Of a stretch of 64,000 bases of DNA, positions 1 to 64,000 are shown piece after piece (the first letter of the stretch is position 1; each line of letters starts with the position of its first letter). Source of the stretch: Acidimicrobiia bacterium (GTDB lineage Bacteria; Actinomycetota; Acidimicrobiia; Acidimicrobiales; AC-14). Below the pieces are notes generated by a model. The model had not been told where the DNA came from. It was given only the letters and a program-made list of their open reading frames with translations, and searched no databases. The stretch lies in the NCBI GenBank assembly GCA_046565765.1, contig JBKHXX010000057.1:14454-78453 (forward strand), read 5' to 3'. Position numbers and translations under genes: made by a program.

Positions 1-876
1 GACCCGGGCTAGCCGTTGCATCCACAGCCACCCCAGGCCGTCGAGGGCGACGCCCACCGAGAGCAGCACGAGGCCGGCCGGCGTGGAGAACATGAACTCG
101 GCGGTACGGGGGTCGGTGGTGGCCGCGAACCCCCCGAAGGCCACCGGGGCGAGGCCGATGACCACCGCCGACACCCGGGCCTGGCTGGAGAGGGCCCGCA
201 CTTCGGCCGCCACTCCGAGCCGGTCCCGGAGGGTGGCGGCCACGCCGTCGACGGCCCGGGCCTGGGCGCCACCCGTCTCCACGCCGAGGCACAGCGCGGC
301 CACCGCCAAGCGCACCCCCGGCACCGGCCGCCGGGCGGCCAGGCCCTCCAGGGCCTCGAGCAGGGTGGCCCCCCGCTCGACGTGGGCGGCCACCAGGGCC
401 AACTCCCGACCCAGGCGACCCGGGCTGGCCTCGGCCGCCTCGGCCACGGCCTGGCGGAGCGATGCCCCGGACCGCAGCGACCGGGCCACCGCCTCCAGGG
501 CCACGGGGAGGGCCCGCTCGAGCTGCTCGTCGCCCCTGCCCCGGCGGGTGCGCAGTACCAGGGCCGGCCCGGCCACCAGGGCGACCCCGGCCAGCAGCGC
601 CAGCGGCAGCCCACCCAAGGCGAGCGCACCGCCGGTGCCCATTGCGAATGCGCCCAGCCAAGCCCACCACACGACCACAGGCGAGTCGATGCCGGCACGG
701 TCGAGGGCGGGCAGGACCCACGGCGGCGGGGCGGGCAGCACCACCGACAACCGCCTCCCATCCGGCGCGACCGCCTCTTGCAGCCGCCGGCGGACCAGGG
801 CGCCCCGCGTCACCCGAGCGGCGGCACGGGCGGCACCGGCGGTGGCGACCACGAGGACGGCGGCCACGACGGTCAC
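1..876 (-). CDS. tadB: Type II secretion system F-family membrane protein (TadB/TadC-like); 3' end runs off the left window edge
   Basis: Own minus-strand translation from GTG at 876 (GTGA overlap with the tadA stop at 873-875): [14 protein letters not shown]...[25 protein letters not shown]...[23 protein letters not shown]...[19 protein letters not shown]. It stays open to position 1, and it is absent from the ORF track because no stop lies in the window. It shows a T2SSF-like loop plus hydrophobic segments and sits directly after tadA in the operon. Confidence 0.75.
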
Positions 877-2042
877 GCCGCCACCCACGCGGCGTCGGGC
901 CCCGGCAGGCCCGGCCTCCGGGCCGGCCGGGAGGGCAGGGCGAGGAGGCGGTCGGCGGAGGCCAGGACCTGGGCCTCGCCGTCAGGCGCGACCTCGGCCA
1001 CGGCCACCACCCGCCGCGTGCCGTCGGGCCGGCGGGCCACCTGGACGACCAGGTCGAGGGCCGACTGCACCTGGGCGCGCACCGCGGGCAGGGGCAGGTC
1101 GACCTCACCCATGAGCACCATGGTCTCGATGCGGCGGAGGGCGTCGCCCGGACTGTTGGCGTGGCAGGTGGACAGCGAACCCTCGTGGCCGGTGTTCATG
1201 GCCTGCAACATGTCGAGCGCCTCCGGCCCCCGGACCTCCCCGACGAGGATCCGGTCGGGCCGCATCCGCAGCGCGTTGCGCACGAGGTCACGCACCCGCA
1301 CCTCGCCCGCCCCCTCGGCGTTGGCGGGACGGGCCTCCAGCCGCACCACGTGCTCCCCGGGCAGGCGTAGCTCGGCCGCGTCCTCCACCGTGACGACCCG
1401 CTCCGCCCCCGGGATGTGGGCGGCCAGGGCGTTGAGCAGCGTCGTCTTCCCCGCGCCTGTGCCTCCCGAGACGAGGACGTTCATGCGGGCGACGACCGAC
1501 CACGCCAGCAGGGCGGCCACCGGCGGCGGGGCGAAGGCCGCCACCGGCAGCACCCTCGCCCCGAAGCGGCGGATGGTGAGGCACGGACCGTCGACGGCCA
1601 GCGGCGGCACGACCGCGTTGACGCGGGAGCCGTCGGGCAGGCGGGCATCGACCAGGGGGCTGGCCCGGTCGACCCGGAGGCCGAGGGGGGCCACGACCTT
1701 TTCGATGAGGTGCTCGATGGCCGCCGCCGAGAGGTCGATGGGCACCCGGCGCAGCACGCCCGCCCGCTCCACCCACACCCGCCCCGGCCCCGGGCCGTTG
1801 ACGAGCACGTCGGTGACGGCGGGGTCGGCCAGCAGGGGCTCCAGGGCCCCGAGCCCGCCCACGGCGGCGAGCACCTCCTCCACCACCCGGCTGCGCTGGC
1901 GGGAGCCGAGCAGGGGCGCCTCTTCGCCGACGAGGGCCTGGACCCGGTCGGCCAGCAGCGGGCCGTCGGGGGCACCGGCGCCGTCGGCCAGCAGGCGGGC
2001 GTGGACCTTGGCGGCGGCGCCGCCAGGGCCCCCCAGCGTCAT
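873..2042 (-). CDS. tadA: Tad/Flp pilus assembly ATPase (CpaF/TadA, VirB11-type secretion ATPase)
   Basis: Track ORF 873..2162 trimmed to ATG 2042 (MTLGGPGG...), which forms an ATGA overlap with the upstream gene's stop. Motifs: Walker [25 protein letters not shown], and His-box region [15 protein letters not shown]. Confidence 0.9.
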
Positions 2043-2740
2043 CCCGCCACCGCCAGCAGGGCTCGCTCGAAGGCGCGCTCGGCGCCCCGGGGCACGCGGG
2101 TGACCAGCAGGCCGGCGTCGACGGCTCGGGCGATGTTGACGTCGACCGGCAGCTCGGCCCACACCGGCACGCCCAGCACGTCCTCCACGTCACGGCGTTG
2201 GAGGGACCGGCCGGCCTCGGCCAGGAGGACCACGGCGCTGGGCCGCAGAGGTGCGGCGAGGGCGCGGCGCACAGCCAGGTAGCAGGGCCGCAGCACGGCC
2301 AGCGACAGGGTGGCGCCCGCCGCCAGCTGCCGGCCGGGCGTGCGGTCGGCCCCCCCGCAGTCGGCCACCACGGGACGGTCGCCGGCCGCCAACAGGGCGG
2401 CCAAGGTCTCCGCTCGTGATGCCCACGCTCCCGGGCCGAGGCCGCCGACCGAGCCCCGAGGAAGCAGCCGCACGCCCCGGTTCGCCTCGACTTCCAGACG
2501 GGCCAGCGCGTCGGCGCCCACGTCGGGCGGAGCGCCCAGCCAGTCGGCCAGGCCGGGACCGGACGGCTCGGGGAGCCCCAGGGCCGCGGGCACGTCGCCG
2601 TCGGCGTCGGCCAGCACCACGCCCGAGGAGGACCGGCGGGCCCACGCGAGGGCCAGGAGGACGGAGACGACGGTGGTTCCGCTGCCTCCCTTGGGCGACC
2701 AGCACGCAACCAGCACGGGAGGACCTCCCTCTGACAGCAA
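2039..2740 (-). CDS. ParA/MinD-fold ATPase-like protein of tad loci (TadZ/CpaE/Ssd-like)
   Basis: [24 protein letters not shown] is a deviant Walker A of the ParA/MinD fold. The gene lies immediately upstream of, and translationally coupled to, tadA. No receiver domain is visible. Confidence 0.7.
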
Positions 2741-2858
2741 AGTGCATCAGGGGGAAGGAAACGTCACGAGTCTAGGCGCGCGCCAGGCGGGGCGCAAGCG
2801 TGTTCGGGGAAGAAACGCGCGACCCCGGCCCGCCCCAGCGAGCCGGGACCGGAGCGAA

Positions 2859-2936
2859 CTAGCTGGAGGCCTTGACCTTCTTCGCGGCTACGACCCCAAG
2901 AGCGACAAGGATGGCGAGCAGGATCAGTTTCTTCAT
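2859..2936 (-). CDS. Possible 25-aa single-pass membrane peptide upstream of the tad operon
   Basis: MKKLILLAILVALGVVAAKKVKASS (tail of track ORF 2859..3137) has one hydrophobic helix flanked by Lys. There is no clear SD, and several codons end in A/T, unlike neighbouring genes. It loosely recalls small actinobacterial DLW-39-type peptides (recollection only). Confidence 0.3.
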   Translation of the reverse strand: MKKLILLAILVALGVVAAKKVKASS

Positions 2937-3020
2937 GGGGGACGAGCCTAGACCCGCGCCCGGCCCCGCGGAAGAGGCGCTGTACGCGGCGTTCGCGCCA
3001 CGCAGGCTAGTTTGAGCCCC

Positions 3021-3116
3021 GGAGGTGTCCGGGCGCCTGGTGGGCCCCACCGCCTTCAAAGCGGCTGAGGCGGGTGATCCCCGTCTGGCGGGTTCGATTC
3101 CCGTCCACCTCCGCCA
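3021..3116 (+). tRNA. selC: tRNA-Sec (anticodon UCA)
   Basis: 96-nt cloverleaf with acceptor GGAGGTG(T).../...CCACCTCC, discriminator G and encoded CCA. The anticodon loop is CTTCAAA with TCA at 3056-3058. It has a long variable arm (GGCGGGTGATCCCCGTC) and T-loop GGTTCGATTCC. selA and selB are present in the same window. Confidence 0.85.
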
Positions 3117-3148
3117 ACTCCTCCGGGTCGCCGGCACGCGCCCGCCTC

Positions 3149-4123
3149 CTAGACGGCCAGGAGGTCGCGGGCGCCGGTGTCGCTCGACGGGTGGCGCAGC
3201 TTCGACATGGCCCGGGCCTCGATCTGGCGAATCCGTTCCCGGGTGAGGTTGAAGTGCTCGCCGACCTCCTCCAGCGTGCGGGGCTCGCCACGGTCGAGAC
3301 CGAAGCGCAGGCGGAGGATCTCCCGCTCCCGCTCGTCGAGCGGGCCCAACAGCTTGGCGATCTCGTCGGGCAGCAGCGCGGTGGCCGCCACCTCGAACGG
3401 CGACTCGGCGGAACGGTCCTCGACCACGTCGCCCAGCTCGGCGTCGCCGTCCTCACGCAGTGGCTCGGAGAGCGACAGGGGCTCGGCCGCGAAGCGCAGG
3501 GCCTCGGTGACCTTGTCCTCGGGCATCTCCACCTCGGCCGACAGCTCCGACAGCGTGGCCGGACGGCCCAGCTTGAGCTCCAGCCGGGCGCGCGCCTTCT
3601 GCAGGCGGGCGAGCGTGTCGCCGGCGTGCACGGGGAGGCGGATGGTGCGGCCTGTGTTGGCGATGCCGCGGGTGATGGCCTGACGGATCCACCACGTGGC
3701 GTAGGTGGAGAACTTGAACCCCTTGCGCCAGTCGAACTTCTCGACGGCGTGCATCAGGCCCAGGTTTCCCTCCTGGATGAGGTCGAGCAGGGGAAGGCCG
3801 GAAGCCTGGTACTTCTTGGCGATCGAGACGACCAGGCGGAGGTTGGACTTGACGAAGGTGGACTGCGCCAGTTGGCCCTCGTTGGCGACGCGCCGGAGCT
3901 CGCGCCGCTTGGCCTGGGAGAGCCCTGGCTCCCCGTCCATGTGGCTGCGCGCTTCGTTGCCCGCCTCGATGGCCTTGGCCAGGCGGACTTCGTCGTCCTT
4001 GGTGAGCAGCGGGTACTGCCCGATGTCGGTGAGGTAGAGGCGGACGAGGTCTTCCTCGTCCCGCTCCACACGCTCTTTGGGCAACGTCAATTCCCTCGGA
4101 ATCTGTGCTAGACCGGGCACCAA
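3149..4123 (-). CDS. RNA polymerase sigma-70 family factor, group 2-like (SigB-type)
   Basis: DLVRLYLTDIGQYPLLTKDDEV (region 1.2); LVVSIAKKYQASGLPLLDLIQEGNLGLMHAVEKFDWRKGFKFSTYATWWIRQAITR (region 2); TLEEVGEHFNLTRERIRQIEARAMSKLRH (region 4.2). The short N-terminus argues against the housekeeping sigma. The start codon is uncertain. Confidence 0.9.
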   Translation of the reverse strand: MVPGLAQIPRELTLPKERVERDEEDLVRLYLTDIGQYPLLTKDDEVRLAKAIEAGNEARSHMDGEPGLSQAKRRELRRVANEGQLAQSTFVKSNLRLVVSIAKKYQASGLPLLDLIQEGNLGLMHAVEKFDWRKGFKFSTYATWWIRQAITRGIANTGRTIRLPVHAGDTLARLQKARARLELKLGRPATLSELSAEVEMPEDKVTEALRFAAEPLSLSEPLREDGDAELGDVVEDRSAESPFEVAATALLPDEIAKLLGPLDEREREILRLRFGLDRGEPRTLEEVGEHFNLTRERIRQIEARAMSKLRHPSSDTGARDLLAV

Positions 4124-4207
4124 GGATCAACGCCTCTACGGGCGCGCGAATTCCTCGTGCCCCCGGTCGGGGTGTTCGTCTTGTCGCCGGTCAGCATACC
4201 GCTGCGG

Positions 4208-4684
4208 TCAAGACCCCCCGTCCGCTCGGTCAATCTGGTGGCCTTCCGATGACTCGAGCGGCCCTCCGTGCGCCGCCGCCGCCAGCTCGGCCCGATCGTC
4301 GGCCAGCACCAGGCTGAGCACCCGTCGCAGTGGTCCGCCGGCGGCGACATCGTCCTCCGCCCGGTGCCACAACGCCTCGTACTCGCCGACGAGGCGGGGG
4401 AGGACGTCTCCGTAGTAGGCCTCCAGCCGCTTCCCCGTGGACAGGACCGCCGCCAGCGATTCGACCAGCCCGCCGGCGCCGTCGCCGGCCTCCGCCTCGA
4501 CGGGAGCCCGAACGAGCCCCTCCCACAGCTCGGCGTGCCAGGCGTGGCGGAACGACGCCACCCGCAGCGCCACCTTCACCTCGGGCTCGGGGACAGCCGG
4601 CGCCCATCCGCCGAGCACCTCGAACAGCCGCCGCTCGATGCCGCCGTAGTGGCGGGCCTTGGCGGCGAGCTCCGCAGTCAGCAT
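4208..4684 (-). CDS. Hypothetical protein
   Basis: Track ORF 4208..4729 trimmed to ATG 4684 (MLTAELAAKARHYGG...), with GGAG about 7 nt upstream. The amino-acid composition is coding-like. No family recognised. Confidence 0.55.
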   Translation of the reverse strand: MLTAELAAKARHYGGIERRLFEVLGGWAPAVPEPEVKVALRVASFRHAWHAELWEGLVRAPVEAEAGDGAGGLVESLAAVLSTGKRLEAYYGDVLPRLVGEYEALWHRAEDDVAAGGPLRRVLSLVLADDRAELAAAAHGGPLESSEGHQIDRADGGS

Positions 4685-4779
4685 CGTGGGCTCCGTCCCG
4701 TCTGTCTCACGACCACCCCGGCCGCCCACGGTTGCCGGCTTCTATGGTTTGATGGAAGTCAGCACGAAAGGCGGGATCG

Positions 4780-5013
4780 ATGGAATCCGACGGCGGCGGC
4801 GCGGCAGGCTTTCTCTTCCTCATCCTTGTCGGCCTCTACTTCATTCCACTCATCGTCGCCCTCGTCCGCAAGGTCCCCAACGTCGGCTCCGTGGGCGTCA
4901 TCAACTTCTTCCTTGGGTGGACGCTCATCGGCTGGGTCGTGGCCCTTGCCATGGCCGCCAGATCGGCCCCGACACCACCTTCCAGCTATCGGCCCCCACC
5001 GCCACCGAGCTGA
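4780..5013 (+). CDS. Superinfection-immunity (Imm) family small membrane protein
   Basis: YFIPLIVALVRKVPNVGSVGVINFFLGWTLIGWVVALAMA matches the two-helix signature I associate with the T4 Imm-like family (..NxxLGWTxIGWVxAL..). A Pro-rich tail follows. Confidence 0.7.
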   Translation: MESDGGGAAGFLFLILVGLYFIPLIVALVRKVPNVGSVGVINFFLGWTLIGWVVALAMAARSAPTPPSSYRPPPPPS

Positions 5014-5098
5014 GTTTCCGGACACAGGAACGCAGGTCCGGGGCGGCGAGGGCGGATCTCCCGCCCCTCGGGCGGCGCGTCGAGCCCGTCGGCCGACG

Positions 5099-6829
5099 TC
5101 ACCCCCGGTAGCGGTTGGTGATCGGCACCCGCCGGTCCTTGCCGAACGCCTTGGGCGTCACCCGCACGCCGGGCGGGGCCTGCCGTCGCTTGTACTCGGC
5201 CTTGTCCACCATGCCCACCACCCGCCGTACCAGCTCGGGGTCGTAGCCGGCCCGCTCCAGGTCGCCGGCGGTGGCGTCGCCGCCCACGTAGGCCTCCAGC
5301 ACCGGGTCGAGCTCGTCGTAGGGCGGCAGCGACTGGTCGTCGCGCTGGTCGGGGCGCAGCTCGGCCGAGGGGGGCTTGGTCAGCACCGCGTCGGGGATGC
5401 ACGGATGGGCCTTGGCCAGCTGGTACACGAGCGTCTTGGGGACGTCCTTGATGACCGCGAACCCCCCCGCCAGGTCCCCGTACAGCGTCGAGAAGCCCAC
5501 CGCCATCTCGCTCTTGTTGCCGGTGGCGAGCACCATCCAGCCGAACTTGTTGGACAGGGCCATCAGCAGCATCCCGCGGATGCGGGCCTGGATGTTCTCT
5601 TCGGTCAGGTCCTCCTGGCACCCTTCGAACGACTCGGCCAGCTGGTTGACGACGGCGGAGTGGACGGGCTCGATCTCGATGACCCGCCGCTCGATGCCGA
5701 GGCGGTCGGCCAGCTCCTGGGCGTCGGAGAGCGACCCCGGGCTCGAGTAGCGCGACGGCATGAGGACGCCGTGGACGTGCTCGGCGCCCAGCGCATCGAC
5801 CGCGACGGCGGCGACGATCGACGAGTCCACCCCTCCCGACAGGCCGATCACCACGTCGGTGAACCCGTTCTTGCGGACGTAGTCCCGGGTGCCGAGGACG
5901 AGAGCCCGGTGCACCTCCTCGACCGCCGGCAGCGGCTCGGTGAGCACCGGCTTGGCCGACCCGTCCGCCGCCTCCGACGTGGCGGTGATCAGGATCTCCT
6001 CCAGGGGCGGTGCGGTGGCGCGGCCTCGCGGGTCGAGCAGCCGCTTGCGGAAGACGGGCCGCACGTCGAGGTCGAGCACCATGACGTGCTCCTCGAACTG
6101 GGGAGCCCGCGCCACCAGCTGGCCGCTGGCGTCGACCACCAGCGACGCCCCGTCGAACACCAGCTCGTCCTGGGCACCCACCGAGTTCACGTAGACCAGG
6201 GCGCACGAGGCGTCCGCAGCCCGGGTGGCGAGCATGCGCTCCCGCTCCGGCAGCCGTCCCGCGAAGTAAGGAGAGGCGCTGAGGTTGACGACCAGCTCGG
6301 CCCCGCCCGCGGCCTGGTCGGCCATCGGACCGGTCGGTGTCCACACGTCCTCGCAGATCGACACCCCCACCCGCACGCCCCCGACGAGGAACAGCTGCGG
6401 CTCGTGGGTGCCCGCCGCGAAGTACCGCTGCTCGTCGAACACCGAGTAGTTGGGGAGCAGCCGCTTGCGGTAGACGCCCTGCACCGAACCGTAGGCGCAC
6501 ACCGCAGCGGCGTTGTACAGGTCCCGCCGGGCGTCGACGAACCCCACGACCGCCGCACAGCGGCTCGTGCGCGACGCCAGCTTCTCGAGGGCGGTGAGGT
6601 TGTCGCCCACGAAGCCGGGCTTGAGCAGCAGGTCCTCCGGCGGGTAGCCGGTGACGGCCAGCTCCGGGAAGACGGCCAGGTCGGCACCGGCCCGCTCCGC
6701 CTCGTCGAGCGCGGCGAGGACCCGCTCCACGTTGCCGTCCAGATCGCCGACGACGGTGTCGATCTGGCAGGCCGCGATCCGCAGGCGCGCCACGAATGCC
6801 GAGCCTAACGGCGCCTCGAGGCGTAGCAT
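5099..6829 (-). CDS. nadE: Glutamine-dependent NAD+ synthetase
   Basis: C-terminal 577 aa of track ORF 5099..8917. N-terminal CN-hydrolase domain (LRIAACQ..., FPELAVTGY, catalytic-Cys region VSICEDVW) plus the synthetase PP-loop GLSGGVDSS. The start is ATG 6829 or, more likely, GTG 6793 (VARLRIAACQ). Confidence 0.9.
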   Translation of the reverse strand: MLRLEAPLGSAFVARLRIAACQIDTVVGDLDGNVERVLAALDEAERAGADLAVFPELAVTGYPPEDLLLKPGFVGDNLTALEKLASRTSRCAAVVGFVDARRDLYNAAAVCAYGSVQGVYRKRLLPNYSVFDEQRYFAAGTHEPQLFLVGGVRVGVSICEDVWTPTGPMADQAAGGAELVVNLSASPYFAGRLPERERMLATRAADASCALVYVNSVGAQDELVFDGASLVVDASGQLVARAPQFEEHVMVLDLDVRPVFRKRLLDPRGRATAPPLEEILITATSEAADGSAKPVLTEPLPAVEEVHRALVLGTRDYVRKNGFTDVVIGLSGGVDSSIVAAVAVDALGAEHVHGVLMPSRYSSPGSLSDAQELADRLGIERRVIEIEPVHSAVVNQLAESFEGCQEDLTEENIQARIRGMLLMALSNKFGWMVLATGNKSEMAVGFSTLYGDLAGGFAVIKDVPKTLVYQLAKAHPCIPDAVLTKPPSAELRPDQRDDQSLPPYDELDPVLEAYVGGDATAGDLERAGYDPELVRRVVGMVDKAEYKRRQAPPGVRVTPKAFGKDRRVPITNRYRG

Positions 6830-6838
6830 GCCCAGACC

Positions 6839-8443
6839 ATGGATGGCGCTGCCATGGACTTCCCCGCCATGGACGACGCCACGATGGACGACGCAGCCCT
6901 CGTCCGCCGTGCGTCGGACGGCCAAACGGCCGCGTTCGACGCGCTCTACCAGCGCTACTCGCCGCGCCTCCACGAGTTCCTGGCGTGGGTCCTGCAGGAC
7001 TCCGAGGAAGCCGGCTACGTCCTCTACGACGCGTTCTGCGAGGTCGGTTCCCGCATCCACCAGCTCGTCGAGCCGGGACGGGTGCGGCCCTGGTTGTTCG
7101 CCGTCGCCAGCCGCCACGCCCTCCGCCACCGGGGCCAGCCCGGTGCAGCGGGTGACGCCCCCACCGACGCGGGCGGCGCGTGGGGCGAGCTGCTCCAGGT
7201 GGTGCGATCGGTTGGCCGGGACCTGTCTCCCCGGGAGCGGGCCCTCCTCCACCTCCGCTTCCGCCAGGGGTTCGACGGCGAGGAGCTGGCTGGCGCGGTG
7301 GGCGTCCCCGCCGAGGAGGCGACGGCTCAGGTCGACCGGCTCGTCGACCGGGTCGAGCAGGCGCTCAGCCTCAGCGTCGTCGCCCACCTCGGCACCAAGG
7401 ACTGCCCCGAGCTCAAGGTGCTCCTCGCCGACTGGGACGGCCACCTCGACAACCGCCAGCGGCCCATGCTCGAGGAGCACGCCGAGCGCTGCTCGATCTG
7501 CGGACCGCGCCGGCGCCGACACATCCCCGCCTCGTCGCTGCTGGGCGTCGCGCCCCCGGCCGCCATCCCGCCCGGCCTGCGGGAACGGCTCCTGGAGGAC
7601 GTGGACCTCGGCAGCCGCCGGGGCCGCTCCTGGTCCGCCCGTCGCGGCGGCTTCCCTCCGCCCCTGCTCTCCGCCCACGACCTGCGGCACCGCCTGGTGG
7701 CGGTGGCGGCGGCCGTCGTCCTGGTGGCCACCGCCACCTTCCTGGTCACGCGCGACGGCAGGGAGGGCGAAGAGGTGGCCAGCGTGGGGACGACCATCCG
7801 TCCCACGTCGACCACCCTCGCGGCACGAACGACCACCGTGCCCCCGAGCTCGTCGAGCACCGCGCCGCCCGATGGGGAGGGATCGGGTGCCCCCGGCGCC
7901 GCGAGCGGGACAGGTTCGGGCGCCACCGGCGGTGGCGGCATCACGGGCGGGGGCGCCTCGGGTACCGGCACGGGCGGGAGCGGCGCGGGCGGCGGCGGCG
8001 CGGGTGGGAGCGGCGCGGGCGGGGGCGGGAGCGGCGGGAGCGGGACGACGTCCACCACACCCGCCCCCGCGCCGCCACCCGAGACGACCACCACCCCCGC
8101 GCCCGACGAGACACCACCGTCGCTCAGCAACCTCTCGGTGAGCCCGTCGGCGGTGCGGGCCAGCGGGTGCTCGGGCGGTGGGGACACGACGGCAACGGTG
8201 AGCGTCACCGCGACCGACGCCTCGGGCATCGGGTCGGTGCGGGCCAGCGTGGCCGGTCCCGCCTCGGACAGCACGGCCCTCTCCCACGTTGGCGGGGGCG
8301 TCTACCGGGGCACCATCGGGCCGTTCGAGAGCCCGCTGCCGGCGGGCGTCGACTTCCCCGCCCACGTGGTGGTGAGTGCCACCGACACCCACGGGAACAC
8401 CGGGGTCACCAACACCGCCTTCACCATCCGCTGCGCGGGCTGA
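6839..8443 (+). CDS. ECF sigma factor fused to a ZAS-type anti-sigma domain, a TM helix and an extracytoplasmic Gly/Ser/Thr/Pro-rich plus Ig-like region
   Basis: Sigma region 2 (FDALYQRYSPRLHEFLAWVL...RPWLFAVASRHAL) and region 4 (LSPRERALLHLRFRQGFDGEELAGAVGV). ZAS motif DCPEL...HAERCSIC (HxxxCxxC). TM helix LVAVAAAVVLVATATFLV. C-terminal two-Cys beta-rich domain. Which of four in-frame ATGs (6839, 6854, 6869, 6884) is used is unclear. Confidence 0.75.
   Translation: MDGAAMDFPAMDDATMDDAALVRRASDGQTAAFDALYQRYSPRLHEFLAWVLQDSEEAGYVLYDAFCEVGSRIHQLVEPGRVRPWLFAVASRHALRHRGQPGAAGDAPTDAGGAWGELLQVVRSVGRDLSPRERALLHLRFRQGFDGEELAGAVGVPAEEATAQVDRLVDRVEQALSLSVVAHLGTKDCPELKVLLADWDGHLDNRQRPMLEEHAERCSICGPRRRRHIPASSLLGVAPPAAIPPGLRERLLEDVDLGSRRGRSWSARRGGFPPPLLSAHDLRHRLVAVAAAVVLVATATFLVTRDGREGEEVASVGTTIRPTSTTLAARTTTVPPSSSSTAPPDGEGSGAPGAASGTGSGATGGGGITGGGASGTGTGGSGAGGGGAGGSGAGGGGSGGSGTTSTTPAPAPPPETTTTPAPDETPPSLSNLSVSPSAVRASGCSGGGDTTATVSVTATDASGIGSVRASVAGPASDSTALSHVGGGVYRGTIGPFESPLPAGVDFPAHVVVSATDTHGNTGVTNTAFTIRCAG
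7918..8046 (+). repeat. Coding low-complexity G-rich imperfect tandem repeat (poly-Gly/Ser/Ala linker)
   Basis: GGGAGCGGCGCGGGCGG occurs exactly at 7976-7992 and 8006-8022, followed by GGGAGCGGC / GGGAGCGGG units. It encodes GSGATGGGGITGGGASGTGTGGSGAGGGGAGGSGAGGGGSGGSG. Confidence 0.6.
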
Positions 8444-8462
8444 CGCTGCGAAACTGCGGACC

Positions 8463-11186
8463 GTGCACAGCGGCCCGCTCCGGGAGGCCGTGGAGAGGTC
8501 GGCGGCGCCGGCGGCGGTGGCGCTCGCCCTCGACCGCCTCGAGGAGTCGCACCCCGGGCTGACCGGCCGGCTGCACGACGACCCCGCCCTGTGCGACGCC
8601 CTCATCGCGGTGGTCGCAGCCAGCCGTTCGCTGACCGAGCTCCTCGTCGCCGACGCGGCGGCCATCGAGGTGCTGGCCGCTCTGGACCGCCGCTGCCCGA
8701 TCGGCGGACCGGAGACGGCCGAGGAGCTGCGGCGGGCCAAGCAGCTCGAGTACCTGCGCATCGCGGCCCGCGACCTCACCGGTCGCGACGACCTCCCCGC
8801 AGTGGGACGAGCCCTCGCCTCCCTGGGCGCCGACGTCCTCCGGGCCGCCCATGCGCTGGCCGGCAGCCCACCGCTGGCCGTCATCGGCATGGGAAAGCTG
8901 GGCGGCCGCGAGCTCAACTACGCCAGCGACGTGGACGTGGTCTTCGTGGCCGCGGAGAACGACGACGGGGACGCTGACCGGGCGGCCCGGGCCCTCATGA
9001 ACGCGGCCCGCACGTGCTTCCGGGTGGACGCCGACCTTCGTCCCGAGGGCCGCGACGGGCGGCTCACCCGCACCGTCGGGTCCTACGAGGCCTACTGGGA
9101 CCGCTGGGCCCAGACGTGGGAGTTCCAGGCCCTGATCAAGGCCCGCCCCGTGGCCGGCGACACCGACCTCGGTGCCGCCTTCCACGCCCGGGCCCAGGAG
9201 CGGCTCTGGACCCGCCCCTTCGCCCCCGAGGACCTGCGGGCGGTGCGGTCCATGAAGGCCCGCTCGGAGGCGGAGCTGGCCCGGCGGGGCCTTGCCGAGC
9301 GAGAGGTCAAGCGGGGCCCCGGCGGGATCCGCGACATCGAGTTCGCCGTCCAGCTCCTCCAGCTGGTGCACGGGCGCCACGACCCCGAGCTGCGATCACC
9401 CAACACGCTCGACGCCCTGGCCGAGCTGGCCCGGGCCGGGTACGTCGACGCTCACGACGCAGCCTCCCTGGACGAGGCCTACCGGGTGCTGCGCACCGTC
9501 GAGCACCGGTTGCAGCTGGAGCGCGAGCAGCAGGTGCACGCCATACCCTCCGACCCCGCCGCCCAGGACCGGCTGGCCCGCGTGCTCGGCTACCGGGATA
9601 CCCCCGAGGCGGCGGCCGGCGAGCTGCTGGGCGGCTATCTCCGCCGCCTCCAAGCCGGGGTCCGGACGATCCACGAGCACCTGTTCTTCCGTCCCCTGCT
9701 CGACGCCCTCTCCGCCCACCTGGCCGGGCCAAAAGCCCCGGCGGGGCAGATGTCCCCGGAGGCGGTAGCGGAACGGCTGGCCGCCTTCGGGTTCACCGAC
9801 GCCAAGCGCACCCGGGCCGCCCTCCAGGAGCTGACGCGGGGGCTCACCCGCTCGTCCCGGCTCATGCAGCAGTTCCTGCCGTTGCTGCTGGGCTGGCTGT
9901 CGGAGGCGCCCGATCCCGACCTCGGCCTGCTCGGCCTGCGGAAGCTGGCGTCGGGCGGCCAGCGCACGACCGAGCTGGCCGTGGCCTTCCGCGACTCGCC
10001 CGAGTCGGCCCGGCGCCTGTGCCGGCTCCTGGGCACCAGCGCCCGCCTGTCGGCCACCCTCGAACGGGAGCCCGACCTCATCCCCGCCCTGGGGGCGCCG
10101 GGCGGCCTCGACCACCGGCCGGCGGCGGCCATGCTCGCCGCCGCCACCGCCGCCCTCGAGTGGCGTGCCGACCTCGACGCCCGCCAGCACGCCCTCCAGC
10201 GCTTCCGCCGGCGGGAGGAGCTGCGGATCGCCGCCGCCGACGTCCTGGGCCTGGGCGTCGGCGAGGACGTCGGCGAGGACATCGTGGTGACGACGGCCCG
10301 GGCCCTCACCGGCCTGGCGGAGGCGGTGTTGCAGGCCACGCTCGACGTGCTGAGCCCCACGCTGCCCTTCGCCGTCGTGGCCCTGGGCCGGTTCGGCGGG
10401 GCCGAGCTGTCCTACGCCAGCGACCTCGACGTGATCTGCGTGTACGACGGCACGACTGCGGACGACTTCGCCGCCGCCGAGAAGACGGCCGAGGCCCTGC
10501 TGCGGTTCGTGGCCGGGCGCTCGCCCGCCACCCAGGTGTTCCCCATCGACTTCGACCTGCGGCCCGAGGGGAAGGACGGGCCCCTCGCCCGCAGCCTCGA
10601 CGGCTACCGCAACTACTACGACCGGTGGGTCCAGACGTGGGAGCTCCAGGCCCTGGTGCGAGCCCGCTTCGTCGCCGGAGACCCCGACGTGGGCCGGCGC
10701 TTCCTCGACCTGGTCGAGCCCTACGTCTGGCGCGAGCCGTTCCCCGAGGCCGACGTCAAGGAGATCCGCCGCATGAAGGCCCGGGTCGAGCGGGAGCGCA
10801 TCCCCGCCGGCGAGGACCCGCAGTTCCACCTCAAGCTGGGGCGCGGCTCGCTGTCCGACGTGGAGTGGACCGCCCAGCTCCTCCAACTCCGGCACGGCGT
10901 GCGGGCGCAGGGGACGATGACCGCGCTGGACGCCCTGGCTGCCGCAGGGGTGCTCGATGGCGGCGACCGGGCGGTGCTGGCCGACGCCTACCGCTTCTGC
11001 GAGCGCACCCGCAACCGCTGGTTCCTCGTGAAGGGGGCTCCCGACGACTCCCTCCCCCGCCAGCCCGAGAAGCTGGCCCACCTGGCCCGCTCGCTCGACG
11101 TCACCCCGACCGAGCTACGGGAGCACTACCGCCGCGTCACCCGCCGGGCCCGCAACGTGGTCGAGGGCCTGTTCTACGGGAAATGA
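8463..11186 (+). CDS. glnE: Bifunctional glutamine synthetase adenylyltransferase/adenylyl-removing enzyme
   Basis: Two nucleotidyltransferase cores, GMGKLGGRELNYASDVDVVFV and ALGRFGGAELSYASDLDVICV, each followed by a GlnE-type helical domain. The start is taken as the in-frame GTG 8463, just after the upstream stop at 8443. Confidence 0.9.
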   Translation: MHSGPLREAVERSAAPAAVALALDRLEESHPGLTGRLHDDPALCDALIAVVAASRSLTELLVADAAAIEVLAALDRRCPIGGPETAEELRRAKQLEYLRIAARDLTGRDDLPAVGRALASLGADVLRAAHALAGSPPLAVIGMGKLGGRELNYASDVDVVFVAAENDDGDADRAARALMNAARTCFRVDADLRPEGRDGRLTRTVGSYEAYWDRWAQTWEFQALIKARPVAGDTDLGAAFHARAQERLWTRPFAPEDLRAVRSMKARSEAELARRGLAEREVKRGPGGIRDIEFAVQLLQLVHGRHDPELRSPNTLDALAELARAGYVDAHDAASLDEAYRVLRTVEHRLQLEREQQVHAIPSDPAAQDRLARVLGYRDTPEAAAGELLGGYLRRLQAGVRTIHEHLFFRPLLDALSAHLAGPKAPAGQMSPEAVAERLAAFGFTDAKRTRAALQELTRGLTRSSRLMQQFLPLLLGWLSEAPDPDLGLLGLRKLASGGQRTTELAVAFRDSPESARRLCRLLGTSARLSATLEREPDLIPALGAPGGLDHRPAAAMLAAATAALEWRADLDARQHALQRFRRREELRIAAADVLGLGVGEDVGEDIVVTTARALTGLAEAVLQATLDVLSPTLPFAVVALGRFGGAELSYASDLDVICVYDGTTADDFAAAEKTAEALLRFVAGRSPATQVFPIDFDLRPEGKDGPLARSLDGYRNYYDRWVQTWELQALVRARFVAGDPDVGRRFLDLVEPYVWREPFPEADVKEIRRMKARVERERIPAGEDPQFHLKLGRGSLSDVEWTAQLLQLRHGVRAQGTMTALDALAAAGVLDGGDRAVLADAYRFCERTRNRWFLVKGAPDDSLPRQPEKLAHLARSLDVTPTELREHYRRVTRRARNVVEGLFYGK

Positions 11187-11188
11187 AC

Positions 11189-11210
11189 GGCCTCGCCCGT
11201 GGGCGAGGCC
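11189..11210 (+). terminator. GC-rich hairpin 3 nt after the glnE stop
   Basis: GGCCTCGCC-cgtg-GGCGAGGCC, a perfect 9-10 bp stem. There is no U-tract, which is common in high-GC actinobacteria. Confidence 0.5.
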
Positions 11211-11373
11211 CGATCATCCCTGCTCGGTTCGATCTTCACGACTATGCAACAGGCTCGCAACGTGGCGTCAATTCGATCGTGGACCGGCCCGGCTACGGTC
11301 ACCTGAGTGCCCACCGCACGCCCGCCCGGGCACGGACGGCACGAGGCAAGGGAGGTGGTCGAGGAGCACGACA

Positions 11374-11395
11374 GGCCGTGAACCTGTTCACGGCC
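11374..11395. promoter_or_regulatory. Perfect 10-bp inverted repeat upstream of ectA (candidate operator or 5'-UTR hairpin)
   Basis: GGCCGTGAAC-ct-GTTCACGGCC, 76 nt upstream of the ectA ATG. Confidence 0.4.
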
Positions 11396-11471
11396 CGCCA
11401 GGACAGCACCCAGGTCTCCCCGCGCGGCGGAAGCGTCGGGAGCCCCACGTCGGGAAGTCCAGCTCCGTCCC

Positions 11472-12005
11472 ATGACCATCGAGCCCTTGTCGCACCGCGG
11501 TCGCCCGGGGGACCTGACGTTCCGGTCTCCGGACGTGGCCGACGCCGCCACCGTCTGGCGTCTCGCCCGTAGCTGCGAAGGTCTCGACGAGAACTCCCCC
11601 TACGCCTACCTGCTCGTCTGCTCGCACTTTGCGGCCACGTCGGTCGTGGCCACATGCGGCCGTGAGGTGGTTGGGTTCGCGTCCGCCTACCGGCCCCCGA
11701 CAGCACGCGAGGCCGTGTTCGTCTGGCAGATCGCAGTCGCCCCCGACTGGCGGGGGGTGGGCGTTGGCACCCACCTGCTGGCGGCCCTGCTCGAGCGGCC
11801 GGCCAATCGCGACGCCACCCATCTCGAGGCGACCGTCACCGCCCCCAACCTGCCCTCCGAGCGGCTGTTCCGGTCGTTCGCCGAACACCGACAGGCTCGC
11901 TGCGCGACGTCGGTGATGTTCCCCGCGGGTGCCTTCCCCGGTACGGAGCACGAAGCCGAGGTGCTCTTCCGGATCGGCCCCTTGCGGCTGTCACGCCCTG
12001 CATGA
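11472..12005 (+). CDS. ectA: L-2,4-diaminobutyrate acetyltransferase
   Basis: GNAT fold with an EctA-like N-terminus (FRSPDVADAATVWRLARSCEGLDENSPYAYLLVCSHF) and acetyl-CoA motif VAPDWRGVGVGTHLL. First gene of an ect cluster. Confidence 0.9.
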   Translation: MTIEPLSHRGRPGDLTFRSPDVADAATVWRLARSCEGLDENSPYAYLLVCSHFAATSVVATCGREVVGFASAYRPPTAREAVFVWQIAVAPDWRGVGVGTHLLAALLERPANRDATHLEATVTAPNLPSERLFRSFAEHRQARCATSVMFPAGAFPGTEHEAEVLFRIGPLRLSRPA

Positions 12006-12052
12006 ACCCCGCGTCCCCGGTCTCGGGGCGCCGACCACCAGGAGAGTCGCGG

Positions 12053-13342
12053 ATGAACACCGTCAACCGTCTCGAGTCCGAGGTGCGGGCCTACTGCCGC
12101 GCCTGGCCGACCGACTTCGCCGTCGCCAGGGGATGCCGCCTGACCGACGTGAACGGCCGGCGCTACCTGGACCTCTTCGCCGGGGCGGGGTCGCTCAACT
12201 ACGGGCACAACCACCCCGTCCTCAAGGCGGCACTCATCGAGTACCTCGCCGCCGACGGCATCGTCCACAGCCTCGACATGGCGACGGTGGCCAAGGAGCG
12301 CTTCCTCGACACCTTCGACCGGCTGATCCTCCGCCCGAGAGGCCTGCGGTACAAGGTGCAGTTCCCCGGACCGACGGGGACGAACTCGGTGGAGGCGGCG
12401 CTGAAGCTCGCCCGGAAGGTGACCGGTCGTGACCGCATCGTGAGCTTCACCAACTCCTTCCACGGCATGACCCTGGGCTCACTGTCGGTCACGGGCAACT
12501 CCATCAAGCGCAACGGCGCCGGCCTGCCCCTCGGCTCGACCGTGAGCATGCCGTTCGACGGCTATCTCGGTGAAGGCGTCGACACGCTCGACCTGTTCGA
12601 GTCGATGGTCGACGACGCCGGGAGCGGGTTCGACCGACCGGCAGCCGCCATCGTGGAGACCGTCCAGGCCGAAGGGGGGATCAACGTGGCCTCCATGGGA
12701 TGGCTGCGGAGGCTCGCCGACGTATGCCGCCGCCACGAGATGCTGCTGATCATCGACGACATCCAGGTCGGCAACGGCCGCACCGGATCGTTCTTCAGCT
12801 TCGAGCCGGCGGAGGTCGTGCCTGACATCGTCTGCCTGTCCAAGTCCCTGAGTGGGTACGGCCTGCCCCTCGCGGTGACGCTGATCCGGCCGGAGCTCGA
12901 CATCTGGGCGCCGGGCGAGCACAACGGCACCTTCCGCGGTCACAACCCCGCCTTCGTGACCGCCACGGCCGCTCTCGACACGTTCTGGACGTCCGCCGCC
13001 CTGGCCAAGGACGTCGCCCGCAAGGGCGGGCGCATCGAGGCCGGGCTGGAGCAGCTCGTGCAGGCGTACCCCGAGCTGCACGGCGAGGTACGGGGCCGGG
13101 GCATGCTCCAGGGCATCGTCTGCGACCCGCCCGCCCTCGCCGGCAAGGTGACGAGGGCGGCCTTCGACCGGAACGTGATCATCGAGACGTCGGGCATCGA
13201 GGGCCAGACGATCAAGATGCTCCCCCCGCTCGTCATCGACCACGAGGACCTGGATGAGGGGTTGTCGGTGCTCGACCTGTCGATCGCCGACGCCCTGGGG
13301 GTGGCGCCCCGCGCCGACCTGGAGGAGCTCGCCGGTGTCTGA
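12053..13342 (+). CDS. ectB: Diaminobutyrate--2-oxoglutarate transaminase
   Basis: MNTVNRLESEVRAYCRAWP is a typical EctB N-terminus. Class-III aminotransferase with PLP-Lys region CLSKSLSGYGLP. GGAGAG lies 6-7 nt before ATG 12053. An alternative ATG 12002 (ATGA overlap with ectA) would add 17 non-conserved-looking residues. Confidence 0.9.
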   Translation: MNTVNRLESEVRAYCRAWPTDFAVARGCRLTDVNGRRYLDLFAGAGSLNYGHNHPVLKAALIEYLAADGIVHSLDMATVAKERFLDTFDRLILRPRGLRYKVQFPGPTGTNSVEAALKLARKVTGRDRIVSFTNSFHGMTLGSLSVTGNSIKRNGAGLPLGSTVSMPFDGYLGEGVDTLDLFESMVDDAGSGFDRPAAAIVETVQAEGGINVASMGWLRRLADVCRRHEMLLIIDDIQVGNGRTGSFFSFEPAEVVPDIVCLSKSLSGYGLPLAVTLIRPELDIWAPGEHNGTFRGHNPAFVTATAALDTFWTSAALAKDVARKGGRIEAGLEQLVQAYPELHGEVRGRGMLQGIVCDPPALAGKVTRAAFDRNVIIETSGIEGQTIKMLPPLVIDHEDLDEGLSVLDLSIADALGVAPRADLEELAGV

Positions 13343-13381
13343 CCTCCATTTGCGACGGGTCTCCCCCCGGAGGAGGCGGGC

Positions 13382-14650
13382 GTGATCGTCAGGACGATCG
13401 AGGAGGTCGCCGGGACCGACCGCGCCGTGGAAGCGCCGACGTTCGTCAGCCATCGTCTGCTCCTGGCGCGGGACGGGACCGACTTCTCCCTCCACGACAC
13501 CACGCTCCACGCCGGCACGACCACGACGATGGAGTACCGCCACCACACGGAGGCGGTGTACTGCCTGTCCGGAGAGGGAGAGCTCGAGGATGTGGCCACC
13601 GGCGCCCGGTGGGCCGTCCGGCCCGGCGTCCTCTACGTCGTCGACGAGCACGAGCGCCACGAGCTACGCGCCCGTACCGACCTGCGCATGGTGTGCGTGT
13701 TCACGCCGCCCCTCGTCGGCTCGGAGGTGCACGACGGCGACGGCGTGTACCCCCGGTTGGCGGCGGCGGCACCCACCGACCGGTACCCGACACGGAAGGG
13801 CGACAGGCCGGCCCTGATGCCCCGCCTCGACCCGGTCGTGCACGGGCCGGCCGGCGGCGGCCCGCTGGCTGCCGGCCAGCTCGCCTCGTACGAGCGCGAC
13901 GGGTTCCTCCAGCTCCCCGAGATGTTCGGCCCGGCCGAGGTGGCGGAGCTACGCGAGGAGATGGAGGCCCTGGCCGCCCGGCCCGCCCTGCGCGACTCGG
14001 GGCGCGTGGTCATCGAGCCGCACGGCGACGTGGTGCGCTCCGTCTTCGAGGTCCACCGGGTCAGCGAGCTGTTCGGGAAGCTGGCCGCCGACCCGAGGCT
14101 CGCCGACGCCGCTCGCCAACTGCTGGGTTCGGACGTCTACGTCCACCAGAGCCGGGTGAACTACAAGCCGGGCTTCGGGGGCGAGGGCTTCTACTGGCAC
14201 TCCGACTTCGAGACCTGGCACGCCGAGGACGGGTTGCCCGCCATGCGGGCCGTGAGCTTCTCGGTGGCCCTCAGCGACAACCTCGTCGTCAACGGCCCCC
14301 TCATGATCATCCCGGGTTCCCACCGGACGTTCGTCTCCTGCCCCGGGGAGACGCCCCCCGACCACTACCGCGAGTCGTTGCGCAGCCAACAGATCGGCAC
14401 CCCCGACGACCGCAGCCTCCAGGCCCTCGCCGAGGAGGCGGGCGAGATCCGCGCCTTCGTCGGGAAGGCCGGCGGCGTGACGATCTTCGACTGCAACTGC
14501 ATGCACGGTTCGGGAAGCAACATCTCACCCCACCCGCGCAGCAACGTCTTCATCGTCTACAACAGCGTGGAGAACACCCCTGTCGAGCCGTTCGCGGCGC
14601 CCACCCGGCGCCCGTCGTTCGTGGCCGGCCGCGACTTCACCCCGATCTGA
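13382..14650 (+). CDS. ectC-ectD: Fused ectoine synthase (EctC, aa ~1-128) and ectoine hydroxylase (EctD, aa ~134-422)
   Basis: Single uninterrupted 422-codon ORF starting at GTG. The N-terminal cupin is MIVRTIEEV...YRHHTEAVYCLSGEGELE...HELRA. The C-terminal part is DRYPTRKGD...YERDGFLQLPEMF...FYWHSDFETWHAEDGLPAMRAVS (EctD signature)...CNCMHGSGSNISP. Confidence 0.85.
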   Translation: MIVRTIEEVAGTDRAVEAPTFVSHRLLLARDGTDFSLHDTTLHAGTTTTMEYRHHTEAVYCLSGEGELEDVATGARWAVRPGVLYVVDEHERHELRARTDLRMVCVFTPPLVGSEVHDGDGVYPRLAAAAPTDRYPTRKGDRPALMPRLDPVVHGPAGGGPLAAGQLASYERDGFLQLPEMFGPAEVAELREEMEALAARPALRDSGRVVIEPHGDVVRSVFEVHRVSELFGKLAADPRLADAARQLLGSDVYVHQSRVNYKPGFGGEGFYWHSDFETWHAEDGLPAMRAVSFSVALSDNLVVNGPLMIIPGSHRTFVSCPGETPPDHYRESLRSQQIGTPDDRSLQALAEEAGEIRAFVGKAGGVTIFDCNCMHGSGSNISPHPRSNVFIVYNSVENTPVEPFAAPTRRPSFVAGRDFTPI

Positions 14651-14665
14651 CCCCCCCGTCGCCTC

Positions 14666-14971
14666 CTAGGCCTCTTTGAGGTGGCTGCCGGCCCAGAAGC
14701 CGCCGAAGGGCACGGCGGACATGACGATGACCAGCAGCGTCCGCCACCCGTCCCAGCCCTGCGACTCCCGGATGCGCAGCACGAGGGCCACGTAGATCAG
14801 CACCGCGATGCCGTGGATCGGTCCGAGCACGCCGATGTAGCGGGGACCGTCGAAGACCCGGTAGAGCACGACGGCAGCGAGCAGCAACAGGTAGCTGACG
14901 GCCTCGACGAGGGCGACGACCCGGAAGGCGGCCACCTCTCCCGAGAGCTGGGGGTGGGACGGCGCGGTCAC
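14666..14971 (-). CDS. DUF3817-type small integral membrane protein
   Basis: Tail of track ORF 14666..15415 from the in-frame GTG 14971: VTAPSH...FRVVALVEAVSYLLLLAAVVLYRV...GPIHGIAVLIYVALVL...MSAVPFGGFWAGSHL. A CATACT -10-like hexamer ends 7 nt before the GTG, so the mRNA is possibly leaderless. Confidence 0.7.
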   Translation of the reverse strand: MTAPSHPQLSGEVAAFRVVALVEAVSYLLLLAAVVLYRVFDGPRYIGVLGPIHGIAVLIYVALVLRIRESQGWDGWRTLLVIVMSAVPFGGFWAGSHLKEA

Positions 14972-14990
14972 GGCGCCGAGTATGCCTGCG

Positions 14991-15028
14991 CGAGAGGAGG
15001 GCAGGCCAGGTGGCCTGCCCTCCTCTCG
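14991..15028 (-). terminator. Strong hairpin 14 nt downstream of the hydrogenase-like gene
   Basis: CGAGAGGAGGGCAGGCCA-gg-TGGCCTGCCCTCCTCTCG, a perfect 18-nt inverted repeat between the stop at 15042 and the next gene start at 14971. Confidence 0.6.
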
Positions 15029-15041
15029 GGTACCTCGCCGA

Positions 15042-16922
15042 CTATTCGAAGGTGCAGCCGCAGGAGTTGACCTCTCGCACGATGACGCCCTGGCCGGTGT
15101 CCATGTGGGTGGTGCAGGGCATGCAGGGGTTGAGGCTGCGCACCGCCCGGAGGACGTCGATGCCCTTGATCTGGTCCTCGGGGACCGACTCGAGCAGCGG
15201 GGTGTCGACCACACACTCCTCGTAGGGGCCGAGACGCCCGAAGGCGTCGGTGGGCGAGGCGTTGAGCGTGGACGGCGTCGTGATCTGGTAGTTGACCAGC
15301 TTCCCCTTGTCCATCTCGGCGTGGTGGACCAGGAACCCTCGGGCCGCCTCCCAGAAGCCGACCGCGATGCGGTGGTCCTTGGGGATCCGGAACGGGGTGT
15401 GGACCTTGGTCTCACCGGCCCGCCAGTACTCGAACGCCTTCAGCAGGCAGTTCATGGCGATGCAGGCCGACATGGCCATGGCGTAGGCCCGGCCCCGGTT
15501 GCGCTCGAGAGCGTTCAGGGTGCGGGGCACGGCCCACATGAGCTCGGTTTCGGGCAGGGCGTGGCGGGGGAGCAGCATGCGCATGCCGTCGCCGGTCGCC
15601 TCGTAGAACGGGTTGTCCGGGTGCTTCTGGGCCATGGAGACGCCCCAGATCTGGCCGTACGCACCGGTCTCGATGGCGTTGCGGTCCCAACGGGGCGCGG
15701 TGTCCCACGTGTAGCGCTCACGGAAGTTGGTGGCCGTGGGCTTCGGGATCGTGGTCTTGTTCCACGGGTGGTAGGGCGACAACGGGTTGCCCAGCGGGTC
15801 GGTCTTGTACTTCTGGGGCCCGGTCTTGGTCCAGTCCTCGTAGAAGGAGTGGTCGACGAACTCCTCGTAGCCGATGTTGATGTCGCTCAGGTTGGTGGTG
15901 ACCAGCTTGCCGTCGATGATCATCGTGGGCGTCGACCAGCGGGCGTTGCCCCAGGTGTCGACGTTGGCGTACGTGGCGTCGTACACGTCGGAGTTGTCGT
16001 AGATGCCGGTCTGGGCGATGTTCACCTGGCGGGCGCCCACCCGCTCGTACTCGGGGTTGGCCTCGTAGAAGAAGTCGCAGATGTCGTCCCAGATGCGGGG
16101 GAGGACCTTGCAGAAGTCGATGATCTTGCCCAGCTGCGAGTAGTACTCGTTGAACGAGCTGGTCGTGATCGTGGTCGACACGCCGCCGGGGACCAGCGTC
16201 GAGGGGTGGGGGAACTTGCCGTACATGAGCATGCACATGATCCGCCCCACCCGGGTCCACTCGAGGGCCTCGAGGTAGATCTTCCCGGTGAGGGGGTTCA
16301 TGGCGTCCATGATGTCTTTGATGGTCGTGTAGCCGTGGATGTCGGCGTTGGGGGCCAGCGTCTTCTCGGCCCTCGTCACCAGCTCGGGGTTGGTGACCGA
16401 GACCAGCGAGGTCGAGTAGTCGGGCCCGGCGAGGAGGCCGAGATGCAGGGGACGGTCATAGAACATCTCGGCCGCCTCGCCAAGGTTGCGGACCTCGACG
16501 CCCAACGGCGGAGCACAGATGCCGAAGAGCTGCTCGAGGCAGAGAGCCGACACGGTGGCGTGCACGCCACCGCAGACCCCGCAGGCCCGCGACGAGATGT
16601 CGATGGCGTCACGGGGGTCACGGCCCTGGAGGATGATCTCGTACCCACGGAAGAGCATGGCCCGGGCGTGGCACTCCACCGCCTTGCGGCTCTCGAGGTC
16701 GAGGACGGTGTGGATGGCCAGTGCGCCGGCCACCCGGGTCATCGGGTCGATCGACCACTCACGCAGCCGGGGAGGGGCGGCCAGCTGGGCGCCCGGACCC
16801 GAGCGGCGCCGCACATAGCCCTTGCGCGGCGTCGACTGCATGGCGTATGGATTCTCGACGCCGGCCCGCAGGCGGGCCTTCCCGGCGGCGTCGAACTCGA
16901 TGGGAAGGTTCTTGAAGCACAT
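15042..16922 (-). CDS. [NiFe]-hydrogenase large-subunit homologue (stand-alone, atypical)
   Basis: Track ORF 15042..16970 trimmed to ATG 16922 (MCFKNLPIEF...). N-terminal metal motif SSRACGVCGGVH and C-terminal NPCMPCTTH plus a 20-aa tail. Homology by eye runs across the length (FRGYEIILQGRDPRDA, HPSTLVPGG, GFWEAARGFLVHH). No small-subunit gene is adjacent. Confidence 0.85.
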   Translation of the reverse strand: MCFKNLPIEFDAAGKARLRAGVENPYAMQSTPRKGYVRRRSGPGAQLAAPPRLREWSIDPMTRVAGALAIHTVLDLESRKAVECHARAMLFRGYEIILQGRDPRDAIDISSRACGVCGGVHATVSALCLEQLFGICAPPLGVEVRNLGEAAEMFYDRPLHLGLLAGPDYSTSLVSVTNPELVTRAEKTLAPNADIHGYTTIKDIMDAMNPLTGKIYLEALEWTRVGRIMCMLMYGKFPHPSTLVPGGVSTTITTSSFNEYYSQLGKIIDFCKVLPRIWDDICDFFYEANPEYERVGARQVNIAQTGIYDNSDVYDATYANVDTWGNARWSTPTMIIDGKLVTTNLSDINIGYEEFVDHSFYEDWTKTGPQKYKTDPLGNPLSPYHPWNKTTIPKPTATNFRERYTWDTAPRWDRNAIETGAYGQIWGVSMAQKHPDNPFYEATGDGMRMLLPRHALPETELMWAVPRTLNALERNRGRAYAMAMSACIAMNCLLKAFEYWRAGETKVHTPFRIPKDHRIAVGFWEAARGFLVHHAEMDKGKLVNYQITTPSTLNASPTDAFGRLGPYEECVVDTPLLESVPEDQIKGIDVLRAVRSLNPCMPCTTHMDTGQGVIVREVNSCGCTFE

Positions 16923-17001
16923 GTCTGGATTCCGTCCCTGTCCGTCGGTCGTACAGGGGAAGGCTCGCACTTAGTGTCGGTAACATCTACCGTTATAAGC
17001 C

Positions 17002-18144
17002 ATGCTTACTGAGGGTACGGACCGGGTCTCGAGCGGCATCCCCGACCTCGACGAGTTGCTCGACGGTCTGATGCTCGGCGACAACGTGGTGTGGGTCGTC
17101 GAGTCCACCGACACCGTGGCCTTGCTGGAGGACAACCTGCTCCGCGAGGCGGTGCGGCGGAAGCAACCGTGTACCTATGTGACGGCCACCGGCGAGGCGG
17201 CCAAGCTGCGCCGGCGCCTCCCGCCCGAGGTCAAGATCCTCGACGCCCGTCCGGGGAAGCCCAATGCCGATCCCACCACCCTCGAGACCACGATCGTCGA
17301 AGGGTCACGGGGGCCCGTCCCCGCCTGCGTGGTGTTCGACGACCTCGGCACCTTCGCCACCCGCTGGCGCGCCGACCGGGCCGTGGCCTTCTTCAGCCGG
17401 GTCTGCCCCCGCCTGTTCGACCTCGGCGCCCTCGCCTACTGGCGGGCGCCCCGCAAGGAGCTCAGCCGGTCCGCCCTCGACCGCATCACCCAGGTGACCC
17501 AGTGCGTGCTGGAGCTGGGCACCGATCACCTGCGGGTGGTGAAGTCGGAGGGGCGGGAGGCGCGCGTGCAGGGCAGCCTGCTGCGGGTCACCGTCGGGCA
17601 CGGGACGATGTCCCTCGAGTCGCAGTTGGGACTGGGGCGCCTCGGGCGAGGGCTCGAGCGGATCCGCCACGAGCGCAACCTCACCCAGACCGACCTCGCC
17701 CGCATGGGCAAGGTCACGCCCAGCGCCATCTCCCAGGCCGAAGCGGGCCGGCGGGGCCTCTCCCTCGACACGCTGCTGCTGCTCTCGGAGCGTCTCGGGG
17801 TCACCCTCGACGAGCTGCTCTCGGGCGCCACCGCTCCCGACTACGTCCTCGCCCGCCGGCCGCGGGGCTTCAGCGGCAGCAAGCGGGCGCTCCACAACGA
17901 TCCCCGCACCGGGTTGCGGTCCTACCTGGTGCGCCTGGGCCCGGGCGAGTCGGGAACCGCCGAGGAGGTGCACAAGGACGCCGAGCTGGTGCTGGTCGCC
18001 TCCGGCCTGGTGCAGGTCACCGTGGGGGCCGACACGCCGGTCATGCGGGCCGGAGATGCCGTGCTGGCCACCAAGGCGCCGGTCAGCGGCTGGCGGAACC
18101 TCACCGGTGACACGGCCATGCTGTTCGTGGTGCTGCGGGACTGA
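17002..18144 (+). CDS. Three-domain transcriptional regulator: degenerate KaiC/RecA-like domain + XRE-type HTH + cupin
   Basis: SGIPDLDELLDGLMLGDNVVWVVESTDT is the KaiC/RadA-type entry motif, but the P-loop GxxGxGKT is absent. The HTH is LERIRHERNLTQTDLARMGKVTPSAISQAEAGRRGLSLDTLLLLSERLGV. The C-terminal cupin barrel is LVRLGPGESG...LVLVASGLVQVTVG...GDAV. Confidence 0.8.
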   Translation: MLTEGTDRVSSGIPDLDELLDGLMLGDNVVWVVESTDTVALLEDNLLREAVRRKQPCTYVTATGEAAKLRRRLPPEVKILDARPGKPNADPTTLETTIVEGSRGPVPACVVFDDLGTFATRWRADRAVAFFSRVCPRLFDLGALAYWRAPRKELSRSALDRITQVTQCVLELGTDHLRVVKSEGREARVQGSLLRVTVGHGTMSLESQLGLGRLGRGLERIRHERNLTQTDLARMGKVTPSAISQAEAGRRGLSLDTLLLLSERLGVTLDELLSGATAPDYVLARRPRGFSGSKRALHNDPRTGLRSYLVRLGPGESGTAEEVHKDAELVLVASGLVQVTVGADTPVMRAGDAVLATKAPVSGWRNLTGDTAMLFVVLRD

Positions 18145-18147
18145 CGG

Positions 18148-19161
18148 CTACTCGAGCTCGGCGGCCGGGGCTGCCCCGCCCGCAGCCGCCGCGAACCGGC
18201 CGGACACGAACTGCCACACCGCCCCCGTGGTGTCGAACCGAGGGGCCCGGAACCACTCGTGGCCGCCGCCGTTGACGCGGTAGCGCACCACCGCCGTGCC
18301 CGCCCGGCAGTCGGCGGCCCGCACCTCGCTCACGGCCGGCGAGCCCACCGCGGCCACCGGGGCCGCCGCCGGAGCGCAGCCGGCCTGGGCCGACCAGAAG
18401 GAGAACACGTCGTCGACGGCGGCGACGAAGCCGCGCTTCCTCGTGCCCCAGTCGGCCACCCGGCCGCCCCCGTAGGGCACGATGCCGTCGGCCGAGCCGG
18501 CCACCAGCATGGTGGCCACGGCCTGGGCCGGCCGGCACGACCGCTCGAAGCCCTGGCCCGCCGATCCCCCGACCAGGGCGATGGCGGCCACCCGGTCGGC
18601 CAGGTCGCATCCCACCCGGCTCGCCATCACCGCCCCCGCCGAGAACCCGACCACGGCCACCCGTCCGGGAGGGGCGCCGGTGCGGCTCACCGTCTCGTCG
18701 ATCACCAACCGTAGGAAGCGCATGTCGTCGACCGACGTGCCCGCCACCACCGGGTCGGCCCCCGGGCGTCCGTCGTTCCAGGCCCCCCCGAAGGCGTCCG
18801 GGAAGACGAGCACGACGCCGGCCGGGGAGGCCAGCGGCTCCAGCGCCACGGTCGGGCGCATGTCCATCCCCCGCCCGCCCACGCCGTGCAGCACGACGAC
18901 GACGCCCGCGGCAGGGACCCCGCCGGCCGAGGGCGGGACGATGGTCAGCCAGCGCCGCTTCTGGCCGTCGAGCGTCACGAACCGCTCGTGGGCGCCGGCG
19001 GCCAGTCGGGCGAGGGGCTCGACCGCCTCCGTCGACCGGGAGGACGTGATGAGAGGAGCGGCCGGTCCTCCGGGCAGGGCTCGGGCGGAAGGTCGCCCGG
19101 CTTCGACGCCCGCCCCCGCGCACGCGGCCAGCACCGCCGCTCCCAGCAGCCCGGCCGGCAT
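18148..19161 (-). CDS. Secreted/lipoprotein esterase of the PHB-depolymerase (LpqC-like) family
   Basis: Tail of track ORF 18148..21663 from ATG 19161, with GGAGGA upstream. Lipobox-like MPAGLLGAAVLAACAG. Also VVVLHGVGG and nucleophile elbow VGFSAGAVM. Confidence 0.8.
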   Translation of the reverse strand: MPAGLLGAAVLAACAGAGVEAGRPSARALPGGPAAPLITSSRSTEAVEPLARLAAGAHERFVTLDGQKRRWLTIVPPSAGGVPAAGVVVVLHGVGGRGMDMRPTVALEPLASPAGVVLVFPDAFGGAWNDGRPGADPVVAGTSVDDMRFLRLVIDETVSRTGAPPGRVAVVGFSAGAVMASRVGCDLADRVAAIALVGGSAGQGFERSCRPAQAVATMLVAGSADGIVPYGGGRVADWGTRKRGFVAAVDDVFSFWSAQAGCAPAAAPVAAVGSPAVSEVRAADCRAGTAVVRYRVNGGGHEWFRAPRFDTTGAVWQFVSGRFAAAAGGAAPAAELE

Positions 19162-19287
19162 GGTCTTCCTCCACTGCCCCCCCACCGGGGTCAAGACAAC
19201 CACAACCGTGGTCGAAATAGGAAGCCGACCCGCCATACCGCGGGGATCGAACCACGAAGTGGGAGCTAGCCTGGCGGGAGACGGCCG

Positions 19288-21672
19288 ATGGTGACAACTG
19301 ACGGGCGCCTGCTCGGGCCGGGACGCGACACAGGCGGAGTGTCCACCACCGCCTTCGCCGGCGCGCCGGCCGCCACGGCCGAGCGGGAGCTGTTCCTCGA
19401 CACGATCCGGGCCATCGCCCTGCTGCGGGTCATCGCCTGGCACGCCTTCGGGGTGGCCGCCATCACCTACTTCGTGGCCGCCATGCCGGCCATGTTCTTC
19501 GTGTCCGGCAGCCTGCTGGCCAAGTCCATGCGGCGGCGCCCGGCCCGCACCGTGCTGGCTGACCGGTTCCGGCGCCTCCTCGTACCGCTGTGGGCGTTCG
19601 GGCTGGTGGCGTGGGGCGTCATGGCCCTGGTCGCCCGGCAGCAGGGCACCGACCTGCCCCTCGCCCGGGCGGCGGCCTGGGTGCTGCCCCTCGCCGACCC
19701 GAGGGGGACGGCTTGGGAGGGCGGCTGGCTGTCCTCCCACCTCTGGTACCTGCGGACGCTGACGTGGCTCCTCCTGCTGTCGCCGCTGCTGTTCCGGGCG
19801 GTGCGGGCCCGCCGGGGCGTCACGCTGGCCGTGCCGGTGGCTGCCGTGTTCGCCCTCGACCTCCTGGCTCGCGACGCCTCGCTCCCCTTCGGCGACGGCG
19901 TGGCCTGGGCGGTGGGCGACATCGCCCTCTACTCGGTCTTCTTCCTCTCCGGCGCCCTCCACCGCGACGGGGTCTTCGCCCGCCTGCGCCGGCCGGGGTG
20001 GGTGGCGCTGGCGCTGGTGGCGGGGGGGGTGGCGGTGGCCTGGCGGCTCACCCAGCCCGTGCCGCTGGGGGTGGTGAACAACTCCCACCCCATGCACCTC
20101 TTCGTGGGCACGGCGTGGCTCGCGCTGGCCATGGCCGCCCAGGGAGGGCTGGCCCGTCTGGCCACGTCCCGCGTCACCGGTCCGGCGGTGCGGGCCATCG
20201 GCCGCCGCTCGCTGACGATCTACCTCTGGCACACGGCCGCCATCATCGTGGCCGTCAACGCCCTCGAGTGGCGCAACGTGGAGGACCCCCTGGGCCACAG
20301 CGTCGGCCTCGTCCTCCTCACCGCCCTGGGCGTGCTGCTGGCCGTGCGGCTCTTCGGGTGGGTGGAGGACCTGGCCGCCCGCCGCCCCCGCCGCCCCCGG
20401 CGCGACGCCCGGCGCAGTGCCGCCGCCGCCTCTCCCTCCCCGGGCCCCCCGCCGACCGTCGTCTTCCCCCGCCGGATCGGCGTGGCCACCACTGCGGCGG
20501 TGGCCGTCGCCATCCTCCTGACCGCCGGCACCCCGCCCGTGGCCGCACCCGCCACCGAGGCGGCGACGGAGGCACCTCGCGCCGCGGCCCGCCGTCCACC
20601 CGTCCCGTCGCGGCCTCCGCCGGCGCCGGTGTTCGAGGCCCGGTCCTCCGGCCCGTCGCCGGGTGCGGGCCCGACCGCGGCGCTGGCCGAGGCGCCCGTC
20701 GTCCCGCCGCAGGGCCCAGACGACCTCGCCTCCCGCCTCGACGAGATCCTCGCCGAGTGGGCCGCCGACAACCGGGTCAACGGTGCCCTGGCCGGCCTGA
20801 GCGTCGGGCCCCAGCTCCGGTGGACCGGAGCGGTCGGCACCCGCCCCGACACGGCCCGACCCGTCCGGCCCAGCGACGCCGTCGACCTCGCCTCGCTGAC
20901 CAAGCTGTTCACCGCCACCCTCGTGTACCGGGCCGCCGGGGCCGGCCTCGTCGACCTCTCCGGGCCCCTGCCGACCCTCGAAGCCCTCCCCGAGTTCCCG
21001 TACTGGGAAGGCATCACCGTCACCCAGCTGCTCGACCACAGCAGCGGCCTCGTCAACTACCGCGACACGGCCGCCTATGCGGCCGACCCCGCCTCGATCG
21101 GCGATCCCGTCTCGGCCGTCATGGCCAGCGTGGCCGAACCCCGGTTGGCAACACCCGGGGAAGCGAACGTCTACTCGAGCACCAACTTCCTCGTGCTGGG
21201 CGTGCTCCTCGAGCAAGTGACCGGGAGGACCTTCGACCAGCTCCTGCGGGACGAGTTCTTCGGGCCCCTCGACCTGCGCAGCACCGTCCACCTCCCGCCC
21301 GTCCCGGGGGAGCCGAGGGGCGCCACCGCCGGGATCGTCACCAACCTGGCAGACCTGCTCCATGCCGGCGTGGCCATCCTCCGCGACCACGTGGGCCTCA
21401 GCGACGACGCCGCCGCCCGCATGACGACGATCGACGCCGAGACCGGTTACGGCCCGGGGACGTTCGGGTTCTGCCCCTGCCGATTCGACGACTGGGGCGT
21501 CCCCCGCTTCTTCGCGGTCGGGTACTACGGGGCGACGACGCTGCTCGCCTACCTGCCGTCGATCGACATGACGCTCGCAATCGATCTGGTCGACTCCCTC
21601 TGGGAGGACGACCAGTACGCCCCCGTCACCGATCTGGTCGAACGGATCGAGCGCCTCGTCCACGATTCCTGA
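19288..21672 (+). CDS. Membrane acyltransferase-3 domain fused to a serine hydrolase (beta-lactamase fold) domain
   Basis: The N-terminal ~380 aa are polytopic (LFLDTIRAIALLRVIAWHAFG..., LTIYLWHTAAIIV). A Pro/Ala/Arg linker with an extra TM follows. The C-terminal domain carries SxxK (DLASLTKLFTA) and LLDHSSGL. Confidence 0.8.
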   Translation: MVTTDGRLLGPGRDTGGVSTTAFAGAPAATAERELFLDTIRAIALLRVIAWHAFGVAAITYFVAAMPAMFFVSGSLLAKSMRRRPARTVLADRFRRLLVPLWAFGLVAWGVMALVARQQGTDLPLARAAAWVLPLADPRGTAWEGGWLSSHLWYLRTLTWLLLLSPLLFRAVRARRGVTLAVPVAAVFALDLLARDASLPFGDGVAWAVGDIALYSVFFLSGALHRDGVFARLRRPGWVALALVAGGVAVAWRLTQPVPLGVVNNSHPMHLFVGTAWLALAMAAQGGLARLATSRVTGPAVRAIGRRSLTIYLWHTAAIIVAVNALEWRNVEDPLGHSVGLVLLTALGVLLAVRLFGWVEDLAARRPRRPRRDARRSAAAASPSPGPPPTVVFPRRIGVATTAAVAVAILLTAGTPPVAAPATEAATEAPRAAARRPPVPSRPPPAPVFEARSSGPSPGAGPTAALAEAPVVPPQGPDDLASRLDEILAEWAADNRVNGALAGLSVGPQLRWTGAVGTRPDTARPVRPSDAVDLASLTKLFTATLVYRAAGAGLVDLSGPLPTLEALPEFPYWEGITVTQLLDHSSGLVNYRDTAAYAADPASIGDPVSAVMASVAEPRLATPGEANVYSSTNFLVLGVLLEQVTGRTFDQLLRDEFFGPLDLRSTVHLPPVPGEPRGATAGIVTNLADLLHAGVAILRDHVGLSDDAAARMTTIDAETGYGPGTFGFCPCRFDDWGVPRFFAVGYYGATTLLAYLPSIDMTLAIDLVDSLWEDDQYAPVTDLVERIERLVHDS

Positions 21673-21704
21673 CAGGGGCCCGGGCCGCTTACGCTGCCGC
21701 GGCG

Positions 21705-23381
21705 ATGTCCGCGCCCACTGCCGAGACCCTGCAGTCCCGCCTTGAGGCGGCGGGCGACGACGCCGCGCCCGAGGTCACCATCCGGTCCGGACGCCCCTCG
21801 ATCACCGATCCGGTCGCCTTGCTGCGCCACCTGGAAGCGTCGGGCCGGTTCCAGCGGGACTCGCTCATCGGGCGGATCTTCCACCCCGGCCGGGTCTCGT
21901 TGCGGGAGAACCAGCCCAACGACAGCCTCCACGTCGTGGTGCGGGGCAACCACATCGCCGCCCACGTCGACCGCGTCTCTCCCCTGGGGAGCGGCGAGCC
22001 CGGGTACTCCCTGCGCCGCGCAGTGGCCCACAACCTGGCCGGCGCAGCCCACGACTTCGTGCTGCTGGTACGAGGGCGCCAAGGCGACCACCGCTGCGAG
22101 CTCGACTGCCAGTGGGAGTGGGACGGCGATGCCCACGCGGGCGCAGAAGACCTGCTCGACCCGGCCACGACGGCGTGGAGCGTGCAGATCGAGGTCCGCG
22201 TGGCGGCCACGCTGGACGAGGTCCGCCTCCGGCGCGCCTTCGCCACCGTCTTCGCCGGGCGGATGGCCCGGGACGACCCGCTGCGCTGCATCGACTGCCC
22301 CGACGCCGAGGCGCTCGTCGCCGCTCGTACCGAGCTGCAACGCTCCCCGGCGGCGATGGACGACTGCCCGCCGCTGCGGGCGGTCCTGGCCAAGCACCCC
22401 CACGGCGACTACCTGCTGCTGAGCGTCAACCACGCGGCCGCCGACGGGGTCGCCGCCATCGACATGCTCCGGGCCGTGGCCCGGGCGTACGCCGGCCGGG
22501 ACGGCGGGGGCGCGGAGGGAAACGGCTCCGGCCGCCCGCCGATGACGTTCCTGGCCGCCGAGGACCTCCCCGTCCACCCTGCCGCGCCTCCGGTCCTGGC
22601 GGTGGTGGCCGGTGCCCGCGACGCCGTGGAGCGACTGCGGAACTGGCTCGCCCGGCCCGCCCGCCTCGCCCCCGAAGGAGCGACGGCCGAGACCGGCTAC
22701 GGGTTCCACGGCATCCGCCTGTCTGCCGACGACACCCGCCGGGCCATCAACCGCTACCGGGCCAGCACCAGCCGCAACGTGCTGGTGGCCAGCCTCCACC
22801 TCGCCATCGCCGACTGGAACCGCCGCCACGGGAGTCTGCCCCGAGGCCGCGTCGGCGTGCTCGTACCGGTCAACCTGCGCCCCCTGGATTGGCCGGCGGA
22901 GACGCTGGCCAACTGCACGATCAACGCCCGCATCTCCACCAGCCGTCGTCACCGCGCCAACCGCACCGCCGCCCTCGGCGCCGTCCGGGCCCAGCACACC
23001 CGCAGCAAGCGGACGCGCACCGGCATAGCCCTGTTGGCGGCCCTGGAGCGGTCGGGGTTGCTACCGCTGTGGGCCAAGCAGTCCCGGGTCGTGCTCCAGC
23101 CCATCGTCCGCAACCGCTACGTCGACACGGCCATGCTGGCCTACATGGGCTGGATGCACGAGCCGCCGTCGTTCGGGGACGACGCCGGCGAGACGGTGGA
23201 GGTCTGGTACTCCGCCCCGCCCCGCACGCCCTCCTGCCTCTCCATCGGGGCGGTGGTCGTGGCCGGCTGCCTCCACGTGGTTTTCCGCTATCCCCACATG
23301 CTGTTCGGGCCCGAGGCCATCCGGAGCTTCGCCGACTGCTACGTCGCCGCCCTGCGGGTAGTCAGCGAGGGCCGCTCGTAG
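21705..23381 (+). CDS. Condensation/PapA/WS-DGAT-like acyltransferase with an unassigned N-terminal domain
   Basis: Tail of track ORF 19590..23381 from ATG 21705 (MSAPTAETLQ...). Catalytic-type motif LLLSVNHAAADG (HxxxDG). About 145 N-terminal residues have no family I recognise. Confidence 0.7.
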   Translation: MSAPTAETLQSRLEAAGDDAAPEVTIRSGRPSITDPVALLRHLEASGRFQRDSLIGRIFHPGRVSLRENQPNDSLHVVVRGNHIAAHVDRVSPLGSGEPGYSLRRAVAHNLAGAAHDFVLLVRGRQGDHRCELDCQWEWDGDAHAGAEDLLDPATTAWSVQIEVRVAATLDEVRLRRAFATVFAGRMARDDPLRCIDCPDAEALVAARTELQRSPAAMDDCPPLRAVLAKHPHGDYLLLSVNHAAADGVAAIDMLRAVARAYAGRDGGGAEGNGSGRPPMTFLAAEDLPVHPAAPPVLAVVAGARDAVERLRNWLARPARLAPEGATAETGYGFHGIRLSADDTRRAINRYRASTSRNVLVASLHLAIADWNRRHGSLPRGRVGVLVPVNLRPLDWPAETLANCTINARISTSRRHRANRTAALGAVRAQHTRSKRTRTGIALLAALERSGLLPLWAKQSRVVLQPIVRNRYVDTAMLAYMGWMHEPPSFGDDAGETVEVWYSAPPRTPSCLSIGAVVVAGCLHVVFRYPHMLFGPEAIRSFADCYVAALRVVSEGRS

Positions 23382-23399
23382 CGACTGCCGGCGCCGTGC

Positions 23400-24779
23400 T
23401 CAGCCCAGCAGGGTGGCGACCACCTTGCCGTTGCGGAAGACGGTGATGCCCCCGTCGGCCGACACCTTGAGGACGATCTCCGCCGCCAGTGAGAGCGTCT
23501 TGGCGGCGGCCGTGCGGGCGCCCTCGTGGTCGCTGGCCGAGCTGGTCACGATGGCCCCGTAGGCGAGGAGGTTGGCCTCCCGGTCGAGGATCGTGGCCCC
23601 GTCCAGGGCGGCCAGCCGGGCCAGCGTCTGGGCGTCCAGCTCCTCGGCGTCGATGAGATGGTGGAGCTTGGTCTCGGCCCGCATGGCCATGGGGTCGAAG
23701 TCGTTGCGCAGGTCGTAGCGGTCCTTGGGCGAGACGACGCCCTCCAGCGACTCGGGCCCGTCGACGATGGCCAGGATCGCCCCGTGGCGCTGGGCGGAGA
23801 TGATGAAGGCTGCGTCCACGGCGATGTCTGCGGCCACCGCCGTGCCCTCGATGGCATCGGCGATGGCGGCCGCCAACTCCAGCGGGAAGGCCGTCCAGTG
23901 CTCGCCCCGCCGCATCAGCAGGGGCTCACCGTCGGCGAAGACCCAGATCGTGCGGTCGCCGCGGAGGAACATCCCGATCCCGCCCAGGCTGCGGGTGGCC
24001 TCCGCGACCAGGGACCCGCTGTCGGAGAACTCGGCGGCCTCGGGGGCGAGCGGCGGCGCACCCGGGATCAGGTGGTGCGGACGGTGGCGCTGCAGCTCGG
24101 TACGGGCGTTGCCGGCCCAGTCCACGACCAGGACCGACCGCTGGCCGTCGAACAGCAGCGGCGCCCGCTTGGCGGTGCGGAGGTCGGCGGGGTAGGCGAA
24201 CTTCAGCCGGGGACGGTCGCCCAGCGCACCGGTGATGACCACGCCGTGGGTCAGGTCCGAGGCCTCGACCCGGGTGCCGTTCAGCTCGATGAGGAACTCC
24301 AGGGCCTCGGCGATGAGGCCGGCCGCCCGCCCCGGCTCACAGGCGTGGTGGCGGCTGATGGCCTCGACGACGATCGTGTCCCGCAGGGCCCGGCGCAGGG
24401 CCGGCGGCAGGCCTGCACCGCTCCCTGCGGCGGCCAGCGCGGGCATGGCGCGGTAGCGCGCCGCCGTGCGCATCCCCGCCCCCGGCAGGGCGCCCAGGAT
24501 CTCGAGCAGGGGCGTATCGCCCGACGTGACCAGGGGGGCGATGGGCCCGACCAGGCGCACGGTCAGTGCCACCTGCCAGCCCTCCGGGCCGTCGCCGGTG
24601 GCGGTGGCGGTGGCCGTGGCGGCGGCCTCGACCGAGGGGAGAGGCGGGGAGTCCCCGTCGCGGAAGTACAGCACCTCCACCGACGAGCCTTCGAGGATCT
24701 CCACGATGGCGGCGGCCACCGCCTCGCCCACGGGGTCGGGCGGAGCCTCGCCTTCGGTGGACGATCGCTGCCAAGGCAT
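23400..24779 (-). CDS. DisA_N (diadenylate cyclase, DAC)-like domain protein with a large N-terminal putative sensor region
   Basis: Tail of track ORF 23400..25343 from ATG 24779. The C-terminal region is QRHGAILAIVDG...LAALDGATILD...AYGAIV...HEGARTAAAKTLS...VSADGGITVFRNGKVV. The DGA motif is kept, but RHR reads RTA. Confidence 0.7.
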   Translation of the reverse strand: MPWQRSSTEGEAPPDPVGEAVAAAIVEILEGSSVEVLYFRDGDSPPLPSVEAAATATATATGDGPEGWQVALTVRLVGPIAPLVTSGDTPLLEILGALPGAGMRTAARYRAMPALAAAGSGAGLPPALRRALRDTIVVEAISRHHACEPGRAAGLIAEALEFLIELNGTRVEASDLTHGVVITGALGDRPRLKFAYPADLRTAKRAPLLFDGQRSVLVVDWAGNARTELQRHRPHHLIPGAPPLAPEAAEFSDSGSLVAEATRSLGGIGMFLRGDRTIWVFADGEPLLMRRGEHWTAFPLELAAAIADAIEGTAVAADIAVDAAFIISAQRHGAILAIVDGPESLEGVVSPKDRYDLRNDFDPMAMRAETKLHHLIDAEELDAQTLARLAALDGATILDREANLLAYGAIVTSSASDHEGARTAAAKTLSLAAEIVLKVSADGGITVFRNGKVVATLLG

Positions 24780-24823
24780 CCCGCCCAGTGTGCTCGCCGG
24801 CTCCGGGCGAGCACCACCGGGGG

Positions 24824-25441
24824 CTAGGCGCAGGACCCGAAGGGCTCCGGCGCGTCGCCCTTGAAGGCCGTGACGAACTGGGCCAGGCGAGGGTCGTCCA
24901 CGGACTCGAGTCTGAGCTGGCGGCCCCACGACGAGGCGACAACCGGTGCGGGCAGACCGTCGTCCCAGCGGGACACCAGCACCGACCCGCCCGACGGCGC
25001 CATCCGCCGCAGCGCCTCCTTCTCCGCCTCCGGGATGTCGGGCCGGTACGTGATCCAGATGGCGCCGTGCTCGAGCGAGTGCACCGCCAGCTCCGGCGGC
25101 ACCGGCCCGTCGTAGAAGCCGCACGGCTGCCATCCGGGATGGTGCAGGCCGCCCACCGGCGGCCTCTGGGCGTAGGCGACGGTCACCTCCGGCGCCACGT
25201 GGCCCGCGGTGACGGGGAAGGTCTCGACCCCGTCCGGGCCGGCAGGGCGGGTCGGCGCGGGTGCGGTGGAGCGTGCCACCGAGGTGGGCGGCACGGTCGA
25301 GCCCGGCTCGGCCCGGTCCCGGCCGTCGTCCCCACCGCCGCATGCCGCCGCCAGCCCCAGCGCGAGCAACGCCGCCCCTCCCCTCCGCACGCAGTGGAGT
25401 GTACGGAGCGGCCTGGTGTTAGGGCTTCCTTGCAAGATCAA
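24824..25441 (-). CDS. DUF3105-type lipoprotein
   Basis: Signal/lipobox ALLALGLAAACGG. Conserved-looking core GFYDGPVPPELAVHSLEHGAIWITYRPD. The start codon is uncertain. Confidence 0.75.
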   Translation of the reverse strand: MILQGSPNTRPLRTLHCVRRGGAALLALGLAAACGGGDDGRDRAEPGSTVPPTSVARSTAPAPTRPAGPDGVETFPVTAGHVAPEVTVAYAQRPPVGGLHHPGWQPCGFYDGPVPPELAVHSLEHGAIWITYRPDIPEAEKEALRRMAPSGGSVLVSRWDDGLPAPVVASSWGRQLRLESVDDPRLAQFVTAFKGDAPEPFGSCA

Positions 25442-25485
25442 TTAGGTGTCCCTAATATCCGCCCCGCTCTCGCCAAGGAGGCCTC

Positions 25486-26859
25486 ATGACCCGCCCGTCT
25501 ACCCTTCTTCGCCGTGCCCTCGCGGCCGCTGCTGCCCTGCTGCTGGTGGCCTGTGGAGCGGACGGGGACTCCCCCCGCCCCGCGGCCCCGCAAGCGGCTG
25601 CGCCGCCGTTCGACACGGTCACCGCCGCCCCGATGTCGGCCACGGAGCACGATCGGCTGCTGGCGGCCGCCTTCGACGGGTCGAACCGTCTCTACGCCGC
25701 CGGATGGGTGGCGGAAGGGACCGATCAGGCCCTGGCGGTGACCCGTTACGGGGCCGATGGGGCCCTCGACACGTCCTTTGGGACCGCGGGGGTGGCGTCG
25801 GTGAACGTGGCCCGGGGCGGCAAGGCGGCCGAGCTCGCTCGGGGCGTGGTCGTCCAGCCGAGCGGCAAGGTGGTCATCTCCGGCGTGGCCGAACACGATC
25901 CGACGGCGACGGGCGACGGGGCCCGCGACACTGACGTCGTCCTGGCCCGTTTCGACGAGTCGGGACGGCTCGATGCCGGGTTCGGCACCGGTGGGGCGGT
26001 CCGCCTCGACCTCAGCACCGGCGTGGCCGAGGGGTCCGCCTACCGCAGCGACACGTCGTGGGGGCTCACCGCCCTCCCCGACGGGAAGCTGCTGGTGGTG
26101 GCCGGCCAGGTCGCCCCCGGACGCACCGACCTCGACTTCGCCGTGGTCCGCCTCACCGCCGACGGCACGAAGGACACGACCTTCGGCGAGGGCGGGGTGG
26201 CGTTGGTCGGCGTGGCGCCGGGTGTGTCGGAGACGCCTCGTTCGGCGGTGTTGCTGCCCGACGGCCGGGCGGTGGTGGCCGGCTACGCCGCCATCGACGG
26301 GCTCGTGAAGACCATCCTCTTCGCCCTCACGCCCTCAGGCGCCCTCGACCCCTCCTTCGGCACCGGCGGGACCGCCGTCCACGCCCTGCTCGGCAACGTG
26401 GGCGAGGCCTACGCCGTCGGCGTGCTGGGCAACGGCCGGATCGTCACCACCGGCTACGGGAAGGACACGGCCGAGGCCAAGGTCGACCTCATCGCCGGCG
26501 GGTTCACCCCCACGGGGGCGGTCGACCCCGCCCACGGGTCGAACGGGCTGCTGCGGGTGGACGTCGCGGGCGAGGACGACCGGGGCCGCCACCTGGCCAT
26601 CACGCCCGACGGCGGCGCCCTTCTCGTCGGTAGCGGCAAGCCGTCGGCCACCAACCTGGACGCGATGGTCGTACGCCTGGCACGGGACGGCACCCTGCAG
26701 GACCGCCGCCTGGTCGACCTGGGCGGGCCCAACGACGCCTTCTTCGGGGTGGCCGTGTCCCCCGACGGCAGCCGGGCCGCGGCCGTGGGCTACGTCGGCC
26801 AGGACACGTCGGACTCGTCAAAGAACGACGACGGCGCCATCCTCTGGTTGCGGACGTAG
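25486..26859 (+). CDS. Lipoprotein with delta-60-type repeats (predicted beta-propeller)
   Basis: Lipobox LLLVACGADG. Five or more repeats of the pattern DG.LD..FG.GG (ADGALDTSFGTAGVA, SGRLDAGFGTGGAV, DGTKDTTFGEGGVA, SGALDPSFGTGGTA, TGAVDPAHGSNGLL). Confidence 0.8.
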   Translation: MTRPSTLLRRALAAAAALLLVACGADGDSPRPAAPQAAAPPFDTVTAAPMSATEHDRLLAAAFDGSNRLYAAGWVAEGTDQALAVTRYGADGALDTSFGTAGVASVNVARGGKAAELARGVVVQPSGKVVISGVAEHDPTATGDGARDTDVVLARFDESGRLDAGFGTGGAVRLDLSTGVAEGSAYRSDTSWGLTALPDGKLLVVAGQVAPGRTDLDFAVVRLTADGTKDTTFGEGGVALVGVAPGVSETPRSAVLLPDGRAVVAGYAAIDGLVKTILFALTPSGALDPSFGTGGTAVHALLGNVGEAYAVGVLGNGRIVTTGYGKDTAEAKVDLIAGGFTPTGAVDPAHGSNGLLRVDVAGEDDRGRHLAITPDGGALLVGSGKPSATNLDAMVVRLARDGTLQDRRLVDLGGPNDAFFGVAVSPDGSRAAAVGYVGQDTSDSSKNDDGAILWLRT

Positions 26860-26915
26860 GAGGTGGCCCCCGGCGCCCGCGGTGAGTTCCCGGCGCGGCC
26901 GTCGTCCTACCGTGC

Positions 26916-27215
26916 GTGACGCATCCGGGCCCTCGCGGGGAGGTCGTCCTCCTCCGCGGCGGAGCGGAGGTGAGGCGGTGGCCCCTGCCCCTCTGCGCCG
27001 ATCTCGGCCTGGTGGACGCCCTGGCTCACCTCCAGCTGGCCGCCCGGCGGGCCGGGGGACGCATCGAGGTACGCGGGGCGTCGCCCGACCTGGCCGGGCT
27101 GCTGGAGCTGGTGGGTCTGGCGGGCGCGCTAGCCGTCGAGGTGGGCGGGGAGCCCGAAGGCGGCGAAGAGGTTGGTGTCCAGGAAGTTGTGGTGCCCGAC
27201 GATCCGGTCGCCTGA
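26916..27215 (+). CDS. Possible mini-STAS (anti-sigma-antagonist-like) protein with an acidic tail
   Basis: 99-codon ORF with a GTG start. LVDALAHLQLAARRAGGRIEVRGASPDLAGLLELVGLAGAL resembles the C-terminal half of STAS domains. The tail VEVGGEPEGGEEVGVQEVVVPDDPVA resembles tails of small actinobacterial STAS proteins (recollection). It overlaps the convergent sigma gene by 87 nt. Confidence 0.45.
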   Translation: MTHPGPRGEVVLLRGGAEVRRWPLPLCADLGLVDALAHLQLAARRAGGRIEVRGASPDLAGLLELVGLAGALAVEVGGEPEGGEEVGVQEVVVPDDPVA

Positions 27216-28166
27216 CACCTCGATGACCTGGAGCGCCCACGGGTGGTGGCCGCCGGCCGGGTCGGGCCGGTAGGACCCGAAGGCGGCACACCCGTTGGCG
27301 GTGGTCGCCACCAGCCGGGAGCCCCGGCAGCCGATCCCCTCGCCGAGGAACCACTGGCCCATCTGCTCGGGGCCGTAGAGCCAGAAGTCGTAGGGCGGCA
27401 TGGACATGACCGCGTCCTCGTGGAGGAGGGCGACCAGCGAAGGGATGTCGTAGCGCTCGAAGGCCTCCACGTAGCGGGCCAGGAGCGCCTGCTGCTCGGG
27501 GCCCACGGGGGCGGCAGCGGGCGGTCCTGCACCGTCGCCCCCGGCCGACGCTGCGGCCGAGGCCTGGTTGCCGGCCAGTGTGGCCCGGGCTCGTTGCAGG
27601 GCGCTGTTGACCGACGCCACGCTCGTCTCGAGCAGCTCGGCCACCTCGGCCGCCTGCCAGCGCAGCACTTCCCGGAGGATCAGCACCGCCCGCTGGCGGG
27701 CGGGCAGCTGCTGGAGGGCGGTGACGAACGCCAGGCGCACCGTCTCGCGGGCCTCGGCCACCGCCGCCGGGTCGGCCGCCTCGGGCAGCACCTTGGCGTC
27801 GAGGATGGGGGTGACCCACGCGTGCTCCGGGCGCTGGGCGCCGGTGAACGAGTCGGCCTTGCCCGCCGGCCCCAGATCCATGGGCGTGGCCCGGCGCTGG
27901 CGGCCCCGAAGCATGTCGAGGCAGACGTTGGTGGCGATCCGGTAGACCCAGGACCGCACCGCCGAGCGGCCCTCGAAGCCGTCCCCGGCCTTCCAGGCCC
28001 GGACCATCGTCTCCTGGACGGCGTCCTCCGCCTCGAACGCCGACCCGAGCATGCGGTAGCAGTAGCCGGTCAACTCCCGGCGGTACTGCTCCAGGTCCTC
28101 GGGCTGGAAGCCGGTGGCGGTCGCATTGTCGGTTGAGAGTGCCACTTCGGGGATTCTACGGGGCAC
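27129..28166 (-). CDS. ECF sigma factor with a C-terminal SnoaL/NTF2-like domain (SigG/SigJ, TIGR02960-like)
   Basis: Region 2 is YRRELTGYCYRMLGSAFEAEDAVQETMVRAWK...VRSWVYRIATNVCLDMLR. Region 4 is LPARQRAVLILREVLRWQAAEVAELLETSVASVNSALQRAR. The C-terminal ~130 aa end in ...NLFAAFGLPAHLDG. Confidence 0.85.
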   Translation of the reverse strand: MPRRIPEVALSTDNATATGFQPEDLEQYRRELTGYCYRMLGSAFEAEDAVQETMVRAWKAGDGFEGRSAVRSWVYRIATNVCLDMLRGRQRRATPMDLGPAGKADSFTGAQRPEHAWVTPILDAKVLPEAADPAAVAEARETVRLAFVTALQQLPARQRAVLILREVLRWQAAEVAELLETSVASVNSALQRARATLAGNQASAAASAGGDGAGPPAAAPVGPEQQALLARYVEAFERYDIPSLVALLHEDAVMSMPPYDFWLYGPEQMGQWFLGEGIGCRGSRLVATTANGCAAFGSYRPDPAGGHHPWALQVIEVSGDRIVGHHNFLDTNLFAAFGLPAHLDG

Positions 28167-28208
28167 CTCCCCCGACCGCGCGGGCGGGCGGGGCCGGGTG
28201 ACGCGCCC

Positions 28209-29057
28209 TCAGGCCCGGGGCGCCGTGGCGTCGGCCGCGTCGGCCACGTCGAGGCGCTTGCGGCACGACAGGCGGCCGGTGGCGACGGGCGATTCGAACG
28301 TGCCCGCGGTGGGGGCCACGTCGACGTAGTCGCGGCCGACGGCCACGGTGAGGTAGCCGTCCTCGGCCCGCCGGTCGTGGGTGGGGTCGAAGGCCACGGC
28401 GAGGGCCCGGTCGGCGTGGCCCTGGTCCTCGACCAGCACCTCCACCCAGGCGTGGGAGCCTCCCTCGCCCAGGAGGTGGCCCGACACGTACCGAGCCGGC
28501 AGGCCGCACGCCCGGCTCACGGCGAGCATGACGTGGGCGTAGTCCTGGCAGACCCCCGCCCCGAGGTCGAGCGCCTCGGCTGCCGTCGTATGGACCGTGG
28601 TGGCGTCGAAGTCGTACCGCATCCGGGCGTGGACCCAGCCGGTGATCCGCTCGGCCAGCTCCAGCGCCGGCCCGGGCACGGCGGTCAGCTCGGCCGCGGC
28701 GCCGAGGACGGCGGCGCTCGGCACGGTGAGGCGCGACGGCCGCAGGTAGGCCGGATAGCTCATGGCTGCCCGGCCGACGACGGCGGGCGCGGCCGACGCG
28801 CAGCGCACCACCTCCACCTTCGCCTCGAAGGCGATCGTCTCCTCCACCACCTCGGCCCGGACGTGGATCACGTGGTTCCCGAACCGGTCCCGGGCGGCCC
28901 ATCGCTCGGCCGGCGCTCCGGTCACGTCCACTGCATGGCGCACGAGGGTCTGGTCGCCGTGGACCTCGGGAGGCACCACCACCAGCCGGTGGCGGAGGTC
29001 GGTGACGGGCGCCGAGTAGTCATAGCGGAACGCCTGCCGGAGGAGGTAGCTGGTCAC
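28209..29057 (-). CDS. Transglutaminase-like cysteine peptidase family protein (Bact_transglu_N + core)
   Basis: Track ORF 28209..29270 trimmed to GTG 29057 (GTGA overlap with the upstream stop). Motifs: YLLRQAFRYDYSAPV..., catalytic GAGVCQDYAH, SGHLLGEGGSHAWVEV, FDPTH. Confidence 0.8.
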   Translation of the reverse strand: MTSYLLRQAFRYDYSAPVTDLRHRLVVVPPEVHGDQTLVRHAVDVTGAPAERWAARDRFGNHVIHVRAEVVEETIAFEAKVEVVRCASAAPAVVGRAAMSYPAYLRPSRLTVPSAAVLGAAAELTAVPGPALELAERITGWVHARMRYDFDATTVHTTAAEALDLGAGVCQDYAHVMLAVSRACGLPARYVSGHLLGEGGSHAWVEVLVEDQGHADRALAVAFDPTHDRRAEDGYLTVAVGRDYVDVAPTAGTFESPVATGRLSCRKRLDVADAADATAPRA

Positions 29058-29914
29058 TCCGCGCCCTCCCCGGCCGGGAGGTCGGCCAGCCCGGAGTCGA
29101 CCTCGTCTGCCCACACCGTCATCGTCTCGAGCTGGGGGGCGCCATAGGTGGTGGCCATGGCCACGTCGGCCGCGTCCCGGCCCCGGGAGATCACCACCCG
29201 GCCCATGCGGGGGACGTTGTTGCGGGGATCGAACGTCCACCACCGCCCACCGAGGTAGGCCTCGAACCACGAGCAGAAGTCCATCGGCAGGTCCGGCGGG
29301 GGAACGGCGATGTCGGGCAGGTACCCGGACACGTACCGGGCCGGGATGTTGAGCGCCCGGCAGTAGGCGATGCCCACGTGCGTGTAGTCCCGGCAGACAC
29401 CCCTCCGCGAGGCCAGCGCGTCGGCCGAGGTGGTGTGCGGGCCGGTGCTGCCCATCTCGTAGCGGATGCTCCGGTGGACCCAGTCGACCACCGCCTGCAC
29501 CCGCTCCCAGCCCGGCTTGGTGTCGCCGAAGAGGTCCCAGGCCTCCTCGATGACCAGGTCGGACAGGCAGAACCGGCTGGCCAGGAGGTACACCAGGGCG
29601 GAGTCGGGCAGGTCCTCCACCGGCACCTGGATGGCCCTCTCGTCGATGTCGTCGACCGCCCGCGGCACCTCCACCAGGGCGTCGTAGCGGACGCTGCTGG
29701 CTCCCTCGGGGAGCGTCATCCGGTCACAGACGTTGCCGAAGCCGTCCAGGTAGGAGCGCATGGGGACGAACGGCACGCTGGTCCACGTGCTGGTGATGAC
29801 CTGATGGGCCCCGTCGAGGCGCGCCCGTACCTGCCAGACGGCAGGCGTGGGCCCCGGGGCCTCGTACTCGAACTGGCAGCCGACGCGCACCCGCACCGTC
29901 GCAGCATGCCCCAT
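29054..29914 (-). CDS. Transglutaminase-like cysteine peptidase family protein
   Basis: RRGVCRDYTHVGIAYCRALNIPARYVSGYL...WFEAYLGGRWWTFDPRN gives a Cys-His-Asp arrangement, preceded by the N-terminal beta domain. Confidence 0.85.
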   Translation of the reverse strand: MGHAATVRVRVGCQFEYEAPGPTPAVWQVRARLDGAHQVITSTWTSVPFVPMRSYLDGFGNVCDRMTLPEGASSVRYDALVEVPRAVDDIDERAIQVPVEDLPDSALVYLLASRFCLSDLVIEEAWDLFGDTKPGWERVQAVVDWVHRSIRYEMGSTGPHTTSADALASRRGVCRDYTHVGIAYCRALNIPARYVSGYLPDIAVPPPDLPMDFCSWFEAYLGGRWWTFDPRNNVPRMGRVVISRGRDAADVAMATTYGAPQLETMTVWADEVDSGLADLPAGEGAE

Positions 29915-30035
29915 GCGGCCCGGGTCGATGCCCGCGCCCGGGTGACCATCGCGTGAACGGTCGAGTCCTCTAGGTGGCGAGGGCGCCGTGCTCGGCGCGA
30001 GCCGCCTCCATGCGACGCTCCCACGCGTCGGGCAT

Positions 30036-31082
30036 CTAGCCGTCGTCGACCAGCAGCTTCGCCAGCTGGCAGCGTCGCCGTTGCTGGCCGTCGACCGCGG
30101 CCCCGAACTCGTCCTCCTCGACGATCGGGATGCCCGCGTCGTGGAGGGCGCCCAGGTCCGGGGCCCGGAGCGGACCCGGCGCCCCGCTTACGAACGCGTC
30201 CTCGACGGTGTCGAGGTACCAGCCCACGGCCCGGGCCAGCGGCTCGGTGACCACCGGGTCCAGGCGCACGCCGGGGCCGACTCCGTAGCGCAGGAGGGTC
30301 AGGGCGTCGTCTAGCACGGCCAGGCTGAGGGCGGTCGAGGTCCGCACCCGGGCACTGTGGAAGTACTGGAGCACGGGGTAGGTCAGGTGGCGCTCGGCGA
30401 GCCCGTGCACCATGGGCGTGAGGGCCACCAGGTGCTGTTCGAGGCCGTCCAGCCGACCGTCCCTCCAGCCCCGACGGACGAGCCGGTCCGGCGTGTCCCC
30501 CAGCGACCAGATGTAGGCCCCCAGCTCCCGTCGCTCGGCGAGAGCCGTCGCCACGGGCACGAAGTAGCTGATGGCCAGGGTGACGAACACCACGCCCGTG
30601 GCGGTGGCGCCGATCCTGGCGAACTGCCACGCCCCCGCACCCGCCGACAGCTCGGCGCTGTCCAGGGTGAACAGCCCGGCCCCCGCGAACTGCACACGCT
30701 CCACGACGCTGGCCGGCTCGCCGCTGTCGGCGTCGACCACCGCCCCGCCCGTGGCGGAGAACACCATCGCCCACCCCACCCAGGCGGCCACGGCCCAGAG
30801 GAGCACGATCACGACGACCAGGGCGATGCCGGCCACCGTCAGGAACCGGTGGCGAGGCCCGTCGGAGCGCCGGCCCACGGCCAGCGCCAGGCGCCACAGC
30901 CGGGCGCAGACGCGCCCGCTCAAGGGCCCCGCGCCTGAGCCGGCGGCAGCGGCCGTCCAGATCACGTCCAGCAGCGCCACCGCCACCAGCGCCAACCCGG
31001 CCGCTACAAGGACCACCGCCACGCACCGGTCCTTCCCCGCCCGCACCGGCGTCAGTCCCGGGCCGTCGCGGCGTTCGGGCAC
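30036..31082 (-). CDS. Membrane protein with ion-channel-like pore-loop architecture plus a soluble C-terminal domain
   Basis: Several TM helices. A segment ERVQFAGAGLFTLDSAELSAGAGAWQFARIGATATGVVFVTLAISYF is arranged like a pore helix, filter and inner helix, but lacks a TxGYG filter. The start is uncertain. Confidence 0.55.
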   Translation of the reverse strand: MPERRDGPGLTPVRAGKDRCVAVVLVAAGLALVAVALLDVIWTAAAAGSGAGPLSGRVCARLWRLALAVGRRSDGPRHRFLTVAGIALVVVIVLLWAVAAWVGWAMVFSATGGAVVDADSGEPASVVERVQFAGAGLFTLDSAELSAGAGAWQFARIGATATGVVFVTLAISYFVPVATALAERRELGAYIWSLGDTPDRLVRRGWRDGRLDGLEQHLVALTPMVHGLAERHLTYPVLQYFHSARVRTSTALSLAVLDDALTLLRYGVGPGVRLDPVVTEPLARAVGWYLDTVEDAFVSGAPGPLRAPDLGALHDAGIPIVEEDEFGAAVDGQQRRRCQLAKLLVDDG

Positions 31083-31195
31083 GCAGGCCGGAGCACTAAC
31101 GTCTGCCGGCGGTCGACACCCTCGATGTCCGTGGCTCAGCCACCCCTGACACGCCCGCGCCCGTCGAGGGCGACGAGGCTCCTGGCCGCCGCGAC

Positions 31196-32719
31196 GTGCT
31201 ACTCGGGCTCGTCTGCCTGGTCCTGGTGGGACTGCTGGTGGCCGACCGGTCCCGCCTGCTCGAGCACTTCGGCTTCCCCTTCACCGACGAGGACCAGGCC
31301 GTCCTCTGGTACACGGCGGAGGACCTCCGGGCCGGTCATGTGCGAGCGCCTTACTTCTACGGGCAGTCCTACGGGAGCTGGTTCGAGGCCCTGCTGGCCG
31401 TGCCGCTGCGGGCCGCCGGCGTGGCCTTGCGCCACGGCCTTCCCATTGCCGGCACCATCTTCAGCCTGCTCCCCGCCCTGCTGCTGGCCGGCGTGGCCTG
31501 GCAGAGGCGGGCTCGCCTGGCCGCGGCCGGGATCCTCGCCGGCTACCTGCTGCTGAGCACAGAGGCGGTGGCCGCCTACGCCATGCCCCGCGGCCTGGCG
31601 CCCGGCATCGCCCTCGCCGCCCTGGCGGTCGCCGTCGCGGTGGCCTGGGCGCCAGGAGCCCTGGCCATGTTGGTCTTCGGCTGCATCGCCACCGTCGCGG
31701 CATCCTTCAACGAGTCGTCGCTGCTGTTGGCGGCCCCCGCCGCCGCCTACTTCGCGCTGCGCCACTGGCGCTCCGGGCGGATGTGGCTTTCGCTGGTGGT
31801 CGGCGTCGAGCTCGGCCTGGTGTTCCACGTGCTCGCCCGGCGGTTCTACGAGGACCACCCCGCGTACGAGGTCCACTACCGGTGGCCGCTGGCCATCGAG
31901 TCCGACCACCTGCGGGAGAACAGCGCCCGCCTCCACGACTACTTCACCGCCTTCAGCTTCGACTTCCTGCGGTCGCCGGCGGTGCCCTTCGTCGTGGCCG
32001 CCGTGCTCGGCGTCGTGCTCATCTCCCGCCGTGGGCTGCCCGGCGTGGCCGCCTTCACGGCCGCCGTCGTGGCCGGCGTCGCCACCCTGGCCACGGCCAA
32101 GGCGGCCGACGGCAGCCCATCGGTGTTCTTCCCCTACTTCCGCTTCTTCTTCGTCGTCCCTGCGCTCATCGCCTTCTTCGCGGTGGAGGCCTCCAGCGGC
32201 CGGCCCCTGCGCCGCTGGCTCTCCCGCACGGCTGCCCTGACGATCCTGGCGGTGGGCGTCGCCGGCTTCGCCTGGCGCGGCGCGAACGTCGAGAGCGAGG
32301 TCCGGCGCCTCACCGCCGGCGACACCGAGGGCCGCTACCAGCCGCCCACCATCACCGACTGGGCTCTCGACGACTGCCGCCAGATCGGGGGGCTGGCCCG
32401 GGCCCACGACGCCCGCCTGGTGGTGTACCTGAAGGACCGGGTCGTGCCCTACCTGTGCGGCGCCGAGCTGTACGGCGACGTCCAGACGCTCTTCCCCAGC
32501 TACGAGCGCCGCACGTGGGAGCTCGAAAGGGAGTCGGTCCAGCCCCGAACGAAGATGGTGGTCTCGGGCGCGGGTCCCGACTTCTGTCAGAACGCAGCGT
32601 GGGCGGCCACGTCGTGCCAGCAGGTCAACCAGCGGCTGGACCTGGCCGTGCTGGAGTTCCCTCCCCAGCCGGCGGTTCCGCTGCTCCGGCGTCTCGGGGT
32701 GACCGTCGGGGCGTTCTGA
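31196..32719 (+). CDS. Polytopic membrane protein with a C-terminal extracytoplasmic Cys-containing domain (GT-C-like topology; family not recognised)
   Basis: About 10 hydrophobic segments are followed by ...DDCRQIGGLARAHDARLVVYLKDRVVPYLCGAELYG...DFCQNAAWAATSCQQV. GTG start. Confidence 0.6.
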   Translation: MLLGLVCLVLVGLLVADRSRLLEHFGFPFTDEDQAVLWYTAEDLRAGHVRAPYFYGQSYGSWFEALLAVPLRAAGVALRHGLPIAGTIFSLLPALLLAGVAWQRRARLAAAGILAGYLLLSTEAVAAYAMPRGLAPGIALAALAVAVAVAWAPGALAMLVFGCIATVAASFNESSLLLAAPAAAYFALRHWRSGRMWLSLVVGVELGLVFHVLARRFYEDHPAYEVHYRWPLAIESDHLRENSARLHDYFTAFSFDFLRSPAVPFVVAAVLGVVLISRRGLPGVAAFTAAVVAGVATLATAKAADGSPSVFFPYFRFFFVVPALIAFFAVEASSGRPLRRWLSRTAALTILAVGVAGFAWRGANVESEVRRLTAGDTEGRYQPPTITDWALDDCRQIGGLARAHDARLVVYLKDRVVPYLCGAELYGDVQTLFPSYERRTWELERESVQPRTKMVVSGAGPDFCQNAAWAATSCQQVNQRLDLAVLEFPPQPAVPLLRRLGVTVGAF

Positions 32720-33587
32720 CGATGGTGTGGTGGGGGTCGAGGGCGTCGCGGACCCCGTCGCCGAGCAGGTTGAACCCGAGCACGGCCAGGCTGATCGTCA
32801 GCCCCGGGATCAGCACCACCTGCGGGTCGGACAGGAAGTAGATCCGGCTCTCGTTGAGCATGGCGCCCCACTCCGGTGTCGGCGGGGGCGCCCCGAGGCC
32901 GAGGAACGTCAGCCCGGCGACGGCCAGGATCAGCTGGCCGATCTCCAGGGTGGCCAGGACGACCACCGGCGAGACGGCGCTGGGCAGCACGTGGCGCAGC
33001 ATGATCCGGCCTTCGGTGGCTCCCGCCGAGCGGGCCGCCTCCACGAAGGGTCGCTCCCGGATGGTGAGCACCAGCCCCCGTACCACCCGGGCGTAGCCCG
33101 CCCACCAGATCGTGACCAGACCGAGCATCACCGCGGTCAGGCTCTGGGCGAAGAGTCCGGTCACGGCCAGAGCCAGCGCCAGTCCGGGCACGGCCAGCAC
33201 CACGTCCACCAGCCGCATCAGCACCCGGTCGAGCATCCCCCCGTAGAAGCCGGCGAGGGTGCCGACGACCACCCCGACCACCGTGACCAGCAGCGACGCC
33301 AGCAGAGCCGTCCCCAACGACAGGCGGGCGCCGGTCAGCAGCCGGCTCAGGACGTCGCGCCCGAGGCCGTCGGTGCCGAGGGGGTGGCGGAGGCTCGGTC
33401 CCTCCAGCCGCTCCACGGTCACCTCGAGGGGATCATGGGGGGCCAGGGCGGGGCCGAAGACGGCCATGAACAGGAAGAGCGTCACCAGCGCGAGGCCGAT
33501 CCGGGCCCCCGGGTCGCGCAGCAGCCGCCGCGCCGCCCCCGACGTCGGCGGCGCCCACGCCGCGACCTCCCCACCGCTGAGGCTCAT
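32625..33587 (-). CDS. ABC transporter permease (DppC/OppC/NikC type)
   Basis: EAA-loop region VEAARSAGATEGRIMLRHVLPS and ending GFNLLGDGVRDALDP. An unusual 35-aa tail past the conserved end overlaps the convergent gene by 95 nt. Confidence 0.85.
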   Translation of the reverse strand: MSLSGGEVAAWAPPTSGAARRLLRDPGARIGLALVTLFLFMAVFGPALAPHDPLEVTVERLEGPSLRHPLGTDGLGRDVLSRLLTGARLSLGTALLASLLVTVVGVVVGTLAGFYGGMLDRVLMRLVDVVLAVPGLALALAVTGLFAQSLTAVMLGLVTIWWAGYARVVRGLVLTIRERPFVEAARSAGATEGRIMLRHVLPSAVSPVVVLATLEIGQLILAVAGLTFLGLGAPPPTPEWGAMLNESRIYFLSDPQVVLIPGLTISLAVLGFNLLGDGVRDALDPHHTIVRTPRRSPRDAGAAEPPAGEGTPARPGPAAG

Positions 33588-34528
33588 GGCCGCCGGCCCT
33601 CCACGCGCACTCGAGGGTCGAGCCGGGCGTAGCTGAGGTCGACGAGGAGGTTCACGACCAGGTACACGGCCGCCGCGAACAGCACGAAGCCTTGCACCAG
33701 GGGGTAGTCACGGTCGTGGATGGCGCTCACCGCCAGCTCGCCCATCCCCGGCCAGGCGAAGACGTACTCGACGATGAGCGACCCACCGAGGAGATGGCCT
33801 ACCGACAACCCCGCCACGGTCACCACCGGCACCAGGGCGTTGCGCAGGGCATGGCGGAACAGGACGGCAGTCGCTCGTGCCCCCTTGGAGCGGGCGGTGC
33901 GCACGAAGTCCTCGCCCAGCACCTCGAGCACCGCGGAGCGGGTCAGCCGGGCCAGGACCGCCGCCGGCCCCAGTGCCAGGGTCACCGCCGGGAGCACGAG
34001 ATGGGCCGCCGAGCCGAAGCCGAACACGGGCAGGGCCCGCGACCGCACCGCGAACAGCCAGATGAGCACGTAGGCCAGGAAGAAGCTCGGCAGCGAGGCG
34101 CCGAACAGCGCCCCGACGCGGGACACATGGTCGAGGAGGGTGTTGCGGCGGGTGGCGGCCAGGACGCCGATGGGGATGCCGATGAGCAGTGACAGGGCGG
34201 CGGCCGAGAGGGCGAGGGCGGCCGTCCTGGGGACCCGTTCACCCAGAGCGTCCTGCACCTTCACGCCCCGCAGCCAGGAGTTCCCGAAGTCGCCCCGCAC
34301 CGCCCCGCCCAGCCAGTCCACGTACTGCACGGGCAGCGGCCGGTCGGTGCCGAGCTCCCTGCGCATCTCGGTCAGCTGGGCGTCGGTCGGCGGCTGGCCC
34401 AGCGACCGCGACAGGACCACCTCGGCCGGTTCACCAGGCGCCAGCACCCCCAGCCCGAAGGTCAGCACCGACACGCCGAGCAGCGCCAGCACGGCCGACG
34501 CCAGCCGCCGGGCGGCGTAGCGCCTCAC
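33584..34528 (-). CDS. ABC transporter permease (DppB/OppB/NikB type)
   Basis: MRRYAARRLASAVLALLGVSVLTF..., FVRTARSKGARATAVLFRHALRNALVPVVT, ending YARLDPRVR. There is a 4-nt overlap with the next permease. Confidence 0.9.
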   Translation of the reverse strand: MRRYAARRLASAVLALLGVSVLTFGLGVLAPGEPAEVVLSRSLGQPPTDAQLTEMRRELGTDRPLPVQYVDWLGGAVRGDFGNSWLRGVKVQDALGERVPRTAALALSAAALSLLIGIPIGVLAATRRNTLLDHVSRVGALFGASLPSFFLAYVLIWLFAVRSRALPVFGFGSAAHLVLPAVTLALGPAAVLARLTRSAVLEVLGEDFVRTARSKGARATAVLFRHALRNALVPVVTVAGLSVGHLLGGSLIVEYVFAWPGMGELAVSAIHDRDYPLVQGFVLFAAAVYLVVNLLVDLSYARLDPRVRVEGRRP

Positions 34529-34559
34529 CGGCTTCCGGAAGGCCGGGAGCGGGCCGGAG

Positions 34560-36134
34560 CTACGTGGTCCCGGTCCGGAAGACGGCCGTCCAGGGCTGGT
34601 GGTTCACCGACGGGTGGGGCGAGAAGCCGGCCACGCTCGTCTTGTGGGCGTAGATCTGCGGGAAGTTGGTGAGGGCGATGGCCGCCGCTTCCTCGTTCAC
34701 CAGCACGTTGATCGCTTCGGCCGCCTTGCGCTGGGCGGTGAGGAGGTCGGTGGCGGCCAGGGCCTCGTCCACCAGGGCGTCGAACTTCGCCCCCGGGTTG
34801 GTCAGCCGCACCCGGGCGTTGTTGACCTTGCTGTACCAGAACTGCGCAGGGATCCGCACCGGGTTGGCGTCGTTCTGGTTGTAGTAGTTGACGTCGACGT
34901 CCCACTCGCCCGAGTTGATGGTCGCCGAGTAGGCGGCGGCGTCGGGCGCCCGCTGCAAGCGCAGGTCGATGCCGACCCGCTTCGCCTGGGCCTGGAGGAA
35001 CTGGAGGCTCTCCGGCTCGAAGTCGAACTGGGCCGTCCCCACCAGAGAAAGCTTGCGCCCGTCCTTCTCCCGGATCCCGTCCGACCCCTCGCGCCAGCCC
35101 CTCGAGTCGAGGATGCGCCGGGCCTGGCCTACGTCGGTCAGGTGCGGTCGGACGGTCGAGGCGGCGGTGCCGAGCACGGCGGGCGGGCTCACTCCGGCCA
35201 CCGGCTGGGCGTTCCCCTGCCACTGCTGCTGGCCCAGCGCCCGGGGGTCGAGGCTGAGGGCGAGGGCCCGCCGCACCTCGATGTCCTGGAGCAGGGTGTA
35301 CTGGCCTTCGCCGTGGAGGTTGAGGGAGATGTCGACCACCGCCCCCGGCGGTGCGGGCGCGACCTGCAGGCCGGGCCGGGCCCTCACGTCGGCCGTCTGC
35401 TGCGGCGCCAGGAACCAGACCAAATCGACCTCGCCCGACTCGAGGGCGAGCCGGCGGGTGTTCTGGTCGGGGATGAACCGGAACGTGATCTGCCGCAGCT
35501 TGGCCTTGTCCTCCCCCCAATAGGCGTCGTTGCGGTTCACGACCAGCCGGTCGTTGGGCGAGTAGCTGCCGAACGTGAACGGGCCCGTGCACACCGGGCG
35601 TTCGGCCGGGTCGGTGCCGGTGGCGACGACGCTGAAGAAGGGGTGGGCGATCTGTTCGGGCAACCGCAGGTTGGGCTGGGTGGGCGTGATGTCGACGGTG
35701 TACTCGTCGACCACCCGAGTCGACTCCGGCCCGATGAACGTGTTCAGCGTCTGCCGCTTCTCGACCACCCGGTTGATGCTGTATCGGACGGCCTCCGCGT
35801 TGAGCGGGGCGCCGTTGTGGAACCGGACGTCCCGCCGCAGCTCGAAGCGGAACGTGTTGTCGCCCCGGTACGTCCAGCGGGTGGCCAGCACCGGTGTGGG
35901 CTGGAAGTCGTAGCCCAGGCCCACCAGGGTCTCGCACACCCCCGCGTTGTCGGGCCAGATGCCGAGGAAGATCCGGTCGCGGGTGATGTACACGTCGCCG
36001 GGTGTGGCGACGGTCAGCGTCTGCTGGTTCTCGGGCAGCGGGACGGCCTCCTGGGCCGTCTGCGGCGCGTCGGCGCCGTTGCCCCCACAAGCCGCCAGCA
36101 CAACCAGGACCAGCGCTACGGCACGTGTTCGCAT
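34560..36134 (-). CDS. ABC transporter substrate-binding lipoprotein, family 5 (peptide/nickel/opine)
   Basis: Tail of track ORF 34560..36893 from ATG 36134, with GGGGGGAGG upstream. Lipobox LVVLAACGG. Family-5 landmarks RFELRRDVRFHNGAPLNAEAV and NRNDAYWGE. Confidence 0.9.
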   Translation of the reverse strand: MRTRAVALVLVVLAACGGNGADAPQTAQEAVPLPENQQTLTVATPGDVYITRDRIFLGIWPDNAGVCETLVGLGYDFQPTPVLATRWTYRGDNTFRFELRRDVRFHNGAPLNAEAVRYSINRVVEKRQTLNTFIGPESTRVVDEYTVDITPTQPNLRLPEQIAHPFFSVVATGTDPAERPVCTGPFTFGSYSPNDRLVVNRNDAYWGEDKAKLRQITFRFIPDQNTRRLALESGEVDLVWFLAPQQTADVRARPGLQVAPAPPGAVVDISLNLHGEGQYTLLQDIEVRRALALSLDPRALGQQQWQGNAQPVAGVSPPAVLGTAASTVRPHLTDVGQARRILDSRGWREGSDGIREKDGRKLSLVGTAQFDFEPESLQFLQAQAKRVGIDLRLQRAPDAAAYSATINSGEWDVDVNYYNQNDANPVRIPAQFWYSKVNNARVRLTNPGAKFDALVDEALAATDLLTAQRKAAEAINVLVNEEAAAIALTNFPQIYAHKTSVAGFSPHPSVNHQPWTAVFRTGTT

Positions 36135-36191
36135 GCGACCTCCCCCCTTCGCGGCCTCATTAGACCATGACCGCAGGCGTACCGTCGGTAC

Positions 36192-36614
36192 GTGCTGGCC
36201 GAGCTGAGCGACGAGGAGATCGAGCGACGGCTGCGGGCCTCCCCCGACGAGCGCTGGAACTCGTTCTGGGAGGCGTCGGCGGCGGTCGAGGCCGAGACGG
36301 AGCACGGGCGGTGGGACGGGCCGCCCGGCCACATGCCCTATGTCACCTACAGCGACGCGGTGACCCGGTGGATGGCGAGTTTCTACGGCCTCGGTGCCAG
36401 CGAGCCGTTCGACTGGATGGCGTGGGGCGGCCTCAACCGGTACCGGGGCGGGCAGGGGTTGGACGAGGCGCCGGTGGCAGAGGCGGTCCGCCTGGTCATG
36501 GCCGTGTCCAGGGCCGACCGGTTCGGCGAGGGCACACTGCTGAACGCCTTCGACAGCGGCACGATGGCAGCCGTGGTCCGCCGGCTCCGGCGGTGGCGGC
36601 TTACCGGGAGGTAA
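36192..36614 (+). CDS. Hypothetical protein
   Basis: 140-codon ORF with coding-like composition (MLAELSDEEIERRLRASPDERWNSFWEA...). GTG start without an SD. No family recognised. Confidence 0.55.
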   Translation: MLAELSDEEIERRLRASPDERWNSFWEASAAVEAETEHGRWDGPPGHMPYVTYSDAVTRWMASFYGLGASEPFDWMAWGGLNRYRGGQGLDEAPVAEAVRLVMAVSRADRFGEGTLLNAFDSGTMAAVVRRLRRWRLTGR

Positions 36615-36732
36615 GAACCACCTTCCAGTCTCGCCGCCCGGCTTGTCCGCGAGGGGAATTCTGCGAACCCGAGCCCCGGCGGATGCTCCTCCTGTGCCAC
36701 GAACGGTGTGGCTCCCAACCCAGGAGGTTGCC

Positions 36733-36966
36733 ATGAACCGCAAGATCCGCAAGCTCGTCGCCGGTCCGCTCCTTGCCGCGTCGCTGGCGGGTGGTGTGCT
36801 CGTCGCCGCCGCCGGCCCGGCCGACGCCCTGTACGTGCGCAACACGGCCGGCACGTGCGTCGAGGGCTCGACCAAGACCGACCAGTGGGGCAACGTCTAC
36901 AAGTGCGTCGGGGGCAAGTGGGTCCTGTACTCCATGCCCGCCCTCACCATGCGGGCCGTCGGCTGA
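36733..36966 (+). CDS. Small secreted protein (signal peptide, two Cys)
   Basis: MNRKIRKLVAGPLLAASLAGGVLVAAAGPADA|LYVRNTAGTCVEG...YKCVGGKW. AGGAGG lies 6 nt upstream of ATG 36733. Confidence 0.6.
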   Translation: MNRKIRKLVAGPLLAASLAGGVLVAAAGPADALYVRNTAGTCVEGSTKTDQWGNVYKCVGGKWVLYSMPALTMRAVG

Positions 36967-36981
36967 CCGGCTCGCACTACC

Positions 36982-37392
36982 GTGCCGGCCATGGTCCGCC
37001 TCCAAGAGGCCGCCCGCATGGCCATGGAGCTGCCCGAGGTCACCGAGGGGGAGCGCCACGGTCACCGGACGTGGAACGTGGCCGGCAAGACGTTCGCCTG
37101 GGAACGTCCGTTCAGCAAGGCCGACATCCGGCGGTTCGGCGACGCCGAGCCGCCGGACGGCCCCATCGTCGCCGTGAAGGTCGCTGACCTGGGCGAGAAG
37201 GAGGCCGTGCTGGCCGCCGGCCACAAGGGCTTCTTCACCATCCCCCACTTCGACGGCTACGCGGCAGTGCTGATCCAGCTCAAGACGGTCGGCAAGCGGG
37301 CGCTGCGCGAGGCCCTCGAAGACGGCTGGCTCGCCACCGCCCCACCCAAGCTGGCCGACGAGCACGTGGGCCGCAGGAGGGGCCTCCGCTAG
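36982..37392 (+). CDS. MmcQ/YjbR family DNA-binding protein
   Basis: [28 protein letters not shown]...[17 protein letters not shown] is the typical YjbR-family pattern. Confidence 0.75.
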
Positions 37393-37597
37393 AAGAGACG
37401 AGCGGCGTTCCGCCGAGCGTGAAGCGGCCACCGCCCTGCCGCCATGAGAAGGATACCGCGGGGGAAGGGGCTTGCCGCAAGCGGTCCGAACGTGCCAACC
37501 ATGAGGCTTCCGCTGAGCCGGTTCCGGCCAGAGATCGCGAAGCCAGGAGCTGTGGAATGCGCGTGTTGCCTTCGGCAGACGGGTCGACGGGGCGCCC

Positions 37598-39064
37598 ATG
37601 ACCGGGCACGAGGTGGTCATCGCAGGGGGCGGCCCGACGGGGCTGATGCTGGGCGCCGAGCTGGCGTTGGCCGGGGTCGACGTCGTCATCGTCGAACGGC
37701 GGGCTACTCAGGATCTCGATAGCTCACGATCCGGGGGCCTTCACTCCCGCACCATCGAGGTTCTCGATCAGCGCGGTGTCGCGGAGCGGTTCCTCTCGGC
37801 CGGGCAGACACATCCGTTCGTGGGCTACGCCCAGATGTTCCTGGACGTGAGCGACTTCCCCACCCGCCACAACTACGTGCTCGCCCTGTGGCAGCGCGAC
37901 TTCGAGCGCATCCTGGCCGACTGGGTGGCCGAGCTCGGGGTTCCCGTCCTTCGTCGCTGCGAGGTGGCGGGCTTCGTTCAGGACGACACCGGGGTGGACG
38001 TCGAGCTGTCGGGCGACCGGTCGCTCCGGGCCGAGTACCTCGTCGGGTGTGACGGAGGACGCAGCCGGATCCGCAAGGCAGCCGCCATCGGCTTTCCCGG
38101 CTGGGACCCCTCGACCAGCTTCATCATCGCCGAGGTCGAGATGGACGAGGAGCCGGAGATCGGGATGCGGCCGGAGGGTGGTGGGATCGGCCCGGTCAAC
38201 CGTGCGGAGGGTGGAGGGCCCTACCGGCTCGCGCTCAAGGAGAAGGAGGTCGAGCACGTCGGCGAGCCCACCCTGCACGACCTTCGCGAGGCGCTCGTCG
38301 CCGCCTACGGAACCGACTACGGCGTGCACAGCCCCCGCTCGATCTCTCGCTTCACCGACATGACACGGCAGGCGGCGTCGTACCGCCTGGGCCGTGTGCT
38401 GCTGGCCGGGGACGCCGCCCACGTGCACTTCCCGGCCGGCGGGCAGGGCCTCAACATCGGCGTGCAGGACGCCGTGAACCTGGGATGGAAGCTGGCCCAG
38501 GTGGTCAGGAAGCAGTCCCCTGACACCCTCCTGGACACCTACCACCGCGAACGGCACCCCGTCGGTGCCCGCGTGCTGCAGAACACGATGGCCCAAGTGG
38601 CACTGGGCAATTCCGACGACCGTCACCTGGCCCTTCGCGAGATGGTGGCCGAACTGCTGGCCATGGAGGAGCCGCGCCGGCGAATCGTCGGGATGATCTC
38701 CGGGCTGGACGTCCACTACGACGTGGGGGAGGCACACCCGTTGCTCGGGCGGCGAATCCCCGACCTCGACGTGAACACCGCGGCCGGCCCTACGCGCATC
38801 TTCTCCCTGCTGCACGGCGCCCGGCCCGTGCTGCTCAAGGTCAGCGATCCCGGCGGCTTCGACATTGCCCCTTGGGCGGACCGAGTCCGGTTGGTCGAGG
38901 CCACCTACGACGGTGCGTGGGAGCTCCCTGTCCTCGGCGAGGTCCCTGCGTCCCCGGCCGTGCTGGTCCGGCCCGACGGGCATGTGGCCTGGACGGGAAA
39001 CGTCACCGACCCCGAACTGCCTCGAGCACTCTCGACGTGGTTCGGAGGGGCCGCTCCGGCGTAG
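37598..39064 (+). CDS. FAD-dependent aromatic-ring monooxygenase, rifampicin-monooxygenase (Rox)-like
   Basis: VVIAGGGPTGLMLGAELALAGV (FAD GxGxxG), GCDGGRSRIRK, LAGDAAHVHFPAGGQGLNIGVQDAVNLGWKL, and C-terminal LVRPDGHVAWTG...WFGGAAPA. The overall layout closely matches my recollection of Rox/Iri proteins. Confidence 0.85.
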   Translation: MTGHEVVIAGGGPTGLMLGAELALAGVDVVIVERRATQDLDSSRSGGLHSRTIEVLDQRGVAERFLSAGQTHPFVGYAQMFLDVSDFPTRHNYVLALWQRDFERILADWVAELGVPVLRRCEVAGFVQDDTGVDVELSGDRSLRAEYLVGCDGGRSRIRKAAAIGFPGWDPSTSFIIAEVEMDEEPEIGMRPEGGGIGPVNRAEGGGPYRLALKEKEVEHVGEPTLHDLREALVAAYGTDYGVHSPRSISRFTDMTRQAASYRLGRVLLAGDAAHVHFPAGGQGLNIGVQDAVNLGWKLAQVVRKQSPDTLLDTYHRERHPVGARVLQNTMAQVALGNSDDRHLALREMVAELLAMEEPRRRIVGMISGLDVHYDVGEAHPLLGRRIPDLDVNTAAGPTRIFSLLHGARPVLLKVSDPGGFDIAPWADRVRLVEATYDGAWELPVLGEVPASPAVLVRPDGHVAWTGNVTDPELPRALSTWFGGAAPA

Positions 39065-39114
39065 CGCGACGAGCCCATCAGGCCCCGAAACACCTGCGCC
39101 GTGTCACCGCACGC

Positions 39115-39273
39115 TCAGGCTGACGGGCCTTGGACCGTCAACGCCGATGTTCCCGCTCCGACCTCGGGCCCACTGTCGTAGGACTCGGTGAAGAAGAGGG
39201 TGCCACCGACCAAGAGGAGGGCGGCAAGGATCGTCAGGACGGCGACAAGCGCCCGTCCGTTCTCGTCGGGCAT
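39115..39273 (-). CDS. Small single-pass membrane protein
   Basis: MPDENGRALVAVLTILAALLLVGGTLFFTESYDSG... Strong SD GGGAGGA about 8 nt upstream of ATG 39273, and mostly G/C-ending codons. Confidence 0.45.
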   Translation of the reverse strand: MPDENGRALVAVLTILAALLLVGGTLFFTESYDSGPEVGAGTSALTVQGPSA

Positions 39274-39451
39274 GATGCATTCCTCCCAGCTGAGCCGGAG
39301 CACGGTGTGTTGTGAGTGACGACTGCGACGGTGCGCAGCCGCCACTCGGGCCAGGACTCATTGGTACCCACCGCGGGCGCGGCTCCGATGCTGGCGCGGT
39401 AACGATCGCGTCACGGGCCGTCAGCGCCTGGTGGCCACCATCGGCAGTCCT

Positions 39452-39769
39452 TCAGTCGGCTTGGGCCTCGACGGCCGGACCGTGCGAGGGAACGGCCACG
39501 AACTCGTCGTCGGTCTCGTACTCGACGGTCCGACTGGATTGGCCCGGGGGCAACGAGAGGCCCCTGATGGCGGGACGCAGCATCTCCGCCGTGAACCGGT
39601 CCGAGTGCGCCTTGGACTCCCACACGGCGGTGATCACCAGCATGCCGTCGGTGGTCCCGGCGTAGCGCGCCAGCAACCCCAGGGGCTCGGTGGTGGGCAG
39701 GGCGGCGAGCAGGTCGTGGTAGACCGCGAGCGAACCGCCGACGACTTGTGTGCTTGTGATGTATGTCAT
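39452..39769 (-). CDS. Small alpha+beta (ABM/dimeric ferredoxin-like) protein, tentative
   Basis: Track ORF trimmed to ATG 39769 (MTYITSTQVVGG...). LVITAVWESKAHSDRFTAEMLRP resembles the ABM-domain W.S...H..F pattern. It is divergent from the LuxR regulator. Confidence 0.5.
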   Translation of the reverse strand: MTYITSTQVVGGSLAVYHDLLAALPTTEPLGLLARYAGTTDGMLVITAVWESKAHSDRFTAEMLRPAIRGLSLPPGQSSRTVEYETDDEFVAVPSHGPAVEAQAD

Positions 39770-39866
39770 GGGGCCAGGATCGACGAACTGGCACAACGGC
39801 ACATCCGCCAAATCACTCATCGCCTACTCACTGGGCGCGGCGGGGCGATCTGGTTACCGTGCGCCC

Positions 39867-42668
39867 GTGAACCGCGCGCTCGTGGGACGAGAGGTCGAGC
39901 GCGCGTCGCTGCTCGGCTGGCTGGACGAGTCCCTCGCCGGGCGAGGCGTCGTCTGCCTGGTGTCCGGCGACGCCGGCGCGGGCAAGACCCGGCTGCTCGA
40001 CGACCTCGTCGAGCAGGCCGCGGCGCGAGGCGTAGCCACCGCGGTCGCGTCCGTCGCAGGACAGGAGGGCGCACCGCCGTTCTGGCCGTGGCGGGCGGTG
40101 CTCCGCAGCCTCGGCGCTCCAGACCTCCTGGCCGGAGCGGAGGGACTCGAACGTGCCACCGAGCGGTTCGTGCGTTTCGAGAGGGTGGCGGCGTGGCTGG
40201 GCAGTGCCGCGGTGGACCGGCGCGGGCTGGTGGTGGCCTTCGACGACCTCCACTGCGCCGATCGCTCCTCGATGCGCCTCTTCTCTCATGTGGCCCGGAG
40301 CCTTCGGGGCCAGCCCATGCTGGTGGTGGGCGCGCATCGGACCTCGGCGGCCGACCATGGGCCGGGGTTTTCGGAGGTTGTCACCGAGCTGGCCCGCCTT
40401 CCGTCCCGCCGAGCGCTCGACGTCGCAGGTCTCGAGCGGGCTGCGGTCGCCGAGTTGCTCGTGGCCGACCCCCGCTCACCGACCGTCGACCGGGTCTGGG
40501 ACCTCACTCACGGGAACGCCCTCTTCGTCACCGAGCTGGCCCGCCATCTCGCCAACGGTCGGCAGCTGGCCGACCTGCCCGACACCCTGAGAGAGGTGAT
40601 CGGGGTACGCCTCGCCGCTCGGAGCCAAGGCTGCATCGAAGTCCTCCGCACCGCCGCCGTCGTAGGGCGCCAGTTCGCCGCCGGCCTGGTGGCCACGGCT
40701 ATCGGTCGGCCTGCGATGCACGTGCTGGAGCACCTCGACGAGGCCGTGGCAGCGGCAGTCGTAGCGCCCACGGGCGTCCCCGGCCGGTACCAGTTCGTCC
40801 ACGCGCTGGTCCGCGATGCGGTGGAGTCGGGGGTCGCCCGGCCGGCGCTCGCACGGCTGCACCGTCAGGTCGCAGAGGCCATCGAGAGCTACGACGGAGC
40901 AGGGGAGGACCACCTGTCGGAGCTGGCCCGGCACTGGGACGAGTCGTCGGTGCTGGGTCATCAGGACGTCGCCGCCGAGTGGAACGGGCGGGCGGCCGAC
41001 GCCGCGGCGCGGCAGCTGGCGTGGGAGGAGGCGGCCCGCCTCTACGACCGGGCGTTGGCCCTGAGCGGGCCTCGGCGGGACCCTGTCGACCGGCATCGCC
41101 TGCTCCTCGGGGCCGCCCGGGCCCGGCTTCACAGCGACGAGATCGGGACGGCGGTGGCCCGCTGCGTCGACGCCGGCCGTGCCGCCCGGCAGGCCGCACG
41201 GAGCGACCTCCTGGCCGAGGCGGCGCTCCTCATCGAGGGTCGCGGCGGTAGCGGTGGGCCTGAGGTCCCTGCCCTGATCACCCTCGCCGAGGAGGCCCTG
41301 GCGGCCGTCGAGGGCACCGACCATGCCCGGCGTGGTCGGCTTCTGGGCCTGTTGGCCGTGCTGTACTTCTACGTCGACCCACGGCGCTGCGCGCTCCTGG
41401 CCGACGCGGCGGCGGACGAGGCGGCACGTGCTGATGACCCTCTTGCCGAGGCGGCCGCGGCCCGCGCCCGCCAGATGATCAGCTTCGGGCCCCATCGCGC
41501 CGAGGAGCGCCTCGAACTGGCCGAGCGGATCGGTGAGGCCGGCCGGGCGGCGGGAGATCCGTCCATCAGCCAGTGGGAGCCGCTGTGGCGAATCGACGCG
41601 CTGCTCGAACTGGGTCGCGTTCCCGAGGCGGCGGCGACCATGCCGCTGCTGCGGCACCAGGCAGCGGTGGTCGGCCATCCGATCTTCCGATGGCACCTGG
41701 CCCGGTCCGAAGCGGTGCTGGCCGCAGCTGTGGGCCGGTGGGACGACGCTCGCCGCTTCGGTCGCGTCGCGCAGGACCTCTACGCCATGCAGGAGGGCCA
41801 TGAGGGCGCCGTGGCCATGGAGTTGGCACTGCAGGTCTCGATCGGGATCCACACCGGGTTCCATCCCAGGGTGCTCGAAGGGTACGACCGGCTCGACCTC
41901 TCCCGTGCGCCTGCCTATGTCAGCGACGTCCCTGCGCTGCTCCCGTTGCTGCCCATGGCCGAGCTGGGGCGGGCGGACGAGGCGCAAGTCCCTTACCGCC
42001 GGCTTGCGCCGGTGCCCGAGTGGAACCCGCCAGCGTTCCTGTGGCTGCCCATCCACGTGTTCCGGCTTCTCGCCGCCATGGCCCTCGGCCGCCTCGACGA
42101 CGTGCCCCCGCTCCTGGACCGGCTACGCCCGAGCCGAGGGTTCCACGTTGCGGGAGGCGGCGGGCCGATCGCGTACTTCGGATGTGTCGAGCTCCATCTG
42201 GGTGAGGGCGCCATCGCGCTCGGCCGCTGGGACGACGCCGTCGCTGCCCTTCGCGTCGCGGTCGGCGAAGGTAGGCGTGCGGCGACGCCGCCGTCGGAGA
42301 TCCGCGCTGCGGCGCTGCTGGCCGAGGCGTTGACTGCTCGGGGGCGCGGGCAGGACATCGACGAGGCCGCCGATCTGGCGGCCCGCTACCAGCCCGCCGC
42401 CGAGGCCCACGCGATGCGTCCCTGGGTGGAGCGCCTGTCGCCGACTGCGCCTGGGCGACGGTCCCGGCTGCCGGGCCCCCTCTCTACTCGCGAGCTGGAA
42501 GTCGCCGGCCTCGTGGCCATGGGGCTCAGCAACAAGGCCATCGCCGCCGCGCTCCACATCTCCTCCCGCACGGCCCAGAACCACGTCCAGCACATCCTTA
42601 CGAAGCTCGGAGCATCCAACCGGGCTCAGGTGGCTACGTGGTTCACGCGTGACGGACGACTCGGGTGA
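39867..42668 (+). CDS. Large ATP-binding LuxR-family regulator (LAL/MalT-like)
   Basis: ALVGREVERASLLGWL...VCLVSGDAGAGKTRLLDDL (Walker A), a long helical/TPR-like middle region, and C-terminal HTH LSTRELEVAGLVAMGLSNKAIAAALHISSRTAQNHVQHILTKLG. The start is set at the in-frame GTG 39867 to avoid overlap with the divergent gene; an ATG at 39768 is possible. Confidence 0.85.
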   Translation: MNRALVGREVERASLLGWLDESLAGRGVVCLVSGDAGAGKTRLLDDLVEQAAARGVATAVASVAGQEGAPPFWPWRAVLRSLGAPDLLAGAEGLERATERFVRFERVAAWLGSAAVDRRGLVVAFDDLHCADRSSMRLFSHVARSLRGQPMLVVGAHRTSAADHGPGFSEVVTELARLPSRRALDVAGLERAAVAELLVADPRSPTVDRVWDLTHGNALFVTELARHLANGRQLADLPDTLREVIGVRLAARSQGCIEVLRTAAVVGRQFAAGLVATAIGRPAMHVLEHLDEAVAAAVVAPTGVPGRYQFVHALVRDAVESGVARPALARLHRQVAEAIESYDGAGEDHLSELARHWDESSVLGHQDVAAEWNGRAADAAARQLAWEEAARLYDRALALSGPRRDPVDRHRLLLGAARARLHSDEIGTAVARCVDAGRAARQAARSDLLAEAALLIEGRGGSGGPEVPALITLAEEALAAVEGTDHARRGRLLGLLAVLYFYVDPRRCALLADAAADEAARADDPLAEAAAARARQMISFGPHRAEERLELAERIGEAGRAAGDPSISQWEPLWRIDALLELGRVPEAAATMPLLRHQAAVVGHPIFRWHLARSEAVLAAAVGRWDDARRFGRVAQDLYAMQEGHEGAVAMELALQVSIGIHTGFHPRVLEGYDRLDLSRAPAYVSDVPALLPLLPMAELGRADEAQVPYRRLAPVPEWNPPAFLWLPIHVFRLLAAMALGRLDDVPPLLDRLRPSRGFHVAGGGGPIAYFGCVELHLGEGAIALGRWDDAVAALRVAVGEGRRAATPPSEIRAAALLAEALTARGRGQDIDEAADLAARYQPAAEAHAMRPWVERLSPTAPGRRSRLPGPLSTRELEVAGLVAMGLSNKAIAAALHISSRTAQNHVQHILTKLGASNRAQVATWFTRDGRLG

Positions 42669-42747
42669 CCGAGCAGCGCCGCCCCCGAGCGACATCTCGC
42701 CTGGTGAACGCCGAGCCCTTCGGCCCACCGACAGCGGCCTGCTGGCC

Positions 42748-43134
42748 TCAGGGCCCAACGGCAACGTAGCCAACGGCGTCGGCACCGTCGGGCACGTTGC
42801 AGCGGCTGATCCGCAAGACCGTCCCGGGCTCTGCTGAGGAGTCGACCCGGGTGCGCACCGCCAGGTGGAGAGGCGAGCTGTTCTGCACGTCGTCGATGTG
42901 CCAACCGTGCAGCTTCTCGAAGCCGGTTCCCTCGCGGGCTTCGTGGTACTGACAAGGTAAGGCCTGCGCCCCCACCACGAACCTCGCGGTCGCCCAGGCA
43001 AGCGTGCCGAGTAGGAGGACGGCGACGAAGGCGCCCACGGCCACGACCCATGCCGCTCGCGATCCCCCGCTGGGAGGTTCGGCGTCCACAAGAGCCAAGG
43101 AGTCGAACTCACCCGGGTTCCACCGGAGGCCCAC
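42748..43134 (-). CDS. Hypothetical membrane-anchored protein
   Basis: One TM helix (AAWVVAVGAFVAVLLLGTLAWA) followed by a ~80-aa two-Cys domain. GTG start without an SD. Confidence 0.4.
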   Translation of the reverse strand: MGLRWNPGEFDSLALVDAEPPSGGSRAAWVVAVGAFVAVLLLGTLAWATARFVVGAQALPCQYHEAREGTGFEKLHGWHIDDVQNSSPLHLAVRTRVDSSAEPGTVLRISRCNVPDGADAVGYVAVGP

Positions 43135-43340
43135 AACGCCGCGATGTTAAGGGGTGTGGCAGCGCGTCACCCGCTGAACATCCTCGGAACTCTGAGGAGG
43201 CCGACGACCGGAGCCAGCTGGCGAAGGCTGAGAAGGCCGATCTCGTCCGGCAGCTCGAGCAAGGCGGTCAGCGCCTGCTCCCGCCGTCCGGCTGGCAGAG
43301 AGGCGCGCGCCTCGCCCTGAGGCGGCATCATGATCCGGCC

Positions 43341-43718
43341 ATGTCGCGGTCGATCGATGATCTCCTGGAAGCCTGTCGGGCTCGCATCGATCGGGTCCAG
43401 CCGGACGATCTGACCGCTGAACAGGCGGCCGGAGCGCTGGTCGTGGACATCCGGCCCATCGAGCAGCGTCAGCGAGACGGCGATCTGCCCGGCGCGATCC
43501 ACATCGATCGCAATGTGCTCGAGTGGCGACTCGACCCCGCGTGCGAGCATCGCATCGCGGACACGGCCTACGACCGCCGAGTGATCGTCGTCTGCAACGA
43601 GGGCTACGCCTCGAGCCTGGCAGCGGCGACCCTGCGCGATCTCGGTCTTGATCGGGCCGCCGACCTGGCCGGCGGCTACCAGGCCTGGAAGGCCGTTAGC
43701 ACCCGAGATCAGCCGTAG
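43341..43718 (+). CDS. Rhodanese-like domain protein
   Basis: Track ORF 43050..43718 trimmed to ATG 43341. LVVDIRPIEQRQRDGDLPGAIHI..., active-site loop VVCNEGYAS, and GGYQAWK. Confidence 0.8.
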   Translation: MSRSIDDLLEACRARIDRVQPDDLTAEQAAGALVVDIRPIEQRQRDGDLPGAIHIDRNVLEWRLDPACEHRIADTAYDRRVIVVCNEGYASSLAAATLRDLGLDRAADLAGGYQAWKAVSTRDQP

Positions 43719-43834
43719 ACGCGCAACTCCCGGGAGGGACCGCGATCCTTTAGACGCGCGCCGAAGCTGACCAACTCGTGACGGCTCGGCACGGCCAAAA
43801 CACCCGAGAGAGCAGTGCGGGCAATGGCTCGCTC

Positions 43835-44752
43835 TCACACGCTGCGACGGTGCTCGTCCAGGACGTCCTCGACGACGTGGAGAGCCGTGCTTCGCCACCC
43901 GAACCGCTTCTCGCGCAAGCCGAGCTCCGCCGGATTCTGCAGGCTGTTGCGAAGCGTGATCAATCCCTTCCACAGCGCCCAGCCCCGGCTTCGGGCCCAT
44001 GTCCCATCGTCTGCTGCAATGGCATCGTGGAACGCGGCTCTGCTGTTTCCGGTGAAGAAGGTCCAGGCGATCGTGAGGTCGCAGGCGGGATCGCCGACGG
44101 CGCAGCACCCGAAGTCGATGACCGCGCCGAGCCCGCCAGCCTCCACCAGAAGATTCGACGGCGTGATGTCTCCATGGACCCATACCGACTCTGCGTGGCG
44201 TGTCGAAGCCAGTGCCGCTCCCCATAGCTCGGTCGCAGCTCTCCCGTCGATCTCACCGCGGAGGTCCTCTATCGCCGTCCTCGTCTGCCCGTCGTACACC
44301 GCAAGGGGCGCGCCTCGGAAGAAGTTGTGCTCGCCGGGCGGGGGACCCCCGGAGGGATCAATCCGCTGCAACGCCAACAGGAACTCCGCCAGGTCGAGGG
44401 CGAAGCGCTCGGGCCGTGGGATGGCCGCCACGTGGGCGGGCACGCCACGCAGCCAGCGGTACACGGACCAAGGCCTCGGGAACCCACACCCGGGTGCGCC
44501 CTTGGCGAGCGGGGCGGGGACAGCGACTGGGAGGGCGGCGGCGAAGCGGGGCAACCACCGGTGCTCCTTGTCGACCTGCGGCACGTACTCGTCGCCTGCG
44601 GGCAACCGCACGGACATCTCGTCGCCAAGCCGGAACGTCCTGTTGTCCGAGCCGTCGACTTCCACCGGAGTGACCGGTAGGTGCGCCCACTGAGGGAACT
44701 GGTCCGCGATGAGTCGGGACACGAGGGATGGCGCGATCGCCGCTCGGTCCAC
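43835..44752 (-). CDS. Aminoglycoside/antibiotic phosphotransferase (APH) family kinase
   Basis: GSDNRTFRLGDEMSVRLP (nucleotide-binding region), catalytic loop VWVHGDITPSNLLV, and IDFGCCAVGDPACDL (DFG). Confidence 0.85.
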   Translation of the reverse strand: MDRAAIAPSLVSRLIADQFPQWAHLPVTPVEVDGSDNRTFRLGDEMSVRLPAGDEYVPQVDKEHRWLPRFAAALPVAVPAPLAKGAPGCGFPRPWSVYRWLRGVPAHVAAIPRPERFALDLAEFLLALQRIDPSGGPPPGEHNFFRGAPLAVYDGQTRTAIEDLRGEIDGRAATELWGAALASTRHAESVWVHGDITPSNLLVEAGGLGAVIDFGCCAVGDPACDLTIAWTFFTGNSRAAFHDAIAADDGTWARSRGWALWKGLITLRNSLQNPAELGLREKRFGWRSTALHVVEDVLDEHRRSV

Positions 44753-44894
44753 CTCAGCATTCTCGCAAGGGCGCCGAGCGCAGGCCCGAGCTCACCCTGT
44801 GCGGGTGAAAGAGCCGAGGCTATGAGCGCATCGACTCGGTGCCCAGTCCGACATTAGCGAGCACTTCTGGGTCCCTCCTGCGCGACGTTGGTGT

Positions 44895-45011
44895 CATGCG
44901 AGTGGACGAGATCCTGCGAGCGACCCAGAGCGTGCTCGTGGTGGACTGGCCGTCGCGTGACGTGCCCGACACGCTGGCGCGGGCCGGCTACGACGTCCAC
45001 GTGCACGGCTG
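44895..45011 (+). pseudogene. Truncated remnant of a CoA-binding-domain protein gene (first ~38 codons only)
   Basis: MRVDEILRATQSVLVVDWPSRDVPDTLARAGYDVHVHG then TGA. From memory this matches the N-terminus of ~140-aa actinobacterial CoA-binding proteins (..VVDWPS+DVP.TLARAG..V.V.GGP.P). None of the three downstream frames continues the family. Confidence 0.4.
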
Positions 45012-45162
45012 ACGGCAGGACGGCACGGAAGCCGTGGCGGCTCCTGGCGCCGACACAACCAGATTCAATCGCTCCACCGCGGCTTCTCCGTCGTCACGTC
45101 ACGACCCGCTCGCTCACCGAGGCTGGGGGTAGCTAGCGGGCACTCCAGACAAGAGCCGGCAG

Positions 45163-46982
45163 TTGCACCCGCCCGCGTATTTCTCGGACGCAATGGCCCC
45201 ATTGTGCAACGCTCGGGGCGTGCGGAAGGCGGGGGATGCGGCGAGCCTGCTTCGGCATGTGGGCCCCGGCCTGTTCGTCCCACTGGTGGTGCTCGAGTTG
45301 GCGTCCGCCGCCACGCCCCTGTCCATCATCATCGTCATAGGGGTCCTTGTCGGGCGGGTCGCCGGCGACGGGGCAGTGGCGTGGCCCTTGGCCGCACTTG
45401 TCCTCCTCCTCGTGCTGCAGCAACTGATCGGTCCCTTCCGCACAGCCCTGGCGTATCGGGCCACCCGCAGGGTCGACAACGTCATCCGGGGGCGGGTCAT
45501 GGACGTGGCCAACCGATCGCTCAGCATCGCTCCGCTGGAGGATCCGGAGGTTCTCGACCGGCTGGAGCTGGCCGGCGGCACCATTGACCTCTACTGGGAC
45601 GCGTCCCCCGGCGGGGCGGCGGTGGCGGTGATCGCTCGAGCGGGGCGCTACCTGCAGGTGGCGGGCGCTGCCTGGCTGCTCGCACGCGTGTCCGTGCCGG
45701 TCGCGGTCGGGCTCACTGCCCTCGCCTTGATCGCCTCGCACCAGGCGCGCCGGTGGAACCGGGCCCGGCTAGCCGCCGTCCGGGCCAACGCAGCGTTGGG
45801 CCGTGCCTCGCGCTACACCTCGGGCCTCGCCAACACCCCGCCGGCAGCCAAGGAGGTGCGCATCTTCGGCGTGCTGGACTGGCTGATGGAGCGCTTCCGC
45901 GGTGAGTGGGAGGTCGTCAGTTCCAACCGCCTGCTTCCGCTGCGGTGGGCCGTCACCCGGATCGTGCTGCTTCTGGTCGCCCTGACGCCGGCGGTGGCCT
46001 GGGGGTTCGTCGTCCTGGCCCGCTCCGGCGCCAGCGCCCGGTCCCTGGCGATGGCCCTGCAGGCTGGAATCGCCCTCTTCCCGCTCCTTTTCGAGCAGCG
46101 CCAGGACGATGCCTACCAGATCGACTTCGGGCTCGAGGCGTTGGACGTCTTGCGCGAGCTGGAGGCGACCATCGCCCCCGTCGACGACCACAGAACCGCC
46201 GACGCCGCCGGCCTGCCACGGGAGGAGATCCGCTTCGAGGGAGTCCGCTTCGCCTATCCGGCGTCCGGCCGTGATGTGTTCACCGACCTCGACCTGACCA
46301 TCGAGGCGGGGACGTCACTGGCCATCGTTGGCAGCAACGGCGCCGGCAAGACCACACTGATCAAGCTGCTGGCAAGGATGCATGAGCCCCAGTCCGGCAC
46401 GATCCGCGTCGACGGCAGGCCACTCGACGAACTTGATCCCGCAGCGTGGCGCCGGCGGCTGGCGGTCATCTTCCAGACTTCGTCCGCTACGAGCTGCCGG
46501 CGGCCGACAACGTCAGGTTCGGCGGGGTCGAGTTGCGGGGTGACCGACCGGCCCTGGAGGCGGCCGCCGCGAAAGCCGGCGCCCTTGACGTCGTTCAGCG
46601 GCTCCCGTGGGGATGGGACACGCCTCTGAACCGTCAGTACCGGGGGGGTATGGACCTCTCCGGCGGCGAATGGCAGCGGATTGCCCTGGCCCGGGCCCTG
46701 TATGCGGTCGAGGCGGGTGCCGGCATCCTGGTGCTCGACGAGCCGACCGCCAATCTGGACGTGCGGGCCGAGGCGGCGCTGTTCGAGGACTTCCTCGACC
46801 TTACGCGTGGCCTGACTACCATCCTCATCTCCCACCGGTTTTCGACCGTCCGGCACGCCGACCGCATCGTCGTTCTGGAAGGCGGCACCGTGGTCGAGGA
46901 CGGCACGCACGGTGACCTCATCGCCGCCGGCGGAAGCTACGCCGGCATGTTCCAGCTGCAGGCGGCACGGTTCCGTGACTGA
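45163..46982 (+). pseudogene. ABC exporter (fused TMD-NBD, MsbA-like) disrupted by a -1 frameshift
   Basis: ORF 45163..46629 carries the TMD and Walker A (GSNGAGKTTLIKLL) up to RRRLAVIFQ. The rest of the NBD (DFVRYELPAADNVRFG...LSGGEWQRIALARAL...ILVLDEPT...ILISHR) continues in ORF 46446..46982, one frame over. The junction is at ~46474-46478: TTCCAGACTTCG where TTCCAGGACTTCG is expected. Confidence 0.75.
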
Positions 46983-48747
46983 CGCCCGCCGCATCGCCGG
47001 GGTCCTCAGGGACTTTGCACGGGGCGCCGGTCGGCGATTGACCACCCTCGCGGTCGTGACCAGCCTCGCCGGCGGCGCCGCCGCCGTCAGCCTGAGCCTC
47101 TGGCTCAAGCTCATCGTCGATGAGGCAGCCGACGGCGACCTGGGGGCGGTGACAGTTCTGGCCGTCGCCCTCGGGGCGACCGTGATGGCGCAGGCGGCGG
47201 CGAGCAGCATGTCGGCCCTCTACCTGGCCCGGCTCCAGTTCGCGTGCGGCGTGCAGCTCGTGTGCCGCATCATGCAGGCCGCCGGCGGCAGCCCGGGCAT
47301 CGAGCACTACGAGCGGGCGGAGTATGCCGACCGGATCTCGCTCCTCAAGTCCCAGACCAACTACATATCGGGCTTCCTCCCCGTCTTGGGTGACGGCCTG
47401 GCCCTCGCCGGCCGGGTCGCCATCACCGCCGTCCTCTTGGCCGGCGTGCACCCGACCCTCCTCCTGCTGCCCCTGCTGGCTCTGCCATCGGTGTGGGCCG
47501 GGACGCGCGCCGAACGGGTCGTCAATGGCGCCAACGTCGCTACTGCGCAGCAGGGCCGGCTCGAGGCCCACCTCTTCGGCCTGTCGACCACCGCGTCACC
47601 GGCCAAGGAGGTCCGGGTCTTCGGATTGGGTGCCGAGCTTGCCGACCGCCGGCGGCGGGCATGGGACGACGTCACGGACACGGTCGCCCGCGCCCAGCTC
47701 CGGTCTGGCCTCTTGCGGACCGCGGGCTGGCTGCCCTTCGCAGCCGGCTACCTCGCCGCGGTGGGCCTCGCCCTCGTTCGTGCCGGCCAGGGTGAGGCCA
47801 CGCCCGGCGACGTCCTGCTGGTGATGGTCCTGTCCGGGCAGGTCAATGGTCAGGTCGCCCAGGTGCTGCACGTCGCCAACCGCTCGGCGACGGCGGTGCG
47901 GGTCCTCGGCCACCTCTTCTGGTTGGAAGACCACGCCCGCGACGCCATCGCACGCACGACCCCCGCCGAGCCCGTGCCCGTGCCCGACAAGCTTCGGCAA
48001 GGCATCGACCTGGAGGGCGTCTCGTTCGGTTATGGCGGCGAGGACGTACTGCGCGACATCACCCTGCACCTACCGGCCGGGTCGACGGTGGCCATCGTGG
48101 GCGAGAACGGCACCGGCAAGACCACTCTCGTCAAGCTCCTGTGCCGGTTCTACGAGACGACGTCCGGAGCGATCCGCATGGACGGCGTGGACCTGCGCCG
48201 CTTCGACGTCGACGAGTGGCGCCGGCGTGTCTCCGGCGGCTTCCAGGACTTCGCCCGGATCGAGCTGACGCTCCGGGAGTCCGTGGGCATCGGCGACATC
48301 GCATCGGTCGACGACCCTGTCGCCGTCAGCCGCGCGCTGGACCGGGTCGGCGCAGACCTGGCCGTGGGTATCGAACAGCAGCTGGGCCAGCAGTGGCTGG
48401 GCGGCGTCGACCTGTCGGAGGGCCAGTGGCAGAAGGTGGCCATGGCCAGAGCGATGATGCGCAAGGAGCCGCTCCTGCTGCTTCTCGACGAGCCAACGTC
48501 GGGCCTCGACGCCCACGCGGAGCACGCCCTGTTCGAGCTCTTCGCCGGCGTTGCCGCCGAGGCGGCGACCCGGACCGGTGCCATTGCCCTGTTCGTGTCC
48601 CACCGGTTCTCGACGGTCCGGATGGCCGACCACATCGTGGTCCTCGCCGGCGGGCGGGTGGTGGAGCAGGGCGACCATGCCTCGCTCATGGGTGCCGCCG
48701 GCCTTTATCGAGAGCTGTACGAGATCCAGTCGCGGGCATACAGGTAG
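46975..48747 (+). CDS. ABC exporter (fused TMD-NBD), partner of the upstream gene
   Basis: Six-TM region, then GENGTGKTTLVKLL, LSEGQWQKVAMARAM, LLLLDEPTSGLD and FVSHR. The start is taken at GTG 46975 (8-nt overlap with the upstream stop); track ORF 46912 is the upper bound. Confidence 0.85.
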   Translation: MTDARRIAGVLRDFARGAGRRLTTLAVVTSLAGGAAAVSLSLWLKLIVDEAADGDLGAVTVLAVALGATVMAQAAASSMSALYLARLQFACGVQLVCRIMQAAGGSPGIEHYERAEYADRISLLKSQTNYISGFLPVLGDGLALAGRVAITAVLLAGVHPTLLLLPLLALPSVWAGTRAERVVNGANVATAQQGRLEAHLFGLSTTASPAKEVRVFGLGAELADRRRRAWDDVTDTVARAQLRSGLLRTAGWLPFAAGYLAAVGLALVRAGQGEATPGDVLLVMVLSGQVNGQVAQVLHVANRSATAVRVLGHLFWLEDHARDAIARTTPAEPVPVPDKLRQGIDLEGVSFGYGGEDVLRDITLHLPAGSTVAIVGENGTGKTTLVKLLCRFYETTSGAIRMDGVDLRRFDVDEWRRRVSGGFQDFARIELTLRESVGIGDIASVDDPVAVSRALDRVGADLAVGIEQQLGQQWLGGVDLSEGQWQKVAMARAMMRKEPLLLLLDEPTSGLDAHAEHALFELFAGVAAEAATRTGAIALFVSHRFSTVRMADHIVVLAGGRVVEQGDHASLMGAAGLYRELYEIQSRAYR

Positions 48748-48771
48748 TGCCGTGCGATAGGGGGCCTTGCG

Positions 48772-49479
48772 TTGCCGGCCGGTCCGCAGACTGCGCGAGC
48801 GCGGCCCTTGCGTAGCCTCAGCCTGGTGACTCCCCGTTCCGGGACGAGGCGCCCACCGAACCTCGAACATGAGCTCGCCGTCGCTGCTGTCAACGTCGTC
48901 GATGGCGCGGAGATCAGCGACACGCTCGTGGTCGGCGACCTCTCCGAGCTGGTCGCGTCCGGCGTCGAGTGGACGGGATGTCGCTTCGATGCTGCCTGCC
49001 TCGTCGGCACCCGCCTGGAGGCGAGCCGACTCGTTGACTGCGTCCTGACCGGCTGCGACCTTTCCGGGCTCGTGTTCGACCAAGGCTCGTGCACCCGGGT
49101 GGAGTTCCGTGGCTGCCGGCTCTCGGGTGTTCAGGCGGCTGGCGGACGGTTCCGGGATGTCGCTTTCGTCGATTGCCGACTCGACGCCGCCAACTTCAGG
49201 ATGTCCCGGTGGGACCGCGCAGAGTTCGACGGCTGCGACCTCGCCGAAGTCGACCTGTACGGGGCCGAAATGCCGGCGTGTCGCTTCGCGCGCTGCGACA
49301 TGAGTGGCGCCCACGTCTCAAAGAGCAACCTGTCGGGAGCGCGGTTCGCTCGGTCGCGCCTCGACGGGATCACCGGAGCGGACGCGTTGCAGGGCATCGC
49401 CATCAGCAGCGACCAGCTGATCCCCGTCGCGCTCGCAGTGTTCGCTGCCCGGGCGATCGTGGTGGACGATTCGCTGTGA
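48772..49479 (+). CDS. Pentapeptide-repeat protein (MfpA/Qnr-like fold)
   Basis: About 25 consecutive pentapeptide units (CRFDAACLVGTRLEASRLVDCVLTGCDLSGLVFDQGSCTRVEFRGCRLSG...CDMSGAHVSKSNLSGARFARSRLDG). The start is possibly GTG 48826. Confidence 0.8.
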   Translation: MPAGPQTARARPLRSLSLVTPRSGTRRPPNLEHELAVAAVNVVDGAEISDTLVVGDLSELVASGVEWTGCRFDAACLVGTRLEASRLVDCVLTGCDLSGLVFDQGSCTRVEFRGCRLSGVQAAGGRFRDVAFVDCRLDAANFRMSRWDRAEFDGCDLAEVDLYGAEMPACRFARCDMSGAHVSKSNLSGARFARSRLDGITGADALQGIAISSDQLIPVALAVFAARAIVVDDSL

Positions 49480-49665
49480 CCCCAGTCTGCATTGACGGGG
49501 AGGCAGCGTCCACGCCTGGGGCCCCAGGCCGTCCCAAGTCCCATCGACTTGCCTGTGAGGGCGGAGGGTAGGGGCCCTGGCCGGCGCGTGGTCCGTAGTT
49601 CTGGACGCCGGAGGGGACAGTGGACGGCGTGTGATCGGGCACTCGGGTTAGGCCGCTACGACCGT

Positions 49666-50013
49666 TCACCCCAGCGCGCGAATCCGAAGTCCGCGGACCG
49701 CTTCGAAATGCTTCGTGTTGCGAGTCGCGAGACCGAGGTTCCGCTCCAACGCCGTCGCGGCGATCAGGGCGTCGGGCAGGCGGACTCCTGTCTCTCGTCG
49801 GATTCGGCCGGCTCGTTCCGCGATCACCCGGTCAACCGGCACCTCGCGAAAGGGAGCGAGCACCCGAGTGGCGAGGTCGGTGCCCGTCGCCCCCGCGAAC
49901 AACTCGGCTCGAGTGATGACCGAGTAGTAGAGGCGGTGACGACCGGCCTTCAGCTCGGCGGCGCCGCGAAGGTGGTCGATGAAGATGTCGGTGTCGACGA
50001 GGATGTCAGCCAC
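49666..50013 (-). CDS. vapC: PIN-domain toxin VapC
   Basis: MADILVDTDIFIDHL...SVITRAEL...DALIAATALERNLGLATRNTKHF places the conserved acidic residues (D, E, D) as in the PIN fold. Confidence 0.85.
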   Translation of the reverse strand: MADILVDTDIFIDHLRGAAELKAGRHRLYYSVITRAELFAGATGTDLATRVLAPFREVPVDRVIAERAGRIRRETGVRLPDALIAATALERNLGLATRNTKHFEAVRGLRIRALG

Positions 50014-50224
50014 GGTCCCACTCGTCGCGGCGGGGCGAGCGAGCGTCCGGATCGGCGCCGAAGGTGGACGCCAGGGCTGCGGATGCGTCGCGCTCGGCGT
50101 TGAGGTAGGCGTCGAGCGCCCGACGGACGACCTCGGCCAGCGTCACACCCTCGGCGCGGGCGATCTCATCAATCCTGCGCCGCTGGTCTTCGGTGAGGTA
50201 CACCTGTGTACGAGTGGCCGACAT
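50006..50224 (-). CDS. vapB: Ribbon-helix-helix (CopG/VapB-type) antitoxin
   Basis: TQVYLTEDQRRRIDEIARAEGVTLAEVVRRALDAYL is an RHH motif. There is an 8-nt overlap with vapC. Confidence 0.8.
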   Translation of the reverse strand: MSATRTQVYLTEDQRRRIDEIARAEGVTLAEVVRRALDAYLNAERDASAALASTFGADPDARSPRRDEWDRG

Positions 50225-50327
50225 ACAGCACCAGTATACAGCACATCGAGCCGGACGACGAGCTCGTAAGCCCTATCCCGAAGTCCATCTCCGCGCTGCC
50301 CGCCGCCAGGCGAACATGCCCAACGGC

Positions 50328-51752
<1,425 letters not shown>

Positions 51753-51813
51753 AGTTTCCTCCTCCGCGACGGGAAACGGGGCTTACGGTGGCGGCCGCCG
51801 ATTTCCCTCTCAT

Positions 51814-51843
51814 TGCACCTTCGTGAACTGAGTGTGAACTGAG
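51814..51843. promoter_or_regulatory. Phased direct repeats in the glnA/glnA2 divergent promoter (candidate GlnR/OmpR-type boxes)
   Basis: TGCAC (51814-18), TGAAC (51824-28) and TGAAC (51835-39) occur at 10-11 bp spacing. This includes the exact tandem GTGAACTGAG at 51823-32 and 51834-43. Confidence 0.4.
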
Positions 51844-51896
51844 GGGACCCCGCCTTATCGCCTGCGAAGATAGTCGCAGGCACCGGAGGAGGAGCG

Positions 51897-53231
51897 ATGG
51901 AACGCCAGCAGGACTACGTGCTGCGATCGGTGGAGGAGCGCGGCATCCGCTTCATCCGCCTCTGGTTCACCGACGTCCTCGGGCAGCTCAAGTCGATCAA
52001 CATCGTGCCCGGCGAGCTGGAGACGGCGTTCGAGGAGGGCATGACCTTCGACGGCTCCGCCATCGACGGCTTCAGCCGCATCCAGGAGTCGGACATGTTG
52101 CTCCGCCCGGATCCCAACACGTTCGAGCTGCTGCCGTGGCGGGGCGAGGACGCCCCGGTGGCCCGCATGTTCTGCGACGTCACCAACCTCGACGGGTCAG
52201 CGTTCGAGGGTGATCCCCGCCACGTCCTGCGGCGCAACCTGGAGCGCGCCCGCGAACGGGGGCTCACGTTCTATGTCGGGCCCGACCTGGAGTTCTTCTA
52301 CTTCCTCATGGACAACGGCCGGCCGGCTCCCAAGCCCCTCGACATGGGGTCGTACTTCGACCTCACCACGACCGACGTGGCCACCGACCTCCGCAAGCGG
52401 ACGATCCTCGGCCTGGAGGCGATGGGCATCCCCGTGCGCTACAGCCACCACGAGGACAGCCCCGGCCAGTACGAGATCGACCTCCGCTACACCGACGCCC
52501 TGACCATGGCCGACAACGTCATGACGTTCAAGCTGGTGGTCAAGGAGATCGCCCTGGAACGGGGCGTGCACGCCACGTTCATGCCGAAGCCGCTGGCGGG
52601 CGTGCAGGGATCGGGCATGCACACCCACTTCTCGCTCTTCGAGGGGGACGAGAACGCCTTCTACGACGCCGACGACGAATACCACCTGTCCGACCTGGCC
52701 AAGGGGTTCATCGCCGGCCTGCTCAAGCACGCCCGGGAGATCACCGCCGTCACCAACCAGTGGGTGAACTCCTACAAGCGGCTGGTGGTGGGCTTCGAGG
52801 CGCCCGTCTACGTGGCCTGGGCCCGCAACAACCGTTCCGCGCTGGTGCGTGTGCCGGGCGCCCGCAAGGGCAAGGAGTCGTCGACCCGGATCGAGTTCCG
52901 GGCGCCCGACCCCGCCTGCAACCCGTACCTTGCGTTCGCGGCGGTGCTCGGCGCTGGGCTGCGGGGCATCGAGAAGGGCTACGAGCTGCCCGACGAGCTG
53001 ACCGCCAACCTCTACGAGATGACCCCGGCCGAGCGCATGGCCGAAGGCGTGGAGGCGCTGCCCGGGTCGTTGGAGGAAGCCATCGCCTGCATGGAACGCT
53101 CCGACCTGCTCGCCGACACGCTCGGCGAGCACGTCTTCGAGTGGTTCATCCGCAACAAGCGGGCCGAGTGGGACGACTACCGCACCCAGGTCACGCCGTT
53201 CGAGATCGAGCGCTACCTCCCCATCCTCTGA
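51897..53231 (+). CDS. glnA2: Glutamine synthetase GlnA2-type (GSI-alpha-like)
   Basis: MERQQDYVLRSVEERGIRFIRLWFTDVLGQLKSINI...AVTNQWVNSYKRLV...RNNRSALVRVP is close to my recollection of mycobacterial GlnA2. GGAGGAGGAG SD. Confidence 0.95.
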   Translation: MERQQDYVLRSVEERGIRFIRLWFTDVLGQLKSINIVPGELETAFEEGMTFDGSAIDGFSRIQESDMLLRPDPNTFELLPWRGEDAPVARMFCDVTNLDGSAFEGDPRHVLRRNLERARERGLTFYVGPDLEFFYFLMDNGRPAPKPLDMGSYFDLTTTDVATDLRKRTILGLEAMGIPVRYSHHEDSPGQYEIDLRYTDALTMADNVMTFKLVVKEIALERGVHATFMPKPLAGVQGSGMHTHFSLFEGDENAFYDADDEYHLSDLAKGFIAGLLKHAREITAVTNQWVNSYKRLVVGFEAPVYVAWARNNRSALVRVPGARKGKESSTRIEFRAPDPACNPYLAFAAVLGAGLRGIEKGYELPDELTANLYEMTPAERMAEGVEALPGSLEEAIACMERSDLLADTLGEHVFEWFIRNKRAEWDDYRTQVTPFEIERYLPIL

Positions 53232-53911
53232 TGGAGCCCCTGCTCGTCTACCCCGATCCGCCGCCCCAGGCGCTGGCCCAGGCGCTCGACCTCGGCGGCT
53301 ACCCGTGGGTCCCCGTGGGCCGCATCGCCGATGCCGACAGCAGCCAGCCCGACGACGGCTGGTCGGGCGCCATCGTGTGCGCCGAGCCCCAACCCGACGG
53401 TGCGTTCGAGCTGTGCCGCCTGCTGCGCAAGCGCGACCTCCCGTTGTCGCCGTTGCTGCTCGTGGTGGGGCCCGACCAGCTCGACGACCTCGAGCTTCGC
53501 GAGGACCTCTTCGACGACTTCGTGGTTGCGCCGTTCCGGGCCCACGAGCTGGAGGCCCGGCTCAAGCACCTGTTCTGGCGGACGGGCACGGGCACCCGCC
53601 CGGAGCTGATCGAGTACGGACCGCTCGTCCTCAACCTCGAGACCTACCAGGCCGCCATCATGGGCAAGCCGCTCGACCTAACCTACATGGAGTACGAGCT
53701 GCTGCGGTTCCTGGCCGCCCACCCGGGCAAGGTGTTCACCCGTGAGGTCCTGCTCTCCCGGGTGTGGGGATACGAGTACTACGGCGGCGCGAGGACGGTC
53801 GACGTCCACGTGCGGCGCCTGCGGGCCAAGCTCGGCGAGGAGCACGCCAACCTCATCTCCACCGTACGCTCGGTGGGCTACCGCTTCGGGCAGTCGAGGT
53901 GGGCCGTCTGA
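53231..53911 (+). CDS. glnR: OmpR-family orphan response regulator, GlnR-like nitrogen regulator
   Basis: ATG 53231 overlaps the glnA2 stop (TGATG). The C-terminal winged helix is LDLTYMEYELLRFLAAHPGKVFTREVLLSRVWGYEYYGGARTVDVHVRRLRAKLGEEHANLISTVRSVGYRF. The N-terminal receiver is atypical and there is no cognate kinase nearby. Confidence 0.8.
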   Translation: MEPLLVYPDPPPQALAQALDLGGYPWVPVGRIADADSSQPDDGWSGAIVCAEPQPDGAFELCRLLRKRDLPLSPLLLVVGPDQLDDLELREDLFDDFVVAPFRAHELEARLKHLFWRTGTGTRPELIEYGPLVLNLETYQAAIMGKPLDLTYMEYELLRFLAAHPGKVFTREVLLSRVWGYEYYGGARTVDVHVRRLRAKLGEEHANLISTVRSVGYRFGQSRWAV

Positions 53912-53922
53912 CCACCTCGACC

Positions 53923-53969
53923 TTTCGGGGCGCCGGAACCACGCAGGCCGTGGTCCGGCCGCCCCGAAA
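53923..53969. terminator. Bidirectional hairpin between the convergent glnR and DsbA-like genes
   Basis: TTTCGGGGCGCCGGAACCACG-cagg-CCGTGGTCCGGCCGCCCCGAAA, a long imperfect inverted repeat flanked by TTT / AAA. Confidence 0.6.
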
Positions 53970-53980
53970 CGGCGTGAAGG

Positions 53981-54583
53981 TCAGCGGGGGATGATCGTGT
54001 GCTTGAACTCGTTGAGCTGGGGCCAGCCGACGAGCAGGTCGAGCACCCGCTCCACCGTCGTGATGGCGAGCTGACCGTCGCCCCCGGGGCGGTGCATGAC
54101 CCGGACGAACACGGCGTCGTCGTCGGCGATGATCGTGGGCACGCCGAACACCCGCTGCTCGGCGACGGCCGCCTCGTGCTCCTTGCGGAACGTCGCCAGC
54201 GGCCACCCGGCGTCCACCTCGGCGAACACCGCGTCGGCGTCGAGGCCCACGCCCCGGACCGCCTCCCGGAGCACGCCGACGTCCCGCAGGTCGGCCCCGT
54301 GATCGTGCCGGCAGGCGAACAGGGCCCCGTGGGCGGCCAGGAACCTCTCGGGCCAGTGGTCCCGTACCGCCACGCCCACCTGGCCGGCGAGCAGGCTGCG
54401 GCATACGACCGGGTTGTCCCACGCGTCGAGCTCGCCCTCCTCCACGTGGACCTGGTCGAGCGAGAAGGGGACGAAGCGGACGTCCCAGTCGGCGCCGGCC
54501 GCCAGCCCCGCCAACAGGTGCTCGTGGAGGTTCCGGGCAAAGGGGCAGCGGTAGTCCCAGGTGACGGCGAAGGAGCGGGTCAT
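53981..54583 (-). CDS. DsbA-like thioredoxin-fold protein (Rv2466c-like family), single-Cys variant
   Basis: Track ORF trimmed to ATG 54583 (MTRSFAVTWDYRCPFARN...). Active-site position CPFA instead of CPWC. The C-terminal part VFGVPTIIADDDAVFVRV...WPQLNEFKHT resembles the Rv2466c family (recollection). Confidence 0.7.
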   Translation of the reverse strand: MTRSFAVTWDYRCPFARNLHEHLLAGLAAGADWDVRFVPFSLDQVHVEEGELDAWDNPVVCRSLLAGQVGVAVRDHWPERFLAAHGALFACRHDHGADLRDVGVLREAVRGVGLDADAVFAEVDAGWPLATFRKEHEAAVAEQRVFGVPTIIADDDAVFVRVMHRPGGDGQLAITTVERVLDLLVGWPQLNEFKHTIIPR

Positions 54584-54936
54584 GCCTGGGCTCCTACCCA
54601 CGCCCACGCCTCGATCTCGACCAGGGCCCCGAGAGGGAGGCCGGCCACCGCCACCGTGGCCCGGGCCGGGCGATGGTCGCCGAAGGCCTCGATGTAGATC
54701 TCGTTGACGATCCGGTAGTCGTCGATGTGGCGCAGGAAGATCGTGGTCTTGACGACGTGGTCCATCGTCGCCCCCTGGCCGTCAAGCAGGCCGGCCAGGT
54801 TGGCCAGGGCCTGGCGGGCCTCGGCCGCCACCCCGCCGTGGACCAGCTTGCCGTCGGCCAGGCCGACCTGGCCGGAGACGATCAACCAGTCGCCGGCGCG
54901 AACGATCGGCGTGTAGGGGCCCACAGGCGTGCTCAT
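54580..54936 (-). CDS. RidA/YjgF family protein
   Basis: PVGPYTPIVRAGDWLIVSGQVG..., VKTTIFLRHIDDY..., and PARATVAVAGLPLGALVEIEA. Confidence 0.85.
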   Translation of the reverse strand: MSTPVGPYTPIVRAGDWLIVSGQVGLADGKLVHGGVAAEARQALANLAGLLDGQGATMDHVVKTTIFLRHIDDYRIVNEIYIEAFGDHRPARATVAVAGLPLGALVEIEAWAWVGAQA

Positions 54937-54963
54937 GCCCGCATTCTTCCCGAGAACGACGAA

Positions 54964-54988
54964 ACCCCCGGGCGGGCGGCCCGGGGGT
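54964..54988 (-). terminator. Intrinsic terminator after the HesB/ErpA-type gene
   Basis: ACCCCCGGGC-gggcg-GCCCGGGGGT (10-bp stem). On the minus strand it is followed by TTTCGTCGTTCT. Confidence 0.55.
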
Positions 54989-55011
54989 CTCGAAGAAGAG
55001 CTGTCGGCGGC

Positions 55012-55371
55012 TTAGGAGAAGGACGAGCCGCAGCCGCAGGTGCGGGTGGCGTTGGGGTTGTTGATGGCGAACCCGGCCCCCTGGAGACCGTCCTTGTAGT
55101 CGAGGGAAGCGCCCTTGAGGTAGGGAGCGGAGGCGGCGTCGACCACCACCCGTACGCCCGCGGCGTCGGTGACGGTGTCGTCGGGAGCGAACTCCGAGTC
55201 GAAGAACATCTCGTAGCTGAAGCCCGAGCAGCCACCGGGACGGACGGCCACCCGGAGGGCCAGCTCGTCGTTGCCCTCGGCCTTGATGAGGTCGCGCACC
55301 TTGACGGCAGCGGCGTCGCTCAGGTTGAGGATCGGCTGCTGGCCGATGGTGATGGGCTCGCTCACACTCAT
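55012..55371 (-). CDS. Iron-sulfur cluster insertion/A-type carrier protein (HesB/IscA/ErpA family)
   Basis: [20 protein letters not shown]... and C-terminal [15 protein letters not shown], giving the three conserved Cys. Confidence 0.9.
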
Positions 55372-55407
55372 TGGGACATCCTCCTCGGGTGTCTTCTCGA
55401 CTCCAGT

Positions 55408-56115
55408 TTACCGGACCGACAGCTCCACTTGGCACGGGTCGCGATCGGCCAGCGTTCCAAAACGTTCAACGCTGGCGCCGCCGATCTCTTCCACAAATCC
55501 TTCGATCAGGCCGCGATGCAGGTGGCAGACGATCTCCGGGTGGGCCTCCGCCAGCTCCCGGTAGGGGCAGTGGGTGAAGGCGATGGTGACCAGGTCGCCG
55601 TCGTCGGCCACGGCCGGGTCGAAGCCCAGCTCGGCCAGGGCGCCGGTGAGGGCCTCCACGCATCCGGGGCGGGGCGGGCGGGTGGCCGCCAGGGCCCGGC
55701 CCTGGTCGGTGGCCGCGCCGGCCGCCTCGTCGGAGCCGACGCCGGCGGTGGCCGCCACCCGGGCCAGCAGGCGGGCCAGGAGGGGGAAGGCGGGAGGCTC
55801 GAGACCGAGCGAGGGGGCGGCGGCGGTGAGGTGGTACCGGTGCTGCGGCCGTCCCACGCTGCCCCGGTTGTCGATCTCCACCTCCAGCAGGCCGACCTCT
55901 CGCATCCGCTCCAGGTGGGGACGGACGGTGTTGGGGTGCAGGCCCAGCGTGTCGGCGATGTCGGCAGTCGAGCGGGGGGACTGCGACCGGGCCAGCTCCA
56001 GGTAGATGGCGTAGCGGGTGTTGTCGCCGAGGGCCTTCAGGACGGCCAGGCGGGCGGTGCCGGGATCGGCCTCTGCAGCCTCCCCAACCAGCTCCTGCCC
56101 TTCGTCAACTGCCAC
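55408..56115 (-). CDS. ArsR-type winged-HTH regulator with a Cys-containing C-terminal domain (SufR-like architecture)
   Basis: Track ORF 55408..56643 trimmed to the in-frame GTG 56115. The HTH is ARLAVLKALGDNTRYAIYLELARSQSPRSTADIADTLGLHPNTVRPHLERMREVGLL. The C-terminal domain has Cys in GCVEAL, THCPYRELAEAHPEIVCHLH and DPCQV. Confidence 0.75.
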   Translation of the reverse strand: MAVDEGQELVGEAAEADPGTARLAVLKALGDNTRYAIYLELARSQSPRSTADIADTLGLHPNTVRPHLERMREVGLLEVEIDNRGSVGRPQHRYHLTAAAPSLGLEPPAFPLLARLLARVAATAGVGSDEAAGAATDQGRALAATRPPRPGCVEALTGALAELGFDPAVADDGDLVTIAFTHCPYRELAEAHPEIVCHLHRGLIEGFVEEIGGASVERFGTLADRDPCQVELSVR

Positions 56116-56126
56116 GACCTGGCATA

Positions 56127-56146
56127 TTACCGGCCTCGACCGGTAA
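56127..56146. promoter_or_regulatory. 7-bp perfect palindrome in the 40-nt regulator/mrp divergent intergenic region (candidate operator)
   Basis: TTACCGG-cctcga-CCGGTAA sits in a locally AT-richer patch (GGCATATTACCGG...CCGGTAAAATCC). Confidence 0.45.
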
Positions 56147-56155
56147 AATCCATCC

Positions 56156-57334
56156 GTGACCGTCCCCGCCCCCCCGCTCACCGAGGCCGACGTCCTGGGG
56201 ACGTTGCGGGGCGTCGTCGACCCGGAGCTGGGCTCCGACATCGTCGACCTGGGCATGGTCCAGGAGGTCGAGGTCGGCGAAGGAGGGCTCGTGCGGGTGA
56301 AGGTCGCCCTCACCATCGCCGGCTGCCCCCTGCGGGCCCAGATCCGCGACGACGTGCGGGCCAAGCTGCGGGCCGTCCCGGGGGTCACCGACGTCAAGGT
56401 CGACTTCGGCGAGATGAGCCAGGCCCAGCGCACCGAGGTCATGCAGCGGGCCCGCAAGAAGGCGGCCGAGAACGCCCCCACCACCGAGGTACCCCTCACC
56501 ACCCGGGTGCTGGCCGTGGCCAGCGGCAAGGGAGGCGTGGGCAAGTCGAGCGTGACCGTCAACCTGGCATCCGCCCTGGCCTCCCGGGGCTTCACGGTGG
56601 GCGTGCTCGACGCCGACATCTGGGGCTTCAGCGTCCCCCGCATGCTGGGCGTGAAAGGCCGGCTGGGGGCCGACGACGACCGCCGGCTGATCCGCCCCTA
56701 CGAGGTGGTCGTGGGCGAAGGGAAGATCGAGGTCGTGAGCATGGGGCTGCTCGTCGACGACGAGGACATGGCCATCATGTGGCGGGGGTTGATGCTGGCC
56801 AAGGCCCTGGAGGAGTTCCTCCAGAAGGTGGCCTGGGGCCCCCTCGACTACCTCCTGCTCGACATGCCGCCGGGCACCGGGGACATCCAGATGGCGCTGA
56901 GCCGGCTCCTGCCCCGGGCCCAGATGCTGATCGTCACCACGCCGGCGGTGGCGGCCCAGAAGGTGGCCGTGCGGGTGGCCGACATGGCCCGCCGGTCCTA
57001 CCTCACCGTCCTGGGCGTGATCGAGAACATGACCGCCTTCACCTGCGACCACGGCGAGTCCTACCCGCTGTTCGGCACGGGCGGCGGTCAGGCCCTGGCC
57101 GAAGGCCTGGGCGTGCCCCTGATCGGCCAGATCCCGCTGGAGCCCGCCGTCAGCGCGGCCAACGACGCCGGCCGGCCGCTCGCAGTGGCCGCACCCGAGA
57201 GCGCGTCAGGCGTGGTCTTCGCCGACCTGGCCCGCCGCCTCGCCGAGGACCTCGTCCCCCCCGTGGACATGGGTGGCTGCACCGCCCGGGTGCTGGCAGC
57301 CGCCAATGCCGCACTCGACGCCCTGCCGCGATGA
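56156..57334 (+). CDS. mrp: Mrp/NBP35/ApbC-family Fe-S cluster carrier ATPase with an N-terminal DUF59 domain
   Basis: DUF59 region VVDPELGSDIVDLGMV. Deviant Walker A VASGKGGVGKSSVTVNLA. Also DMPPGTGD and the CxxC-equivalent region FTCDHG. GTG start. Confidence 0.9.
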   Translation: MTVPAPPLTEADVLGTLRGVVDPELGSDIVDLGMVQEVEVGEGGLVRVKVALTIAGCPLRAQIRDDVRAKLRAVPGVTDVKVDFGEMSQAQRTEVMQRARKKAAENAPTTEVPLTTRVLAVASGKGGVGKSSVTVNLASALASRGFTVGVLDADIWGFSVPRMLGVKGRLGADDDRRLIRPYEVVVGEGKIEVVSMGLLVDDEDMAIMWRGLMLAKALEEFLQKVAWGPLDYLLLDMPPGTGDIQMALSRLLPRAQMLIVTTPAVAAQKVAVRVADMARRSYLTVLGVIENMTAFTCDHGESYPLFGTGGGQALAEGLGVPLIGQIPLEPAVSAANDAGRPLAVAAPESASGVVFADLARRLAEDLVPPVDMGGCTARVLAAANAALDALPR

Positions 57335-57391
57335 GTTCCGGTCGCCCGGATCGTCGGAGGGGCGACAAACCACCACGCAACGGAGGACCAG

Positions 57392-57823
57392 ATGGCCTTT
57401 CACCCCTACCTGTTCTTCGACGGCACCTGCCGCCAGGCGTTCACCCGCTACCAGGAGGTCTTCGGTGGCGAGCTGTCGGTCATGACGATGGCCGACACGC
57501 CCCCCGGCGAGGCGCCCGTCCCTGCGGAGCAGGCCGACATGGTCATGCACGCCTCGCTCACCTACGACGGCAACCTGCTCATGGGCTCCGACGACCCAAC
57601 GGGCGGGTTCGACGGCGTCCGGGGGATGCAGGTCGCCTACTCCGCCCCTGACGCGGCCGAGGCCAAGCGGGCCTTCGACGCGCTGGCCGAAGGCGGCACG
57701 GTCACGATGCCGTTCAGCGAGACGTTCTGGTCGAAGGGGTTCGGCATGTGCGTCGACCGCTTCGGCACGCCCTGGATGGTCGACACCGCGAACCCGGGCG
57801 AGGCCGGGTCATCCAGCAGCTAG
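57392..57823 (+). CDS. VOC/glyoxalase-fold protein (PhnB-like)
   Basis: HPYLFFDGTCRQAFTRYQEVFGG... and FGMCVDRFGTPWMV. GGAGGA SD. Confidence 0.8.
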   Translation: MAFHPYLFFDGTCRQAFTRYQEVFGGELSVMTMADTPPGEAPVPAEQADMVMHASLTYDGNLLMGSDDPTGGFDGVRGMQVAYSAPDAAEAKRAFDALAEGGTVTMPFSETFWSKGFGMCVDRFGTPWMVDTANPGEAGSSSS

Positions 57824-58194
57824 AAGCGCTGGACCCGCATGGCGAGCCTGCGCAGGACGGTGCCCCGGATGGCGGCCCGCACCGGGGGCAGCAGGAGCAG
57901 GATCCCCACGCAGTCGGTCACGAAGCCGGGTGAGATGAGCAGGGCGCCGGCGAGCATGATCATCATGCCGTCGGCCACCTCCTTGCCCGGCACGTGGCCG
58001 GTCTCCATCTGGTGGCGGAACCGTCGCCACACGCCCAACCCCTCCCGCTTGACCAGCCACGACCCGATGACGCTGACCAGCAGCAGCAGGGCGATCGTGT
58101 TCAGCACGCCGATCACCTGGCCCACCTGGATGATCACCGCCAGCTCGACGATGGGGAGGACCAGGAAGAGGAGGAACAGCACCGGGAGCATCAC
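57820..58194 (-). CDS. fxsA: FxsA family membrane protein
   Basis: LFLVLPIVELAVIIQVGQVIG...GALLISPGFVTDCVGILLLLPPVR is the FxsA signature. Confidence 0.85.
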   Translation of the reverse strand: MMLPVLFLLFLVLPIVELAVIIQVGQVIGVLNTIALLLLVSVIGSWLVKREGLGVWRRFRHQMETGHVPGKEVADGMMIMLAGALLISPGFVTDCVGILLLLPPVRAAIRGTVLRRLAMRVQRF

Positions 58195-58249
58195 CTAGCT
58201 CTAACACCCTGCCCGGTGCGGTGCTTCCCCTCGCCGGTACTCTCCTGCC

Positions 58250-59326
58250 ATGGCCCGGGACGACCCGACGGAGCCGATCTTCGTCGACGCGAGGCCCGAG
58301 CCGCCCAAGCCGCCGGCACGGCCCGCGCCCAAGCGGGTGCGGCCGCCGGCCAAGAAGCGGCCGGGAGCCACGGGGTCCCGGCCGGCGCCGGCGCGGGCGC
58401 CCGCCGTAGGACCCGCGGCCCCGGCTCCGCTCCGGGGCGAGGCCGACGGGGAGCCGACGGTGGCGATCCGGCCGGTGACGGCTCGCCCGCACCGCCGCCG
58501 GCGGCGGCCGCCGCCGTTCATGCGCCCGGGTGCGCCCGGGGCCATCCTCATGACCGGCATCCTCGCCGTCATCGTGGCCTTCGTGGCGACCTTCGCCTGG
58601 GCCATCGTCGACGCCAGCAAGCCCGTGCGGGCCCCCGACTCGGAGACCACGCCCGCCCCGTCCTTCGTGCCGCCGCCCACGATCGACCCTCAGACGAGCA
58701 CCACCCGTCCGCCCGAGGACCTCACCGAGGAGGAGGTGGCCCGGCGGGTGGCGGCCACCGTCCGGCCCGTGCAGACGCGGGACGAAGCGGGCCAGCCCAT
58801 CACCGGCACGGCCTTCGTGGTCGGCTCCTTCGGCGGCCAGACGCTGCTGCTGACGTCGTTCGAGGTGGTGCGGGCCAGCACGAGGAACCCCGGTCCCGGC
58901 ATCACCCTCGACGGCAACCGCCAGGCCTCGCTGTGGACGTGGGAGGAGAGCCGTGACCTGGCCCTGCTGGTCACCGGCGGGTCGATCGAGAGCCTGCCGT
59001 GGGCGACCATCGCCCCCGAGCCGGGCGACAAGGTGTGGGCCGGTGGGGCCGGCCAGAGGATGTCGGCCGGGGTCGTGCTGGCCGTGAACGACGGCGGGAT
59101 AGAACACAACATCTTCATCGACGACGTGCGGCGGGGCGCGCCGCTGATCAACGAGCGGGGCGAGCTGCTGGGGATGACGTCGCTCGCCTACAACCCGGGC
59201 GGGAGGGGGACCGACACGCTCTACACGGCCATCGCCATCCGGTCCGCCTGCGAACGGGTTCTGCGCTGCGGCAGCGGCAACACCACCGCCGAGGGCGCCG
59301 CCAGCACCACCACCGCGCCGCGTTAG
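58250..59326 (+). CDS. Membrane-anchored trypsin/HtrA-like domain protein, apparently catalytically inactive
   Basis: Pro/Arg-rich N-terminus, then TM helix ILMTGILAVIVAFVATFAWAIV. The peptidase-S1-like core is GTAFVVGSFGGQTLLLTSFEVV (His position reads E), RDLALLV (Asp kept) and DDVRRGAPLINERGELLG (no GxSGG serine). Confidence 0.65.
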   Translation: MARDDPTEPIFVDARPEPPKPPARPAPKRVRPPAKKRPGATGSRPAPARAPAVGPAAPAPLRGEADGEPTVAIRPVTARPHRRRRRPPPFMRPGAPGAILMTGILAVIVAFVATFAWAIVDASKPVRAPDSETTPAPSFVPPPTIDPQTSTTRPPEDLTEEEVARRVAATVRPVQTRDEAGQPITGTAFVVGSFGGQTLLLTSFEVVRASTRNPGPGITLDGNRQASLWTWEESRDLALLVTGGSIESLPWATIAPEPGDKVWAGGAGQRMSAGVVLAVNDGGIEHNIFIDDVRRGAPLINERGELLGMTSLAYNPGGRGTDTLYTAIAIRSACERVLRCGSGNTTAEGAASTTTAPR

Positions 59327-61608
59327 GGGATCGACCGGGTCGTCGGCGTGACCGAGACCGTCGTGGGGACGACGGGTGGTCGGGTGGTCGTGGTGTTGAA
59401 GGGCGACGTAGGCAGCGGCAGCAGCGTCGGCTGCGGCCCGGTGGGGAACGTCGGGAACGGCGTGGTCGGCAAGGGGGCGACCGTGGGCGGGGGACCCTGC
59501 ACGATCTGGATGGGCGTGGTGACCTGCGTCTCCTCCAAGGCCCGGCGGGGACCGGCGGCGATGTCGCCGGCCAAGGCGACCGGGGCGGGGAAGTTGGCCT
59601 CGGGCATGCCCTTGACCGCCTCGCTCATGAACGCCTTCCAGGTGGAAGCCGGGATCGTCCCCCCGTAGACCTGGTTGACGCCCTTGATGTTGCGGAGCGG
59701 GCGGGACCGGGTGTCGGAGTAGCCCATCCACACCGCCGTGGACAGTTGGGGCGTGTAGCCCACGAACCAGGCGTCGCCGTTGTCCTCGCTGGTGCCGGTC
59801 TTGCCGGCGGTGCCCTCGGGGCGACCGATGGCGGCGCCCTCGCCGGTGCCGAACTGCACGACGCCCTTGAGCACGTCGTTGACGTTGTCGGCGACCGCCT
59901 CGGCCAGCACCCGCCGTGGCTGGCGCTTGGTGTTGTCCTCCAGCACCCGGCCCTCGGCGTCGGTGACCTTCACCACTGGTGTCACGGGCTGCTGGAGGCC
60001 TCGATTGGCGAACACCGAGTAGGCGGCGGCCATGTCGAGGGGCGAGGACTCGGCGGAGCCGAGGGTGAGGCTGACCCCGTAGGGCTCGCCGTCGGTGGGA
60101 CGGGTGCCGTCCGGCCCGACCATGGTGAGACCGAGCCGGTTGGCCATCTCCGCCGTCTCCTTGACCCCCACGTCCCGGACGAGCTGGGCGTAGACGGTGT
60201 TGACCGAGTAGGCGGTGGCAAGGCGGAGGGAGATGGCCCCGTAGCCGCCGCTCTCCACGTTGCGGATCGTGCAGTTGGCCGCCCCGCAGTTGGGCACGGT
60301 GTAGGACGACGGCCCGCTGTAGACCCGGCTGGGGCCGATGCCCGCCTCGAAGGCGGCGGCCAGGGTGATGGGCTTGAACGCCGATCCCGGCTGGCGGCCG
60401 CTGCCCCCTCCCGCCAGGCAGACGGGGCCGGTGGGCGCGGGCTGGTCCGGCTCACGGGGGGGCTGCTCGACGCAGGACCCGAGGGCCAGGTTCACCTGCG
60501 AGGAGTCGAAGTCCCGCCCGCCGATGAGGGCCTTCACGTAGCCGGTCCCCGGCTCGACCGAGACCAGCGCCATCTCCAGCGGCGGCTGGGTGCCGGCCAG
60601 GGCGTTGGTGACCGCGGCCCGGGCCTGCTCCTGCATGCGGGGGTCGAGCGACGTCTCCACCCGCAGGCCGCCCTTGTAGATGGCGTCGTCGCCGTACTTG
60701 ACACTGATGTAGCGGCGGACGGCGTCCACGAAGTACGGCTCGGTGGCCGACTGCGCCTCGATGGGGTGGATCAGCACGGCCGGCCCGTCGGGCGCCGCCT
60801 CGCTGCCCACGTTGACGATCCGCATGGCCGCCGCCTCGTCATGCTGTGCCTGGCTGATCCGCCTCTGCTCGAGCATCAGCCGCAGGGTCCGCAGCCGGTT
60901 GGCCTCGGCCGCCGACGGGTTGGCCCGGGGCTCCAGCTCGCTGGGAGCGCGGATGACACCGGCGAGCATGGCCGCCTCCGCCAGGTTGATCTCGCTCACG
61001 GGCTTCTTGAAGTACGACTCGGCCGCCGCACCCACGCCGTAGGCGCCGCCCCCCAGGTAGATCTGGGACAGGTAGCGGTAGAGGATCTCGTCCTTGTCGA
61101 ACTGCCGGTCGATGCGGCTGGCGATGACCGCTTCCTTGAGCTTGCGGGCGAAGGTCCGCTCGCCCCCGGTGTAGACCTGCTTGACGTACTGCTGGGTGAT
61201 GGTCGACCCGCCCTGCACCACGTCGCGGTTCCGGAAGTCGGCCCACAGGGCCCGGAAGGCGGCCTGGATGTCGAAGCCGCTGTGGGAGTAGAAGCGCTGG
61301 TCCTCCACCGCCACCACGGCCTGCTTGAGGACCTCGGGGATGTCCTCCGGCTTGACCGGCACCTTGGTGTCGAAGCGGCGCAGCACGCCGATCTCGTTGC
61401 CGGTGGCGTCGTAGATGTGGGTGATGCGCGAGGCGTCGACGTCGGCGTTGGGCCGGGGCAGGGCGGGCGTGGGCAGCGGCAGGAAGATGTACGACCCGAG
61501 CGAGACGCCGATCACCACGACGGGGAGGACGAAGGCCACCGCCAGGAACGTGGCGATGGCCTGCGGGAGGCGCGACAGGCGGAGCCCCATGGCCCGCAAT
61601 GATCCCAT
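59323..61608 (-). CDS. Class A penicillin-binding protein (transglycosylase + transpeptidase, PBP1A-type)
   Basis: Track ORF 59323..62826 trimmed to ATG 61608, with GGGAG upstream. GT51 motifs AVVAVEDQRFYSHSGFD and GGSTITQQY. Transpeptidase motifs GSAFKP (SxxK), SVN and GKTGTS. Pro/Thr-rich C-terminal tail. Confidence 0.9.
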   Translation of the reverse strand: MGSLRAMGLRLSRLPQAIATFLAVAFVLPVVVIGVSLGSYIFLPLPTPALPRPNADVDASRITHIYDATGNEIGVLRRFDTKVPVKPEDIPEVLKQAVVAVEDQRFYSHSGFDIQAAFRALWADFRNRDVVQGGSTITQQYVKQVYTGGERTFARKLKEAVIASRIDRQFDKDEILYRYLSQIYLGGGAYGVGAAAESYFKKPVSEINLAEAAMLAGVIRAPSELEPRANPSAAEANRLRTLRLMLEQRRISQAQHDEAAAMRIVNVGSEAAPDGPAVLIHPIEAQSATEPYFVDAVRRYISVKYGDDAIYKGGLRVETSLDPRMQEQARAAVTNALAGTQPPLEMALVSVEPGTGYVKALIGGRDFDSSQVNLALGSCVEQPPREPDQPAPTGPVCLAGGGSGRQPGSAFKPITLAAAFEAGIGPSRVYSGPSSYTVPNCGAANCTIRNVESGGYGAISLRLATAYSVNTVYAQLVRDVGVKETAEMANRLGLTMVGPDGTRPTDGEPYGVSLTLGSAESSPLDMAAAYSVFANRGLQQPVTPVVKVTDAEGRVLEDNTKRQPRRVLAEAVADNVNDVLKGVVQFGTGEGAAIGRPEGTAGKTGTSEDNGDAWFVGYTPQLSTAVWMGYSDTRSRPLRNIKGVNQVYGGTIPASTWKAFMSEAVKGMPEANFPAPVALAGDIAAGPRRALEETQVTTPIQIVQGPPPTVAPLPTTPFPTFPTGPQPTLLPLPTSPFNTTTTRPPVVPTTVSVTPTTRSIP

Positions 61609-61635
61609 GAACGCACACTCCCGTATCCTCGGGAG

Positions 61636-62910
61636 GTGCCCGACCGGCCGCCCTCCGTCGACGCGTTGGCCCGCTCGCTGGCCGACATCGACCTCCCCCA
61701 CCCGCTGCTGGTCGACGCCGCCCGCCGGGCCATCGCCGCCGGGGACCCGTCGTCGGCCCGGGCCCTCGCCGAGCGGGTGGCCGCCACGCTGCTGTGTCCG
61801 GTGGTCAACGCCACCGGCGTCCTCTTGCACACCAACCTGGGCCGGGCGCCCCTGGCCGGCCGTGGGCCTCTGGGCGACGCCGGCGCCCTCCGCTACAGCA
61901 ACCTCGAGTTCGACCTGACCACGGGGAAGCGGGGGTCGCGCCGCGGCCACGCCGGGTCGCTGCTGGCCCGGGCGGCGGGGGCGGAGGCGGCGGTCGTGGT
62001 CAACAACGGGGCGGCCGCGGTGCTGCTGGTGCTGGCCGCCCTGGCCAGGGACCGGGCCGTGGTGGTGTCCCGGGGCGAGCTGGTAGAGATCGGCGGCGGG
62101 TTCCGGGTGCCCGACGTGATGGCCCAGTCGGGGGCGCGGCTGGTCGAGGTGGGGACGACCAACCGCACCCGCCTCCGGGACTACGAGGCCGCCCTGGGCG
62201 AGAACCACGACGTGTCGCTGATCCTCAAGGTCCACCAGTCGAACTACCGGATCGTGGGGTTCACCGAGGCGGCCGAGGTCGGCGCGCTGGCCCGGCTGGG
62301 CCCCCCGGTGGTGGCCGACATCGGCTCGGGCCTCCTCGACGCCGACACGCCCTGGCTGCCCGGCTCGGGCGGTCCGCCGGCGTGGCTGGCCGGGGAGCCG
62401 GCCGCCCGCCAGACGCTCGCCGCCGGCGCCGCCCTCGTCACCTTCTCGGGCGACAAGCTGCTGGGCGGGCCCCAGGCCGGGATCGTCGCCGGCCGGCCGG
62501 ATCTCGTGGAGCGCTGCGCCCGCCACCCGCTCATGCGGGCCTTCCGGCCGGGGGGGCTGGTCCTGGGCGCGCTCCAGGAGACCGCCATGGCCTACCTGCG
62601 ACGGGACGGGCTGGCCATCCCGTTCTGGCGGATGGCGGCCGAGCCGGTGGAGTCGCTGCGGGCCCGGGCCGCGGCCATGGGCGTCGGTCGGGTGGTCGAC
62701 ACGGTGGCGGTGGCGGGTGGGGGGTCGGTGCCCGGCCAGGAGATGCCCTCGGCCGGGGTGGCGGTGGAGGGTGACCACGCCGAGCGGCTCCGCTCCTGCG
62801 ACCCGCCCATCGTGGCCCGGGTGCACGAGGGCTCGACGGTGTGCGACCTGCGGACGGTCGACCCCGCCGACGACCCCCTGGTGGCCAAGGCCCTCGCCGA
62901 CCTCGGATGA
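61636..62910 (+). CDS. selA: L-seryl-tRNA(Sec) selenium transferase
   Basis: N-terminal PSVDALARSL... and NATGVLLHTNLGRAPL. The PLP-lysine motif is FSGDKLLGGPQAGIVAG. The GTG start directly abuts GGGAGG, so the true start may differ by a few codons. Confidence 0.9.
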   Translation: MPDRPPSVDALARSLADIDLPHPLLVDAARRAIAAGDPSSARALAERVAATLLCPVVNATGVLLHTNLGRAPLAGRGPLGDAGALRYSNLEFDLTTGKRGSRRGHAGSLLARAAGAEAAVVVNNGAAAVLLVLAALARDRAVVVSRGELVEIGGGFRVPDVMAQSGARLVEVGTTNRTRLRDYEAALGENHDVSLILKVHQSNYRIVGFTEAAEVGALARLGPPVVADIGSGLLDADTPWLPGSGGPPAWLAGEPAARQTLAAGAALVTFSGDKLLGGPQAGIVAGRPDLVERCARHPLMRAFRPGGLVLGALQETAMAYLRRDGLAIPFWRMAAEPVESLRARAAAMGVGRVVDTVAVAGGGSVPGQEMPSAGVAVEGDHAERLRSCDPPIVARVHEGSTVCDLRTVDPADDPLVAKALADLG

Positions 62911-64000
62911 GCGAGGCGCCCGGAGCCGCGCCGGCGACCATGCACGTCGTGGCCACCGCCGGCCACGTCGACCACGGCAAGTCCACCCTCGTGCTGGCCC
63001 TCACCGGCATGGACCCCGACCGCTTCGCCGAGGAGAAGGCGCGGGGCCTCACCATCGACCTGGGCTTCGCCTGGACCACCCTCCCGTCGGGCCGCCAGCT
63101 CGCGTTCGTCGACGTGCCCGGCCACGTCCGGTTCCTCAAGAACATGCTGGCCGGGGTGGGTGCGGTCGACGCCTGCCTGTTCATCGTGGCCGCCACCGAG
63201 GGCTGGAAGCCCCAGTCGGAGGAGCATCTGCGCATCCTCGAGGTCCTCGGCGTGCAACACGGCCTGGTCGCACTCACCAAGGTCGGCCTGGTGGACGGTG
63301 ACGACCGGGAGCTGGCCCGGCTGATGATCTCCGAGGCGGTGGAGGGCACGTTCCTGGAGAAGGCGGAGATCGTCGAGGTGGACGCTCCCACCAACGTCGG
63401 CCTGGACGAGATGCGGGCCGCCCTCGACCGGCTGCTGGAGGCCACACCGGTCTCCGCCGACCGGGGCCGGGCCCGCCTGTGGGTCGACCGGGTCTTCGCG
63501 GCCAAGGGGTCGGGCACGGTGGTCACGGGCACCCTGGCCGGCGGATCGTTGCACGTCGACGACGAGCTGCTGGTCCTGCCGCTGGGCCGGCGGGTGCGGG
63601 TGCGGGCCCTCCAGAGCCTCCAGCGGCAGCGCAGCGCGGTGCCGCCCGGCAGCCGGGTGGCCGTCAACCTCACCGGCGTGGCCCACGACGAGGTGGCCCG
63701 GGGCGCGGCGCTCGTCCGCCCCGACCAGTGGCAGCCCACCCGCATGGTCGACGCCTCGCTCGCCGTGCTGGGCGGCCTCGACCACGAGGTCAGCGCCCGC
63801 GGCGCCTACCAGGTCTACCTCGGCTCGGGCGAGCACCCGGTGCGCCTGCGGGTGCTGGGGACGGAGGCCATCCTGCCCGGTGACGAGGGCCGTGTGCGCC
63901 TGCACCTGCCCGTTCGCGTACCCCTGCTGCCCGGCGACCGCTACGTGCTGCGGGAGAGCGGGCGGCACGAGACGGTCGGCGGCGGAGTGGTGCTCGACGT
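62907..64000 (+). CDS. selB: Selenocysteine-specific translation elongation factor, 3' end beyond the window
   Basis: Own translation from ATG 62907 (ATGA overlap with the selA stop): MSEAPGAAPATMHVVATAGHVDHGKSTLVLALTG...FVDVPGH...WVDRVFAAKGSGTVVTGTLAGG...VLRESGRHETVGGGVVLDV. It is open to position 64000 and is not in the ORF track because no stop lies in the window. Confidence 0.9.
   Translation, partial: MSEAPGAAPATMHVVATAGHVDHGKSTLVLALTGMDPDRFAEEKARGLTIDLGFAWTTLPSGRQLAFVDVPGHVRFLKNMLAGVGAVDACLFIVAATEGWKPQSEEHLRILEVLGVQHGLVALTKVGLVDGDDRELARLMISEAVEGTFLEKAEIVEVDAPTNVGLDEMRAALDRLLEATPVSADRGRARLWVDRVFAAKGSGTVVTGTLAGGSLHVDDELLVLPLGRRVRVRALQSLQRQRSAVPPGSRVAVNLTGVAHDEVARGAALVRPDQWQPTRMVDASLAVLGGLDHEVSARGAYQVYLGSGEHPVRLRVLGTEAILPGDEGRVRLHLPVRVPLLPGDRYVLRESGRHETVGGGVVLD

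Follow-up and report, generated by a model that had tools for sequence, protein, structure and literature searches.

[quoted passage not shown] The closest solved structure to the protein considered here is the high-affinity group 1h (formerly group 5) hydrogenase HhyL/HofG of Cupriavidus necator (PDB 5aa5), a group also represented in Streptomyces and Mycobacterium. Group 1l (HylL; Hymenobacter roseosalivarius and Antarctic/desert MAGs; bioRxiv 10.1101/2020.08.06.239558) is the sister of 1h and has a substituted proximal-cluster ligand in its small subunit. Group 1m HhmL was established in silico on the basis of MAGs of cold-desert Actinobacteriota (Ray et al. 2022, PMC9561532). NiFe large subunits are also found in regulatory gene contexts (i.e., group 2b HoxBC/HupUV and its kinase HoxJ); these hydrogenases come with their own small subunit (HoxB), have no C-terminal extension, and pass their signal to a histidine kinase. 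Work on the isolated HoxC large subunit treats it as a "minimal hydrogenase," and a report on this subject indicates that large subunits on their own are able to activate H2 (PMC8159394).

Here, we examine an LSU gene that stands alone in a 64-kb stretch of DNA (the window, i.e., the whole stretch that was analyzed). The LSU falls in the 1h/1l/1m supergroup and, judged by the published cluster description, best fits group 1m (Hhm), a sister of 1h and 1l. Features of the locus are listed below.

14666..14971, minus strand: gene for a small DUF3817 membrane protein (start approximate), next after the LSU gene on the same strand and within ~25 nt
14991..15028, minus strand: 18-bp perfect GC-rich hairpin, 14 nt past the LSU stop; possible terminator without a U-tract
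15042..16922, minus strand: orphan [NiFe]-hydrogenase LSU gene (626 aa plus stop), a regulator-linked ("B-type") paralog of a group 1m-like clade
15045..15104, minus strand: C-terminal tail MDTGQGVIVREVNSCGCTFE, residues 607 to 626 (20 aa), with a CxC conserved clade-wide
15105..15131, minus strand: L2 motif NPCMPCTTH, residues 598 to 606, with ligands Cys600 and Cys603 and with Asn598 in place of the canopy Asp
15339..15341, minus strand: canopy Arg528 (EAARG), placed by alignment to Hyd-1 and HofG
16560..16589, minus strand: L1 motif RACGVCGGVH, residues 112 to 121, with Ni/Fe ligands Cys114 and Cys117 read from the sequence
16722..16736, minus strand: RVAGA, residues 63 to 67, at the RIEGH position; invariant in the clade
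16758..16922, minus strand: N-terminal extension (MCFKNLPIEFD...), residues 1 to 55, with a conserved Cys2
16996..17008, no strand: perfect palindrome TAAGC-N3-GCTTA (TAAGCCATGCTTA), a candidate operator that lies within the 79 bp between the divergent genes and overlaps the regulator ATG
17002..18144, plus strand: divergent regulator (380 aa) with a degenerate RecA/KaiC-like N-terminal domain, an XRE-type HTH (residues 218 to 272), and a cupin domain (residues 309 to 377)

The LSU reading frame extends from an ATG at 16922 to a TAG at 15042 to 15044. A GTG at 16970 would lengthen it; the ATG is the true start, since all homologs begin with MCFKNLP. The product matches PF00374 (E = 1.3e-60; 206 bits, the cutoff being 25.8), and NF033181 covers residues 57 to 607 with a score of 229, which is below its equivalog cutoff of 600. 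Its best PDB match is chain C of 5aa5 (HofG; E = 3e-148). More than 120 protein clusters, mostly of 626 aa, are 74 to 92% identical to it; an exact-sequence look-up of the LSU itself returned no match on record. All four ligand cysteines (Cys114, Cys117, Cys600, and Cys603) are present, those of L1 being kept in 98 to 100% of 63 broad-clade sequences. The canopy over the active site consists of a pendant arginine and two Asp partners (PMC10430524). In the window LSU, Arg528 and Asp156 are retained and the second Asp (Hyd-1 D574; Hyd-2 D544) is Asn598. Next to Arg528, Ala527 replaces the canonical Gly (Hyd-1 position 508) and Phe530 the canonical Trp, a signature of B-type copies in the residue table compiled by locus type. 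His239 of the invariant KxPHP motif aligns with Hyd-1 H229. The window gene is therefore an intact, full-length [NiFe]-hydrogenase LSU gene with a predicted cofactor site. An AlphaFold2 model built from a 43-sequence LSU alignment (74 to 96% identity) had a mean pLDDT of 63, with residues 22 to 115 and 601 to 626 below 50, so that the signature residues, the extension, and the tail are not placeable from it. A tRNA-Sec gene is also present within the window. A NiFeSe enzyme, considered on account of that gene, was rejected because Cys codons occupy all four ligand positions.

Between the window LSU and its ortholog in L004, dN/dS is 0.05; the orphan LSU is under strong purifying selection. A decaying pseudogene or a relic without function, for which the change of Asp598 to Asn at a canopy position might speak, is thus extremely improbable: the 626-aa frame is intact, the core clade shows no variation in 224 of the 626 columns, and the same Asn occurs in a copy linked to a small subunit (L005).

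The LSU is 41 to 42% identical to HhyL of pHG1 and of Streptomyces over ~575 to 590 residues. Its clade shares with group 1h the loss of the RIEGH Glu, a C-terminal tail, a cytoplasmic non-Tat small subunit, and an operon with NifU-like, protease, and hyp genes. The two differ in the L1 motif (TSRICGICGDNH in the clade versus SSRACGVCGGVH in group 1h), in the proximal-cluster motif of the small subunit (CDGC in 30 of 30 clade sequences versus CDGD, with an Asp ligand, in two 1h references), and in the Cys2 extension and CxC tail, which group 1h lacks. The 1h accessory genes (DUF5947, DUF6084, and the gene for a 470-aa protein) had no tblastn match in 82 related loci or in the window. As in group 1m, the canonical paralogs of the window gene have small- and large-subunit genes side by side, together with genes for a HycI/HybD peptidase, a NifU-type protein for FeS assembly, a TPR protein, and small proteins with a single TM segment (e.g., HycI at 1.1e-18 and NifU at 1.6e-17 in the L010 operon; TPR_12 at 1.9e-11 and hydrophobic proteins of 82 to 141 aa in the L036 operon). 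These members of the published cluster (i.e., peptidase, FeS-assembly protein, TPR protein, and two small TM proteins) thus occur at canonical loci and are absent from the window; likewise, the LSU gene lies within ~200 nt of a small-subunit gene in clade members and has no such neighbor in the window. The published cluster further includes a CooC-type NTPase, a BirA homolog, and DUF1059; a BirA-like candidate (248 aa; c19) had no Pfam match. Unlike group 1m as described, the window copy lacks a small subunit and accessory genes, and the gene paired with it encodes an XRE-HTH/cupin regulator, a pairing that we did not find described in the literature searched. More distant relatives (L051 and L154 to L167; 52 to 57% LSU identity) resemble group 1l in that their small- and large-subunit genes are separated by a spacer of 1.5 to 1.9 kb containing small hydrophobic ORFs, whereas in the core clade these genes are adjacent, without the five TM ORFs of group 1l between them. 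The regulatory gene context recalls group 2b; however, the window protein has a 20-aa tail, no small subunit, no adjoining kinase, and an XRE/cupin regulator, and its similarity is to groups 1h/1m rather than to group 2. The protein is therefore not unclassifiable, as a preliminary description made from the letters of the window had implied; it belongs to an established lineage with known partners, an outcome which that description itself had named as counting against it.

The same description had read a Glu-to-Ala change at the RIEGH motif and an Asp-to-Asn change in L2, and the alignment confirms both. It had also taken these altered proton-pathway residues as signs of a new function, which the relatives contradict. 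RVAGA is present in every clade member, including copies that lie beside a small subunit and hyp genes; group 1h has RIVGS at this position, and the Asgard-archaeal relatives L074 and L076 retain RIEGH. The corresponding Glu of Hyd-1 is dispensable for initial H2 activation (PMC10430524), and its loss, group 1h having Val there, is compatible with activity. Asn598 is limited to the window, L004, L017, and L005; nearly all other examined sequences have DPC, a distant partial copy (L069) being the one exception outside the window lineage. Since the ORF directly upstream of the LSU gene in L005 encodes a genuine small subunit (PF01058 plus PF14720), Asn598 is not specific to orphans. The extension and the tail, which had been regarded as orphan features, are likewise clade-wide. 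The extension occurs in canonical, regulator-linked, and bare-orphan copies as well as in Chloroflexota, Solirubrobacterales, and Halobacteria relatives, and it was not found in the group 1h references. Its existence was correctly noted, but its size (i.e., ~56 extra residues) shrinks to ~30 aa by comparison with the closest solved relative, because HofG itself has ~24 residues ahead of WDPITR. Cys621 and Cys623 of the tail are present in 89% and 87% of the sequences, respectively, and group 1h tails lack both. In the light of these alignments, the "odd" active-site residues are lineage traits and not marks of new chemistry. Missing "invariant" residues should be weighed against the nearest clade rather than against textbook group 1 enzymes.

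Tblastn searches of the 64-kb window with group 1h queries from pHG1 and Streptomyces (E < 1e-5) and with the clade's own queries (E ≤ 1) detected no small subunit, HypC/D/E/F, maturation protease, or PP2C fusion. The claim of a full-length [NiFe] large subunit without partner genes in the window is upheld to that extent; queries for HypA, HypB, and HoxN had no matches at any locus and are uninformative on the window. The divergent regulator and the hairpin are both as described previously. The regulator matches HTH_3 (5.8e-14), Cupin_2 (3.3e-07), and, weakly, PAXNEB. Its best 120 homologs are all ~380 aa long and 62 to 100% identical, and a 100% identical entry (P0121) is on record, for which the retrieved 6.6-kb Logan contig breaks at the LSU gene. 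Orthologs (53 to 82% identical) are divergent to the LSU gene in 16 other loci plus L086. TAAGC-N3-GCTTA occurs once in the window (0.10 occurrences expected), and a related motif (AGCNNNGCTWAYNNNNNTAG) is confined to the intergenic regions between regulator and LSU genes, where 8 of 84 loci have it. Comparison of these loci shows that the orphan LSU gene and the XRE-HTH/cupin regulator, with the operator-like palindrome, form a conserved divergent pair. On the other side of the LSU gene, the hairpin has a predicted stability of -46.8 kcal/mol (z = -6.07; 0 of 200 shuffles equally stable). The T-tail terminator scan did not call it, the promoter scan detected no sigma-70 promoter, and Rfam gave no match near the LSU gene. 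The gene had been thought monocistronic, which is not established given a hairpin without a U-tract and a same-strand DUF3817 gene (PF12823; 1.3e-18) within ~25 nt. A DUF3817 gene (83% identity) also follows the 91%-identical LSU gene in L017; it is treated here simply as a neighbor.

The neighborhoods of related LSU genes fall into ~27 canonical loci, 17 regulator-linked loci, to which L086 and L087 can be added, and ~10 bare ("C-type") orphans. The orphan arrangement and its divergent regulator are thus conserved, and this arrangement is real biology, neither a fragment nor an assembly accident. The complete operon in relatives comprises hypFEDC and genes for the small subunit, the LSU, a pseudo-protease, a NifU-like protein, a HycI protease, a TPR protein, and small TM proteins. 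Orphan and operon copies occur together in six MAGs (L004 and L005, L020 and L024, L022 and L025, L010 and L019, L048 and L064, and L053 and L055). From the closest of these (L004/L005; 96% and 89% identity), we infer that the source organism has a complete operon of its own. These data also bear on the possibility that the genome's only LSU gene left a small-subunit/hyp cluster and that this cluster now has none, a finding which the preliminary description had said would undo its case. In a small-subunit-seeded survey, the LSU gene lies directly downstream in 65 of ~69 informative loci and directly upstream in 2, and no operon without an LSU gene was found. In addition, the closest MAG holds the orphan L004 together with a small subunit that has its own LSU (L005). 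Such a relocation is therefore very unlikely.

Same-genome paralogs are 87 to 90% identical, compared with 75 to 85% for the same locus type across genomes. In the LSU tree, locus types are interleaved and paralogs group by genome, which rules out an ancient, diverged orphan lineage. An assembly or binning artifact behind the within-MAG similarity was also rejected, the copies being on different contigs with different recurrent neighbors. Mosaic tracts are 97 to 100% identical, and identical runs reach 71 to 129 nt within genomes versus 35 to 36 nt between genomes. These patterns show that paralogs in one genome exchange sequence, evidently by gene conversion; the copies differ most in the first ~135 nt. 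Ratios of changes unique to the orphan and to the operon copy are 17:11, 28:20, 23:16, and 14:11 (none significant, all changes conservative), while in one further pair the orphan branch evolves faster (43:21; p = 0.008).

The similar branch rates, the gene conversion that holds the copies alike, and the canonical residues of bare orphans at positions 237, 527, and 530 would suit a plain redundant copy, i.e., an undifferentiated duplicate that provides dosage or a spare for a damage-prone subunit and adjoins the regulator by chance. However, distant genomes (75 to 83% LSU identity) share the pairing with the regulator, the palindrome, and the signature residues, which indicates a maintained, distinct locus, and dN/dS between paralogs (0.17 to 0.28) is several-fold above that between orthologous orphans (0.05). 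The signature beside the canopy Arg (G527S/A and W530F/Y) is modest and recurrent; as it survives gene conversion, the copies are not simply interchangeable. We consider plain redundancy unlikely.

The window gene is very probably a functional extra paralog of a 1m/1h-type catalytic subunit that relies on genes elsewhere in the genome. More specifically, we give an even chance to its being a separately regulated alternative catalytic subunit that shares the small subunit and the maturases of the operon. The Hyp proteins of that operon would load the orphan LSU with NiFe(CN)2CO, the HycI protease encoded there would cut the tail, and the LSU would then pair with the operon's single small subunit. 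The resulting isoenzyme may differ subtly in residues around the canopy of the active site and close to the face of the proximal cluster (Phe237, Ala527, Phe530, and Asn598). By binding TAAGC-N3-GCTTA, the regulator would set the timing of the orphan isoform in response to a signal. The residue signature that survives gene conversion, the one faster orphan branch, and the signaling-like gene context of sister loci speak against this reading. Singleton amoC/pmoC genes beside complete amo/pmo operons are extra, separately regulated subunit copies with gene conversion; the enzyme is unrelated, and the likeness is one of genetic architecture only. The preliminary description had instead proposed a protein that works without its electron-transfer partner. 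This proposal fares poorly, since the 87 to 90% identity to the operon copy, the conversion tracts, the conservative changes, and the retained KxPHP motif give no sign of an abandoned small-subunit interface.

That description had offered two functions for such a protein, a sensor or a different chemistry. The latter falls because these residues are lineage traits, and the former survives as a minority reading. A sensor free of a small subunit would detect H2 (or O2, or nickel/maturation status) at the NiFe site and signal via a fusion of a pseudo-endopeptidase with a PP2C phosphatase and/or via the HTH-cupin regulator, which is conserved and divergent in 17 loci. The fusion, as a rule translationally coupled, is present in most complete regulator-linked loci: its gene overlaps the LSU stop codon in L001 and L002 and directly follows the LSU gene in the others. 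The N-terminal domain of the fusion is 28 to 33% identical to HycI-type proteases (Pfam HycI, E = 0.1), and its metal-binding triad E16/D62/H93 is replaced by L/G/G, so that it would bind but not cut. Moreover, the bare orphan L003 lies downstream of response-regulator/guanylate-cyclase genes. The fusion and this context hint at signaling more than at plain catalysis, and both the signature adjoining the canopy Arg and the H2 activation reported as possible for isolated large subunits (PMC8159394) are in keeping with a sensor. On the other hand, the window contains neither the PP2C fusion nor a pseudo-protease, and the same pseudo-protease occurs unfused directly after the LSU gene in canonical operons, which makes it a general accessory of the clade rather than a sensor-specific part. 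Also against a sensor are the closeness of orphans to the operon copy, from which they differ by conservative changes while keeping KxPHP, and the C-terminal tail, which orphans retain, unlike known regulatory hydrogenases. We regard the sensor as a tentative possibility. It is doubtful that regulator-linked orphans constitute a new module for sensing H2 (or redox state or nickel) in which a dead endopeptidase would hold the Cys tail and the output would be PP2C phosphatase activity or transcription, with the window as a reduced form acting through the HTH-cupin regulator only. Free in operons and PP2C-fused at orphan loci, the pseudo-endopeptidase provides a testable handle on maturation or sensing.

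As an alternative catalytic subunit, a conserved and separately regulated LSU suggests isoenzyme switching in a trace-gas hydrogenase (i.e., one small subunit with several large subunits), of which we found no description in the literature searched; searches on orphan, solitary, or multicopy large subunits and on D574N likewise returned nothing relevant. Surveys of soils, deserts, and Antarctica use the LSU genes hhyL, hylL, and hhmL as standard markers to count oxidizers of atmospheric H2. In these Acidimicrobiales, approximately every second LSU locus is an orphan, and a single genome contains two or three copies; counts of such genes therefore exceed the number of complete enzymes and may also exceed that of organisms.

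The orphan [NiFe]-hydrogenase large subunit (LSU) of the window is almost certainly functional, as an additional paralog of the catalytic subunit found in 1m/1h-type uptake hydrogenases. It matched PF00374 in the profile search (E = 1.3e-60), and the NCBIfam profile search reached no equivalog cutoff. The sequence features listed in the preliminary description (i.e., four cysteine ligands, C-terminal tail, RVAGA, divergent gene, and hairpin) were all found; the tail extends 20 aa beyond the motif histidine, and RVAGA stands at the RIEGH position.

Features of the orphan LSU locus in the window
15042 to 16922, minus strand: orphan LSU ORF, 626 aa by translation
Within the ORF, minus strand: metal ligands Cys114 and Cys117 in RACGVCGGVH, read from the LSU sequence
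Within the ORF, minus strand: metal ligands Cys600 and Cys603 in NPCMPCTTH, read from the LSU sequence
16917 to 16919 (residue 2) and 15054 to 15062 (residues 621 and 623), minus strand: conserved cysteines, in the same columns in L005, L010, L051, L070, and other homologous loci (L numbers)
17002 to 18144, plus strand: divergent regulator gene starting 79 bp upstream of the LSU; XRE-type HTH and cupin, with a degenerate RecA/KaiC-like N-domain

An 18-bp perfect hairpin (-46.8 kcal/mol; z = -6.1) lies 14 nt 3' of the LSU stop codon. Because it has no U-tract and is closely followed by a same-strand DUF3817 gene, the proposed monocistronic state is plausible but not established. Cysteine codons occupy 4/4 ligand positions. 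The window also carries a tRNA-Sec gene (3021 to 3116, plus strand; anticodon TCA; 63 bits with Rfam, also called by ARAGORN), and its organism therefore probably makes selenoproteins.

The LSU protein family and its partners are already known. The best solved relative was 5aa5 chain C (HofG; E = 3e-148), which is the "actinobacterial-type" enzyme (group 1h) from Cupriavidus necator, and identity to HhyL of pHG1 and Streptomyces was 41 to 42%. More than 120 protein clusters were 74 to 92% identical to the window LSU, most of them exactly 626 aa long and from Acidimicrobiales MAGs, and a survey of species-representative genomes yielded 79 LSU loci. Loci with a small subunit shared one gene order (i.e., divergent hypFEDC, small subunit, LSU, protease-like, NifU-like, unknown gene, HycI protease, TPR, and small single-TM proteins), which agrees with the published cluster of group 1m (HhmSL), defined from Actinobacteriota MAGs (PMC9561532). 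The small subunits of the clade read CDGC, while those of group 1h read CDGD. In more distant relatives (52 to 57% LSU identity), a spacer of 1.5 to 1.9 kb that contains small hydrophobic ORFs separates the two subunit genes, as in group 1l (bioRxiv 10.1101/2020.08.06.239558). On the basis of the gene order, the CDGC motif, and this spacer, we place the gene in the 1h/1l/1m supergroup, with 1m as the best fit by match to the published cluster description.

The loss of the RIEGH glutamate had been taken as a departure from normal hydrogenases. However, RVAGA was invariant in every clade member, including copies linked to small-subunit and hyp genes; the group 1h sequence at this position is RIVGS, and RIEGH is retained only by distant Asgard-archaeal relatives. 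Enzymes of group 1h actively oxidize H2. In Hyd-1, the first deprotonation step reportedly proceeds without this glutamate, and its replacement is not fully inactivating (PMC10430524). The Asp598-to-Asn change in NPCMPCTTH, a canopy position (Hyd-2 D544), is real but not orphan specific: it is confined to the window, L004, L017, and L005, and L005 has a genuine small subunit (PF01058 and PF14720) immediately upstream. The N-terminal extension (MCFKNLPIEFD...), noted as an oddity, and the tail (MDTGxGxIxREVNSCGCTLE) are shared by canonical copies, orphans, and the Chloroflexota, Solirubrobacterales, and Halobacteria relatives. The suggestion of a different chemistry is thus not supported.

Three extra cysteines are conserved across the clade (81 to 89%), i.e., Cys2 in the extension and Cys621 and Cys623 in a tail CxC, in canonical and orphan copies but not in group 1h. 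An additional metal site is one possible role, and recognition by the protease or pseudo-protease another; in both regions the AF2 model cannot be relied on. In Solirubrobacterales and related MAGs, two small-subunit/LSU pairs stand in tandem (L056 4977 to 11887; L065 5048 to 11887; L066 to L068; L079). The first LSU of these pairs lacks the N-terminal extension and stops exactly at the L2 motif histidine, being tail-less like protease-independent hydrogenases.

The 64-kb window was searched with two query sets, group 1h proteins (pHG1 and a Streptomyces plasmid) and proteins of the clade itself (E ≤ 1). Neither set detected a small subunit, a HypC/D/E/F protein, a maturation protease, or a PP2C fusion, as the preliminary description had it for the first three. 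The orphan LSU must depend on Hyp proteins and a protease whose genes lie elsewhere.

Orphan LSUs are genuine and frequent, and their loci fall into distinct types. About 27 canonical core-clade loci have the small subunit immediately upstream of the LSU, 17 orphan loci (window included) share the same divergent regulator (53 to 82% identity), and about 10 "bare" orphans have neither. The preliminary description asked whether the arrangement and the divergent regulator are conserved, and they are. Two further regulator homologs on long contigs either neighbor an LSU or are situated where the contig ends; the best 120 homologs are all about 380 aa long and 62 to 100% identical. A palindrome recurs in the intergenic regions between regulator and LSU; in the window it reads TAAGCCATGCTTA (16996 to 17008; 1 match versus 0.10 expected), and a related extended motif is restricted to these regions (8/84 loci). 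The window shares an esterase-like gene beyond the regulator with L004 and L039 and the downstream DUF3817 gene with L017; as judged from these neighbors, the four loci are orthologous.

The window's organism has also been assembled independently (Logan contig L085, 1 to 107; SRR23730086; regulator 100% identical). This contig stops precisely at the expected LSU start, 107 nt upstream of the regulator, consistent with near-identical LSU paralogs collapsing or breaking short-read assemblies. Another gene family (about 230 to 300 aa) is divergent to the bare-orphan LSUs of L019 and L030 and occurs elsewhere inside regulator-linked loci (L001 7273 to 8049, L012, and L038). Its L001 member has a weak HTH_20 match, and the family is a possible second type of regulator for the orphans. 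The bare orphan of L003 (5361 to 7241; 84% identical to the window LSU) lies 168 nt downstream of three signaling genes on the same strand (1 to 5193; response regulator-guanylate cyclase, response regulator-Hpt, and response regulator-guanylate cyclase).

Relocation from an operon would leave operons without a large subunit. Six MAGs carry an orphan as well as a canonical locus; in the one closest to the window, the orphan (L004) is 96% and the small-subunit-linked copy (L005) 89% identical to the window LSU. In a small-subunit-seeded survey of 80 metagenome loci, the LSU was immediately downstream in 60, overlapped the end of the small-subunit match in 5, and was immediately upstream in 2; contig ends cut 11, L157 was too short downstream to judge, and L129 was the sole ambiguous locus. 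No population of LSU-less operons was found in this survey. Orphan LSUs are surplus copies, and relocation is the less likely explanation.

Decay of the orphan is also less likely: dN/dS between the window LSU and L004 was 0.05 (strong purifying selection), and 0.17 to 0.28 in paralog pairs. Orphan branches are slightly longer than operon branches, mostly nonsignificantly, and their changes are conservative. Paralogs within one genome are 87 to 90% identical, while the same locus type across genomes reaches only 75 to 85%, and locus types are interleaved in the neighbor-joining tree. The pairs within a genome form mosaics in which some tracts are 97 to 100% identical, and their longest identical runs are 71 to 129 nt (35 to 36 nt between genomes); these patterns point to gene conversion among the paralogs of a genome. 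A regulator-linked signature survives conversion (Tyr237 to Phe, Gly527 to Ser/Ala, Trp530 to Phe/Tyr, Ile381 to Leu, Ser86 to Ala, Ser110 to Thr, and Met425 to Ile/Leu), and bare orphans resemble the operon copy at these positions. Position 237 is two residues ahead of the invariant His239 (Hyd-1 His229), position 527 (Hyd-1 508) adjoins the canopy Arg528, and position 530 is two residues past it. Plain redundancy, in which the orphan merely duplicates the operon copy, is likewise less likely.

Most of the complete regulator-linked loci encode a protein with a PP2C (SpoIIE) domain directly after the LSU, and the start of this gene overlaps the LSU stop codon in L001 and L002. The N-terminal domain of the protein shares homology with the protease-like gene right after the LSU in canonical operons. 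Read against a HybD guide sequence, the endopeptidase metal triad E16/D62/H93 is L/G/G in both the free and the fused domain, while the second protease (HycI) of canonical operons keeps D/D/H.

Free and fused pseudo-endopeptidases
L010 11890 to 12411 and L024 about 9344 to 9826: free form, HycI-like, in canonical operons besides the intact HycI
L001 11878 to 13344, L002 11878 to 13077, L008 3300 to 4763, and L064 8987 to 10390: PP2C fusions, in regulator-linked loci

The regulator, this fusion, and the L003 cyclase genes give sister loci a signaling flavor in line with the sensor role first proposed. However, the window has the regulator alone of these parts (the fusion is also absent from L038), and canonical operons regularly include the same pseudo-protease; we consider a sensor unlikely. 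We favor a separately regulated isoform that would use the operon's single small subunit, because the near-identity to the operon copy, conversion tracts, conservative differences, and intact KxPHP suggest the usual constraints, including those of the small-subunit interface. For the sharing of that small subunit itself, the sequences leave the chances roughly even.

In the searched literature, we found no account of widespread orphan LSU paralogs, a dedicated XRE/cupin regulator with an operator-like palindrome, pseudo-endopeptidase-PP2C fusions, or concerted evolution with the operon copy. The practical importance is that H2 oxidizers are counted by large-subunit genes, while about half of the LSU loci here are not complete enzymes.

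The other annotated genes of the window are housekeeping genes (GlnE, NadE, ectoine genes, sigma factors, and esterase). Converging on the hydrogenase gene is a single 422-aa ORF (13382 to 14650, plus strand) in which ectoine synthase EctC (residues 1 to 125) is joined to a PhyH-type dioxygenase (EctD-like ectoine hydroxylase; residues 170 to 387); ectA-like (GNAT; 11472 to 12005) and ectB-like (class III aminotransferase; 12002 to 13342) genes precede it.
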